DNA of 54,043 nucleotides from Chromera velia (lineage: Eukaryota): contig JAHBMJ010000230.1 of the NCBI GenBank assembly GCA_018398765.1, positions 1-54,043 on the forward strand. The letters are read 5' to 3'. Shown one piece after another: positions 1 through 54,043 of this stretch. The translations under genes were made by a program, and so were the position numbers. Numbering within the stretch: position 1 is the first letter of the stretch; each line of letters opens with the position of its first letter. The notes beneath the pieces were generated by a model. That model ran no database searches and was not told the origin of the DNA. It worked only from the letters and a program-made list of their open reading frames with translations.

Positions 1-2114
1 TGATGAAGGGGCAGCCACGCCCCTCCGGACTGATCGCTGATGATCTTTGACCTTGTCTTTAATGGGATGTGAAGAGGGTTTACCCATTTGATATACGAAT
101 ATCCCTCCCGAGTCGTATCATGAATCCCCTCCCTCTCGACACGCGCCCGTTCCTCTTTTATCAAGGGTGCCGATCGGTTGTCAGGGTCCCCATCACAGCG
201 ATACCAAATTTTTATCAAGTCTCCCACCTCTGGTTGTTTGTTTGACGGTGACCATGCAGAGGTGCATGAGCCGTCTTCGTTCTCTCTTAGCCCTCTCCCT
301 CCCAAGTGGGGGCGAACAGATTCTGGAAAAGCCTCAATCATTGCTCTGTATGCCGGCAGCATTCTCAAACGCTCCTTCTCTTTCTTCTCCTCCTCCCTTT
401 GTTTTTGAATGAATTTTTCTTTTGTCTGTTGGAGATCTGCCAGTTTCTCCAAATTTTTGTGCTCATTCTGTTTTCTCCTCTCCTTTTCGCTGTCTGTCTC
501 TCTGTCGGGATATTTCTTTACAGCAATGTCTTCTGGCCCCTCCTCTACAAACATTTCTTCCCCCCCCCCCCCCCCCTCCCCGTCCTCCTCTTCTTCATCA
601 ATATCGACCATCTGCCTCTGCAGCTCTTCATCCACTTCCGTTCTTTCTTCTTCTTCTCTCTCTCTTGCTCTCTCATCCGTATCCATCTCATCCCAAAGCG
701 AGAAGCGAGACAGGGACGTCAGGGTCCTCTGGTGCCTCCTCTCCTCCCTTTCCTCCTCTATCTCTCCTCCTCTGTGTTCTTTGTTTCTCCCTCTTGACTC
801 TAGGTGGGTAGGCCTTCTGCCTAAAGGCCGAGAAGGAGAGCTGGGGACCGCCCCCCCCGCAGCCACAACGAAAGGCTGAGGGGAGGCAAAGAGCGGACCG
901 CCCTGAGGCAATCGAGACAACCGCAAAGCCCCCCTTCCAGGCGCAGATGCAATAAGAGACCCAAAATTTGTAAAAAAGGGCCTTTGCTGCTGTTGCTGGG
1001 AAACCCCCGGCGCAGACAGAGATGAAGAGGGGACAGCCTGTTGCTGTTGCTGGGAGATGCTCAGGGCTGACAGAGACGCAGAAGGGACAGCCTGCTGCTG
1101 TTGCTGGGAAACCCCCGGCGCTGTTAGTGATAGAGACGCAGAAGGGAGAGCCTGCTGCTGTTGCTAGGACTCCGAGATGCCCAGGGCTAACAGAGACGCA
1201 GATTCTGAAGGGACAGCCTGCTGCTGTTGTTGGGAGACGCCTGGGGCTGACAGAGATGCAGAAGGGACAGCCTGCTGCTCTTGCTGGGAGATGCCCGGGG
1301 CTGACAGAGACGCAGAAGGGACAGCCTGCTGCTGTTGCTGGGAAACCCCCAGCGCTGTCAGTGATAGAGACGCAGAAGGGACAGCCTGCTGCTGTTGCTG
1401 GGAGTCACCCGGGGCTGACAGAGACGCAGAAGGGACAGCCTGCTGCTGTTGCTGGGAGATGCCCAGGGCTGACAGAGACGCAGAAGGGACAGCCTGCTGC
1501 TGCTGCTGGGAGACGCCCAGAGCTGACAGAGACGCAGAAGGGACAGCCTGCTGCTATTGCTGGGAGACGCCCGGGGCTGACAGAAACGAGAAGGGGACAG
1601 CCTGCTGCTGTTGCTGGGAGATGCCCGGGGCTGACAGAGATGCAGAAGGGACAGCCTGCTGCTGTTGCTAGGAGACGCCCGGGGCTGATAGAAATGAGAA
1701 GGGGACAGCCTGCTGCTGTTGCTGGGAGACGCCCGGGGCTGACAGAGACGCAGAAGGGACAGCCTGCTGCTGTTGCTGGGAGACGCCTGCGGCTGACAGA
1801 AACGCAGAAGGGACAGCCTGCTGCTGCATGGAGGATGCTGCATACATCTGCTGTGCTACCTGAGTGCCTTGAAGCTGCTGCAGCTGTTGGAGGAAGCTCA
1901 ACTGCTGCAAAATTTGATTCGGGTCCCCCTGCCCAAAAAGAGAGCCCAAATTGACCCCTCCAAAAAAGTTTGGCAAGGGCGGGGCTGAAACCAGAGCGGG
2001 AGCAGCAGGGGGTGGGACTACTGCAGCAGCACCCGAAGCAGCAGAAGCAGCAGGATCCTCTGCCTGACTAATCGGTGGATATATCTTCGGCCCACAAAGT
2101 ATGAAGTCATTCGT
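1..2114 (-). pseudogene. Degenerate exon(s) encoding a Q/A/P-rich 18-aa tandem repeat followed by an acidic/coiled-coil region; runs off the window edge
   Basis: There is a splice acceptor (TG)nCAG at 2115, then TNDFILCGPKIYPP...PGVSQQQQQAVPSASLSA repeats with CAG>TAG stops at 1668-1670 and 1164-1166. After an apparent frameshift near 900, a frame (EIEEEREERRHQ...DEEEEDGE...KIWYRCDGDPD...YIKWVNPL) stays open to base 1. That frame is absent from the ORF track because it has no stop in the window. Confidence 0.55.
985..1828. repeat. Minisatellite, ~15 copies of a 54-bp unit with some 60/66-bp variants
   Basis: The unit gaagggacagcctgctgctgttgctgggagacgcccggggctgacagagacgca recurs at 1261, 1315, 1375, 1429, 1483, 1537, 1591 and onward. 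All unit lengths are multiples of 3. Confidence 0.95.
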
Positions 2115-2152
<38 letters not shown>

Positions 2153-2207
2153 CGCACACTGAGAAGGTTTTACACACCTGAAGGAAAAAGAGGTTTTGCA
2201 CACCTGA

Positions 2208-2247
<40 letters not shown>

Positions 2248-2388
2248 ATTGACTGCCTCCCCCAAGGGATCATCGGCAGAGAGAGCGTGCAGGGAGGGAG
2301 GAATTTGCACGGCAGGAAAACTCGGTGAAACTCGAAATGTGCAACACAGTCAGGCAGACAGATCAGTTAACAATATGGGGAAGGGATG

Positions 2389-3771
2389 TCAAGCCCGTTG
2401 TTGATTACTGACCTCTCGTTGTAGAGCGGACCTTCCGCAGGCATGTCTCTGTCTGCGAATGAAAGAGAGAGGGATGGACAGCTGAGAGGCTGCCTCAAGC
2501 GTTCTCGGCTGCCTGGAGTAAAACGTTTCCTGAGCTCTCTCCTCCCCCATTCTTTTTTGTTCTCTCGCCCCACTGAAGTTCATCACGAGGCCAGTCATCA
2601 TCTGCGTGTTCACAAGAGGTTCTGCTGAAATGTCGGATCTTAAGAACATTTTCTTTTCTGCCAAAACCAGCGCCCTTCCCTCCCCTCCCTCCCTAGTCCT
2701 TCTTTCTCTCTTGAACATCAATCTGCACGGAAAGGCAAACAGCCCACAGTTCTCCCTCCCCTGCTGTCTGACTTTGTCTATTTTGCTCTTGAAACTCGCC
2801 TTCATGTACTCAATCGTGTGCTTCTTTGTCTTTGCCTCTACTAGAAAACAGAGGGACCCTTTCAACCCCTCCCACACGGAGTAGGCAAGAAGGTATCCGA
2901 GATTCGCGGCATCACAGCCAGGCTTTGAAAGACCTAACTGGAACTTTTGGTGCTCATCAGACCAACAAACGTCCAAGAACTCTGCAAATACATGTGAAAG
3001 AAAGTGGGGCGAGATGAAGTCGGCCCCCTTTTTATGCTCTGCAGTCGTTTTGACCTGCTGCTGCATTAGGTTGTGTCGGAAGTGGAAACTGGCGGGACCC
3101 TGGACTTTTTCACACTGGGACCGCAGGAAGAGACTTGTAAGCACCTCGCAGGCTGCGAGTGCTTCGCCGTACTTCACCAAGCCAGAAAAACCGACCTTCT
3201 CCCACTTTTTCCTTTCAGTCTGGACTATTGCTTCTGATGCCAGCCTGGCAAACGGGTGGGAATTCATCAACTGGGTCACCGACTTGGGGAATGCTGCAAC
3301 TGGGCGCCTGAACTCGTCGGGATCCCCTCCCGCTCCCTGCAGATCTGCCTGAGCAAGTGCCTGATCCGCATCGTCTTCTATATCAAACATCACGGAATCA
3401 ACTGGAGGCACAGCGGCTCGCCGTCTTCCTCCTCCACCACCTGCCCTTCTCGTCCTGCCCCCTCCCCTTCCCCCTCTGCCACGCCCTCTTGCAGGTTGCA
3501 CTGGCGGCTGCCCCGCAGCTTCAAGCGAATTTCGATCAGATGAGAGCGAGCGCCCTCGAGCTCCAAATGGATGATCAAGCTCCACATCATCACCAAAAAG
3601 CAGGGTTCCTGACGCGGACCCTGCGGAGCGCCGGGTCACAAAGGGCCCCTGCAAGTTGGAGAGCCCCTGCAGGTTGGAGAGCCCCTGCAGGTTGGAGAGC
3701 CCCTGGAGGTTGGAGAGCCCCTGCGGGTTGGAGAGACCCTGCAGGTTGGAGAGACCCTGCCGGCGAGCCAT
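2389..3771 (-). CDS. Hypothetical protein (~460 aa), probably transposon-borne: LQGLSN repeats, an RGG tract, then a globular helical/Cys-containing region
   Basis: A long open frame runs from the ATG at 3771 (MARRQGLSN...). I recognise no family motif. It may splice to the exon at 2114. Confidence 0.55.
   Translation of the reverse strand: MARRQGLSNLQGLSNPQGLSNLQGLSNLQGLSNLQGLSNLQGPFVTRRSAGSASGTLLFGDDVELDHPFGARGRSLSSDRNSLEAAGQPPVQPARGRGRGGRGGGRTRRAGGGGGRRRAAVPPVDSVMFDIEDDADQALAQADLQGAGGDPDEFRRPVAAFPKSVTQLMNSHPFARLASEAIVQTERKKWEKVGFSGLVKYGEALAACEVLTSLFLRSQCEKVQGPASFHFRHNLMQQQVKTTAEHKKGADFISPHFLSHVFAEFLDVCWSDEHQKFQLGLSKPGCDAANLGYLLAYSVWEGLKGSLCFLVEAKTKKHTIEYMKASFKSKIDKVRQQGRENCGLFAFPCRLMFKRERRTREGGEGRALVLAEKKMFLRSDISAEPLVNTQMMTGLVMNFSGAREQKRMGEERAQETFYSRQPRTLEAASQLSIPLSFIRRQRHACGRSALQREVSNQQRA
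3645..3760. repeat. 18-bp tandem repeat, ~6.5 copies (LQGLSN on the - strand)
   Basis: The unit ccctgcaggttggagagc is repeated in tandem. Confidence 0.9.
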
Positions 3772-4271
3772 CAGCAGGCGCGTGGGCAAGTAAAAGATGC
3801 AAAGACAGACGCAAAGCCCAACAGGAACCTTCGATCGATCGAAAGAAAACCAATCGTAGAGAAATCGGGACAGATCGATATTGCCGATCGACACTGAAGA
3901 TTGACCGTGATCAGAGAGCAGAGCTCAGTCTCACTTCAAGACACTCGACTGATCGATCGAAAAATCAATTTCAAATCCCAGGAGAGATCCACAAGCAATC
4001 TGAAAGCACCGATCTGTTTTGCTTGAACTGCACGCTTCTTTGTCGATCTGTATGCAGATCAAACAGATCGATCGACTGCTGACACAAAGCAATCACAGAC
4101 AGGCATGAATCGCGATTCAGATATCGATTTTGATGTCACATGCAGATCGATATTGATTTTTTTTTTTCACGCGCCGTTGGCGCACTACTTACCCACGCCC
4201 TCAATGGCGCGGCTAAAAAAATCGATGGCGCGGGATGATCGCGTGCCGCCCCGCGCCACCCGGCGCCGCGG

Positions 4272-7200
4272 ATGGACGTGTGGCTTGCTGGGATCGGGGA
4301 GGGCAAGGGTGGCATGCTCCTGCACCGCCTTCTTCAGCTCAGCAAACGCACGCGACTGTGCAGTCTTCTATTCGAAGGGGACGTTCCCCTGGAGGAGGAA
4401 TGTGAGAGGCCCCGCAAGAAACGAGAACCTCGGGACAAACCGGCGGAACCAATTGGCCAGTCCTAGAAACTGGCGCAGGGAAGTGCGGTCTGTGGGTTGT
4501 ATGAACTCAGTGAGCCCTTGCATTTTCTCATGGCTTGGTCTGACCCCCTTCTCATCAACCACCAACCCCAAAAATTTCGCTTCTGTCCGAAGCCATGCGC
4601 ATTTAGAGACCTTGACGTAGAGCTGGTGTTCCCTCAAAAGGGAAAGGACTTGGTTGATGTGCTCAATATGCTCCTCCGGAGTGCGGCTGAAAACAAGAAC
4701 ATCATCAATAAACACAACAACACACTTGTCAAGGAGTGGTCTAAGCACATCTGTGATGAGACGTATACTGATGGAAGGTGCGTTACACAAACCAAACGGC
4801 ATCACCAGCTATTCAAAACTGCCGTACCTTGTGACGAATGCCGTTTTCTCCTCGTCTCCTTCCCTGATCCTTGTCTGATGGAAGTATTGCCGTAAGTCCA
4901 GAGACGAAAAAAATTTTGTGCTGTGGAGGCGACTCAGCAGCTCCTCTGGATGAGGAATGGGGAATTTGTCGCGGATTGTGATCTTGTTAAGTCCCGTGAA
5001 GTCGATGCACATCCGTTGCATCCCGTCTGCCTTCTGCACAAACAGGACTAGCGCAGCATATGGACTTGTTGAAGGGCGGATATGCCCTTTCTTGAGGTAT
5101 GAGTCTAACTGCCATCTCAGTTTGTCAAGTTGACCGTATGACAGTCGGTAGGGTGCTCTCACAGGAGGAGAGTGCCCTGCCTTGAGCTTGATCTCACACT
5201 CGATCTTTCGGTGGGGCGGGAGACCCGGGAGCTCGTCTGGGAATCGATCAAAATGTTTCTCGAGAACCGGTCGGATGCTGGGTGGGACTTCTTTGCTCTG
5301 GAGGTGCTTTCGGAATCCCGTGTAGGTTGAAGAATTGATGGGATGGTCAAGAGGGAAAGATGAAAGGGGCGGTGGGTCTCCGGGATTACCGGCAGACTGC
5401 AGGGAATACACTCCCAACGTATCACTCACCCCCCCCTTCTGCACTGCTTCGAGGCGGAATAGATGCACACGGGAACTGGGTCTCTTCATCAGCCGACGGA
5501 GCTCTCTCTGGCTAAAGAAGTCCTCCCCCTCCCCTTCCGCCGGGTACTCCTCGCTGTCAAGCAGGAGCAAGTCTCTCCCGGTCGGCGACTTACACGCGGG
5601 GATCGTGAGGGCCTTCTCACGGTAATGTGGGATAGGAATATACTCCTCACAGAAGGGCATCCCCAACACAACATTGTAATCATCGTCCAGATCGACTACT
5701 GTGAGATTCAGAGGCGCGCTGAAGCCCTGGATGCAGAGGGGAAGGCCTTTGACCTCCTGGGAAATCGGAAGCTGCGGTCCCCCGTTCAACCCGCCCTTGC
5801 ATGCGGTCGGCTCATCAAGATCCCAGAGAGTGAAACGGTTCGACTCGGCAACGGAATGGGCAAGGAAGTTCGAATCTGCCCCAGGATCGTACAGACAGCG
5901 AACAGGGACCCCTGCCAACCAACCGTGGAAGCGGATGAGCTTCCCCGGTGCGCGGGAGGTCTTCGTGGAGTAGTATCTGCNNNNNNNNNNNTGACCGTAT
6001 GACAGTCGGTAGGGTGCTCTCACAGGAGGAGAGTGCCCTGCCTTGAGCTTGATCTCACACTCGATCTTTCGGTGGGGCGGGAGACCCGGGAGCTCGTCTG
6101 GGAATCGATCAAAATGTTTCTCGAGAACCGGTCGGATGCTGGGTGGGACTTCTTTGCTCTGGAGGTGCTTTCGGAATCCCGTGTAGGTTGAAGAATTGAT
6201 GGGATGGTCAAGAGGGAAAGATGAAAGGGGCGGTGGGTCTCCGGGATTACCGGCAGACTGCAGGGAATACACTCCCAACGTATCACTCACCCCCCCCTTC
6301 TGCACTGCTTCGAGGCGGAATAGATGCACACGGGAACTGGGTCTCTTCATCAGCCGACGGAGCTCTCTCTGGCTAAAGAAGTCCTCCCCCTCCCCTTCCG
6401 CCGGGTACTCCTCGCTGTCAAGCAGGAGCAAGTCTCTCCCGGTCGGCGACTTACACGCGGGGATCGTGAGGGCCTTCTCACGGTAATGTGGGATAGGAAT
6501 ATACTCCTCACAGAAGGGCATCCCCAACACAACATTGTAATCATCGTCCAGATCGACTACTGTGAGATTCAGAGGCGCGCTGAAGCCTTGTATGCAGAGG
6601 GGAAGGCCTTTGACCTCCTGGGAAATCGGAAGTTGCGGTCCCCCGTTCAACCCACCCTTGCATGCGGTCGGTTCATCGAGATTCCAGAGAGTGAAGCGGT
6701 TCGACTCGGCAACGGAATGGGCAAGGAAGTTCGAATCTGCCCCAGGATTGTACAGACAGCGAACAGGGACCCCTGCCAACCAACCGTGGAAGCGGATGAG
6801 CTTCCCCGGTGCGCAGGAGGTCTTCGTGGAGTAGTATCTGCAAAACGAGTAGCCATTCCGCATGCCTGCATTCTGATTCTGCTGTTGCGAGCCCCACAAC
6901 CCCGGCGGGAAGTCAGTGACTGGGCGTGCGGCAGGCTGCCACATCTGCTGGTGCTGCATGGGCGAAGGTGTGAGGCCTGAGGGCACCACCGGACCCTGAG
7001 GTTGCATGAGAGGGTTACTGACCCCCATGTGCCTGAAATTCCGATTGTCAGGACGGGGAGGGGCATTCCGATGCTGCTGTTGTTGCTGCTGAAATGACTG
7101 GTATGGGAAGTTTCGGTGCTGCTGGGGGAGGAGACGGTTATTAGACTTTGGGCACCTGTTCACCCGGTGGCCCTGTTGGTGGTAGTTGAAACATCTGTCT

Positions 7201-8027
7201 TCTCTGATGTGCCTCTGCACCTGCTCGTGCGACAGTGCATATAAGCGCGACAATCTATCTATTTCCATCGGTGCAAGCCCATCTGTGTTGCGCTGTTACA
7301 CCGCGTGCCCGCCTCCATCGGCGCGCTCGCCTCAGATCAATTGGTCTTCCTCGTCTGCCACTGTCATGACGGCCTCAAGTCCCGTGACTCCCCGACGCTT
7401 CACAGCGAGACGAATGTTAGTTGGCAATCCCCTGAGGTAGTCGTACAGTAGGTCGGCTTCTGTAATATCCTCAATCTGCATGGCCTTCTCTATGAAGTCA
7501 TCAGTGTACTTCTGTACTGTCTTGTTCCCACATTTCATCGCTTGGACTTCCTCTCGCAAACGTGTCTGAGCATTTGGGTCTTTGAACTTCTTCCCAATCC
7601 TCTCTTTAAAATTCTTCCACCCCTGGAACGGTGTTCGGAGGTTTTTAAGCTTGTACCACCTGTGCAGGGGACAGGATAGGTATTGACATGCTGCTTCGCA
7701 TTTCTCGGCTTCCAACGCTCGCGATAAGCGAAGCCATCTCTCGGTTATACGGAGCCAATCTAGGAGTTGTTTGCGGCTGCCTGCGTACGTAAACGGCTCT
7801 TTGGGTTTCAAATTTGACTTCACGGCCGCTGGAGGGCTGTTCTCCGCGGTGCCTTGTTGTGCTGTTACGATTGTCTGCTGGTGGTTGATCAGCTCTTGGT
7901 GTAGCTGTTGATTCTGTTGGGTTAACTGCCCGTTTTGGACCTGCAGTGCCTGGATCTCAGCTTGCTGCTGCTGTTGAGTTTGAATAAGCTGCTGAATGAG
8001 CTCAGAAGTGATAGAAGACGGGTCCAT
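4272..8027 (-). pseudogene. gag-pol polyprotein, a single frame with 4 premature stops
   Basis: The Gag ORF 8027-7332 is in frame with the ORF 7268-4809 across TGA 7332-7334 and TAA 7296-7298, leading into the GLAPMEID motif. The knuckle is degenerate (CFNYHQQGHRVNRC). The protease site is YDPGADSNF. TAG replaces the expected Trp codon at 4809-4811 (FE*LVMPFG) and at 4368-4370 (VPFE*). Confidence 0.9.
5131..6841. repeat. 850-bp direct duplication (5131-5980 / 5992-6841) flanking an N gap; probably a contig-overlap artefact
   Basis: Both copies begin tgaccgtatgacagtc and end gtagtatctgc. They abut the N run at 5981-5991 exactly. Confidence 0.9.
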
Positions 8028-8090
8028 CCTGCCCGCACTTCAAACAATGGTTGAGAGGCAGAGCGGGGTCTCCTTGAGGCAGAGGACCGG

Positions 8091-8103
8091 GGCTCTGCTA
8101 CCA
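8091..8103 (-). promoter_or_regulatory. Primer-binding site complementary to the 3' end of initiator tRNA-Met
   Basis: The - strand reads TGGTAGCAGAGCC immediately inside the LTR, about 65 nt upstream of the gag ATG. Confidence 0.85.
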
Positions 8104-8408
8104 CGTCAGATTTCCTCCTAAACTAAGAACGTAGTCTAGTCGGAGACTTATCGTACCTTACCTCCTTAAGTCTGTCAGTCAGAGTTCACTTCCAAGGACT
8201 CCATTCAAGCGATACAGATGGATGAAGACTATACGATATGCTTCTATTTATTTCTGTATTACAAGTCTATTATTTCTTTCTCTGTATTGTCAGTCTGTCA
8301 CTTAATTCTCTTAGTGCACTTAATTAATACCGGCCGGGCTTAGTATTGCGAAGTTAGTTTCCCAGTCCCAGTTCTAGCAAGTTTGGCGGGTGATCAAGTC
8401 GCCGTACA
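8104..8408 (-). repeat. 5' LTR (~305 bp) of the Gypsy element
   Basis: The - strand begins TGTACGGC at 8408 and ends TGACG next to the PBS (CG rather than canonical CA). An AATAAA lies at 8247-8252 (-). There is no second LTR to confirm the outer edge. Confidence 0.7.
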
Positions 8409-8510
8409 AGCCACAACGTAACGATTAGCAGTCATTTTGGAGTGATTAATTTCATTCCACAGACGAATCAAACGTTTTATTTCCTTCATCATGATTGTGC
8501 GTATTATGTA

Positions 8511-8645
8511 TGTTGGGAGTGTTTGTTGAGCTGTTGGGCCGTGTTGGGCTTTCTTGTTGGGCGTGTTGTGTATTGGGCGTGTTGGGCACCCAACAGCTTC
8601 CTGGCAAGGTGAAGCCTAACAGTACAACAAGCCCAACAGCCCAAT
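8511..8645. repeat. TGTTGGG/CCCAACA array in inverted arrangement (subterminal-repeat-like)
   Basis: About six tgttggg-like motifs are followed by cccaaca/cctaaca/cccaata motifs, pivoting on tgttgggcacccaaca. Confidence 0.6.
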
Positions 8646-10900
8646 AAAACCTGGTGACACGAAGTTTTTCATAAAAATGAATACATGTTTCTAGCCTAAC
8701 ATAAAAACTAATGTTACTGTTATATTTTTTGTAATTTATAGTTTTTGGTTTTTTATGAAACTTTTTGTATAACATTCCTAGATTTTTGTCTGTTTTTCTT
8801 TAAAGTCAGGGGTCATGATCTACCTATATGTAGAGTGCGGCCCCCTAGTGAATGAATGAATGAATGAAGAGAAAAAGAAAAAGAAATGAAAGGCTTAGCA
8901 AACGAAAGGTGGAACAAGAAGGAATAAAAACAAAGGAAAGGTGAAAAGAGAAAGAAGAAAAAGGAAATATAGACAACAGCTTAAGAAGTTGCTAACGCAC
9001 TTCTTCCATGAGGAGGGAAAGGTGTACACTGATTGATGCACTGACACACTGATTGACGCACTGACACACTGATGCTGAATGGAATGACTCGAGAATATTT
9101 CCTCTCATGTTTTTTCTATCTGTCTTTATTCTTCTTTTAATGCATCTCGATACAGATTCTTTTCTTTGTGTCTTGATTCTTATCTTTTCATGCACATTTG
9201 ATCTCTCTCTGTGTATTTTTGTGTACCCCCTCTGTAAAGCGAGTTGGTATGTGCATTTACAGGATCTCTTTATCTTTTCCGACTGCGAAAGTGTTTCTGG
9301 TGCTTTCTTCCTGATGCATGCCGACCAGAACCACCCTGCAGGAGGAGAGCTCCACTACGCAGACACCGCCTCTTGAATGCCTGTGGTGTCGTTATTTATT
9401 ATTTGCAGAGTGAGTGGATGAATGATGAGTGAAAGTGTATGACTGGCTGTGGGGCGATCTCTACATGAGCTCATATGCAGTGACAGATTCGTGAAGCTTC
9501 TTGTGGTGACTGATCGCTTGTACGTGCCGTCATCCCGTTCTCGTTTACTTAAGACAGCGATGTTCAAGATGAATGGTTGGCACTCCACGCACACGCTTAT
9601 GGCAGTGTCCGACAACCCATGTTAGTCGTTGCATACCGACTTCTTGCGTGATTCGAATCTGATATGAGGGAGAAAGGAAAGAGCATCAAGGAGAAATGAA
9701 GCGATTGAAATTGAGTACAAGATCTGAGATCGTGTGTGGACACACGCCTTGGGAGGACGGGCATGTGTGACATGAATGCTCATAGCCAAGCCGCCTCTAA
9801 GCGTTGGCGTGGGCCGGTCAGTGGCGTTGAGAGAACGCATGAGCCTGCCTTGTGGGACCGAGTGGAAACGCGTGCGCCCATAACTACTCCAATCGATATA
9901 GCTTCAGGATGGCTTGTGTTCATGGCATTCAGATTGACCATTAAAAGAACCGGATTTTGAAGTAGGACTTCTAGAGAACACTTCTAGGAACAGACTTTCT
10001 TATCTGTTATCTGAGCCTCATGCTAGTTATGATTACGTTTCAACCGTAATGACAGAAGAGAACATAGATCTCTCCGGCATATCTGTGCCCGCTTTGTCTT
10101 CTTACTTCTTTTCAACATGAGGGTCTGCAAGAGGCTCCTCCCCTTCCTTTTCTTCAACACCGCCGCCTTCATTCTCTTCAAAATCCCCTTCGTTACCTGA
10201 AAAGTCGGACTCCGATATCTTGTTTGACTCATCAGCGAGACCATCATTTGCTGCTGCTACTGCCTGTTTGGAGAGGTGACTACAGCACAGAGCCTCGCAG
10301 ATCAATGCGGGTGAGGGGAAGACTGCCAAGGGGGGGAGGACTGTTGAGAGGAGGACTGCCAAGGAGATTTCCGGGCGGCTGGAGGCACAAGGCCACCGAG
10401 TAATGGCTAGTCAGCCTTGGTGGCCCCCTCCCCTTTCTTCTCTGCGGCAACAAAGAACTTCAAGAACTTCTGAGACTGCGTCGTCTTCGCGCCAGAGTCA
10501 GGCGCTTTTCGTTTGAGTGCCATGACATTCAGACGGTAAGACAGTCTGGGCAGACTGTCACTTTTGCAAAAATTCAGAGTCGAGTGAGCAGATTCAACTG
10601 TGAAGTATTAAATTTAGTATTCATGGAAGTACACAAATCACATAGATGAATGTTCCTTTGATAGGTTGAGCCCGCTGCTCTCAGTTGATCGCTTGACAAG
10701 AATCTGTACAGCTCTCTGGGCTGAGAGCTGTCAGAGCAACATTTGGCGGACTCGATCTCATTTTTTTTTTTCGATGCCGCCGCGGAGAGATAAAGGCGAC
10801 GGTCCCGCCGCGGAAACTTACTCGACCGGCGGAGCGGCGCGTCGCGGTCCTCCCCTTCTCCTCCAAGTTTTTTCCCCGCGGCGCGCCGCGGTGCGCCTGA

Positions 10901-10950
10901 ACCGCGGCGTTTATACACATAAACGCCGCGGTGTATAAACGCCGCGGTGT
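10901..10950. repeat. Perfect 14-bp hairpin plus a direct copy, within a CGCCGCGG-rich island
   Basis: ACCGCGGCGTTTAT-acac-ATAAACGCCGCGGT is followed by a second ataaacgccgcggtgt at 10935-10950. Confidence 0.85.
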
Positions 10951-11173
10951 CTAGAAACGCTGCCCGCGCTTCGGAGTGGCTCATTTTGTGCTCATTCTCA
11001 CCGAATTGACCGTGGGTCTGAAACCCTGGTATCCCAGACCCAGCTTTCAGTGAAGTTGGGTATGACACCATCAATTGAAGAAAACTCTCTGTCAAAAGTT
11101 TTCTTTTATCATGCAATGAATTGTGACAGAGCGTTTTTCGCGAAAGGACACCTCCGGGCAAAAGTCATTGATT

Positions 11174-11395
11174 GGACCCAGGAGGGAGGTCTACTTGGAC
11201 CTTCCATCTGGGTCTGAGAGACCGGTCTCCCAGACCCAAACCGAAGGTGGGGTCCGACCTGTGACTGGAAGACTCTCTGAAGATGTTCTGAAGGCCTATT
11301 CCAGTCACAGGTTGGAACTCACCTTCAGCTTGGGTCTGGGAGACCGGTCGTTGAGACCCAGATGGAAGGTCAAAGTGGACCTTCCTTCTAGGTCT
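11174..11395. repeat. Foldback element: 97-bp imperfect inverted arms with a 28-nt loop
   Basis: 11174-11270 pairs with 11299-11395. Examples: gaccttccatctgggtct / agacccagatggaaggtc and acctgtgactggaa / ttccagtcacaggt. Confidence 0.9.
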
Positions 11396-12949
11396 GGGTG
11401 CATTCGGATTCTGGCGTCTACGTGTCTTCGTGCTCCTCTCTTCTTGCTCACAGATATCTCGGATGATCCGAGAACCAGCGCTTTCCTCGGGATCGCCCTC
11501 GGCAGGGCGTTAAAAGGCCGGGTAAGTCTTCTTCTTTCCCGTCCGTCTCTTTTTGTATCTTTTTGTTGCTCACCTTTCTCTTTCCTTCTCTGGTGCCTGC
11601 AGGCAATTGTTCCAGCCCCAGAAGCTTTCTGGGAGCTAGTCTGGGAATGATCTTTGTGTCTGGGGAGCTGAAGAAGCCTTTGGTCAGCCTGTTTCTCTTT
11701 TTTGTGTATAGTGATGATTTCCGCCTTGATTGTCTATATGTGTAGATGCATATGTGTACGCCTTTGCCTTCCCAGACAGGGTAGCCGCCAATCCCATTCA
11801 AGCGTCACTTGAACGGAGCTCTCTTCCATCATGCCTGTGTGCAGCTCTTCAGATAGATTCTTCACTGAAATGCTGATGCTTTGCCGGATCGTCTGGCAGT
11901 ACCTGCCTGATCCTGCCTGCCTGCCTGCCTGTCCCCCTCTTTTCATCTGTCTACCTGTCAGACTTCCTGTGCCTACTTGCTGGGCCTGACAGTGTCTGGC
12001 TATGCACATATCGGCACATGTGTGCCTGTCTTCCTGTGCTGCCTCTCTGGATGTCTGGATGTCTGGCTGTCTGCCTGCTCAAGAAATAGGAGGGCAGAAA
12101 GAGAGAGAGATGGAGAGAGCCAAGATGCAGTTTCACGCTTCTTGGAACGCCTCTCTTTTTCAAATGACCACTTGCACTTCAAGATGAAGTCATTGTATTG
12201 TAAATGACAGCAGCAGTTTGTTGGTAGCCGTTTTGCTTTGCACCCCTCCGGGCCTTCCGTAATACTATGTCTTCCTCGTGCATGAGGTACGTGAGGCCGC
12301 ACTCGCACCATTGCGTCGAAAACCCTGTGCGCACTCCTGTCCAATGTAAATTGAGATGATTCTCATGCTGATCTTATTCTTGAATTGTTCTTCTTTTCTG
12401 CGTGCTTTGATTCTTAGAGGAGATTCCGTATTCGCGTGACGTTCTGCATGCAGGTAACCGTCAGCCTCTACGGGGTGACCCCCTTGACGGGCTTCCGTCA
12501 GCCCAGGGCGTATGAGCAGTAAACGACGCCCACTGTTTGAATGTGCACATTCAATTGAAATCTGTGCAAAGCATTGTGTGTGTTTCAAACCGTTGGTGTG
12601 CAAGCTTTTTAGTCGGAAGCTAGCAAGCTTACAGTGGTGTATATTAAAATCTAAGTTAAAATTAATTAGAATGAAGCACTATAATTAATAAACAATCATA
12701 ATCCAATCATTTTATTTTAGTTAGTAAAGTGTTAGAATTAGTTTTTAATTGGATTTCAAGGTTTGTATAGATTCATTTAATAGTTTAAAAGCTTCCAAAA
12801 CTTGGTATGATATTTAAAAATTAAAAGTCACTTCTCAAGACAAAGGTTCAGATTGGAAGTCCTATCAGTTAGGGTCACAAATTTATGAGGGGATACACAG
12901 CATTCGAACGAATAACACCATATAGGCAGGAATGTGGGGAGTTCGAGGT

Positions 12950-13260
12950 TCGAAGATAGCACGAAGAGAGCGTAAAGCAATTCACGGATTCTGAAGGTGA
13001 AGATGAGGCAAAAGCAGGAGCTGCAGGACCCACGTCAGGGACAGGAGATGACACCCCTTCCCGACACGTACCGGACCCCGGGAGGCATGATGATGACGGA
13101 GACGAGGAGCATGATGATGAGGGTGATGGAGACGACGATGACGATGAGAATAAAGATGGTGACTGGCAGGAAAATTCGGATAAGATGGACGATGACGATG
13201 AAAATGATGTCTTAGTGGTACAGTCTTACTGTATGCAAAAGGTGTGTAGGTGTCTATAAT
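12950..13260 (+). pseudogene. Relic of an Asp/Glu-rich protein C-terminus
   Basis: The frame reads HEESVKQFTDSEGEDE...DDDGDEEHDDEGDGDDDDDENKDGDWQE. It is preceded by TAG stops and flanked by AT-rich DNA. Confidence 0.4.
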
Positions 13261-14427
13261 TGAGTACGTTGAATGCACATGCCTGTGTCAATTGAAGAAA
13301 AACTTGATGACGATGATGAATGCGTACCTGAATGATTCAAATACGACAAAAAAAATCATACACAGATATTTTATTTCAAAAATTCAGTTTTAGTTAGAAT
13401 TAAAAAAAAGTTTTATTGATGGTTAATATGTTAAATTAAATCTACTACTATCTACTACACTGCCTATTTAAAGTTTCATAATAGTTATATAACCTACTAA
13501 CTTATAAATTAACTAGAAAAAAGATTTAAATGACCTGATGATTAAAGATTAAAGACATTATACTGGATACAATATAGTAGTTATATCTTCAAAAAATGAT
13601 TTATTATGTTATTATGTTTAAAACATAATTTAATATACAATAAAAATGTTAGAATATTATATTTCATATAATAAAAAAATAACGTTTAAGTTACTCACGT
13701 ATAAAACAACATTCATTGTTGTAAAGTAATTTTAGGCAGTAATCATTCAGAGTCTTTGCTAAGCATTCATGAGCAAAAGACTCAGTCAGATTCGTTTTCA
13801 GACGCTTGTATAAACACTGTGGCACCTGAACGCATAGATGTGAGCACAGACCTGGGCATAGACTGTAGTCGTTGCCAGAAGTTGTTAAAACGTTTGTCAG
13901 TCACTGTAACAGCGGAAACAGATCTTGTTTTCGTTTTGTAATCTCGTTTGTGTTTTTGCTCTCCCCATGGAGATGGTCCTACATGAAAAACAAAGACACA
14001 GGTTCAAAAGAGGAAAGACCAAACAAAGATCCATGCAGTCAACTGGTGCCGCTGCAATGCAAGATTCCATGTTGTTCCCATTCATTTCACATATGCGCCC
14101 CTTCCAGGTAGTATGACATGTACCTGTCTGGCAGTTTTTTATTTTAACAAATGGAGGGGACGTTTTCAGTTTCATCTCAAGCTTCGGCATGAACGAATTG
14201 ACGACAGCAGACAGAGGATACAAAACGCAATACACCAAAAATTCTCGCGAATGCTTTCCCTCCATGTACATATTTTCCTTTCCCGATTCCCAACGTATGT
14301 CTACTTACATTTCAAGACCTCTTCGGTTCGAATCAGCAAGTGCAGAAAAAACGCAAATCTGTACAGGAAATTGGACAAAAAAACAAACTGGCTGAAAAGG
14401 GCACACACACGCAGATTTCCGTATCAA

Positions 14428-17328
14428 TCAGTACGCCCTCCAGTAGTACGATAACGGTGCATGCACCCCTTCAAGAAACTCATCCTTTCCTGCATGCAAC
14501 CGTCTCCTTGCCACAACTGCTGCTGCCGTGCCTCTTCCGTACGGGTCGGAAACCTGGTTCGACCGGGAACCGGAGGAACGGGGTGGAGACCCTGGCAAGG
14601 CAATACTTGGAGACCTTCGTGGACTCGGGTTGAACGGCTTTGGCGCGCTTCGTGCGTCTTCTCTAACGAGGTCGAGCAACCCGCTTTGCGGTGTTGGCTG
14701 CGGTGCGTAAGCAGAAAGTGGTTGTTCCCAATGCGGTTTCGGTATCGCACGTGAAGGCCATTCAGAGGTTTTCTCGTTCCGCGTGCGAGGCGGAGTTTCA
14801 CGCAAGGGAAAGTCCTCCCGGGGGTCGGATGGAGGAGAGACAATGTTAAAGTTTGACTTTGGGGGTTTTGGAATTGCGAACCAAACGAGAGGCCGCGCAA
14901 ATGCAGGTAGGACCGGAAGAGGTCGGTCCTTTGAGAAGTCTCTGGAAGTGATTTCTGCGAGAACGTCTGCTGCTGCCCCGAACAGCTCTGCGTAGGTCTC
15001 TGGAGTATGGCGTCTCCTGCTTCTGCTGTTAGAAGAATACTGTTTCTTTCCCCGCCCTCCCCTTAGAAGGTCCTGAAGACTCGGGAGGTCAAACGGCAGG
15101 TGCTTTGCCAAACTGTCGCTGCTGCCCATAGACGCCAGGGCAGCAGTGGGTGAGTGCCCTGAGGGTAGAGAAGAAGACGAACAAGTAGAGCAGTGGGAGG
15201 ACCGTCTCCTTCCTCCCCTGGCCCTGCTGGGGCTTCCTGATGGTGACAGTGGAAGGCCGCCTGCCCTGTTACTGTTAATCAGCTGCGAGGAGGAGGTGCC
15301 CTCTCTCCATTGCCCCTCCTCTCCGTACAGAACCGCACTCTCTGCCTGTCTGGCCAGGTCTCTGTGGAGCCATTGGCCTGTTGCAGGAAGAAAGGTGTAG
15401 GCACGGATGAGGAGCTCTGCGTTCTCAGCAACCCAGAGAACGGAGTCCCGGAGGATGCGGAGTTGCTCGTCTGTCATCGTGAAGTGCACACCTACCTGCA
15501 AGCAGAAAGAGAGGGTGAAACATGCGAAGTGTGGATGAGGCGGGAAGAAGTGAGAGGCCAGTCACGAGCACAAATGAACGAGGGGCATCTATCTGTTAAA
15601 GCCATACAAGAAAGGAACAATGTCGTCCATTCAAACCCAAGCTTGTTCGGGTCTTCCAGCAAGGGCTCTCTGTCCCCATTACCCGATCTTGAGAATCAGA
15701 ATTGACGATCTAAGATGAACACAAAGACCGTTGTATGAATCACCCCCAGACTTATTGTCGCGTTTCACACCGTTTGCATACATATGTGTTCATACCCTCT
15801 TTCGCTCGATGCAAGCAAGCCTCGATCATGCACCCACCCACCCGAGTCACTCCGGGTTTCAGAATTCCGAGCCCCCCGAGGTCCACAGCGTCTGCTAGGG
15901 CGTCTGCTTGCTGATCTGGGACCTCGAGAAGGTCAAGAAGGTAAGGTCCTGCGCATGCGCAACCCGCACGCGACTGAATACCGAACACATCGTTCAACAA
16001 CGCACACACGAGTTGGTGGTGCACGAAAAGAACCTGGCTGCCTCCTCCTCTCGCGTTGTCACCTCGTTGTTTCCCCCCATTGGATGCCCATGGGGCAAGG
16101 ATAAGAAAAGAGATGATGCCTAGACGCCCAACACCCACACCCCCAGCCTCCCTATCCATGCCGTCATTCTTCATCTTTCTGCCAGAAGAGCCAGACGACC
16201 GTCTGACAGGGTGGCAAGAGGCAAGGGAGCGACTGGAGGGGCCAATCAATCGGATCTTCGGGTGGTCCCTCCAGGCCTTCAAGAGGTAATTTGCCTGCGC
16301 GTCCTCTCTCGCCCTCATCGAACACCCCCCGCCTCTCTCCCCCCTCAGTCCCAAGTGCACTGAGCACACGAGACCCAACCGGACTGCCCCGATGATATCT
16401 GGAGTTCCCGCCTCCTCGCGCTCTTCTTCCTCCTGCACGGAAACATCACACACACACGAAGTGAAAAGAGAGACGGTGACAAGAGAAGACGGAAGCATCA
16501 AACAGTGCTTCGGGAAGTGGACTTCCGCAAGAATGTCCCTAGCAGGCTTGAAGCACCCGCAACTCAACGTACCAGAATGAATCTCTGCCCAGTCCTGGTC
16601 ACCATCGAGACTGTCCCCCCCCCCGGGGCAGCTGGTGTCTCGTCACTCAGGAGCCACCGCCGAACGACCAGGACTCCCGGCGTTCCGGGTCCCCCCAGCA
16701 TTTTGTGGGGGGAGAAGAACGCAGCGTCTGCTCCGCTGTCGCTCTCGAAAGCGCGGCTAATCAGATGGATCGGCCTCATGCCGGGGTCTGCAGAAGGGGC
16801 AGGAGGGTGGTGGAGGCCCTGAAGAATGCCGGGGTCCGCCACCTCGACAGGCGTGTGCGCGGCTGCTGCAGCGAAGTCCCAGCAGACCAGGGCCCCGTGG
16901 TTGTGTGCTAGCTCGGTCAGGGCTCGGACATCCTGCTCGATCCCCGAGACGTTTGAGACGGCAGTGAGCAGACAAACAGGTAGCACGTGGGATGCAGGTT
17001 CTTCCGCCTGCAGACAGATCAGAAAGAGACATGAGCATAGGATGAGTGGATGTCAGAAGTCTCTCAGAGCATGGTGGAATGGTGGGAAGCGTGCAAGAGG
17101 GAAGGTTGTGGGAGGACGCATGTAGAAAAAGATTTGAGAGCCTGCACGAATTCATCCGAGTGCTCTGAAGGGAAGCTGAGTCCTCCAGAATCACAGTCTG
17201 CCTTATTTCGTTATTGTCGCAGACAAAGTTGCACACTACCTCTCGTTCATTGCATCTACGCTGAAGAAAGAAGACGCTGATCAAAGAAACAGGAAACATA
17301 CACACACACACACACACACACACATAGG

Positions 17329-17359
<31 letters not shown>

Positions 17360-17436
17360 ACGCACACACACACACACACACACACATACACACACACACA
17401 CACACACACTCCCACACACACTCCCACACACACTCC

Positions 17437-17469
<33 letters not shown>

Positions 17470-18061
17470 ACACTCACACACGTATGCATACAACACGCAT
17501 CGGAAGATCTAGAAGGTATGTATGTTCAGTAGAACAGCGACACCGATCCGACCTGCATCTTTGCACACGCCCTGAGAGCCCTTTTGAACGTCTCAACGTC
17601 CATTGCCCCCGTCTGCGGGTCTGCGGGGATCTCCCTCATGTGGTACGAGAGGCTCACTCCCCTGCCTTCGTCTCCATCGTAAGCAGACCCCTGTTCCCTC
17701 TGTACCCCCTCTCCGCCCCACACGCCACAGGAGAAGACGGTGCGAGTGCTGAGGACCCGAAAGGGCAACAGGATGGAATGGTGCGCTAAGCTGTCTGCAA
17801 TGAAGACGACCTGCGAGAGGAAACACGAGAGAAAGTACGGGAGGAAGGAATGGATGAAGCGATCAAGGACGAAAGGAAAAGGAGGACGGGGAGAGGGAAG
17901 GAGGGAAGGAAGGAAGGAAGGAAGGAAGGAAGGAAAGAAGGAAAGAAGGAAAGAAGGAAAGAAGGAAAGAAGGAAAGAAGGAAAGAAGGAAAGAAGGAAA
18001 GAAGGAAAGAAGGAAGGGAAGAAGGGAAGGAAGTGAGAAAGAAGAGAAAGAAATAACCGAA

Positions 18062-18145
<84 letters not shown>

Positions 18146-19539
18146 ACCTAAGGGCAACAGAGAAGCCACAAAATAAGTGAAAAAGGGAAGAACAAGCGTA
18201 GACCGACTACTCCTTGCCTACGCCGTTTCAGTGCGAAGTGAGGAAATACAAATTCAGCAAAAGGGACGCCAGAGAAGGGACCGAAGAAGGACCTCACAGA
18301 GACGCGCTCTGCATCTCTCGATGGCTTGCTTAGTGCCTGATCCAAAAGTTGTTGTTTTGGCAATCCGTAATCGACTACACAGGATTGCTTAAGAAACATC
18401 CCAGCTGTGGTGTGAGAAAATTGAGGAGACGCAAATCAGAAAACACTGGATCAACGGATGTCCCCACCCATCCACTTACGCGCCCAGGCAAGAAAGAAGG
18501 CTGACTGACCACTCTCTTAATTCTCTGTGCCCGGGAAGCGGAGGAAGACCGCATCCCTTCCATTCCAGACCCTGCCTGCACACACACACGAGCCCGTCCT
18601 TGTTCTCCAGGCTTTCCACACGCGCATAGAAATGCTGAGGTACCGAGAAAAAAGGTCAGAGAAGGAACTTGGAGACAAAGTACCCCATACTGGAACCAGA
18701 GATACAGCCAAACGGCCACAAGGCTCTATGTGGATGTGTAATCGAGTCGTTATGCTGATAACCAGTCAGTCAGACAGGCAGAAGAGGTCCAGTGACCCCT
18801 TCTGTGAGGAAACGAACCGATGAAGGTTCCACAGAGACCAGAGGGATATCCTGAGGGCTGACTCTCCACCTCCGTCTCTCCATGAGGCCGATGAATTTCG
18901 AAATCGCCCCAGTGCTCCCACTGCCCGTCAGGACCACCGCGTGGTCGTCCCCTGCCCCAAGGAAGGACTTCACACTCGTCCGTGCCTGCGACAAAGAAGA
19001 GGAGGAAAGGGAGGGAACCAGTTCTCAGGTGGGCACGACCGCTGGTCATGCGTCGGCATTCCCCATTACCGAGTCGTCACACGATTTGACTGACCTGAGC
19101 CCTCAACTGGTTCATCATGGAGGAAGTGCATGTTGTCTCAGAGTGGGTGTTGGAATAAAACGGGAGAACCTGCAAGCAGTTGCACAGGAGGGGAGGGCCA
19201 TATCTCTGCTCATCACAATCTATGGCTACGAGAGAGAAGGCCGGACGTCGGCAGAGGAACTGTCAGAGAGAGACTGGAGCTCCTTTTGACTGACCTCATC
19301 TCGAATTACATTCTCCACATTGTGCAACGCCCGTCCAGAGGCGGTGAAGTCACAGTACAGAATGTTTCGAGGACCTGCAGTAGAAAGAGGGGCATATTGA
19401 AATCTTTCATGAAGACTCGATCTTTCTCTGCATCTGGACGGCTTGGCTGTTGAATTCTCTTACCGAAGGGGGTTTCAATTTCTTGCCGCTCCCCGACAGT
19501 CCCCTTGCGGAGAATTTCAAACTCTTCTTCCCTCTTCAT
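14428..19539 (-). CDS. Class V PLP-dependent aminotransferase / cysteine desulfurase-like protein, multi-exon (at least 8 exons)
   Basis: Spliced motifs in order: ETPFG|PRNILYCDFTASGRAL, VLPFYSNTHSE, LTGSGSTGAISK, AHHSILLPFR, TAVSNVSG, WDFAAA, FSPHK (PLP lysine) MLGGPGTPG, PGGGTV, REEAGTPDIIG, LLNDVFGIQSRAGCACAGPY (candidate catalytic Cys), KPGVTR. Introns are GT-AG. Exon structure at 17.8-18.8 kb is uncertain. Confidence 0.92.
17298..17481. repeat. Intronic (CA)n microsatellite
   Basis: Seen directly in the sequence. Confidence 0.95.
17895..18145. repeat. Intronic (GGAA)n/(GAAA)n purine tract
   Basis: Seen directly. Similar tracts occur at 25020-25230 and 42670-42940. Confidence 0.95.
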
Positions 19540-21681
19540 CCTAATTGAAAGACTCCTTCAAGGTTTGATGCACGTAGTTTGACAAAGAGAAACGAGTGAA
19601 GAGTGCGTCTTTGTCACTGTTGTTAGAAGAACCTGAAAGTGTGAATCCCTTAAGGCATGCGCGATGGTGTCCATCGATCGACGCGAACAACGGTCAGGTA
19701 TGGTAAGGGCCTGCATGCCGCACGGATGGGAAGCGGCGCGCGGATCCTTCGGCGTGCCGGAAGTTAAATTCACGCGTCATATCTCAAGCGCTCTTTCGAC
19801 CAGGGAATCGGCCTATAAGTCGACCTTCGACCTTCAAACACTGGCCTGGCGGTGAGCTCAATATCATCATATTTCAGCAGTCTAGCTGGCCCATGTCTAC
19901 CCATGTCCATCTACACGAGCAATCATTTGGAATACATATCGTGAACGCACGCAAGGAAAAGACCGATCATAAAAGGTCAGCCTACGAATAACGAGTCTTC
20001 AAGAGTCTTAAATAAAAAATAGATCTCTTATAAAAACTAATTATAAATTTAGAGAAAATTTATGCATAAAAAAAACTCAAATTAACGTAAATTAACATAC
20101 GCACATCATGCGGTATATTTAGATAACTGATGATAAATAAACAAATTACCCCTAAGTAGGTCAACCTCCCTGAAGCTAGCCCTGACCCTACCTGAATCTA
20201 GGTGCCAGTGACACTTAAAAAAATATAATTAAGATAATCTCTCTCCACAGCATCATTTTTCAAGAGGCTATGACTACTCACAACTTTCTTTTTTTTTACT
20301 TTTTTTCGTTCCCTTTCTTTCTGTTTATCGGTTAAACTTTTAAATTGCACATTCGAGCGTAACACTGTTTGCCGTGGAGTCAATTCAACGTTCGTATGGC
20401 GACCCTCGACTTCCATGCATTGGGATATACGGATGAATGCTCCACGGAGATGCTGGTAAAGCAAATTGGAAAACAGTGACAGCGGGAGTAGAATGGATGC
20501 TCAATTGGATGTTGAGCTTAATTGTTCATGTTAGACTCTGGTTAGTTTTTCCTACATCTTGAAGATGTATGTCTATGTATATATGAAACCATGCAGTGAT
20601 GAAAGTCAGTCACATGTACATATACAATGAATCTTCTACTTGAAAAAATCGACTCCGCGTCATGAAGAGATCAGAAGGGTCCCCTGACGTGGCGGTGGTG
20701 GCGGCGGGTTGGTCAACTACCCCAATGACTACCCTGACGCACGTTCAAATAGGGGGACGTGGTGGTAGTAGAGAGTCGGCTAGGAAGAGATACGCACAGT
20801 ACCCTTCTCCCACCTTCTTCGTACGATGATTGAAGTAGATTAAACGTAATTAAAAGTAATTGAGGGTTTTGTTATGTATGCCGCATCCCCATATATGTAG
20901 GGCAGATCTAGCCTAGTTTGTCAGAAAGTGAAGGAACAAGTGTGCTTATTCATCACTTTCCCACTCGCACCTCCATTAGCAACCGCTGGATAAAAGAACC
21001 AAGTGAAGAGAAGAGAGACAGATAGGGGTGTATGACACCGGGGGGGGGGGTGGTGTGCAGCGCTACGAGAGCTGAGGGTGGATGCCTCCCCCTGGTGTGA
21101 TTCAGAATGAGGTCATCTGAAAACGCCGGACTACGGATGGCGGGGGGGTGTGAGACATAATGGTGGACAAAAAAAACTCCTAACTTCTTAGCTATATAAT
21201 ATCCTAAAATCTCTTCAACTATCTAAAACTATTTCCTGCTAGCTCTGCCGATATATAGATATAGTGGGAAGGCTCTAGGGCAGAACATATCAATCAATCA
21301 ATCAATCAATTAAAACTCAAAAACACTAATATATCTTAAACTATTAGACACTATTTAAAAGTGTCTTCAAACTAATCATGTTACTAATATATCACTAGCT
21401 TAGTTAACAATCGTATGCGATCTCATTCATGTGCAACTTGTCAATAACTGTGCAAGTCATCAGTAATTTTTCGATCTGAGAGACTCCGAACAGTGAGAGA
21501 TGCTGAGAGGAGAAGGAAAGGCGATAGAGGGCACACACATACAGACACAGATAGACACACACAGACACAGATACACATACGCAGAGAGAGAGAAAGAGTG
21601 AGAAAGAGAGAAGGGAGAAAAAGAAAAATGAACGAAAAAGAGATAAGGAGAGAGAGAAAGACTGTTCGGAAGTTGCTGACC

Positions 21682-22045
21682 TGGTTGGAGAAGTTCAAAC
21701 TCATCAGTGCCCAGCCGCTTTTGGCGCCACGCCCTCAAAAACGTGATGGTGTAGTCGAGCATCGTCTTTGACATGGTCTCGGAGGCTTTGCTATCCCACT
21801 TTAGCATCGCCAGAAGGAAATCATAGACCTGGGGGTACGACTTGATTCCCTGTATTCCCACTCCCCGTGCCTTTTTGTCAATCACCTGTGCCCCCATTAT
21901 GAGGAACCCATACAACACACCCTGTTTTTTCTCCATTTCTCGGTCTGTGATCTGTTGAACAGCCAGAGCGATCTGTTTTGAATCCCCCCTCTTATCTGCT
22001 TTCTGAGCACGCTCTTGAATGCACCTAGCTTCATTCCTCTTCCAT
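21682..22045 (-). pseudogene. Fragment resembling the pre-catalytic region of P-element/THAP9-related transposases
   Basis: It reads IDKKARGVGIQGIKSYPQVYDFLLAMLKWDSKASETMSKTMLDYTITFLRAW. This recalls the Y..F...L...S.KAY..L.....S..TLR.W pattern, judged from memory without a search. It is followed by an intron and cut off at AT-rich DNA near 21440. Confidence 0.4.
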
Positions 22046-22414
22046 CAGCGTGTATTAATAACAAGGTTTTGCATGCTCCTTCGATTCTCGTCCCGCAATC
22101 CGAGAACGACCCAATGTATCAACGTGCATGAAGGGGCTGGAATACAACAAACAGCACGAGCTTCACCAGACTAAGCTCCTGTTCTCTCTCTGCATGCCGC
22201 CCCCATGTTCCCATTCGTGTGATTGATAACTTTCCTCTCTTGTACTAGCTTCCTACATCGATTACGAGTATGTACATGATGCATATCACCAACACATGAC
22301 AGCTCGCAAGCTAGCTCTCTAGAGGACCGCTGTATGTCGGTTATTTGAGTGCATAGTAAGCGATGCATTGATTTGTGTGTCCTTGCTCTCCCCCCCCCCC
22401 CTTGCCATTGATTT

Positions 22415-24853
22415 GTGCAGAGCATTCCAGCGTTTCTCTTCTCTTGGCCAAACACCGGGCGCGACGCCACTCTGTCCTCCCAACCCACCACCGAGGATGA
22501 TGGTCCGGACATGGAGTTGGAGGGGGGGGAGGAGGGACCAGAGGGAAGGGAGGGGTTCCGATCCATTGAAGGGAGTGACTCCACTGCGATGCATCCCCTC
22601 GCTCGCCGGAGTGGAAGTATTTGACAAGGTGGGGGGCAGAGGGATGAGGTGGGGGACATGTACAAAATGGAAAAGGATGACTCAGATGCCGAGTTCTTCG
22701 CACAGAGCAGGCAGCGCAAGCCTAACCGAGCCAAAAAGCGGAAGAGGGGCAGACACCTGCCCAACGCCCTAAAATTCGATGCCTCCCTTCGTGGATTCTC
22801 CGAGGAAGTTCCTTCCAAGAGAAAAACTAGAAAGACATCCACACAGAAGGGAGCAGCAGCAGCAGCCGCTGGTGTGAGAAAGCCCCGCACAGCATACGGT
22901 AAAAACGCCACAGACCTCCTTATCCCTTCAGCCCAACACAAGAAGAGCCTCATGAGTGTCTCCTCATCCATCAAACATCCGAAGATCATGGTCACAGCAA
23001 AAGAGTTAGCAACAGGGCACACTCAAAACTTTGCTTCTCTGCCCCGATGCGGCGAGGCTCTCGGCATCAACCCAGGAACAATCAGCAGAGCATTAAAGTA
23101 CCAAGTAGGGTTGAACAAGAGCACAAACGAAACTGGGAGGTTCGCCTTCACTAAGATAGTGTTTCCTGCCGATGATCAGCAGCCCAGGGAGGGTGCAGCT
23201 GCTGCTGTGTCGTCTGCCGCAGGTGCTGCGTCCGCCAACCTAACACAGAGACGAGTGGCGAGAGGCTGAAAAGCCTTTTATCCCGTCGCTCTAGCTAAGG
23301 TCTCGACTACCCGAATGTCTAAAGTGGCCCCACGAGGAGGCAGGGGAGGGAAGGGCCTTGGTCGGGGGAGGGGACGCGGGAGAGGGGACCGGGGGAGGAG
23401 GGCCCGCATGTCTTCCACCAAGCCCCGAGAGGCATCTGTGATAGAAGAGGAGGAGGACGAAGGGGACAACCTGGAAAGGGAGGAGGCTGCAGAGGGGTAC
23501 CAGTATGACGCAGACGTGGATCCATCACAATGGATGGACGCTCCAGATGAGGGGGGGGAGGGAGATTAGGAGAATGAGGACGACTACTCCTACTACCATC
23601 CGGAGGGAGATTGGGAGAATGAAGACGACTACTCTTACTACCATCCGGAGGGAGATTGAGAGAATGAGGACGGCTACTCCTACTACCATCCGGAGGGAGA
23701 TTGGGAGAATGAGCGACTACTCCTACTACTATCCGGAGGGAGATTGGGAGAATGAGGATGGCTACTCCTACTACCATCCGGAGGGAGATTGGGAGAATGA
23801 GGACGAGTACTCCTACTACCATCCGGGTCCTTGGGGACCCCCTCCGGGCTATTTTAGAGACCATCCCATGCACGCACACCGAGGCTTCGGCCCTTCCTAC
23901 TACCTCCACCGCTACTCACCATACAACCAGCCCCCTTACCACCCCCCAACATCTACCTCAAACGACAACCCCTACCAGCAACAGCAAGGGCACAGAGACG
24001 GATACACAAGCAACGACAACACAGCAGGAGGCAGAGGCACCGCCCCCAACACGAAGTTCCGCTTCTCTTGGCCAAACACCGAGCGCAACCCCACTCTGTC
24101 CTCCCAACCCACCACCCAAAACCTCCCCGCGTCCACCCTTAAGACTGCTGAACAGCTCCTTCCCCCCCCCCAGCCCCCTCTCTCTGCATGTAGCAGCGCA
24201 ATTAGCTTTCCTCCTGTGCCCTCCACCCGCCCCTCTCTCATCCCCTAGGCTCAGACTAACACACTGAAAGACGCAGAAGGCTTTGCCATTCCCGACTCCC
24301 TACCTCACATGCGGCCGCCTTCACACACACAAACTGTGCACACGCCTGAGAGCAGCTGCCCTGTGACCCTGAAGAACTCTTCCCTTCAGTCCCACGAGGT
24401 CCCGGTGTCCTCCCAGATCCCCAAGGTGGAGTTGGACTCCGTCTCCCAGGCTCAGGCTCTCACTCTCACGTCCACTAAGCAGCATCTTGTCCCCTCAGGC
24501 TCCTCCTGCCCTTCCGGCACCCAGGCCTCCAACGGATCCCTCCTTGCTCGCCTTCCGTTCGTCGAGCAGAGCTCTTCTGCCGAGTCCCTCCGTGTGCCCA
24601 CTCTCGCTTCCAAGCCAGCCGCCTGCAACCTATCCACCTCCATCCTCAAGACTGGCAAAACCTGTCCCGAGGGTACCAACGACCAGGTTCATCGCACCTG
24701 CAATGTGACCCTCAAGAGGTCTTTCTTTGAGTGCGACGAGATCCCCGTGTCCTCCCAGATCTCCAAGAACGAGGAAAAAGAGGAGACGCAATACTAGAAA
24801 TTCTAAAGGGGAAGGAAAAACGACAGTTGGCGCCAAAAGAAGCAGGAAAACGG
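22415..24853 (+). pseudogene. Long degenerate ORF with a NUMOD1-like HTH, an RGG tract and a 15-aa acidic/Tyr tandem repeat
   Basis: ORFs at 22415, 22649 and 23315 are in one frame, separated by single stops (22622-22624, 23267-23269, 23567-23569). A 2-nt deletion at ~23714 shifts the frame, and further stops fall at 24246-24248 and 24795-24797. The HTH reads NFASLPRCGEALGINPGTISRALKY...GRFAF. Confidence 0.7.
23555..23826 (+). repeat. 45-bp tandem repeat x6 (PEGDWENEDDYSYYH)
   Basis: The unit is ccggagggagattgggagaatgaggacgactactcctactaccat. Confidence 0.95.
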
Positions 24854-25078
24854 GTCAGTAAGTCCTCTAAGCAGCAATTGAGACAGAACATATCATGCTT
24901 CCTGGTATTTCCTGGAGTACTGATGTCTCAATTCATTTTATCAAGTCGACCTTTCTCTCTTCCTTCCGTTACAATGAATCTGATTCACCTCTGTGCGCGG
25001 CGGTCTCGAGGAAGACCTTCCTTCCCTTTTTCCTTTTTTCCTTCTTTCTCTCTGTCTTCTTTTCTTTCTTTCTTTTTT

Positions 25079-25109
<31 letters not shown>

Positions 25110-25148
25110 GTCTTTCTTTCTGTCTTTCTTTCTTTCTTTCTTTTTTTT

Positions 25149-25180
<32 letters not shown>

Positions 25181-27742
25181 TTTTTCTTTCTTCCTTCCTT
25201 TCTTTCTTCCTTCCTTTCTTCCTTCTTTACTTCCTGAATGAGACTTTCCACTTGCAGCTGCACGGTGAGACACTCACTGCCTTGCTTAGCACTAGACTGT
25301 CGCTCGGTCTCTTGTCCTTTTTCGTTGATCGCCCGTGAAGGCTTTGATTTCGAATGGGTTTCTTCCAGCTGTGTCATGGTCCGTTCGTTTTTCAGTTGCA
25401 TGGTCGCATCCCCATGGTCGATAGCTGCTTGACATCGGGTTTGGACCCAGGGTGACAGACCATGCTCGGTTTATGTGGTACAAATGCATACGTGCTTGCC
25501 CATCAAGCCAATGGCAGATTTTCTGACAGCCGGCAGCTGCATGTAGCTGGCTTCCATGCCACTACGGCAAAACGTTGGCAGGCGACGTAGGTCTTCCGTT
25601 GTCAGAGACTTTGTCTGTTCTTGCGTCATTTGTCTTAAGATGAGGGGAGGGTGGGGGGGCACAACAATGCTGAGCTGAACGCATATGCAGCGGGACCAAT
25701 AGGGGGGCACGCAGGGCAAAGTGAACATAGCAGTACATGCACAGATCGAGCACGTCTCTATGGACCTCTCGGGAGTCACCGACGTGAATGCACACGCATG
25801 CAGGGCCGGATGACCGATCGATGGAGGAGCCATGCAGCCAGGGATATTCAGAGGCCGGCCGGGGATGTTTTCATCAATGATAGACAATGACAGAGATGCG
25901 CGTGCTTGTTGTCCATGCATGCGACCATGTGTGATCCTTCAGTGTTTCCGTATGTTGTGAACTTTACTGGTCCCTTGAGGAGCTCCTCTTCATTCCTCGT
26001 TGGCTACATTCTCCGCGTGCCTCTCCTTCTCTTGTTGGTTGCGATCTCCTCTCTACAGAAGCCAAAACAAGGTCCTCAAGCCATAAAAGCAAGCAAGGTG
26101 GGACGAAAAGTCTCTTTCTGACTGTCTCGGTCTACCTGTTTGTCCGTCTGTCTGCCTGTTGCTCTTTGTAAACATATAGTCTGCCTGCCTGCCACTCTGT
26201 TTGTCCGTTTGTTCGTCTGTCAGCCCAAAAAGGAGACAGAAAAAAGAAAAACAAATAGTCTGTCAGCCCACTGTGTGGAAGAGAAAGAACAAGAAAAAAA
26301 GAATTTAAAGAAGAAGAACAAAAAGTCTGTCACCCCATAGTGACTCCGTGAAAGAAAAAGGAAGAGAAGGAAAAAAGAAGAAGAAGAATAGTCAGCCGGT
26401 CTATGCGGCCGTTGCTATTGCTCCGTCTGTCCGTCCAATTCCCTTCGCTTACTTCTGCCTCTTCACTGCTCCCTCCGTACAGTAAACTGAAGGCACGCGC
26501 GCGGCCGGGAAAGCCTTAGGGCAGAGGAGGAGGGATGGACGGACGGATGGATGGATGGACGGACGGACAGATGGACGGACGAACGGACGCATGGATGGAT
26601 GGATGGATGGATGGAGTAGCCCCACCCACGAATCCGTCGATCGATCGATCGGTAATGTCCATGTGCGTGCATGAACTCTTTTATTTCAATTGTTTTTTCA
26701 TTCTCCCTGCTTCTCCCTCCGACTTCTGACATACAACCACCTACCTGGGGGAGTGGGGGAAAGGGTAGAGGAGGAGAGAAATGAAAGGATGGATGAATGG
26801 ATGGATAGTGGATGGTTGGAGGGATAGATGGATGGTGGGTGGTCTTCCCCAGTGCGTTTTTGTTCGTTCGTCTCATGGGTCATCTTTTGTGGGTCGTTTT
26901 TCGTGGATACTGTTCTTTTATGGGTCATTTTTCGTTTCCTCACTGCGCAATGCTCTTCTCACATTGAAGAAGAAGAAGAGGCAGGTGCAGGTACAGTAGG
27001 TACAGCAAATAGGAGTGCGTTCCTTAATTTTTTTTTTATTTGCATGCCAGCCAGCCAGTCTGGGCCAAAAGAGCGGGAGAGAGGAGAGGAGAGAAGCGAT
27101 CGACACCTGCCTGAATGTTCCTGTCGGTCGTCACACACCCTCGTTTGTTCATTTACTCATTTATTCGTCTCCTCTCGCAACGCATCCTCAGAAGGGGAAG
27201 GTAATCCTATTCTGGGGGGGGAGCGGTAACAGCGACAGACAGAGTGAAATTGTCGCTCGCTCTCTCCACTTGTTTGTATGGATGGAAAAGGGGGAAGACG
27301 GGAGCGTGTGAAGTAAACACTTGAGTGCTCTGACGCGTTGGAGCTTTTTTTGTTCCCCTTGCTTGCTTGCATGTTTCCGTCTCTCTCTCTGAAAGGAAGC
27401 CTCTCTTGTCTTCTCTTTTCCTTTCGGGGGGGGAAACATGCAGCCGTAAACGGTGGACGGAAGGAACAATGGCTTGTCTTTTTATTTGTTGGCTGGTTGG
27501 AAGTTCTTAGGAGGGATCGTTTCGCCCCCTCTCCTCCCTCTTCTCCTGTCCTCTCTTCCCCAGTGCGTTTTTGTTTGTTCGTCTCTCCCAATCTGTTTGC
27601 ACCTTTGTCTGTTCGTCTGTCTCGCTGCCTCAGTAGTTCATATGAAGTGCGTGCGTCGAGAGGAGAAAACCGTGTTCTCTTTCTCCCAAAAATCCGTTTT
27701 TCTTGATGCACACGTGCGACATCTCTCTCTGCAAGCGTGATT

Positions 27743-28367
27743 GAGTCTGTGAGCGAGTCACGCAAACCACCAAAACAAGAAGAGAAGGACAAACAAGTCC
27801 ATAGAGTGAATGTAGAAAGGAGAGGGAGAGGGTATAAAGGGGGAGCCGGGGGGGATTTTTGGGTGGGTGAAACTCGGGGCTGATGTGGTGGCAGCGGATT
27901 GATCCGACAATCGAGGGGGGAATTTAGGATGAGATTGGGTGTATGCGCCTGGAAAGATTTTTTTCTCGATCTGTCCCTCACACGTTTATTCTTCCCTGCA
28001 TGCCTTGCGGGACTGTCAAGGATATATGCATGCAAGCAAAAAGGTAGATCTCTAAAACAAGAAGTCTGTGAGTCTGTGAGCGAGTCACGCAAACCACCAA
28101 AACAAGAAGAGAAGGACAAACAAGTCTATGGGGTGAAACTAGACAGGAGAGGGAGAGGGTATGAAGGGGGAGCCGGGAGTATTTTTGGATGGGTGAAACT
28201 CGGGGCTGATGTGGTGGCAGCGGATTGATCCGACGATCAGGAGGGGATTCCCCAGGGTAATTTAGGATGAGATTGGGTGCATACGCTTAGAAAGATTTGT
28301 TTTTTGATCTGTCCCTCACACGTCCATTCTTCCCTGCCTAGCGGGACTGTGCATGCAAGCAAAAAGG
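27743..28367. repeat. Diverged ~300-bp tandem duplication (27743-28044 / 28070-28367)
   Basis: Both copies start gagtctgtgagcgagtcacgcaaaccaccaaaacaagaagagaaggacaaacaagtc and end gcatgcaagcaaaaagg. Confidence 0.9.
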
Positions 28368-29195
28368 CACATACGAATGAAATACGGGGGGGGGGCGGCT
28401 ACGTTTTCGAAGCCTTTGCGCTGGCCCCGGGNNNNNNNNNNNNNNNNNNNNNNNNNNNNNNNNNNNNNNNNNNNNNNNNNNNNNNNNNNNNNNNNNNNNN
28501 NNNNNNNNNNNNNNNNNNNNNNNNNNNNNNNNNNNNNNNNNNNNNNNNNNNNNNNNNNNNNNNNNNNNNNNNNNNNNNNNNNNNNNNNNNNNNNNNNNNN
28601 NNNNNNNNNNNNNNNNNNNNNNNNNNNNNNNNNNNNNNNNNNNNNNNNNNNNNNNNNNNNNNNNNNNNNNNNNNNNNNNNNNNNNNNNNNNNNNNNNNNN
28701 NNNNNNNNNNNNNNNNNNNNNNNNNNNNNNNNNNNNNNNNNNNNNNNNNNNNNNNNNACCCCCAGCTGCCTCGCAGGCCGACCGGATCATGCATGGATGC
28801 GGTCGGCTTTTCGGGCATGATGAAACCTCCTCATGCAGCTATATCCAGACATTCTATGAACATTGTCCTCATCTTTGATCTTTGCAGCGGATGAATGGAT
28901 GGATGGTGGATGGTTGGAGGGATGGATGGATGGACGGACGGATAGATGGACAGATGGATGGATAGATGAACGGATGGATGGATGGGTGGTGGATGGTTGG
29001 AGGGATGAATGGATAGATGGTGTCGAGGCGAGACCGTCACAGTAGGCAGACATGGGACCGCGTTCAGGAAATGAACAAAGAAAGGGGAATGAAGGGAACG
29101 AAAGAAAGGAAAGCGTGGGAGAAGAGAGGATAGAAGAGAAAGTATACGGACACTCTCCCTCATTACACTCTCTCCTTCGCTCACTCAGGTTTCAC

Positions 29196-29230
<35 letters not shown>

Positions 29231-29643
29231 TAGGCAGACAGAGTCCGTTTTCCTTTTTTACTATAATCTCCCTCTCCTTTCCTTTCCTTTCTGTCGTTTC
29301 CTTCCTTCCCTGCCCAAATGCAAAGTCCGGCAAAGTCTCTCCCGACCGTTTCTCGTCTCTTTTTCTTTTCACCAGTATGTCTCCGCCCTTCGAACGAACG
29401 AACTTTTGTTTCTCTGCATGCTCTCGTCAGGAGGAGAAAGAACAAAAAAATAGAGTTCCATCCAGCGAAAGGTAATAGAAGAACAATTGAGCGAAAGATC
29501 GAGGGAGAAGAGAGATCCACCATCCATCCATCCCTCTAACCATCCACTTGTACAAATAGGGTTTAATACTTAATCAACAGAAAGGGATCAACACACCTGT
29601 CGTTGTCACCGTTCTTCCTGCACCAGTTGTACTGGTGCTATTT

Positions 29644-29841
29644 CGTATGCCGGGGCCCGCCGGGTTCTTTTTTGCCCCCCCAAAGCGGCGCTTCGCCGCC
29701 GAAAACTCGACTGAACCAACCAAGTAGCCTCCAGAGCTGAAAGTTGGAGGATTTCTTACCTATCCCACTCCTATCAATTCTATGGAACAGAATCTCCAGA
29801 CTTCAACTATAGCTAGTGCACCAGCAGTTTCCTGTTTGCCA
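29644..29841 (+). repeat. Left inverted repeat
   Basis: It matches the reverse complement of 35334-35542. Identical blocks include atgccggggcccgc, gcctccagagctgaaagtt and atcaattctatggaacagaat. Confidence 0.92.
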
Positions 29842-29885
29842 GTTTATTTTTTGAAAAAAATTCATGTCCGCTCCCTTCCGTCTCC

Positions 29886-31485
29886 ATGGCTGCTGAAAGT
29901 GTGGAGGCAGCCATCGCGGCAGTGAGGCAGTGCAGAAGCATATTTCTAGATGAGGGACCCATCACGGCCCTAATTTTAGCGTTGGAAAGAAAGTCGGCCC
30001 CCCTTGAAGAGAAGAAAAACGGAGTCCTTAAATTGTTTGACTCGCTCCAATCGAAGATGACCAACTCTTTCTCTATTTTGTTCAAAAATCTGCTCTCGTC
30101 GACAATGCGGAGGCCTGAGTACGGGGCCAGGGAGGCCCCAAAAGAAATCCCAGGGCACTGGGTTACGAGGGGCTGGGCCTTTTTTGACTTGTGCAAGGAC
30201 GAATTCAATGAATTTCACGCTTCATTGAATTGGTTGTCCTACAGATTGCGTGTGTTAAACGGCCTTAAGTACTTCGCGTTGAAGTACCGAGTCCTCTTGC
30301 TTGCTACTTACCAGACGGACATTCTGATAGGGTTCCTCGGACCTCACTACGTGTGGGGGAGGGTCGTTCTGGGACTGGGGGAAGTAGATGCGTCAGCCGA
30401 GCAGGACGACATTCCGAAAGGTGATTCAATACATCTTTCTCCCCCAATGAAGCAGTGCTGGTCACACTGCGGAGGGGTGTTTGGACCGGGAAAATGGAAG
30501 AATAGGTGCATGGATGCATGAGTGCATGAACAGATGGATGGACCCTGCCTGCCTGCCTGTACTTGCCTGCCTGCCTCTCTGCCCAGCTGCCCGCCTGCCT
30601 GCCTGCCTGCCTTGCGTGCTTTGCCTGCCTGCCTGCCTGCCTTGCCTTGCCAGGCTTGCCTACCTGCCTGCCTGCCTGCCTTGCCTGTCTGCCTTGCCTG
30701 CCTACCTTGCCTGCCTACCTTGTCTGCCTGCCTTGTCTGCCTGCCTGTCTGCCGGGCTGTTCGCCTGCCTGCCTGCCTGGTGATGGATGGAGGGATAAAT
30801 GACTTGATGGTGTATGTGCGCCTCTGTGAGTGCAGAGGTGATTTGTGGAGTGGATCCCGTATTCGACATGACGGACGAGAGGATGCGTGCCTTGCTGACG
30901 ACGAACTACAAGCCCGAGGAGGAGGTGACCTCGGAGGAAGAAGGAGCGGAGGGAGGAGGGGGGAAGAAGAGAAAGCTGAAGAAAAGGCAGCCCCAAAATG
31001 ATGCGAAGAGGCGAAAGGCAGTGGAGCGCCTCCTCAAGATGGAGGCCGTCCAATTCAGGACAGCCATAGAGCGCCCCTGCGTTGTCCATCTGAGGGGAAA
31101 GGCGATCCAGGGTGTGCTGCCTGGGTTGCAGGTCGATGCCGTCTTTAACCGATGGTTCGGAGTGGAGGGGGGTGTAGCAAGACGGCTCCTTCGTCCTTCC
31201 ATTTACATGTCGTTCAGCAGCAGCAGGGTGGGGTTGGCGTCCCTTCACCTGGTGTATGATGTCCCAGACAACCCTGCAGCAATGGAGCGGGTAACGTTTG
31301 TGGCCTCTTTTTCTTCCTTTGCTGCACCAGCACCTGCAGCAGCGGCTGCAGCAGCGGCTGCAGCAGGAGCAGATGTCCTTCAGATGGCTTGGAGTGGGCC
31401 GCCACTCCCTTTTCAGCCTTCGGCGCCCACAGAGGATTCGGCCGATGACGGACAGGATAAAGTCTACTTTGATTTTGATGTTTGA
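29886..31485 (+). CDS. Two-exon hypothetical protein (~420 aa), convergent partner of the RAG1-like transposase
   Basis: ORFs at 29886-~30505 and ~30831-31485 are separated by a (GCCT)n-filled intron; the exact junction is uncertain. It has a KKRKLKKR NLS-like patch and an acidic C-terminus (EDSADDGQDKVYFDFDV). There are no internal stops. Confidence 0.75.
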
Positions 31486-31903
31486 GTCATTGAGGTTTGA
31501 GGTTTGAGGTTTGATTTTAAATAAAAAACCGTTCATTTAAATTCTATTTTAAATTTTAATTTATGCTTAAAGTATACTTATAATTTAAATTCTTTTTGAT
31601 CGAAGTATAAAATTTAAACTGAGAAATTCTAGTTTGAAATATAGTTGACGGTTAATGTATTTCATTTAAATTATAGTTTATATGCTTTATATATATACTT
31701 TATTTATTGATTTATAAATTCTAGTTAAAAATATAGTTGACGATTAATATCAATGCTATGCTATGCTACGTAAATATACGTCACCTGAATTCTATTTTGA
31801 ATTATGGTTTATAGTTAACTAGATACTTAATCTACTTAATTTAAATTAGAGTTTAAATGACTTAAAATTTAATGCTTAAAATTTATATGCTATTAATTTT
31901 TTT

Positions 31904-33107
31904 TTACATGTTTTCATCTTGGTCCTGAACGTCTTCAACGAAATCAAGCTCAACAGATATGTCTAAATCGGCATCGGAATCAGCCTCACTCTCTGACGAG
32001 AGGTCTTTCTTCTCACCTGGTGTAAGCATTAGTTCAAGGCGGGAAGCGGTCCGCGCCTCTGTCCTTCTGTCGGCGGTACTGGAAGCTGAAAAGGTCTGCA
32101 AGAGATGGCCAGTCACTAGCCGACGGCCCATGTCCAGGTCTCTTCCCTTCCACTTTTCCGTTGGGGCCTTTGTGCCAAACGAACCATGACTTGAGGCGCC
32201 TTTTGATGAAAAGGCTTCCTTGATGACCCAGTTGAAGGCTTCATGAGCCTGCATATTAAAGACCCTCCCATAAGACCCCCTCGTTCTCATCCAATACCAG
32301 GCATGCTCAAGCCTGTGGAGGGTCCCATTCCACTTTACCCCCGTATGCTTATGAATCTGCAGAAAAAGATCTTTCAACTGCCACAACGCAGCTGCGTAGT
32401 TTCCTGCCCCTTTCATATCCAAATCTGTTGTCATACGAAGAACATGTAGGCACCGAAACAACGATGTCTGCATGATCCTCTCTTTTGTGTCCGTCATGTG
32501 GCACATGCGGAACATGTCTTTGTGCTGAAGGGACAGCTTCACAACAGTCCGCCCCTGCAGACTCTTCTTTGGCAAGACGAACTTTGGGGCAGTTGGCTTC
32601 TTCAAGAGCTCCGGATTGACTACCAAAATCAGTGTGTCTGTGTTGATCAGGATGCTGTCCCTTGAAAGAGAGTTCATCTTGTGCAGGACTTTCCGTCCGC
32701 ACTGCTTGCCCTCCTCGTTTGGCTTGAGAGGGCAGTTGCACTCATGACGGCAAAGGGGCTGGATCTTGGCTTTCTTTGTCTCCTCCCCCCCTTTCCTTTT
32801 CGCTTCCTCCTCTTCCTCACAGGGGGGGGGAATTTCGTCCCCCTCTTCTGCATTCAGCTCAGCCTCACTCGCAGAGGACCCCCCCCCTTGCCTGCATTCC
32901 TGACACATGCAGGCACTTCTCCACATGGTCGTGCGAAAACGGCGAATGCAGATGAATTCTGCCGCACGCATCGCAAGGTGGAGGACATCGGGCTAGACCT
33001 CTTTGATTCATGAGGGCCACCGCCACGGCCCCACGCTGCCTTTGCAGACCCATCGGTAGCAATCTGTCGAGTGCTTTCCAGAACATGCGCAGCCTGCATT
33101 GAACTGA

Positions 33108-33147
<40 letters not shown>

Positions 33148-33153
33148 ACATAT

Positions 33154-33214
<61 letters not shown>

Positions 33215-33851
33215 CCCACTTTTGCATCGTAGCTTTGATATGTCCTCGTCGGGGCTGAGTCAGGGGGTGGAGGGTCTAAGTAGGACCTGGTTAGTCTTCG
33301 GGGGTTGAAATTGGCATCCTTCGAAACCCACTTCTTGAGCCCCTTGAGGGTCTGCATCTCTTTGTCATTCTGAAAACAGTTGCCGCAGGACGCAGCGCAA
33401 CTCACCCCTGCATATCCCTTTCCCTTGAGTTCAGCGCTCTGGTCTACAGTCCCGTAGAATTCTATTTGCATGCAGAAAGAGAAAAAGAAACAGGGGAATT
33501 ATTATGGGATAGAGTGAGAGAGAGAAAGAGGGGAAGGGAGCGGAAGGGAGGGGTGGGGAGACCAACCTTGACAGTTTTTCCTGCGTGTGGGCCTTTTTGA
33601 AGAACGATCCCGGTCGTCGAGAGAAGGGTCCCCCCAGTCTTGATCTCTAGGGCCTCGAAGAGGGAGGTGATGGTGTTGACATTCTCCTGCCAATTAGCAA
33701 TGCCGAGGCAGCAAGAGAGATCAACTCTGTACAGTGCCTCATTTAGGATACAGAGGGGCCGCATCATGAGTAAAACACACCCGCCCCCTGCACATACAGA
33801 CACACACACACACACACACACACACATGTGCACACACACACACACATACAT

Positions 33852-33895
<44 letters not shown>

Positions 33896-35252
33896 GGAGA
33901 GACCAACCGTCAGCCAGGCCAGACCCAGAGGAGCCATCGATGGAGACGACTCACTCTTGGCCGATGACTCCTTCTTCTGAGAGGTCCGCGTTGGTAGAGA
34001 AGTATTCCCCCCCCCACTCATCTTCCATCAGAAGCCGTATGTAGTCTGCAGGATTGACTGTGAATGCAGTAAAATATTTCCCCCTTCCCTCCTTGTCTTT
34101 CTCCTTCAATTTTTTTCCCACCTCCCCAACCAACTTGGAGCACGGTCGGAAGAACCCCTGCTCACGAAGCTTCTTTTGCAAGTCACACAGGGGCCCAAAC
34201 ATATCCTTGGGGTCTGGGACACCCTCGAACCCCAGAAACCTTCTCAGCCTCCCCAACTTTGTCCGGGTGAGGCCATTGCGCAGACAATAGTCGAGCCAAT
34301 CGGCTAGAGTTCTCTTCCATTTCTTGTGGAGCGAGAAATTCAGACTCTTTGCCTGCTTGCTCTTGATCTTGCACATCTTGTTCAACCCCCTCACTCTTTT
34401 AAGTCTCTTTTTGATGTGAAGGGGCATGTCTGCTCTGTTTTCCCTCTCTGTGTCTACAAAACGATACCCCCCCTGCTGTGTGTTCTCTGCAATCTTCTCG
34501 GCCAATTCCATTTCTTTGATGGGGGAGGCCTTGCACGCGATCGAAGCAAAGGCCGATGTGAGGCCTTCCGCACGCTCTTCTGCGGGCAGGCCTTTCAGCC
34601 CATACAGGTCATCTACTAGCCCAACCACTGCGGTCGTCTTGTCGGCCAATTTTTCTGCACCCTTCCCTGACCTCTCATAGTCTCGGGGGTCAAGGATGGG
34701 CGCTCCATGGAAGGACGGGGCGTCCTGACAACTGTTGAGCTTCTCAATCGTGTTGGCTCGATTTCGGCGGCCGTTCTCGTAGCTGCCGTTAGCAGCGTCG
34801 GGGTTCTCCTCGGGAATAGGAGGCAAGGGAGCTGCAGAAGAAAGCGCATCTGCGGCCTTTTTGTACTTATCATGAAGGGGCCAAGACGGGGCATCAGATG
34901 CAAATCGCTTCACAACGTGCCCCCAATACATCCCCGGCTGCTCACTCATCCGTCTCTTCCTTTTATACTGCTCTTGCTGGTAGGCATCTCGCTCCCGCTG
35001 TTGCTGTTCGGTCCACACTGCAGTGAAAGGCGGCATTTCTCTGTCCCTATAGGCCTTGATGGCCTCTAGCCCTGCTATGTGGCGGGGCCTTTCCAACGCA
35101 GGAGACGAACCGCACATGGTTGAGACAAGGTTGGTACGGTACTCTCCTAAGGGTACATGTCTGTCCTTCAGACCTTCTGCTTCTGCTCTTGTAGGTCTCC
35201 CTCCCACTCCTTTACACCCCTTCAAAGATTTGGGCGGTGGGAGCGGTGGCAT
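31904..35252 (-). pseudogene. RAG1-core/Transib-like DDE transposase, 4 exons (35252-33908, 33787-33567, 33465-33220, 33103-31904)
   Basis: First Asp: VVSIDGSSG (33936-33938). Second Asp and ZnC2: FYGTVDQSAELKGKGYAGVSCAASCGNC (D at 33442-33444). Then KG...PDVLHLAMRAAEF. ZnH2 and Glu: TLHRLEHAWYWMRTRGSYGRVFNMQAHEAFN (E at 32240-32242). Lesions are stops at 33951-33953, 33008-33010 and 32993-32995, plus an acceptor AG>AA change at 33466. Confidence 0.88.
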
Positions 35253-35333
35253 CGCGGCTTGCAACACGGCTCAGTCTGGAACTGAGCTCAAACAACAGTG
35301 AACAACACCTAAGAAATAAAAGTCTATACACAT

Positions 35334-35542
35334 TGCCAAAGAGGAAACTGCTAGTGCAGAGGCTATAGGTTGAGTCTGCAAATTCTGTTCCATAGAATTG
35401 ATGAGAGTGGGATGGGTGAGAAATTCCCTAACTTTCAGCTCTGGAGGCCACTTGGTTAGTTCAGTTGAGTTTTTGGCAGCGAAGCGCCGCCTACATATGG
35501 GCGAGGGGGAGCAAAAAGGAACCCTGCGGGCCCCGGCATGCG
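35334..35542 (-). repeat. Right inverted repeat
   Basis: It is the reverse complement of 29644-29841, with mostly transition mismatches and one ~10-nt indel. Confidence 0.92.
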
Positions 35543-36802
35543 TTCTTCTCCTCACCCCTAACTGGATAGATCTGCCTGGTCAATGGATGGATGGATGTTT
35601 TGTTTGTTTGTTTGTTTATGCATGTGCATGGTTGGACGCTGACGGGTGGGAGGGAGGGAGCATGCTGCGCGATGATCATGCAATGCATCACTTCATTCAG
35701 TGCATGTCGACGAGGCATGCAAATCACTTCATAAAAACAGTTATGGGGACTGCACCGGAGTTATTTAAGCACCGTGCCTAGGCACCGTGCAAAGCCACGG
35801 TGCCTTTGGTGGTAAACTTTGCTGCAAATGTACTGTAATCGTGTGCAAACATGCACGTTACACTCATAAATTTGTCATTCATATACCCTGCATGACGTAA
35901 CTTTTTTTTTAGCCTTTTAAAATTGTGTTTCAATTTTGACTCTCTGTCACTGCATGTCTATCAGTCAGATTCACAGTGATGGATGCAGACTGTGAACTAG
36001 ACTGTCAAACTACAGCTACTACCTACAGTCAGTGAGTGAACGACTCGATCAGTGGTATTAGTAGTATTCAAAGTTAGCACTGCTAGTCTCAGGCCAGTAA
36101 GTCATATATAATGATGATTGACAAAAATCAAGATTTCATCCATCATCATGATTATTATATATATACGCCATCGCCATCGGCTCATAGTCTAGCCTAGCGC
36201 TAGGCTTAGCGTCTAACGTTCGGTAAGTTAACACATAATTCTCAAATTGTATGTTCAAAGTCTTGCTTAGTACAAGTTTTAACAAGTTTTTCAAGTTATG
36301 TATGTTGTTTATGTGTGTAGATGTATAAACTTTTCTATAGAAACTTTTTAGCTAGGTAGTCTTCTAACTTCAAGGTAGAACTCAATCTAAAATTAATGAT
36401 GCTTCAACAAAAGAACTTATAACTAGACAGTCTAGACTCATAATTGAATTCTCATATGTGATTGAATCTAGACTTATCTAGACTAGTACTAAGACTACCC
36501 TTGCATGGGGCAACTATATACAGGTGTAACAAGAAATAAATTTATTCAAGAATCAAGATCTGATTCACCTGAAAACTATTTGTGAAAGCGTACAAAACAA
36601 GCAAAAGTAAACAAAAGTGTCTTGATCAAGTTTATGCTAACAACAACGCAATGAAACCTAGAATGAAACCAAAGACGGCTGAAAGCCGACACGTCGCAAC
36701 AAAGGAACCGCTTCAAATCGATCGGGGCACTACTACAGGCCCAGCTGCAAGCAATACTCTTTCTCAGCTCCGGCATGTTAGCGCTTATTTACAGTCAGGC
36801 GG

Positions 36803-39800
36803 CTACTGCTGCGGCATGGCAGAGAAGCTCTGGTCATGAGATAGAGGTGCATGTCCCGTCGCCCCCTCTCCGTTGTGAAGATGAGCGTTGTGTTGCACAT
36901 ACTCGGCACCTTGCTGCTGCTCCTGCTGGTACTGGAGATACTCCGCCCCTTCCTGTCCGGCTTCATAGCCGCCGTCCGTTTGAGAAATCTCTCCCTCACC
37001 CTCCTCCTCAATCACATCCTCCTCCTCAGCATATCCCTCCTCTCCCCCTCCCTCGCCCTCCTGCTGACCCCCACCCTCCTCGTACGTTCCTTCTGCCTCT
37101 GCCAAAGCCGATGCGTCGCCATCCCCAGCGGTCTTTCCAGCGATTTGCTCTCTGATTCTGATTGCCGTCGGGTGGTCTTTGGTGCGCACGTTGACGGAAG
37201 TCTGCGTATACATGCGCATGAGAGGAGTTTGCACACAAACACACAAACGATGTCGATCCACATATATATGCACATGAATCGGCAGGTTGCTCGCTCCTTT
37301 CCGTTCGAAGTGAAACACAAAGGTAGTGCAGGCAGCGAGAAGAAGGGAGGGATTCTGAACGAACGAACGAAACTTCAATGTGCACACCAGATGCAAATAG
37401 GAAAAATGGACAAAAAGGTACCTTGCGAATCTAAAAGAATGAGAAGATGCAAGGATGGCAGCAAATCATCCAAGACCAACAAAGCAGCAGGAAGAAGAGA
37501 CCTCTTTTTTCTTTCAAACACCCACTCACCCACCTGCATCTGGAGGAGCGTCTGCTCAACAATCGAGGCACGAGTCAGCGCCTGGCCGCTGTGCTGAGCT
37601 CTGATTTTCTGCAGATGGTATCATCATGCAGATCTTTGTGTCGGACAGGAAGAAAAGAAAACGAACGGTCACCAAAAAGTAGTAACACGTTTGTGCAAGG
37701 GAAGAAGAAGAGATGGACAGAACGGAGCTCCATTCTCTCATACTGCAAGCCAGGCACCCATGCTGGGAAGGAAAATGAAAGGCTTTCGAAAAAAAGAGCA
37801 ACAGAAAAAGGGAACAAATTCTCGTCCCTTTTCAGTTCCAAAAGCGTCTGACAGCTGATTAACCATGCCACCGCGTAGAGGTTTTTGGCATGCCACACAC
37901 ACGGCGACCTTCCGACCGAACTGTCTCCCGTCTCTCACTTCATGCATGCACCCTTCTTTCTACATGCACAGAAACCTAAACTCACACAACTTCCACCCGT
38001 CTTCCTTTTCCTACCGAAAGATGCCACCCAGGGACCCAAAACTTCATTGAATTGATTGACATGGAGCTGCTACCGAGAGGAGAGGCCGACGAGCCAGCCG
38101 CAATACCAGTACATGAATATCCATCCATGCATGCAGGCTGGCTAGACGTCGGAAGGAAAGCCGGCCAACCGGCGGACCATTCCATCGTTGAAGGGCATCA
38201 TGAAATTCCGTCCGTTGGTCACACACCACCTCTCTGCACCCGCGTTGTCTTGGGAGACGGTCAGCTGCAGTCAGGCAGACGGGGAGGGCCAAACGTTTTG
38301 CTTTGGAGGGAAGGATGGAGGGAAGGAAGGAAGGAAGGAAAGAAAGAAAGAAAGAAAGACAAGGGGGCGGAGTATAGAGACACAGACACACAGAGGGAAC
38401 CTCAGTCACTGATTGATCGATTGGTTGAGCTCTTGATTGATAGCCTGACTGCCTTCCTGATTGATCGACTGGTGACCCCCCCCCCCCGACCTGCAGTCCC
38501 AAGGCCTGTAGTACTTCTGTGATGACCACTCTCGTTTGGGGTGTCTTGAAACCGCCACTCGTGAGCACCTGCGCGGAGGAAAGGAGGGAGGAGAAAAGAA
38601 AGAAGGAAGAGAGGGTCGAAAAAACAGAAACCAGATTTGCACGCACCTACTGGGCGGGAACGTCTGAAGAGCTTTTCTAAGGAAGGAAGGAAGGGAGCGG
38701 CAGTAGAACACGCGGAGGGATCATAACCGCGAAACCACTAAAGCGCGGAATGAAAGGACACACATTGGCACTTGCAAGGAGCATAGAAGAAGGGAGAGGG
38801 GGGCAGAGAGTGGGAGCGAGAACGAAAGATGACGCCGATACGCACCATTTCCCCGTTAGTCTTGTGAATGGTGACAACGTCCGTGTTGTGCAGCCTCACT
38901 GCGAGTCGGCCTTCTCCATCCGTGTACACAACAGTTGAAAGAAACGCGACATCCTCCACAGGAAGCTTGGGGGCCCGCCCTCCTCCCCTGCCTCTAAACC
39001 CTCCTCCCCTACCCCTGAACCCGCCCCCTTCTCCTCCCCTCCCCCGTCCACGTCCGTTCATCGGTGGTCCCTGGTGGTACTGATGCGGGGGGGGCCCTCC
39101 TTGGAAATACCCTTGGTTGGGATGCCCCCCCATGGGGAGATGGTGCTGCTGGTACTGGTGCTGTGGAGGGAACTGCCCCCCGTGTTGGTTTTGTTGGAAG
39201 TGAGGGGGGTGGTGTGGACGTGCGCGTGTAAGTCGTGCTCCCCCCCCGAAGGAACCTCGGCCGTTGTGGTGATGGTGGCCTCCGTACTGAATTGCACAAG
39301 AGACAACAGACAGGAAATATAGGAGCGGGGCTGACAGATACATTGGTAAATTGCGAGAGAACCGCGCAATGAAGTGCAGTAAGTCGCATTTGCACGGATG
39401 CACAGGAGGAAGAGGGATTGGATGTCAGAGCAGAAAGGCAGGATGGAGGAGAGAGAAGAGTTAGGGGGAGAAGAAGTGAGAGAGAACACAGAGAAGATAC
39501 AGAGTGCAGCTACGAGAGCATCCGCGAAGTGGGGACAGCGACTGAAAGAAGGAACAGAGAGGGGGGGAAAAGGCAGAGGAAGGAAGAGAAGAAAAGGATT
39601 CGACCGTGAAGAGCACACCCACACCACCAGAGAGAGGGAGGGAGAGAAAGCTTACCGACTGGTGATGCCTCCCACCTCCACCTCCCCCTCTTCCCCTGGG
39701 TCCCCCCCTTCCCCCTCCTCCTCGGAATCCTCCTCCCCCATGTCCATGATGATTTGTGTGCTGATGTTTGTGGATGTTGTCTCCGTGGGTTTTGTTCGTT

Positions 39801-39883
39801 TTTCGCCCTCCGTGGTCCGCTTCTTTCTTCACAATGTCGTCAAGCGAGGTATTCAGCTTGGCCTCCAGGCTTTTATGTGACAT
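36803..39883 (-). CDS. ALYREF/Yra1-like RGG protein: N-terminal UAP56-binding motif, RGG boxes, a non-RRM globular domain and an acidic tail; ~6 exons
   Basis: Exons read MSHKSLEAKLNTSLDDIVKK; RGG tracts; LAVRLHNTDVVTIHKTNGEM|VLTSGGFKTPQTRVVITEVLQALGLQ|LTVSQDNAGAERWCVTNGRNFMMPFNDGM|KIRAQH...QMQ|TSVNVR...stop at 36803. The junctions in the globular domain are GT-AG and in frame. Confidence 0.75.
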
Positions 39884-40702
39884 TTTCTTTGCGTTTAGGG
39901 TTTCTCACCCTCTGCGTTAAGAGAAAAAAGGCAGCCAAGAAAAGGAGACGGAAAGAAGAAATCTACAAAGGGGCGTGCTTCTTGTGCGCAAACCTGACTA
40001 CTATTGGAGTCTCGCGACGGAGCTTCTTCCTGACAGAGTGAATTTGCAGTCAAGGGAATATCAAGCGGACTGATTAGACAAAGTGTCCATTGAGGGGCAC
40101 CACGTCGGAGTGAAAAAGATCGACGGAACTAGCTCGACAGCTGTTTCATTATTAATCATTTTCAGTCTGGGAGGATCGAACGAAAGACTACGGCCCCAAC
40201 TGGCATTTGCATGCAAACTGAAACTTTCATGCACATGGCCCCGAAAGGCAAGTTGAACGGGATGTGAAACGCACTTGGATCTTTGGCGAATCTTCATGAT
40301 CGATCGAATCCCCACCTCCCCTACACTCAATGATTCTCTGTGTTGATTGCATGCCTCTTTCAGCTTCTCAACCAAGCGAAAGAGGACTTTGCTGTTCTTT
40401 CCCTCAATTGCTACGGTCGACTAAGTTGCATTAGGAGAAGTGAGATTGGTTGGAGCTCGGGTGTCTGAGTCCTCCGAGTCGCGTCTCCTGCTGTCAAGAC
40501 TACAAAGTTTCTCAGTTTCTATTGGTGGGGCAGCTGTGGGCGGGGAAGCAGAAGTGGAACAGAAGGTTTTCTTGAAAGCACCACTAACTATTTGTTCGTT
40601 TCCTGCGGGAGGCTCTAGATCGGCTTTCCGGGAGAAGGTTGTCCGTTGCTTTAAAAAGTGCGCGTACGTGAATTTTTGTGAAGAACAGGACGGGAGGACA
40701 AG

Positions 40703-42751
40703 ATGGCAAGCGGAACGCAAAATTCCCTTCTTGACCAGATGGAGCCATCCGATGAGCAGATTGCAGCTGAGCAGGAAGATCCGGGGGGTCCTGAAAGTTA
40801 TCTGATGAGCGCGGGTGGCCCCAATGAGATGGACTTTGTTGGGTACCATGCTATGGTGAGTGTGCATGGGATGAAACAGAAGAAACCGGGAAGCATTTCA
40901 GTTCTCGCTGTTCGTGTTCTCTTTATTTGTGACACTGGGGGGTGCTGTGCCTTGGCACAGAACAGTAGAGAACAGAGTGTTGCTTATGCAATAGCTGAGA
41001 TTGCACTTCGCCTTCTCCTTTCTGACAAACGTAAATCTGGACAGTCCGGCGGGCAGTCTTCTCTTCTCTTCCCCCTTCGTGTCGCTGGCAAGGTTTCAAT
41101 TTGCATCATTCTCTCCCCATCCTTCACGCGCGATCCTGCTTTTCCCGAAAGTCTCTTCCTGTTGTTCTTCATTGACTCTTCAGCAAAACCACAGAACTAA
41201 GAAGACTGACTGTCTTCCGTCTGTGACCCTTATGACTCCTCGTGAGATTGCAGGCGGGAATGTCGGCTTTCCAAGGAAATCAAAAGTCAGGAAAAACAGG
41301 TACCATTCTCATCTCATGTCTCTGATGTTCTCCCAGCTCTTTTGTTCCTTTCTTCCAGTGTCCAAAAGCGTTGAGGTGCTAGCAAGAAGGGAAGAGAACT
41401 TAGGGTCTGGATGTGTGTGGCCCTCCTCCTCTCGTCACCATAGTGGAAAACCGTTTTGCCTGGAAGCAGACCGAATTTCCCAAACAAACAGAGTGCTATG
41501 ATCAGCAGCACGTTTCTCTCTGTCTTCTTGTCCTGCGGCAATCTCCATCCCCTTCTCTGCTCCCAATGTGGAGGCCTCTCAGCAGGGGGAAAAGAAGTAT
41601 GCATGAAGCCACAGGGGGAAGCAGGGCGGGAAAAGCATCCTTTCGGCCCAGCTTTTGTCTCTTTTGGCTTCCTCTCCCTCTCTTTGAAGTTGATAAATGA
41701 TGGACATGCTTCCCCCCCTTTTTTGCTTTCTGCAGACCCGTTCAACCTTCCTCCTCTTCATCTTCGGCATCTTCGGCCTCAGCTTCAGCGTCAGCCTCAG
41801 CGTCAGCAGCGCCACAGCAGCCCCAGGGTGTTGGTGATTCTGACGATTCAGACGATGAGGAGGATGGGGAGGGGGGCAGTGGAGTGGTCGTGAAGGTGGA
41901 GGAAGAAGAGGACGACCTTATGTTGCCAGGATTTGAGGCTGCAGCGGCACTCAACGCTGCCGCCTCCTCCAGTGACCCTCCTCCAGTGTGGGGGGGGTCC
42001 TCATCCTCTTCCGCTCAGAAGCAGCAGCAAAGTGGAAAAAAGAATCCCCCCAATGTCCCTTCCTCCTCACTGCTTTCAGAACTGAATATCCCAGAGGCTC
42101 TGAGGGCACATGATCTGTCTGCCATCCTGAGGGCGGATGAGGAGGTGAGTGGGTGACGGGGGATGCTTTGGAAGTTAACGGCAATGATGCACGCCGTGCA
42201 GAGATCACATGATAGAAACATACGCCGACTTTTGATGGAGAAAGAAGTCGGTTGATGACAGTGAGAAACACGTTGTTTGCATGAACTGGAGACAGTAAAC
42301 TCAAACAAGGCAAGGGCAAGTATGCCAGGGCATGACAGCTGTGCTTAGGAATTGTGCGGAGACATAGACGGGGGGAGCGAAAGAAGAAAGAGGAAGAAAC
42401 TGTACTTACTGTCAAGAAGAGTGCACGCACGCGTTGGTCCGAAAAAGGAACTCTAGGCTCAGCAGAGCTACCACTGTCACCTACAGACAAAAATCGTAGC
42501 AACCCAAAAGGAAAAGACCTTTTCTTCATTCACTCTCCTCTCCTTTCTTCTCCTCTCCTCTGCCTGCTGCAGATGGGAACTCTTCTGAATGTCATAGCCA
42601 GCTCTGAAATTGCAACCGTACAGGGACGGGAGGTGAGCTTGTTGTGTCCCTGTTGCTGCCTGTGTTGTCTTCCTTTCTTCCTTCCTTTCTTCCTTTCTTC
42701 CTTCCTTTCTTCCTTTCTTTCTTTCTTTCTTTCTCTCTTTCTTTCTTTCTC

Positions 42752-42786
<35 letters not shown>

Positions 42787-42815
42787 CTCTCTCTCTCTCT
42801 CTTTCGTTCTCTTTT

Positions 42816-42851
<36 letters not shown>

Positions 42852-43174
42852 TTCTTTCTTTCGTTCTTTCGTTCTTTCATTCTTTCTTTCTTTCTTTCTT
42901 TCTTTCTTTTCTTTCCTCCCTTCCTTCCTTCCTTCCTTCGTGCTTTGCTCCTCATTCAAATGTGCTCGCATTTCGCTCTTTCTCTCCCAACCTCTCAGTT
43001 TCTTGCTGCCTTTTATTTTCTCTTTTCTCCTCACTCTCTTCTTTCTCCTCCTCCTGGGCGCCCTTCGTGATTTGCCTACCAGCAGTCTGGGCGGTTTGGC
43101 TGGGAGACGTGGGGCTCGTACGACGCTTTCATTCATTCACTTCATCTCTTCTTGCTTGCACCTGCTCCGTTCAT

Positions 43175-43241
<67 letters not shown>

Positions 43242-46188
43242 GGCCTGGCCGTGTTCGATCTCGGGTCTGTCTGCTGTCTTCAGGACGGGCACGTGATTGG
43301 AACGGTGAGTCCTCTCCCTTCTTCCCTTTCTTTTTCTTTCTTGTTTCCTCTTTTCTTTCCTCCCTATTTCGTCCCCTACTCCCACCCTCCTCAGTTGTTC
43401 ACTCCCACTCTCCTTCCCTCGCCGCCTTTCCCCCCACCTTCCTGCCCGTCTCCTTCCTTTTCACCCTGCGCTCTTGCCCTCTTTGCTTCCACCCGTCATT
43501 CTCCCTTCCTTCTGGTCCTGTAGAGAGCAAATCGCAAGGTGTGCAACGATTAACGTCTTTCGCTGACTTCCTTTACCGTGTGTCCATTCGTACTTGTGGC
43601 CGGAGCCCTCCCACCCCGTCTATATCTGTGTGTATGTAAATCTGTGTATGCGCGCGCGCGCGTGCGTGTGTAAGTGTGTGTGCGTGTGAGTGTGTGTATG
43701 TTCATGCGTGCATGCGCGCGCGCGCGTTTGTGTCTGTGTGCGTGTGTGCGCACGCGCATGTGTGTAACCAACCACCCAGCATGCAGAGGTCATTGGCAAA
43801 CTTCCTTCTACTGTTTCCACTGCCAGGGTTTCCGATCTTACAATCTGTTGGTGTATGCATGCACATGAAGAAGACTCACCATGTCTTCTCTGTGAAACTC
43901 CCACAAAATGAATGAATGCAGGTCGGAGACGTGTTCGGCAGTGTGAACGCACCAATCTATGTCGTCACGATGCGACAGGGATCTCAAGAAAGAATCGAAA
44001 GTGAACTTGCAAAGGTCCGTTTTCTTTTGTTCTGCGTTCGTCTCTCTCCTTCATTTGGCCATTGTGACGCAGAAAGTACCTTCTTCGTCTATTCTTCCAA
44101 ATGTCGAAATAGGTGCTGTATGTGTGTGTGAATCGCTGTTCTTCTTCTGCCGTCCTTGCTGAACTTTGCTGACCCCACGATTCCTTTCATATCTCTCCTC
44201 TCTACCTTCCTATGTATCTCTTTCTGGTGCGTCTGTCCTTCTGTGCCAGTCTTTCTGTCTCGAACAGTCCCGAAAGAAGTGCATGAATGTATTGATACAC
44301 AAAGATAGAGCGGCGCCTTCTCCCCTCACACTTAAGGGTCTTTGTTTGTGCATGTGAACAAACCGCGCGACACGACATGCAGGCCGCAACAGAGAAAGCG
44401 AAAGTGAAGGTCTACTGCCACAAGGCGTCAAGCTCCGTCGTGAGGGACAAGGCAGGCGATTTCCCGGATTATCTCCAGGGGTGGGTACGTGGGTGCATGG
44501 GTCTGTTTTTTTCCCCCCTGTCTGTCTGAATGTCTCCTCCCCCTTTGCGTCCTGCCCGCCCTTTCTTTGATCCCTCCCTCCCTGCCTTCTTTTTGGGTGT
44601 TTGTTTGTGGGGGGGAACGAGAGACGGGGGGTGGCAGGGGGGCAGCGCCCGGGTAGGCGATGGTGCGGGTGAGACTGGAGTTCGGCGAGACGGCTACAAA
44701 TGCAGGCAGGGGGACTGTTGATTTCTGTTGATCAGGTGACGAATTGATCAGTCACTCGTCTACGAGTCTGTCAGCGATCGATGCCATCAGGGCAACAATG
44801 TGAATAGAGTCTGTAGACGGGCAGATGCACTGAGTGCATGAGGAAGTGGGTTCGTCAGAACACGAAGAGGGGCAACCTGCAGATTTACCCCCCAAAAGGG
44901 CAAGGGAGGCACCGACAGAATTGCATCGAAAGAATGAGGATGGACTGGTCCGTTTTTCAGTTGAACAGCTGAATAGACTTCTTCTTGATTCTCCTCTTTC
45001 TCTGCAGGGGGCGCGCTGACATGTTTGTTGATTTTGGCGCCGCGGAAGAAGTGGTCAGTCAGCATACAGGGGAATTAAGAGGAAAGATGAATGCAGCACT
45101 GTGAAAATAGAAGATTCTGCGATTTTGCGGTTCTGTTGCATGAAACTATTCGCCCTCCCGTACTATGCCAGTCTGATGCTCTCTCTCTCGCTTCTCTCTT
45201 TATTCGTCCGTGTGGAGAAACAGAACTCCTTTTCTGAATTGCAATCTTGCAGGACATCGAATCAGACGAAGATGTCATCTTCCAGGGAGGCGGCGCGGCG
45301 GCCGCGTCGGCTTCTGCTTCCTCATTCGCCCGTGGAGGCGCCGCTGCGGCTGCTGCGGGGCCCCGGAGGGCCTCGAGGGGCAGAGGGGGGGGTCGCGCGG
45401 CAATTGCCTCACTTCCTACTGACATGCAAGTAGCTGCTTTGGCGGTGAACGAGAGAGGTCGGGGTAGAGGAGGGAGGGCTGCTGGGAGAGGAAGAGGGCG
45501 AGGCGGGCTTCTGCAAGCTCCAGGAACTCTCAGGGGCCCCGGACAGCAACAACACCACTCTCGACAGCAATTCCCTACACCAGCAGAATTAGCAGCAGCA
45601 CCTCCGATTGAACAAACAGTCCCCCAGGGACCAGTGGAGATTGAGCCTCAGTTTCACTTCCCTCCTCCCAGTTCGTTTGGAGCAGGTTCAAGGGTCCGGG
45701 TGACTGGGGGTCCGGCGGCGGGGGCAGCTGCTGCGGCTGCTCAGGCTGAGGCACCAGAGACGCAACAACCATCACCGACAGCACCCCCTGAATTTGGCTA
45801 TGTGCCCGAGAGACCCCTCCAGCATGCTTTGCCGGTACACGGCTCTCGCCCACCTCTCTTTAACGCACCCCCTGCTCTTCCCCCGGGCTTCGCGTTTGCC
45901 CCTCCTCCCATTCCCCCCATGCCGATTCCCCCGTTTGGTCAGATGCCGATGCCCCCAATGAATATGCAGATGCCCCCCCCCGGGCTTGCCTTTTCCTTTC
46001 CCGGCAGAATGCCCCACCCTCTCTCCATGATGGGAGCAGCAGCTGCAGCAGGCCCCCCTCCCGGTTTTGCTGTGCCCTCAAGGAGAAACCCTGAGGAGGC
46101 CGCCATGTTCAGAGACGCCCGTGAGATTGCAGAACAGCTGGATCGGGGGACGTTTGACGGAGACGGGGGAGATGCGCCGATGAAATAA
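40703..46188 (+). CDS. NAF1: H/ACA RNP assembly factor NAF1 (Gar1/Naf1 domain), multi-exon
   Basis: An acidic/Ser-rich N-terminus precedes the spliced core MGTLLNVIASSEIATVQGRE|GLAVFDLGSVCCLQDGHVIGT|VGDVFGSVNAPIYVV...|KVYCHK. The last exon (45253-46188) has DIESDED, RGG and a Pro-rich tail. The linker exon(s) at 44.5-45.2 kb are unresolved. Confidence 0.85.
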
Positions 46189-48793
46189 AAAGGGGGGGTG
46201 ATGGGGATGCATCGAAGGGAAGGGAAGAGCGCGACCACCGTGTGAATTTTTGATACCGACGTCCATTTTTCTCTCTCTCTCATTCAGCCGATGACACTGA
46301 CCACAGAGGGAGTGCCTCCCTCCCTCCCTTCCTCGCACTCGACGGAGCCGAGTCGAGAGGTGCGTATGTGTGGTTCATCATGCGAAGCAACCCTTCCTTC
46401 ATTCCTCCCTTTAGTAGCTGTTCCTTCCTTTCTTGCACCATGCGCTGACAATTGATCTCCGCCTTGCGCACTTGCCTTGCCTGAACCCTCCGTCCTCCGT
46501 CTTGGTCCAGCGCTCTGATTTGATGACAGTCGGAGCCTGTTGATCCAGAGAAAGGAAACGAAAGGAATGGAAGGAACCTTCACAAAGCACAGACGCATGC
46601 CAGCAGTCTTGTTCCCGGCCGTCGTGTGACCCTTCTGACCCTCTTCCACCCCTTTCCCGCGTGCTTTCTGTTTTGTTCGGACGTGTGCCTGAATTTGCTG
46701 CTTGTCCCCTCACGATGGTTGGAAAAAAAAAATCAAAAGGATTCATCGCGTGGCTGCTCTTGCCCGGCGTTCTCGAGTCATGAATTAATGGAAAGACAGT
46801 TGCCAATTAACGAATCGGGGCATACTCTTATCTGTTTCCTGGCCGTTTGATCCACTTTTTCATCTCACTGCGTGGGGTCGAAATCGATTTATGACCTGCT
46901 TCAATTTTTTTCTACTTGATACCCGATTAATCAGATTTTAGAATTCATTATTCATTTGAGACGTATAACTTAAAAAACGTCCAGCAAGACCCTAGGATCG
47001 ACTAGAAAGGATCTAATTTGAACTCCAAATGAAAAGTGGTATATATCGGATTTTCCTAGAGATTTTCAAAATGATGTAGCATTGATTAATAGTATGATTG
47101 ATAGGTGCCGCGCTAGGCCTTCTATTGATTGATTGATCAGTTTCGCACCTAGTTTCGCACTATTCTAGGCACGATTACAGCTCAGGCTGATACTTAATAT
47201 GATGCTAAAATTTCATAAAAATATATATTGGGGGGTATATCATCTCATATGTATATATTATATTATATATAATCATTGATGATTGGACTTCAAAAAAGAC
47301 ATTATTTTCTAGATTATTTTTTGTTTTCATGATCGAAGCTTACATGCTCCACCGGCTTAGTCATTCATTCATTCATTCATATAGTAGCCCCTAAATGCCC
47401 CTAATACATCCTATATTATATTAAACATGTAAAGCAGATTTTAGCAAAGACTGCAAAGTACCTATAGGCGTCAGCTAAAGAAAAAAAAAAAGAAAAAAAA
47501 AATAAGCGATCAGAGGAGATTTTTTTTTTTTTTCTTTCTTTTTTTACTTTTTTACCTTGAATAACATTTAACAACAGTTGTTCAACACATGAACAACACT
47601 TGTACAACACTTAAACCTAGCAAAATACTGGCAAGGACAGGGTTAGCGCTATGAAGTAGCTTGGCATGGGTGGCAGACTACGTCCTATGAATCAGCATCA
47701 TTTACCAGATCATTTATGCGCAAGCATGCCACTCTGAAAGTAGAAGAGTTAGAAAAGAAACATCCTGGTTGAATTAAATCTAAATTAACGTGAACTACTG
47801 TTGTAAAGAACCGAACTGCCTCGTGCGTTGCCGCCGAACGCTAGACGCCTATTCATAGTCTCTTTGAATTTCGTCAGGTATGAATCTGAATTTTGAACAA
47901 TTAAATCGGGCCCCGGAAAGTTGTCGGGCATGTAAGTGGAGTGCCGGGGCCCCTTCCCCAACATGTTGGGGGCCCCCAGCATGCATTTTAAAACTCATTT
48001 TTTTCGTCCGAAATTAATCTGAATCAAGTGCTATGCAAATTTCAGCCGAAGTTCAACGCAGTATGGATGTCGCCAGCTGTACGTACAATGTTATTACGAT
48101 GTTGCAAAGCAGGAGTGAGTTTCAGTTTTTACAAAATTACAGCTTTTTGGGACTGCATGCTCATAAAATTTCAATCGAAGATTCACGACGCTTGACGATA
48201 CGTGCAACTCTCACCTCAACTCTTTGTAAGTACCCCTAAGCTATGCTTTCCGGGCCATCCGGCATGCAAGCGTCAAAAATCTTTAAATCGGCAAGTGCCA
48301 CAACATTCCACAACGGGATACACCCAACCAGTTGGGTGAGTGCCTCGGGGGGCTATTTAGGGGTCCGCTAATTGATGCACACCATCGGGGGCTTGGGCAT
48401 GTCTAAGTTGTGTGCTGCCATAGGGTGGGGGCCATGGCAGCGAAGTATATTTTTCGGGACCGCACGCGTATCGTATATGCATGTGCAACTCCATGCGAGT
48501 TACTTGAGGGGCATGCATATACAAAGTAATTATAAGGCATGTGCGATCACGGCTCCGTGCGAGTTGCTCGAGGGGCATATTTTCGAACTCGGGCGACACC
48601 GACCGTGATGGAGACAGAACCGATCCCCCCCTTAAAAATAAAAAAATGTGTTATGCGAGTGCGTGCGATCTCAAGGCCTCTCGGCTGATCTCAGCAGAGC
48701 TGAGCTGCCCCCCAAGGCGACTGGAATATTAACTTTGTGGCCTCAAACAACAAAAGCAAACCAGTCATAAGTGGCACTATGGTAATTAAAGTA

Positions 48794-49152
48794 GGGGAAC
48801 TCATACAAAATACTTTATACAACGGCGTTACATAACCCCCCCCCCCCCTAAACCATCAATTTGCTGGTTGCATAAGGCGGCGGCGCATATATATTGCATG
48901 CTAGAATGCGGCGGCGCCCAGAAGGACCACCTCCGCATAAGACCCCCCCCNNNNNNNNNNNNNNNNNNNNNNNNNNNNNNNNNNNNNNNNNNNNNNNNNN
49001 NNNNNNNNNNNNNNNNNNNNNNNNNNNNNNNNNNNNNNNNNNNNNNNNNNNNNNNNNNNNNNNNNNNNNNNNNNNNNNNNNNNNNNNNNNNNCCCCCCCC
49101 TCCAGCCCTCTTATGCAACGCCGTTACATAAGGTATTTTGTACGAACCCCCC
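48794..49152. mobile_element. MITE with 42-bp TIRs and a 4-bp AGTA target-site duplication; interior partly N
   Basis: 48794-48835 matches the reverse complement of 49111-49152 at 34 of 42 positions. AGTA occurs at 48790-48793 and 49153-49156. Confidence 0.85.
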
Positions 49153-49249
49153 AGTACGTGTAAGTCTCAATGTCGTAGGGGGTCATGATAAAATACACCT
49201 CTGATTTCCGGCTCCAATTTTTGATGCGCGACTCTGATCTTCAGTCTGC

Positions 49250-52178
49250 CTGGCTCTGCTCTTCGATCACGACGACTTCCCCCTTCCAGCTAAAGGCTCC
49301 GTCACCAACTTCAAAAACATCTCCACACTTGTCTCTTTACTGTTTTAGTGTTCCCCTTCCTCACTAGGAGTAGGGAATCCCCGTCTGCCGATTTACTATT
49401 TTTTTTCATCTGTTGTTCGAAAATCAGAAGTCCCGCACCTGTCTCCTTAACCACGTCCGTCCCTTTTCTCTTGGTCCCTTCATCCTGGGCCTGTACCTGG
49501 GCCTCTACCAATTGTATTTGGACGGTTGTTGGCTGGCGGGGAGATCTCTATACGGCATGAGGCAAAATCCCTGGACGAGTGGCTGCGCACCTTCCGCAGC
49601 GCTGCCCTCAGGGGGGCCCTGACTCTCGGAAGGGGGGAAGCTCCTCGGGCGGGTGAGTCTGGTCTTCCCCTTTCCCCCTCTAGTTCCCCCTTCCCCTTAC
49701 AAAGATCCACAGACCCCTAGGCGCCCCTAGGCAGAGCTTCTTTCTCACTCTTACTATCTCTTCCCCCCTCCCTTATATACATGCATCACAGGTCGTATAC
49801 GATGTCTTCAAAATCCTATAAAGGTGTCCTGCTTTTCACCGACCGCATGGAAGCGATCTGGGAGGAGCAGCTCAAACACGTGAGGAACGGGTGTTTGTTA
49901 GATCCGCATGGCATCTTTCTCTACTGGGAAGTCAAGAAAGAATTGTGAAGGGGGAAAGGGGACGAAAAGTATATACTCAGTGTATGGCAGACTGCTCGGT
50001 CTACTTTACAGCTGGAGTTTCTGCATTCTTTTCTGAAGAGGGCGCTCTACTCTTCCACATTGTCGGACGAGGTCTTTCAACAAGTTCTCCTAGACAGCCT
50101 GACAAAGTGGACGGGCGATCGAATCAGACAGAATGGAGAGCTCTTTCCAGAGGTGGCAGACCTCGCCTAACTGGTGAGTGAAATGTTTTTTCTCTTCTCT
50201 TCCTGCCCCTGCGACGGTCTCCTTTCTTCTCTTTCCCCCCTTACAGCCATGCTGGTCTCATGATGAACATTGATGGTCTCGTTTCTTCTCTTTTCCCCCC
50301 CTTGAAGTTTAGCCGTGATGGTCTCATGATGGACATTGATAGTCTCGTTTCTTCTGTTTTCCCCTCTTTTCCCCCTACAGTCGTGATGGTCTCATTTCTT
50401 TCCTTTTTAATTCTATCACAGGTTACGGCTGACAACCTGTACTATGAGATCATGGGTCAGCGTTTGGACTTGAGTCTTGAATATCTACGAAGGAAAAAGT
50501 CAACGTGTCGACTCTTAGGAGAGCTTTGGAGAATGGAATACGCCCAGGCCTGCAATTCAATGACGGAATCAGGTAAAGATCAGATCGCCACGGACGCAGG
50601 TGACCTAAGAGATGATGATAACGAGGAGAACTTCGATGAACCCCCTCTTCCGCCGTATTTTTCAGAGACGGAGCTCTCGGAATTCTTTTAGGATGAATCG
50701 GTTAGACAGCTCGGTTTTCCCCTTTTCCCTCCCATTGGCTTTTCACTCATTTTTCCCCCTTCTCCCCCCGTCAGCTTAAGGTTTCCGCTCGTTTTTCCCA
50801 CTTTCCCCCCCGTTGGCTTCACGCTGATTCTTTTTCCTTTGTTTTTGCACTGCATCGGATGCATGCAGAGCTTGGCAGCAGCGGAGCTCAGCTGCTCTGT
50901 TGCAGAAATCATGTCTTCAGAGAGACCTGTTTCTCTAACCGAGGTAGACCTCACAAATCTGTAAACAAGGCCAGGGGGCGCGTTTATCTCATACCATCCG
51001 AAGCCTCCGTCCAGATGGAGCTCTTCCATGAGGGATCTAATCTGGCAGCTTCACCAGAACCATGGCAACGACTACGCAAAGATCGCGTCAGAGCTGGATT
51101 CCTTACAAAAACTGTAAGATGGCGATGCCGCCAATATTATGGGTCAGTGTTTCCCTTTAATTCTTCTTTGACTTGCCAGCTAAATTGCCAATGATTGCCA
51201 GTTTTTCTCCTTCTTGTTTACCTGTTTTCCCTCTTTTTGTTTACTTGACAATGTTTTCCCCCTTCTTGTTTACTTGTTTTCTCTTTTTTCTACCTCCACC
51301 CCCCCCATCCCCTTTCTCCCCTCTGCTCCCTCCCCTTCTTGTGCAAGCTTTTCCCCCCTTCTTGCATTGCAACCCTCAACATCAACATCCCTGACTGCCA
51401 TATCTCGTACACAAACCGGTCGTTTATGAAGCAGTTTATCGACAACCAGAAAAAAAACGAGTGGGGGCAGACGCTCTCGCTTCCAGCTGTTCGATGAGCA
51501 ATAGAGTGCGGCACAACCACGACTCTTCGTACTTCGCCAGACGGTATGGTTGATGTTGGAGCAGTGGCCGGAGTTGTTCCTGATGCCAGATTGATTGTGG
51601 AGATGAACTCGGGAGGGGGGGCTATGCAGGAGGTGATCGACGTGGAAGAAGGGGGGGGAGGGGGTCACTTCGTGCCACCGCCCAACCAGTATGTGGTGCT
51701 TGCACAGCAGCGAGTGCAACTTGCACAGTCTTACCACCTGGGCAAAGCAAACTATTTGAAACTGATTCACATCCTCAACTTGTCAGTCAGGAGCTGCTGT
51801 GACCTCTGTAGGCTTCCGGTTGAATCTTTTACTCACCTGAAAAGACAGAAATACTACTTGTATTGCCCCCTCACTTTTCCCGATCTGACCGAATTCAAAA
51901 TCGTTGAAATCCCAAAAAGAAAACACATAAAGGAGGTTGCCCATTTAGCAAAGCAAGGGCAGGCATGCAACAAATGTCAAACAATCTTTGATCAGGGAGA
52001 CCGATTCTTTTATGAGGTCAAACAACTGGAAGAAGAGGGGGCATTTTTCATTTGGTGTCCATCTCCCCAGGGTAGAAAGCCTGCCAAAGAGTTTAGTCAA
52101 TGGGAGAAAGACATTTTGAAGGCATACAATTTGCAGAAAGCAAGGCAGGAGAAGAAGAAGAAGAAAGACGAAGGCTGA
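49250..52178 (+). pseudogene. Degenerate multi-exon DDE transposase relic (C-terminal half) with a Cys-rich last exon
   Basis: The exon at ~49792-50174 reads IWEEQLKHVRNGCLLDPHGIFLYW...VWQTARSTLQLEFLHSFLKRAL with internal TGA and TAA stops. This recalls the HV.C..DP.G..LY / RGT..LE.FH motifs of MULE/ISL3-related, DUF6729-associated transposases (from memory). The last exon has CCDLC, CNKC and a basic tail. Confidence 0.6.
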
Positions 52179-53389
52179 ATGCGGCTGAATGCTTAATACT
52201 TTGCCTTCTTATTCCAGTGTTTCGTGTGTTTTTCCCCCGTCTTTCTCGTTCTGTTCACTGCTTTTCCCGGCTTTCCCCCCCGTTGCTGTTTGTTTTCCCC
52301 CTTCATTCAGTTGTCATTATCATAATGACTTTGGATGTTGCATATTGCATTGCAATCATACAGATGTTTGATAAAAAACTCAAGACCCATAAGTATTAGA
52401 AAATTAGTTTTTAGAAGTATTTCGAAAATCAGATTAAAATTCTAAGTTAGTTCGAAAATCAAACTAATTTTGTGGCACCGCAGGCGAATTTTTTTTTTTC
52501 TTACTGAATATATTAGAAAATCAGCTTTTAGAACATGTTTGGAAACCAGACTAAAATTAGTGACCATGTTTGATTTGATTATATTTGATTTGATTTGATT
52601 TGATTTGATTTGATTTGAGCTTCAACCTCAAATATTTGATATTTGAGGTAAGATTTGAGGTTAACCTCTTAGGGTTCCTCACTGAGTCACTGACTTACTG
52701 TCACTCTGATCATTTTTCTCATGATAATAGTTATCAGAACATTTCTGATGTGTGTTTCAAAAATTTAAAAAAATATATATATAATTATAACTTATCAGTT
52801 CCGTAAAAAAAATATGCCTGTGTGGCAGTGTATATACACTAGTTACTGAGACTCACTCTAGTACTAATAGAGATTAAGAACGTAAAATTGATAGATTTAA
52901 AATTGTATATGACTTTTTGTTGATACGATAAAGTTAGAGCACGTACCAAAATTGAGGTGACAATCACTCAGCTTTATGGCACTTCCTTTTCCTCTTCTTC
53001 ATGATCACTTTCTTCAATATGAATTGAATCGATCGGTGGTGGGAGCTGCTGAGAGCTTTTTCTCTGGCTTTTCGGCTTTCCAGGGGTAGGTACTCCTGGG
53101 CTTCTATTCAGTTGCGGAGAGATGACAACGGGGTAAGACGGAGAACCGCGCATACATTTGCTATTGCTGTTGGTGTTGGAACCGTCCTATTTCTGGGCAG
53201 CTAAGCATCCAGAGTTGGTAAGTTCGGCTACCCTCTGTGCCGTACCAGGGCCGACAACAAGCCCCTTGTATTAAAGGTAAATATAGAGAGGTTGGTAGCC
53301 TTCCTCACCCGGAGTGATGACTTTCTCAGGAGGGGGAAGTTTCTCCCTAGCCTTCTCAACATTTGCGTCTGCGGCCGCCTCCTTTGGTT

Positions 53390-53906
53390 TCAAATTAGTC
53401 CTCCCGCTGGGCTTTGCAGGAGTAGCCCCCCCTCCAGCACTGTCAGCAGGCCCCCCATTGCCTTTTCCCTTGCCTTTCTGGACAGCTGCTTCGTCCCCCC
53501 CGCCCCCTCCGACCGCTTCTCCTGTCTTTCTTGGAGTAGCTGCACATGTTTGTCAGACGTGATCATCAAGCCATGCTGATTGATGAGATGGGTTTGAAAA
53601 GAACTGGTTGCCGCTGCTGCATACTCACAGCCACAAATAATTTCTCCTTCCCCCTTGGCTCCTTGTATTTTCACCTGATACTGAATCACATTTGCCCCCT
53701 TTTGCACGGACCATATTTTTTTTGCGTACCCGGCTCTAAAAACAAATGCCTCCTTCTTCCCGTTCGACCTTGTCAGATTGTATGACATGTCTTTACGGGG
53801 TGTAAAATGTTTGCAGACGCTTAAAAAGGGGGCCGTAAAAGATGTTCCAGCACCAGAAAAGTCAACACAGCTGTTCGGGAAAACGTTCAGCTGATCGGTT
53901 TACCTC
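53390..53906 (-). pseudogene. Exon of a gene entering from the right edge, with a BED/C2H2-like finger; convergent with the 49-52 kb relic
   Basis: There is an acceptor TTCATGCAG near 53907 and an internal TAA. The finger-like stretch reads IICGCEYAAAATSSFQTHLINQHG. Confidence 0.45.
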
Positions 53907-54043
53907 TGCATGAAGTAAAAGGAGGTGAAACGTCAATTTCAGTACAGCTCAAAACGTTTTTTTTTTGAGAGCAAACCATCAAGATTTAGGTTTTTTCATT
54001 TGAATCAGCATGCGTGACGGATCGGTACTTGCAAAAGGTTTTT

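What the first reader, a model, noticed from the sequence alone, without database searches (positions are those of the whole stretch)
29644..35542. Two-gene, tail-to-tail transposon (ProtoRAG/MuDR-like architecture) bounded by 200-bp inverted repeats
Seen in sequence: the RAG1-like gene (-) and a second gene (+) converge on an AT-rich spacer. Each starts within ~45-80 bp of one copy of the same ~200-bp inverted repeat. Established knowledge: ProtoRAG and the vertebrate RAG locus have convergent RAG1/RAG2; maize MuDR drives two convergent genes from promoters in ~200-bp TIRs; classical Transib has one gene and short CAC-initiated TIRs. Inference: this may be an undescribed RAG1-like transposon family that recruited a different accessory gene, an independent parallel to RAG2 capture.
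Basis: partly seen in the sequence, partly recalled or inferred. Interest (0 to 1): 0.92.

Follow-up and report, generated by a model that had tools for sequence, protein, structure and literature searches.

The report
Algal two-gene RAG1-like transposon, non-RAG2 partner
A dead copy of a multi-copy jumping element in the alga Chromera velia carries a likely distant relative of the antibody-gene cutter RAG1 facing a second gene with no detectable likeness to RAG2, between two long inverted ends that differ by one DNA turn, which suggests that RAG1-type enzymes took on helper genes more than once.

Summary
Confirmed, with corrections. Window 29644-35542 is one copy of a 5.9-kb DNA transposon family of Chromera velia. 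It has ~200-bp inverted ends (85% alike), an empty paralogous site, and two spliced convergent genes. Five of six other annotated partner copies have a transposase model within two gene numbers. This copy's transposase (1003 aa) is dead: three stops and a damaged splice site. Its partner (394 aa) is open, and the family's partner transcript is spliced in a run guessed to be RNA.

New here: the two ends differ by a family-wide 11-bp spacer (10 vs 21), the offset of the RAG 12/23 rule.

The RAG1/Transib link rests on the D-D-CxxC-H-HxxxH-E motif order and a borderline language-model match (0.90). Pfam, PDB and folding gave nothing, so only the wider CACTA-Mirage-Chapaev-Transib clade is reasonably firm. 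The partner shows no kelch or PHD features; its role as a helper is inferred and binding is untested. No relative outside Chromera was found. This scan noted RAG1-like elements with non-RAG2 partners on other DNA before. New variant; interest 0.58.

The parts
29644..35542 (.). Whole element, 5899 bp
   Evidence: Joint 29644->35647 in contigs of X1, X2, X5; the empty-site tail aligns without gaps to the joined flanks only with a 2-nt duplication removed, 5 mismatches of 42 against 19-25 for 0, 1, 3-8
29642..29643 (+). Left copy of the 2-bp target duplication (TT); alternative register TTC 29642-29644 with the left end one base shorter
35543..35544 (+). Right copy of the 2-bp target duplication (TT)
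29644..29841 (+). Left terminal inverted repeat, 198 nt; starts CG; outer block 1-31, 10-nt spacer, inner block starting with a short palindrome
   Evidence: left-end contigs of other copies lie on it without gaps
35334..35542 (-). Right terminal inverted repeat, 209 nt; same blocks, 21-nt spacer (11 nt longer)
   Evidence: right-end contigs in X1 and X2 carry the same extra letters (tables 4 and 7)
29886..30420 (+). Partner gene exon 1 (aa 1-178; predicted helical at low confidence)
   Evidence: splice joint 30418->30834 GT..AG in X5; P0011 identical to aa 58-394
30836..31485 (+). Partner gene exon 2 (aa 179-394; acidic patch, basic run KKRKLKKR at 222-229, short predicted beta run, Ala-rich tail)
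31486..31903 (.). AT-rich (80%) convergent terminator spacer with AATAAA on each strand (31520 plus, 31699 minus) and decayed internal repeats
   Evidence: no X5 depth in bin 31440-31683 while DNA runs cover it
33908..35252 (-). Transposase exon 1 (aa 1-448): N-terminal region, first catalytic Asp D439 (33938) in IDGSSG; premature TGA at aa 434 (33953-33951)
   Evidence: paralogs P0003, P0004, P0016, P0025 read through this position
33567..33787 (-). Transposase exon 2 (aa 449-522)
   Evidence: spliced the same way in annotated paralogs P0003 and P0004
33220..33465 (-). Transposase exon 3 (aa 523-604): second Asp D530, CxxC at 549-552; its acceptor reads CAA in this copy
31904..33103 (-). Transposase exon 4 (aa 605-1003): stops at aa 636 and 641, H646 in DVLH, Cys-rich/acidic insert (about 670-745), HxxxH 867-871, E892, acidic tail
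   Evidence: P0016 and P0025 read through both stop positions; Cys pattern of the insert kept in the second family P0024

Best explanation
This is a dead copy of a multi-copy, two-gene DNA transposon of Chromera velia whose spliced transposase likely belongs to the RAG1-fold CACTA-Mirage-Chapaev-Transib clade and whose fixed second gene likely encodes a nuclear helper of transposition that shows no detectable likeness to RAG2. Shown: ends, empty site, 2-bp (or 3-bp) duplication, several copies, linkage and convergence of the two genes, splicing of the partner, inactivation of this copy's transposase, and an 11-bp end asymmetry shared by other copies. Inferred: the D439/D530/E892 triad with a C2H2 zinc site cuts at both ends and inserts with a 2-nt stagger; the 10/21 spacers place an inner binding block one helical turn apart at the two ends, so that a left end pairs with a right end as in the 12/23 rule; the ~200-bp repeats double as promoters for both genes, as in maize MuDR; the partner is made together with the transposase and helps excision, insertion or their regulation, in the manner of MURB or a non-kelch stand-in for RAG2. 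Copies are then killed by C-to-T decay.
For: Empty site and end definition. Pieces inside the element have depth 180-321 in X1 and 85-139 in X2 against 21-31 and 17.5 for unique flank pieces (table 8; a rough sign of several copies, not a copy number). Annotated models: transposase at 10 loci, partner at 7, adjacent within two gene numbers at 6 of the 7 including this copy. A 958-nt X2 contig at depth 87 that differs from the window joins partner 3' end, spacer and transposase 3' end. Motifs D, D, CxxC, H, HxxxH, E in CMCT order (definition in PMC12730594, passages). Language-model neighbours: top three at 0.90, the third a cluster with RAG1_RNase_H in 38% of members, and 8 of the 10 best family-bearing hits share that family or clan. 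Asymmetric TIRs mark subgroup I Transib and RAGL elements (PMC9435367, whole text; PMC10462144, passages). Partner: open frame, spliced in X5, basic nuclear-signal-like run, placed at the same short distance from its repeat as the transposase.
Against: No Pfam, NCBIfam, PHROG or PDB sequence match for either protein. The 0.90 score is reached by 4-10% of shuffled proteins and only 151-154 of 256 features are shared, under the 170 typical of the same family. Both AlphaFold models failed (pLDDT 34). The 2-bp duplication comes from one empty site, which is a diverged paralog (7 differences in 85 nt), not an allele. D2-to-E spacing is 362 aa against 206-214 (Transib) and 253 (RAG1), and the serine of SxxCxxC is absent (PMC1131882, passages). 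The only distant relative, P0024, has K at the E892 column and lacks both His of HxxxH, so it does not confirm these residues; it may itself be decayed. Four of 9 other transposase loci had no partner model found. None of 11 annotated models of the family covers the whole spliced protein, so no intact copy is shown. Nothing tests the partner's function.
Confidence: 0.6

Rival explanations
1. Same element, but the partner is an anti-silencing factor that protects the element from the host's cytosine-modification defence and has no part in the cutting complex.
For: Strong C-to-T/G-to-A decay of this copy: 38 of 51 and 14 of 17 amino-acid differences from paralog majorities fit such a change; A>G 69 and T>C 67 against C>T 27 and G>A 17 in X1 contigs. 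CMCT elements of fungi carry TET/JBP genes read as anti-silencing cargo (PMC12730594, abstract and passages). Weak HECT-like lead for the partner (0.87-0.89).
Against: No dioxygenase, chromodomain or other chromatin domain found; the HECT scores are below the 0.9 bar with recognition 2126 (<2300); the copies did decay.
Confidence: 0.2
2. The transposase is a separate CMCT lineage (nearer CACTA/EnSpm, Mirage, Plavaka or ESTA) and not a Transib/RAG1 relative in the narrow sense, so the likeness to ProtoRAG is one of layout only. This can hold together with either role of the partner.
For: 2-3-bp duplication is the CMC range (2-4 bp; bioRxiv 10.64898/2026.08.26.747230, section 14; Plavaka 2-3 bp and ESTA TA). 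The motifs used are shared by the whole clade. No CAC end, no SxxCxxC serine, long symmetric-looking TIR body. DUF1280 scores 0.88, close behind.
Against: No CACTA, Plavaka or Chapaev family is among the listed language-model neighbours, RAG1_RNase_H is. True Transibs with 2- and 3-bp duplications and non-C ends are reported. The 11-bp end asymmetry fits Transib/RAGL.
Confidence: 0.4
3. The partner is passive cargo, or a decayed inverted duplicate of the transposase's own N-terminal part, transcribed only because the repeat is a promoter.
For: No function-bearing domain found. P0013 aa 36-127 aligns weakly with transposase aa 220-328 (27% over 102 columns, hhalign E 0.22; 54 and 32 of 1000 shuffles reach the score).
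Against: That match is absent for 7 of 9 pairs tried and at DNA level (82 of 200 shuffles reach it). The partner is a two-exon 394-aa open frame kept in at least 7 copies and spliced in X5.
Confidence: 0.2
4. Two copies of a short dispersed repeat landed by chance around two unrelated genes.
For: None found.
Against: One empty site lacks the whole 5.9 kb; left and right repeats differ in a fixed way and each is joined to its own gene in contigs of other copies; gene-number adjacency at 5 other loci.
Confidence: 0.02

Closest known systems
RAGL / ProtoRAG transposons (BbeRAGL, PflRAGL-A; AanRAGL of Aureococcus) - PMC9435367, PMC10462144, PMC7204232
   Same: Two genes between TIRs, convergent as in most RAGL; DDE transposase of about 1000 aa with CxxC and paired His; left and right ends differ by about one helical turn (11 bp here; 4/13 spacers in AanRAGL, 10 bp in PflRAGL-A, 12/23 in RSS).
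   Different: Second gene shows no kelch or PHD features; duplication 2 (or 3) bp, not 5; ends start CG, no heptamer; TIRs about 200 bp; D2-E spacing 362 aa with a Cys-rich insert; no sequence match to RAG1 profiles.
Transib superfamily (Kapitonov and Jurka 2005, PMC1131882; Nozomi-related elements, bioRxiv 10.64898/2026.08.26.747230)
   Same: Motif order around the triad; asymmetric TIRs as in subgroup I; some members also make 2-3-bp duplications and have non-canonical ends.
   Different: Classical members are 3-4 kb with one ~700-aa transposase, 5-bp duplications, RSS-like ends, D2-E of 206-214 aa and SxxCxxC; this element has a fixed second gene and introns.
CMCT clade (EnSpm/CACTA, Mirage, Chapaev, Transib, Plavaka, ESTA, Lanisha; Kojima 2025, PMC12730594)
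   Same: [quoted passage not shown]
   Different: Ends are CG..CG, where most members have CA..TG; no profile match to a named lineage; partner unlike TET/JBP.
Maize MuDR (PMC3440606, passages)
   Same: Two convergent spliced genes, each starting just inside a ~200-bp TIR; second gene of unknown function.
   Different: MuDR's transposase is of the Mutator superfamily with 9-bp duplications (recalled); promoter activity of the TIRs is shown for MuDR and untested here.

Membership tests
TIR DNA transposon | Terminal inverted repeats bounding the unit | tested here: met
TIR DNA transposon | Empty site, target duplication and several insertion sites | tested here: met
   One empty paralogous site with a 2-nt duplication; at least two other junctions in contigs; 10 annotated transposase loci
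CMCT clade | D, D, E triad with C(2)C and H(3-4)H between second D and E | tested here: met
   D439, D530, C549/C552, H646, H867/H871, E892 read from the spliced model; by motif reading, not by a significant profile match; P0024 lacks the His pair and E
CMCT clade | Duplication of 2-5 bp | tested here: met
   2 bp, or 3 bp in the asymmetric register; one site only
CMCT clade | CA..TG termini (most members) | tested here: not met
   Ends read CG(C/T)ATG..CATGCG; other junction consensuses end in CGC
Transib | 5-bp target duplication | tested here: not met
   TATTT vs TTCTT at the ends; 23 of 42 mismatches for a 5-nt duplication; exceptions are in print
Transib | CAC-initiated RSS-like heptamer | tested here: not met
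Transib | Asymmetric TIR spacers (subgroup I) | tested here: met
   10 vs 21 nt, kept in other copies; one indel of this size can also be chance
Transib | SxxCxxC motif and D2-E spacing of 206-214 aa (253 in RAG1) | tested here: not met
   Ala three residues before C549; spacing 362 aa (reference values)
Transib | Sequence or fold match to Transib/RAG1 core | tested here: inconclusive
   No Pfam or PDB hit; language-model neighbours RAG1_RNase_H at 0.90; model of pLDDT 34 unusable
Transib | Placement inside Transib/RAG1 in a transposase tree | not testable with these tools
   No reference transposase sequence was returned by any search (one search found Chromera proteins only)
RAGL / ProtoRAG | Convergent two-gene layout inside TIRs | tested here: met
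RAGL / ProtoRAG | Second gene is a six-bladed kelch propeller, with or without PHD | tested here: not met
   No kelch match in Pfam, PDB or language-model search; 4 Cys; GG only in one Gly run and at 290; low-confidence model mostly helical
RAGL / ProtoRAG | Second protein binds the transposase and aids cleavage | not tested
   The complex predictor was not available
Mutator / MuDR | Mutator-type transposase and 9-bp duplication (recalled) | tested here: not met
   No MULE family in Pfam; duplication 2-3 bp
Mutator / MuDR | Promoters inside the long TIRs | not testable with these tools
   Only contigs were available, which cannot show RNA starts

The most novel reading that the evidence does not exclude
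An alveolate RAG1-fold transposase that independently recruited a non-kelch obligate subunit and pairs its two ends by a 10/21 spacer rule: a second, separate invention of the RAG1-RAG2 design with its own 12/23-like rule and a different insertion stagger.
Probability: 0.13. Interest if true: 0.88.

Novelty: new variant of a known kind. Interest (0 to 1): 0.58.

Why it matters
How a one-gene Transib-type transposase came to need a partner and to pair unequal ends is a central question about the origin of V(D)J recombination. All two-gene examples in the papers read here use a RAG2-type partner. This element joins a convergent layout and an 11-bp end asymmetry to a partner with no RAG2 features, in an alveolate. 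It gives a direct test of whether partner dependence and one-turn asymmetry evolve repeatedly. It also extends the CMCT clade to an orphan lineage, and shows C-to-T decay of repeats in Chromera, biased to CA and CG. If the partner is only regulatory or passive, it is one more two-gene transposon family.

Tried and rejected
No whole genome was held, so copies were studied through public-run contigs and annotated proteins. No listed holder run is on record as RNA; X5 is a guess, supported by one splice joint. Pfam, NCBIfam, PHROGs and PDB sequence searches: nothing significant for either protein. HMMER search of 1.84 billion representatives with a 678-position profile that lacked aa 583-674 and everything after aa 872: 4 hits, all Chromera. 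The partner was searched once, with exon 1, among proteins of 313-2000 aa only; shorter relatives and relatives of exon 2 were not sought. AlphaFold of the partner and of transposase aa 305-582 failed (pLDDT 34); Foldseek on the latter gave no match at E<=0.001 and means nothing; the partner model was not fold-searched. The complex predictor was not available, so binding is open. TIR pattern scans: 0 in viral contigs; 5 in metagenomes, all GC-rich loci with no match beyond 21-35 nt and no gene match, rejected as chance. Protein scans: viral contigs none; prokaryote genomes one 22-aa match, rejected as chance. Organism-B run X12 laid nothing on the left end, which the tool says can be false. 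Partner as a duplicate of the transposase N-terminus: weak, not upheld. A frameshift or extra intron before DVLH was rejected because an X5 contig has no gap there and paralogs read through. A 'CG' duplication was rejected by the empty-site length. Literature: 0 papers for Transib+Chromera and Chromera+RAG1; 3 for Chromera velia + DNA transposons, none on such an element by listing; no 'Chromera' in the supplements of PMC9435367 and PMC12730594 as held; no Transib/CACTA/TIR term in 12 of 16 supplements of the genome paper. Repbase and subscription papers were not searched; bioRxiv supplements were closed (Table S2 of the Nozomi preprint not seen).
Full report
Observation. The inverted repeats are real and far beyond chance: left 29644-29841, right 35334-35542, 169 of 198 aligned bases matched, score 265 against a maximum of 108 in 300 random window pairs. 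A plus-strand gene starts 45 nt inside the left repeat and a minus-strand gene 82 nt inside the right one. They end on a 418-bp spacer of 80% AT with one AATAAA per strand.

Host. Homology searches returned proteins named as Chromera velia, 71-93% identical by best alignment to the query exons, and one annotated model, P0011, is identical to residues 58-394 of the partner. The window is therefore C. velia nuclear DNA. No genome was available.

Gene models. The partner has two exons (29886-30420, 30836-31485), 394 aa, open. The same GT..AG joint is seen in contigs of run X5, which is guessed to be RNA. The transposase has four exons (35252-33908, 33787-33567, 33465-33220, 33103-31904), 1003 aa, with stops at aa 434, 636 and 641 and an intron-2 acceptor reading CAA. 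Paralogs read through all three stop positions. This copy is dead. None of 11 annotated models of the family covers the full spliced protein, so an intact copy is not shown. An X5 contig covers 32185-33100 without gaps and has 428 more letters that do not lie on the adjacent DNA, which fits splicing but does not show it.

It is a mobile unit. Contigs of X1, X2 and X5 join 29644 to the right flank, skipping the element. The letters after 29644 in that record align without gaps to the joined flanks with 5 mismatches in 42 if two bases are taken as duplicated, and with 19-25 mismatches for 0, 1 or 3-8. The element is 29644-35542 with a TT duplication. A 3-bp TTC duplication with a left end one base shorter fits the same length, but symmetric CG ends favour 2 bp. 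The empty site is a paralog (7 differences in 85 nt), and it is the only one, so an indel in it could mislead. Still, the five bases on each side (TATTT, TTCTT) are not a duplication. At least two other junctions appear as loose ends. Pieces inside the element have about 5-15 times the depth of unique flank pieces in X1 and X2; the tool warns that this is no copy number.

The genes travel together. Partner models were found at 7 loci (Cvel_7980, 13850, 14657, 15946 = this copy, 17831, 20085, 24136) and transposase models at 10 (this copy, 13851, 14658, 17830, 20086, 24138, 10385, 12500/12501, 34178, 3375). Five of the six other partner loci have a transposase within two gene numbers. Four of the nine other transposase loci had no partner found, and one partner had no transposase found. 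Both searches were limited by length windows and 90% clusters, and gene numbers give neither orientation nor distance. Independent of annotation, a 958-nt X2 contig at depth 87, differing from the window, joins both 3' ends across the spacer, and other contigs join each repeat to its own gene.

End asymmetry. Both repeats have a 31-nt outer block, a spacer and an inner block. The spacer is 10 nt on the left and 21 nt on the right. Right-end contigs of X1 and X2 carry the extra letters, and the left-end contigs listed lie without gaps, so the difference is a family trait. Eleven bases is the offset between RSS12 and RSS23. AanRAGL has 4/13 spacers and subgroup I Transibs have asymmetric TIRs (PMC9435367, whole text); PflRAGL-A has a 10-bp asymmetry (PMC10462144, passages). 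One fixed indel of this size may also be chance, and there is no heptamer.

What kind of transposase. The spliced protein has D439 (IDGSSG), D530, C549xxC552, H646 (DVLH), H867xxxH871 and E892. [quoted passage not shown] The language-model search with P0025, a model that lacks exons 2-3, put two unnamed eukaryotic clusters and a RAG1_RNase_H cluster (38% of members) at 0.90, and 8 of the 10 best family-bearing hits shared that family or clan. The score is borderline and the shared-feature counts are low. Profile and PDB searches found nothing, and the fold failed. Against Transib proper: a 2-bp duplication, CG ends, no SxxCxxC serine, and D2-E spacing of 362 aa against 206-214 and 253 (PMC1131882, passages). 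In mitigation, Transibs with 2- and 3-bp duplications and non-C ends are reported (bioRxiv 10.64898/2026.08.26.747230, abstract and sections 14 and 20). The extra length holds a Cys-rich, acidic insert whose cysteines are kept in a second Chromera family, P0024, 30% identical. It lies between DVLH and HxxxH, by my recalled alignment the region where RAG1 binds RAG2; a role in partner binding is speculation. P0024 has K for E892 and lacks the His pair, which does not confirm those residues. A search of 1.84 billion representatives found only Chromera proteins. My odds: CMCT clade 0.85; Transib/RAG1 branch about 0.5.

The partner. It has no match in Pfam, NCBIfam, PHROGs or the PDB. The language model gives HECT clusters at 0.87-0.89, below the bar, and no kelch. 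It has four cysteines, no repeated GG pattern and a basic run at 222-229. A low-confidence model is mostly helical. RAG2-like proteins are six-bladed kelch propellers with a GG motif in each blade (PMC7204232, passages), so it fails that test. A weak likeness to transposase aa 220-328 did not hold up. Its fixed place, open frame, splicing and start just inside the repeat argue for a kept function. The layout matches MuDR, with two convergent genes and promoters in ~215-bp TIRs (PMC3440606, passages). I take a helper of transposition or its regulation as most likely (0.6, of which a direct RAG2-like subunit is perhaps a quarter), anti-silencing 0.2 and passive 0.2. Binding could not be tested.

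Decay. Against paralog majorities, 38 of 51 amino-acid differences in the transposase and 14 of 17 in the partner fit a C-to-T or G-to-A change in this copy (transposase contexts CA 15, CG 11, CC 10, CT 2). Among 28 listed nucleotide differences, a subset of the rows that the tool chose to show, the contexts were CA 13, CG 8, CT 4, CC 3. This suggests methylation-driven or RIP-like erosion; the cause is not shown.

Novelty. Searches for Transib or RAG1 with Chromera found no paper, and the genome paper's passages and 12 of its 16 supplements name no such element. Repbase could not be checked. Two-gene RAGL elements, extra-gene CMCT elements and the MuDR layout are all in print, so this is a new variant: a convergent, end-asymmetric CMCT element with an orphan partner, a 2-bp duplication and CG ends in an alveolate. 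Earlier notes of this scan describe RAG1-like elements with chromodomain, histone or other partners in other genomes; I did not test them, and neither protein matched an earlier finding by sequence. Interest 0.58.

Noticed in passing
window 4809-8039 (-): Ty3/gypsy-like retrotransposon remnant: gag (PF03732, E 1e-9), aspartyl protease and the start of RT. An 850-bp segment is duplicated at 99% around an 11-N gap at 5981-5991, probably an assembly artefact.
   Followed up: partly
window 29241-29643 and 35543-35874: The target of the insertion is itself repeated: an uninterrupted paralog about 92% alike is in X1 and X2 and is well covered in the RNA-guessed run X5. No clear reading frame across the rejoined flanks.
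   Followed up: partly
P0024 (Cvel_15884): A second, 30% identical transposase family in Chromera with the same Cys-rich insert; its flanks and any partner gene could not be read.
   Followed up: partly
window 29644-35542: C-to-T/G-to-A decay biased to CA and CG, seldom CT, in this copy; a lead for a RIP-like or non-CG methylation process in Chromera.
   Followed up: partly
window 29864-29866: An upstream out-of-frame ATG before the partner start exists only in this copy; the laid contigs have G at 29864.
   Followed up: partly
window 31539-31860: Decayed ~125-bp direct repeat and shorter repeats in the AT-rich spacer; other copies lack 41 bp at 31788-31828.
   Followed up: no
window 14431-16642 (-): Exons of a host gene with a weak aminotransferase class V match (PF00266, E 8e-4).
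   Followed up: no
window 906-1901, 3624-3785, 23536-23871: Tandem arrays of 54-bp, 18-bp and 45-bp units; the 18-bp array lies inside a 511-aa open frame (2389-3924, minus) with no Pfam match.
   Followed up: no

What the first reader, a model, noticed from the sequence alone, without database searches (positions are those of the whole stretch)
31904..35252. RAG1-core-like transposase hidden by introns and stops in a probable protist genome
Seen in sequence: after splicing three microsatellite introns and reading through three stops, the frame gives SIDGSSG ... FYGTVDQSAELKGKG-x9-CGNC ... KG-x14-PDVLHLAMRAAEF ... LHRLEH-x7-GSYG-x7-HEAFN. Established knowledge: the RAG1 core has, in the same order, SCDG (D600), FRGTGYDEKLVREVEG...CTLC (D708 plus ZnC2), KG...IDALHCDIGNAAEF, and FHKTLAH...GSIG...EGNESGN (ZnH2, E962); DGSSG is typical of Transib. 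Inference: this is a RAG1/Transib-superfamily member that looks notably RAG1-like around the second Asp and AAEF. It carries a new ~440-aa N-terminus without an obvious RING, and a Cys-rich insertion (CMCQEC...CRHECNCP...QC) between DxLH and ZnH2. It comes from a lineage far from animals.
Basis: partly seen in the sequence, partly recalled or inferred. Interest (0 to 1): 0.93.

Follow-up and report, generated by a model that had tools for sequence, protein, structure and literature searches.

The report
RAG1-like transposon with non-RAG2 partner
A 5.9-kb stretch bounded by inverted repeats holds two tail-to-tail genes, a broken one predicted to encode a RAG1-like DNA-cutting enzyme and an intact orphan gene without RAG2's sequence marks; it is likely a jumping gene of the alga Chromera that repeats the layout of the antibody-gene recombinase's ancestor with a different partner.

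Summary
29644-35542 is bounded by ~200-bp inverted repeats and holds two convergent genes: a four-exon, 1003-aa transposase gene and a spliced 394-aa orphan gene. Relatives are Chromera velia gene models. Three other loci pair both genes by neighbouring gene ids.

The three stops are Trp in other copies, and this copy's intron-2 acceptor is also broken, so its transposase is dead. Three motif spacings equal those of a coral RAG1L (0 of 200,000 shuffles). ESM Atlas ranks RAG1 first (0.96), but its fold match hardly beats CACTA. HMM searches were blank and my AlphaFold models failed.

It works like RAG1/Transib but is not a RAGL or Transib member: no 5-bp duplication, CAC end, CTT1 or RING, and no kelch/PHD marks in the partner. 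The partner's role is untested; there is only a weak HECT lead. An RNA-type contig skips the exon with the second catalytic Asp.

My literature searches found no such element in Chromera. The scan noted similar two-gene elements on other DNA (unchecked). Verdict: new variant of a known kind, interest 0.62.

The parts
29644..29841 (+). Left terminal inverted repeat. The outermost CG may instead be a 2-bp target-site duplication, with the element starting at 29646.
   Evidence: 81% to the right arm over 209 columns, E 2e-53; arms I1 and I3; ends shown
29886..30420 (+). Partner gene, exon 1 (ATG 45 nt inside the left repeat's inner edge)
   Evidence: Open frame; 90% to the full-length transcript-like protein P0013
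30421..30835 (+). Partner intron, 415 nt, GT..AG, with a (CCTG)n microsatellite
   Evidence: Joint across it in both RNA-type runs X5 and X6, not in DNA runs X1 and X2 (table 5)
30836..31485 (+). Partner gene, exon 2; total 394 aa with no internal stop; basic patch KKRKLKKR, poly-Ala, acidic tail
   Evidence: gene model P0011 is an exact substring
31486..31903 (.). 418-nt AT-rich spacer between the two stop codons (20% GC), with one AATAAA on each strand
31904..33103 (-). Transposase exon 4: KG, DxLH (D643 at 32989), Cys-rich insertion, HxxxH (H867 at 32317), GSYG, third catalytic E892 (32242), acidic tail; stops at 33010-33008 and 32995-32993
   Evidence: acceptor at 33103 fits RNA-type record 20 (table 8)
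32696..32911 (-). Cys-rich insertion CxxC - acidic linker - CxHxCxC - CGRK, predicted zinc-binding
   Evidence: Same Cys/His pattern in P0018, a second Chromera family
33104..33219 (-). Transposase intron 3, 116 nt, GT..AG; donor is predicted only
33220..33465 (-). Transposase exon 3 (82 aa, phase 0-0): second catalytic D530 (33444) and CxxC C549/C552 (33387)
   Evidence: present in models P0002, P0004, P0005; skipped in RNA-type record 20
33466..33566 (-). Transposase intron 2, 101 nt; acceptor reads CAA in this copy
   Evidence: models P0002 and P0004 of other copies splice here
33567..33787 (-). Transposase exon 2 (predicted RNase H strands)
33788..33907 (-). Transposase intron 1, 120 nt, GT..AG
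   Evidence: junction as in P0002 and P0004
33908..35252 (-). Transposase exon 1: ~300-aa new N-terminus, pre-RNase-H-like region, first catalytic D439 (33938); stop at 33953-33951
35334..35542 (-). Right terminal inverted repeat (element may end at 35540, followed by CG)

Best explanation
The stretch is a two-gene element bounded by inverted repeats, likely a cut-and-paste DNA transposon of Chromera whose 1003-aa transposase is predicted to work like RAG1/Transib and whose tail-to-tail orphan gene likely serves as its accessory protein. Shown: the repeats, both gene structures, the motifs, the lesions, related gene models at about ten loci, and splicing of the partner. Inferred from RAG1/Transib: D439, D530 and E892 would form an RNase H active site; C549, C552, H867 and H871 would bind zinc; a dimer would pair the two repeats, nick, and release the element through hairpins on the flanks; it would reinsert with a short duplication, most likely the 2-bp CG, giving 5'-CA..TG-3' ends. 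Each repeat likely holds the promoter of the gene that starts just inside it. The partner would act on the transposase or on chromatin, possibly at the Cys-rich insertion, which lies where RAG1 binds RAG2; this step is untested. This copy's transposase is dead after C-to-T/G-to-A decay, while its partner frame is intact.
For: Repeats: 81% over 209 columns, enclosing exactly the two genes.

Pairing elsewhere: 3 of 6 other partner gene models have a transposase model within two gene ids (Cvel_13850/13851, 14657/14658, 24136/24138).

RAG1-likeness: spacings D2-C 19, G-D 17 and H-E 25 equal FcoRAG1L; D2-C 19 also holds in AanRAG1L. ESM Atlas on P0002 residues 190-678 gives a RAG1 cluster first (0.96, 181 of 256 features), 9 of the 10 best family hits share its family or clan, and the RAG1 fold match has TM 0.63 over 405 residues. 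C(2)C and H(3-4)H between D2 and E is the published CMCT signature (PMC12730594).

Decay: all three stops are Trp elsewhere; 32 of 44 amino-acid differences from the other models need one C>T or G>A change. In run X1, 120 of 188 differing places are A/T here and G/C in other copies.

Transcription: the partner intron is spliced in two RNA-type runs of one study.
Against: No Pfam, NCBIfam or PDB sequence hit to RAG1 or Transib. No homolog outside Chromera among 1.84 billion representatives; all 4 hits are named Chromera models or the window's own protein.

The Atlas model is weak (pTM 0.42, pLDDT 0.49), belongs to a gene model that lacks DxLH and the Glu, and fits CACTA transposases almost as well (TM 0.61 and 0.53). 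The Atlas score calibration was not made for protein parts.

The modelled exon 3-4 junction appears in no RNA contig or gene model. The only RNA-type contig across that region skips exon 3. The ends and the duplication have two readings. Pairing rests on gene ids, not on DNA of other copies, and is known from one species only.
Confidence: 0.7

Rival explanations
1. The element is a CMCT-clade transposon outside the RAG1/Transib branch (a new lineage beside EnSpm/CACTA, Plavaka and ESTA), and the partner plays a TnpA-like DNA-binding role.
For: The first structure row in the Atlas is Transposase_21 (TM 0.53), and another CACTA row reaches 0.61. A 2-bp, dinucleotide-specific duplication recalls ESTA's TA (PMC12730594). 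There is no CAC end, no 5-bp duplication and no CTT1. D2-E is 362 aa against 253 in RAG1 and 206-214 in Transib (PMC1131882).
Against: No CACTA-family cluster is among the 10 feature rows shown; named rows are RAG1 families plus one DUF1280 set. Three spacings match FcoRAG1L exactly.
Confidence: 0.2
2. The transposase is as described, but the partner is captured cargo (perhaps a decayed HECT ubiquitin-ligase piece) that rides along with no role in transposition.
For: Atlas features give HECT clusters first, 10 of the 10 best family hits, though only at 0.89 with 124 shared features and a low recognition value. The pairing is seen in one family of one species only.
Against: The partner is kept at every locus where both ids could be matched. 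It is spliced, its frame is intact here, and it starts 45 nt from the repeat, like the transposase at 82 nt. No HECT hit in Pfam or PDB. By-eye comparison with a recalled HECT motif suggests no Cys at the catalytic position.
Confidence: 0.3
3. It is a true RAGL (ProtoRAG-type) transposon and the partner is a RAG2L diverged beyond recognition.
For: The layout TIR - gene - gene - TIR is convergent as in RAGL (PMC7204232), and the partner is near the size of a RAG2 core.
Against: P0013 has GG only at 218, 220 and 290, two of them in one glycine run, and one Cys/His in its last 120 residues. The N-terminal 150 residues are predicted helical, at low confidence. No kelch cluster appears in the Atlas rows shown. 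CTT1, RING, CAC ends and a 5-bp duplication are all absent.
Confidence: 0.04
4. The genes are host genes or a domesticated pair, and the motifs or repeats are chance.
For: There are no HMM hits, and the genes carry host-type microsatellite introns.
Against: About ten loci carry models 75-94% identical to the window's proteins. The repeats score E 2e-53, the motif test gives 0 of 200,000, and the copies decay independently.
Confidence: 0.03

Closest known systems
RAGL / ProtoRAG transposons (e.g. FcoRAGL of a coral, AanRAGL of the pelagophyte Aureococcus; PMC9435367, PMC7204232)
   Same: Two genes inside terminal inverted repeats, convergent as in FcoRAGL and ProtoRAG; a RAG1-type core with the same D-CxxC, KG-DxxH and H-E spacings as FcoRAG1L.
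   Different: The partner has no kelch GG repeats and no PHD. There is no CTT1 (an acidic tail instead), no RING, no CAC end and no 5-bp duplication. D1-D2 is 91 aa against 109, and D2-E is 362 against 256, owing to a Cys-rich insertion. The repeats are long (~200 bp) and both genes have introns.
Transib superfamily (PMC1131882; Subgroup I and II of PMC9435367)
   Same: DDE plus C(2)C and H(3-4)H; terminal repeats; no RING domain.
   Different: It has a second gene and is 5.9 kb against 3-4 kb. It lacks the CACAATG-spacer-nonamer end and the 5-bp duplication. D2-E is 362 aa against 206-214.
CMCT clade (EnSpm/CACTA, Mirage, Chapaev, Transib, Plavaka, ESTA, Lanisha; PMC12730594)
   Same: Catalytic signature met; ends can be read as 5'-CA..TG-3' with a 2-bp duplication, within the published 2-5 bp range.
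   Different: No sequence-detectable kinship to any named lineage. A CG duplication and this partner are not mentioned in the passages I read.

Membership tests
CMCT clade | [quoted passage not shown] | tested here: met
   D439, D530, C549/C552, H867/H871, E892; definition from PMC12730594
CMCT clade | 5'-CA..TG-3' termini (most cases) | tested here: inconclusive
   Met if the ends are 29646 and 35540 (left C changed to T); not met if the outer CG belongs to the repeat. One other copy's end also shows CG next to CATG (table 7), which fits both readings.
CMCT clade | 2-5 bp target-site duplication | tested here: met
   2 bp in either reading, CG or TT; one copy only, so chance is not excluded
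Transib | 5-bp target-site duplication | tested here: not met
   Flanks TATTT/TTCTT or TTTCG/CGTTC; one copy
Transib | CAC terminus with RSS-like heptamer and nonamer | tested here: not met
   Neither end of this copy begins CAC; definition from PMC1131882
Transib | Single ~700-aa transposase, D2-E 206-214 aa | tested here: not met
   Two genes; 1003 aa; D2-E 362
Transib / RAG1L | Significant sequence or fold similarity of the core | tested here: inconclusive
   Atlas features 0.96 to RAG1 and TM 0.63, and the spacing test, support it; HMM searches were blank and my own model failed
Transib / RAG1L | Placement in the clade by phylogeny | not testable with these tools
   No RAG1 or Transib protein was returned by any search, so none was on hand to align
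RAGL (ProtoRAG) | Two convergent genes within TIRs | tested here: met
RAGL (ProtoRAG) | Second gene is RAG2L: kelch GG repeats, with PHD in animals | tested here: not met
   GG at three places only, one Cys/His in the last 120 aa; definition PMC7204232. AanRAG2L itself shows no Cys-rich tail, so the kelch marks carry the test.
RAGL (ProtoRAG) | Six-bladed propeller fold of the partner | tested here: inconclusive
   Model pLDDT 33; fold searches uninformative
RAGL (ProtoRAG) | CTT1 tail Cx2Cx3GHx4C | tested here: not met
   Pattern absent; last 60 aa are 30% Asp/Glu
RAGL (ProtoRAG) | N-terminal RING / zinc-finger region (animal RAG1L) | tested here: not met
   No RING pattern and no CxxC before residue 549
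RAGL (ProtoRAG) | Hairpin-type cleavage and TIR-dependent transposition | not testable with these tools
   Needs biochemistry
HECT E3 ligase (partner) | PF00632 domain with catalytic Cys | tested here: inconclusive
   Atlas 0.89, lead only; no Pfam or PDB hit

The most novel reading that the evidence does not exclude
An alveolate RAG1-type transposon independently recruited a second subunit unrelated to RAG2 (possibly a ligase-dead HECT-fold protein) into the same tail-to-tail slot. The partner docks on a new zinc-binding insertion where RAG1 binds RAG2, the element inserts at CG dinucleotides, and skipping of the exon with the second catalytic Asp makes a dead isoform that damps transposition.
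Probability: 0.15. Interest if true: 0.85.

Novelty: new variant of a known kind. Interest (0 to 1): 0.62.

Why it matters
The origin of V(D)J recombination is told as a Transib capturing RAG2L once. A RAG1-type transposon in a photosynthetic relative of apicomplexans, with the same convergent two-gene layout but an unrelated partner, suggests that the two-gene state may be a recurring solution and RAG2 only one of several partners. That is testable: Chromera is culturable, the family has about ten annotated loci at roughly 90% identity, and both genes appear in RNA-type data. It would also add a lineage with 2-bp duplications and a new zinc-binding insertion to the CMCT clade, and would name part of the 6.3 Mb of unclassified class 2 DNA reported for this genome (PMC4501334, supplement 11). 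If the partner is mere cargo, it remains a range extension of RAG1-like transposases to chromerids.

Tried and rejected
No whole genome is held for this window, so other copies' DNA, ends and empty sites could not be read.

Sequence searches: Pfam, NCBIfam and PDB gave no RAG1, Transib, kelch or HECT hit. The search for full-length transposase relatives of 696-2000 aa found none among 3357 candidates.

Folding: AlphaFold models from shallow alignments failed for the partner (pLDDT 33) and the transposase core (pLDDT 35). Foldseek and VIA-align on them gave only generic helical matches, which is no evidence either way. The complex predictor was not available, so binding of the partner was not examined.

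Related loci: none in viral contigs, metagenome contigs or prokaryote genomes. The repeat-pattern scan returned 3 loci that match only the 21-22 pattern bases and are chance.

Reads: no holder is on record as RNA; X5 and X6 are guessed RNA, from one study. Contig depths were not used for copy number or gene ranking. A closer read-level look at the splice sites and at other copies' flanks could not be obtained.

Rejected ideas: stop-codon reassignment (other copies carry Trp codons, and both TGA and TAG occur). CpG-only decay (35 of the 40 variant rows shown, out of 296: CpA 14, CpG 11, CpC 6, CpT 4; CpG enriched, p 0.015, but not dominant; I dropped 1 row outside the element and 4 of other types). 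The first motif test used a pattern partly fitted to this protein; I rely instead. The loose order-only pattern occurred in 374 of 20,000 shuffles and is weak alone.
Full report
Observation. Joined at 35252-33908, 33787-33567, 33465-33220 and 33103-31904, they give a 1003-aa frame with three internal stops. Key residues are D439, D530, C549/C552, D643/H646, H867/H871 and E892. The acceptor of intron 2 reads CAA here, a fourth lesion.

Host and copies. Searches returned only gene models named Chromera velia CCMP2878, the window's own protein and two unnamed JGI proteins, so the host is most likely Chromera velia. The named models come from about ten loci if distinct id groups are distinct loci. 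They are 75-94% identical to the window's proteins. All models that cover the stops have Trp there (4 of 4, 2 of 2, 2 of 2), and 32 of 44 amino-acid differences need a single C>T or G>A change. In DNA run X1, 120 of 188 differing places are A or T here and G or C elsewhere. The copy is decayed; the genetic code is not changed.

Inverted repeats at 29644-29841 and 35334-35542 (81% over 209 columns, E 2e-53) enclose the transposase gene and a second gene on the plus strand, 29886-30420 plus 30836-31485. That gene encodes 394 aa without internal stop. The two stop codons face each other across a 418-nt AT-rich spacer, and each ATG lies 45 or 82 nt inside a repeat. The partner's intron is spliced in two RNA-type runs of one study and not in two DNA runs. 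Of 6 partner models from other loci, 3 have a transposase model within two gene ids (Cvel_13850/13851, 14657/14658, 24136/24138). For the other 3 no neighbour was among the proteins I retrieved. This is pairing by id, not by DNA.

Ends. The left end reads TTT-CG-TATGCC and the right end, reversed, GAA-CG-CATGCC. One reading gives 5'-CA..TG-3' ends (29646-35540) with a CG duplication; the other gives CG..CG ends with a TT duplication. One other copy's end also has CG next to CATG (table 7), which fits both. I favour the first because CMCT elements mostly end in CA..TG (PMC12730594, passages). Neither reading gives a CAC end or a 5-bp duplication.

Is the transposase RAG1-like? HMM searches see nothing. 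Two other lines do. First, ESM Atlas on residues 190-678 of P0002, another copy's model, ranks a RAG1 cluster first by features (0.96, 181 of 256 shared; shuffled proteins reach 0.95 once in 100), and 9 of the 10 best family hits share its family or clan. By structure RAG1 reaches TM 0.63 over 405 residues, but an unnamed cnidarian cluster (0.62) and CACTA transposases (0.61, 0.53) are close, and the model is weak. Second, I counted spacings in the FcoRAG1L protein printed in the supplement of PMC9435367: second Asp to first Cys 19, Gly of KG to Asp of DxxH 17, first His to Glu 25. The window's protein has 19, 17 and 25. The three occur together in order in 0 of 200,000 shuffles; I chose these three after seeing the protein, and AanRAG1L matches only the first (19, 18, 21). 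D1-D2 (91 against 109) and D2-E (362 against 256) differ. My own AlphaFold model failed, so the active-site geometry is inferred, not shown.

The insertion. The extra length between DxLH and HxxxH holds CxxC, an acidic linker, CxHxCxC and CGRK. The same Cys/His set is kept in P0018 (Cvel_15884), a second Chromera family 35% identical over 215 residues, so it is likely a real zinc-binding module. It lies in the ZnB interval that holds the RAG2-binding alpha11-alpha12 region of RAG1L (PMC9435367, main text). That placement is by motif order only.

The partner. It has no relative outside the family in one search of longer proteins, and no Pfam, NCBIfam or PDB hit. It lacks repeated kelch GG motifs and a PHD Cys/His pattern (definitions in PMC7204232, section 9). 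Atlas offers HECT ligases at 0.89, below its bar. Its fold is unresolved. Its role is the least certain part of the reading: about even odds that it works with the transposase.

Transcripts. In run X5, record 20 joins 33567 to 33100 with three letters between, that is exon 2 straight to exon 4 (table 8). This keeps the frame and removes D530 and the CxxC. X6 has a record of the same length, of which only the exon-4 piece is shown. Both runs also show a joint 32211-34050 at a 3-base microhomology, likely an internally deleted copy. The simplest cause of the skip is a transcribed copy with a broken acceptor, like this one; a regulated dead isoform is not excluded. Against my gene model: no contig or annotation shows the exon 3-4 junction, and three annotated models jump from inside exon 3 to the insertion. 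The RAG1-type KG-DxxH spacing in the skipped part argues that it is coding.

Comparison with what is known. The element meets the CMCT catalytic definition. It works like RAG1/Transib by inference and has the RAGL layout, but it fails RAGL and Transib membership on the partner, CTT1, RING, end sequence and duplication length. RAGL is in print for the protist Aureococcus, with RAG1L fragments in several other early eukaryotes listed in a supplementary figure that I could not see (PMC9435367; whole main text read, supplement searched, part 2 of 24 read).

Literature searches. No paper holds both Chromera and RAG1. None of 30 listed of 184 RAG1/Transib papers mentions Chromera. None of 25 listed of 2,615 alveolate papers mentions Transib. 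One search listed 3 papers, seen as listing only. The supplements of PMC9435367 and PMC12730594 have no Chromera or Vitrella. The genome paper has no Transib in its text or in 12 of 16 supplements, and lists only hAT, other and unclassified cut-and-paste elements (PMC4501334; passages and supplement 11). PMC1131882 and bioRxiv 10.1101/2021.09.26.461848 were seen as passages. Repbase and most subscription journals were not searchable.

Earlier scan notes. They describe similar RAG1-like two-gene elements with non-RAG2 partners in other protists and in animals. They are unchecked and are not used as support; one led me to the CMCT paper.

Verdict. A real, multicopy, decaying two-gene element; CMCT clade very likely; RAG1/Transib side about 0.75; partner functional about 0.5. 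New variant of a known kind, interest 0.62.

Noticed in passing
window 4809-8039 (-): Ty3/Gypsy-type LTR retrotransposon remains: gag (Retrotrans_gag E 1e-9), aspartyl protease and start of reverse transcriptase. An 850-bp 98.8% direct repeat straddles the N gap at 5981-5991, probably an assembly overlap.
   Followed up: partly
protein P0018 (Cvel_15884): A second, diverged Chromera family of the same transposase type (35% identity), with the Cys-rich insertion kept but the first His and the catalytic Glu positions changed.
   Followed up: partly
window 32211-34050: Both RNA-type runs show a joint that removes 1838 bases of the transposase gene at a 3-base microhomology, likely a transcribed internally deleted copy.
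   Followed up: partly
window 29700-31530 and 34600-34770: Decay of this copy is mostly C-to-T in CpA and CpG contexts (25 of 35 rows examined), a RIP-like or broad methylation-type pattern in a chromerid.
   Followed up: partly
window 11175-11394: A 220-bp imperfect palindrome (82%), possibly a MITE-like element.
   Followed up: no
window 985-1826: A 54-bp tandem repeat, 15 copies, inside open frames on both strands; weak Pfam hits there are probably compositional.
   Followed up: no
window 15755-16642 (-): Open frame with a weak aminotransferase class V hit (E 8e-4), probably one exon of a host gene.
   Followed up: no
window 23557-23826: A 45-bp tandem repeat, 6 copies, 91% alike, inside open frames; may encode a peptide repeat.
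   Followed up: no
window 29335-29600: The left flank is itself present in more than one version in DNA and is covered by RNA-type contigs, so the element may sit in or beside another repeat.
   Followed up: no
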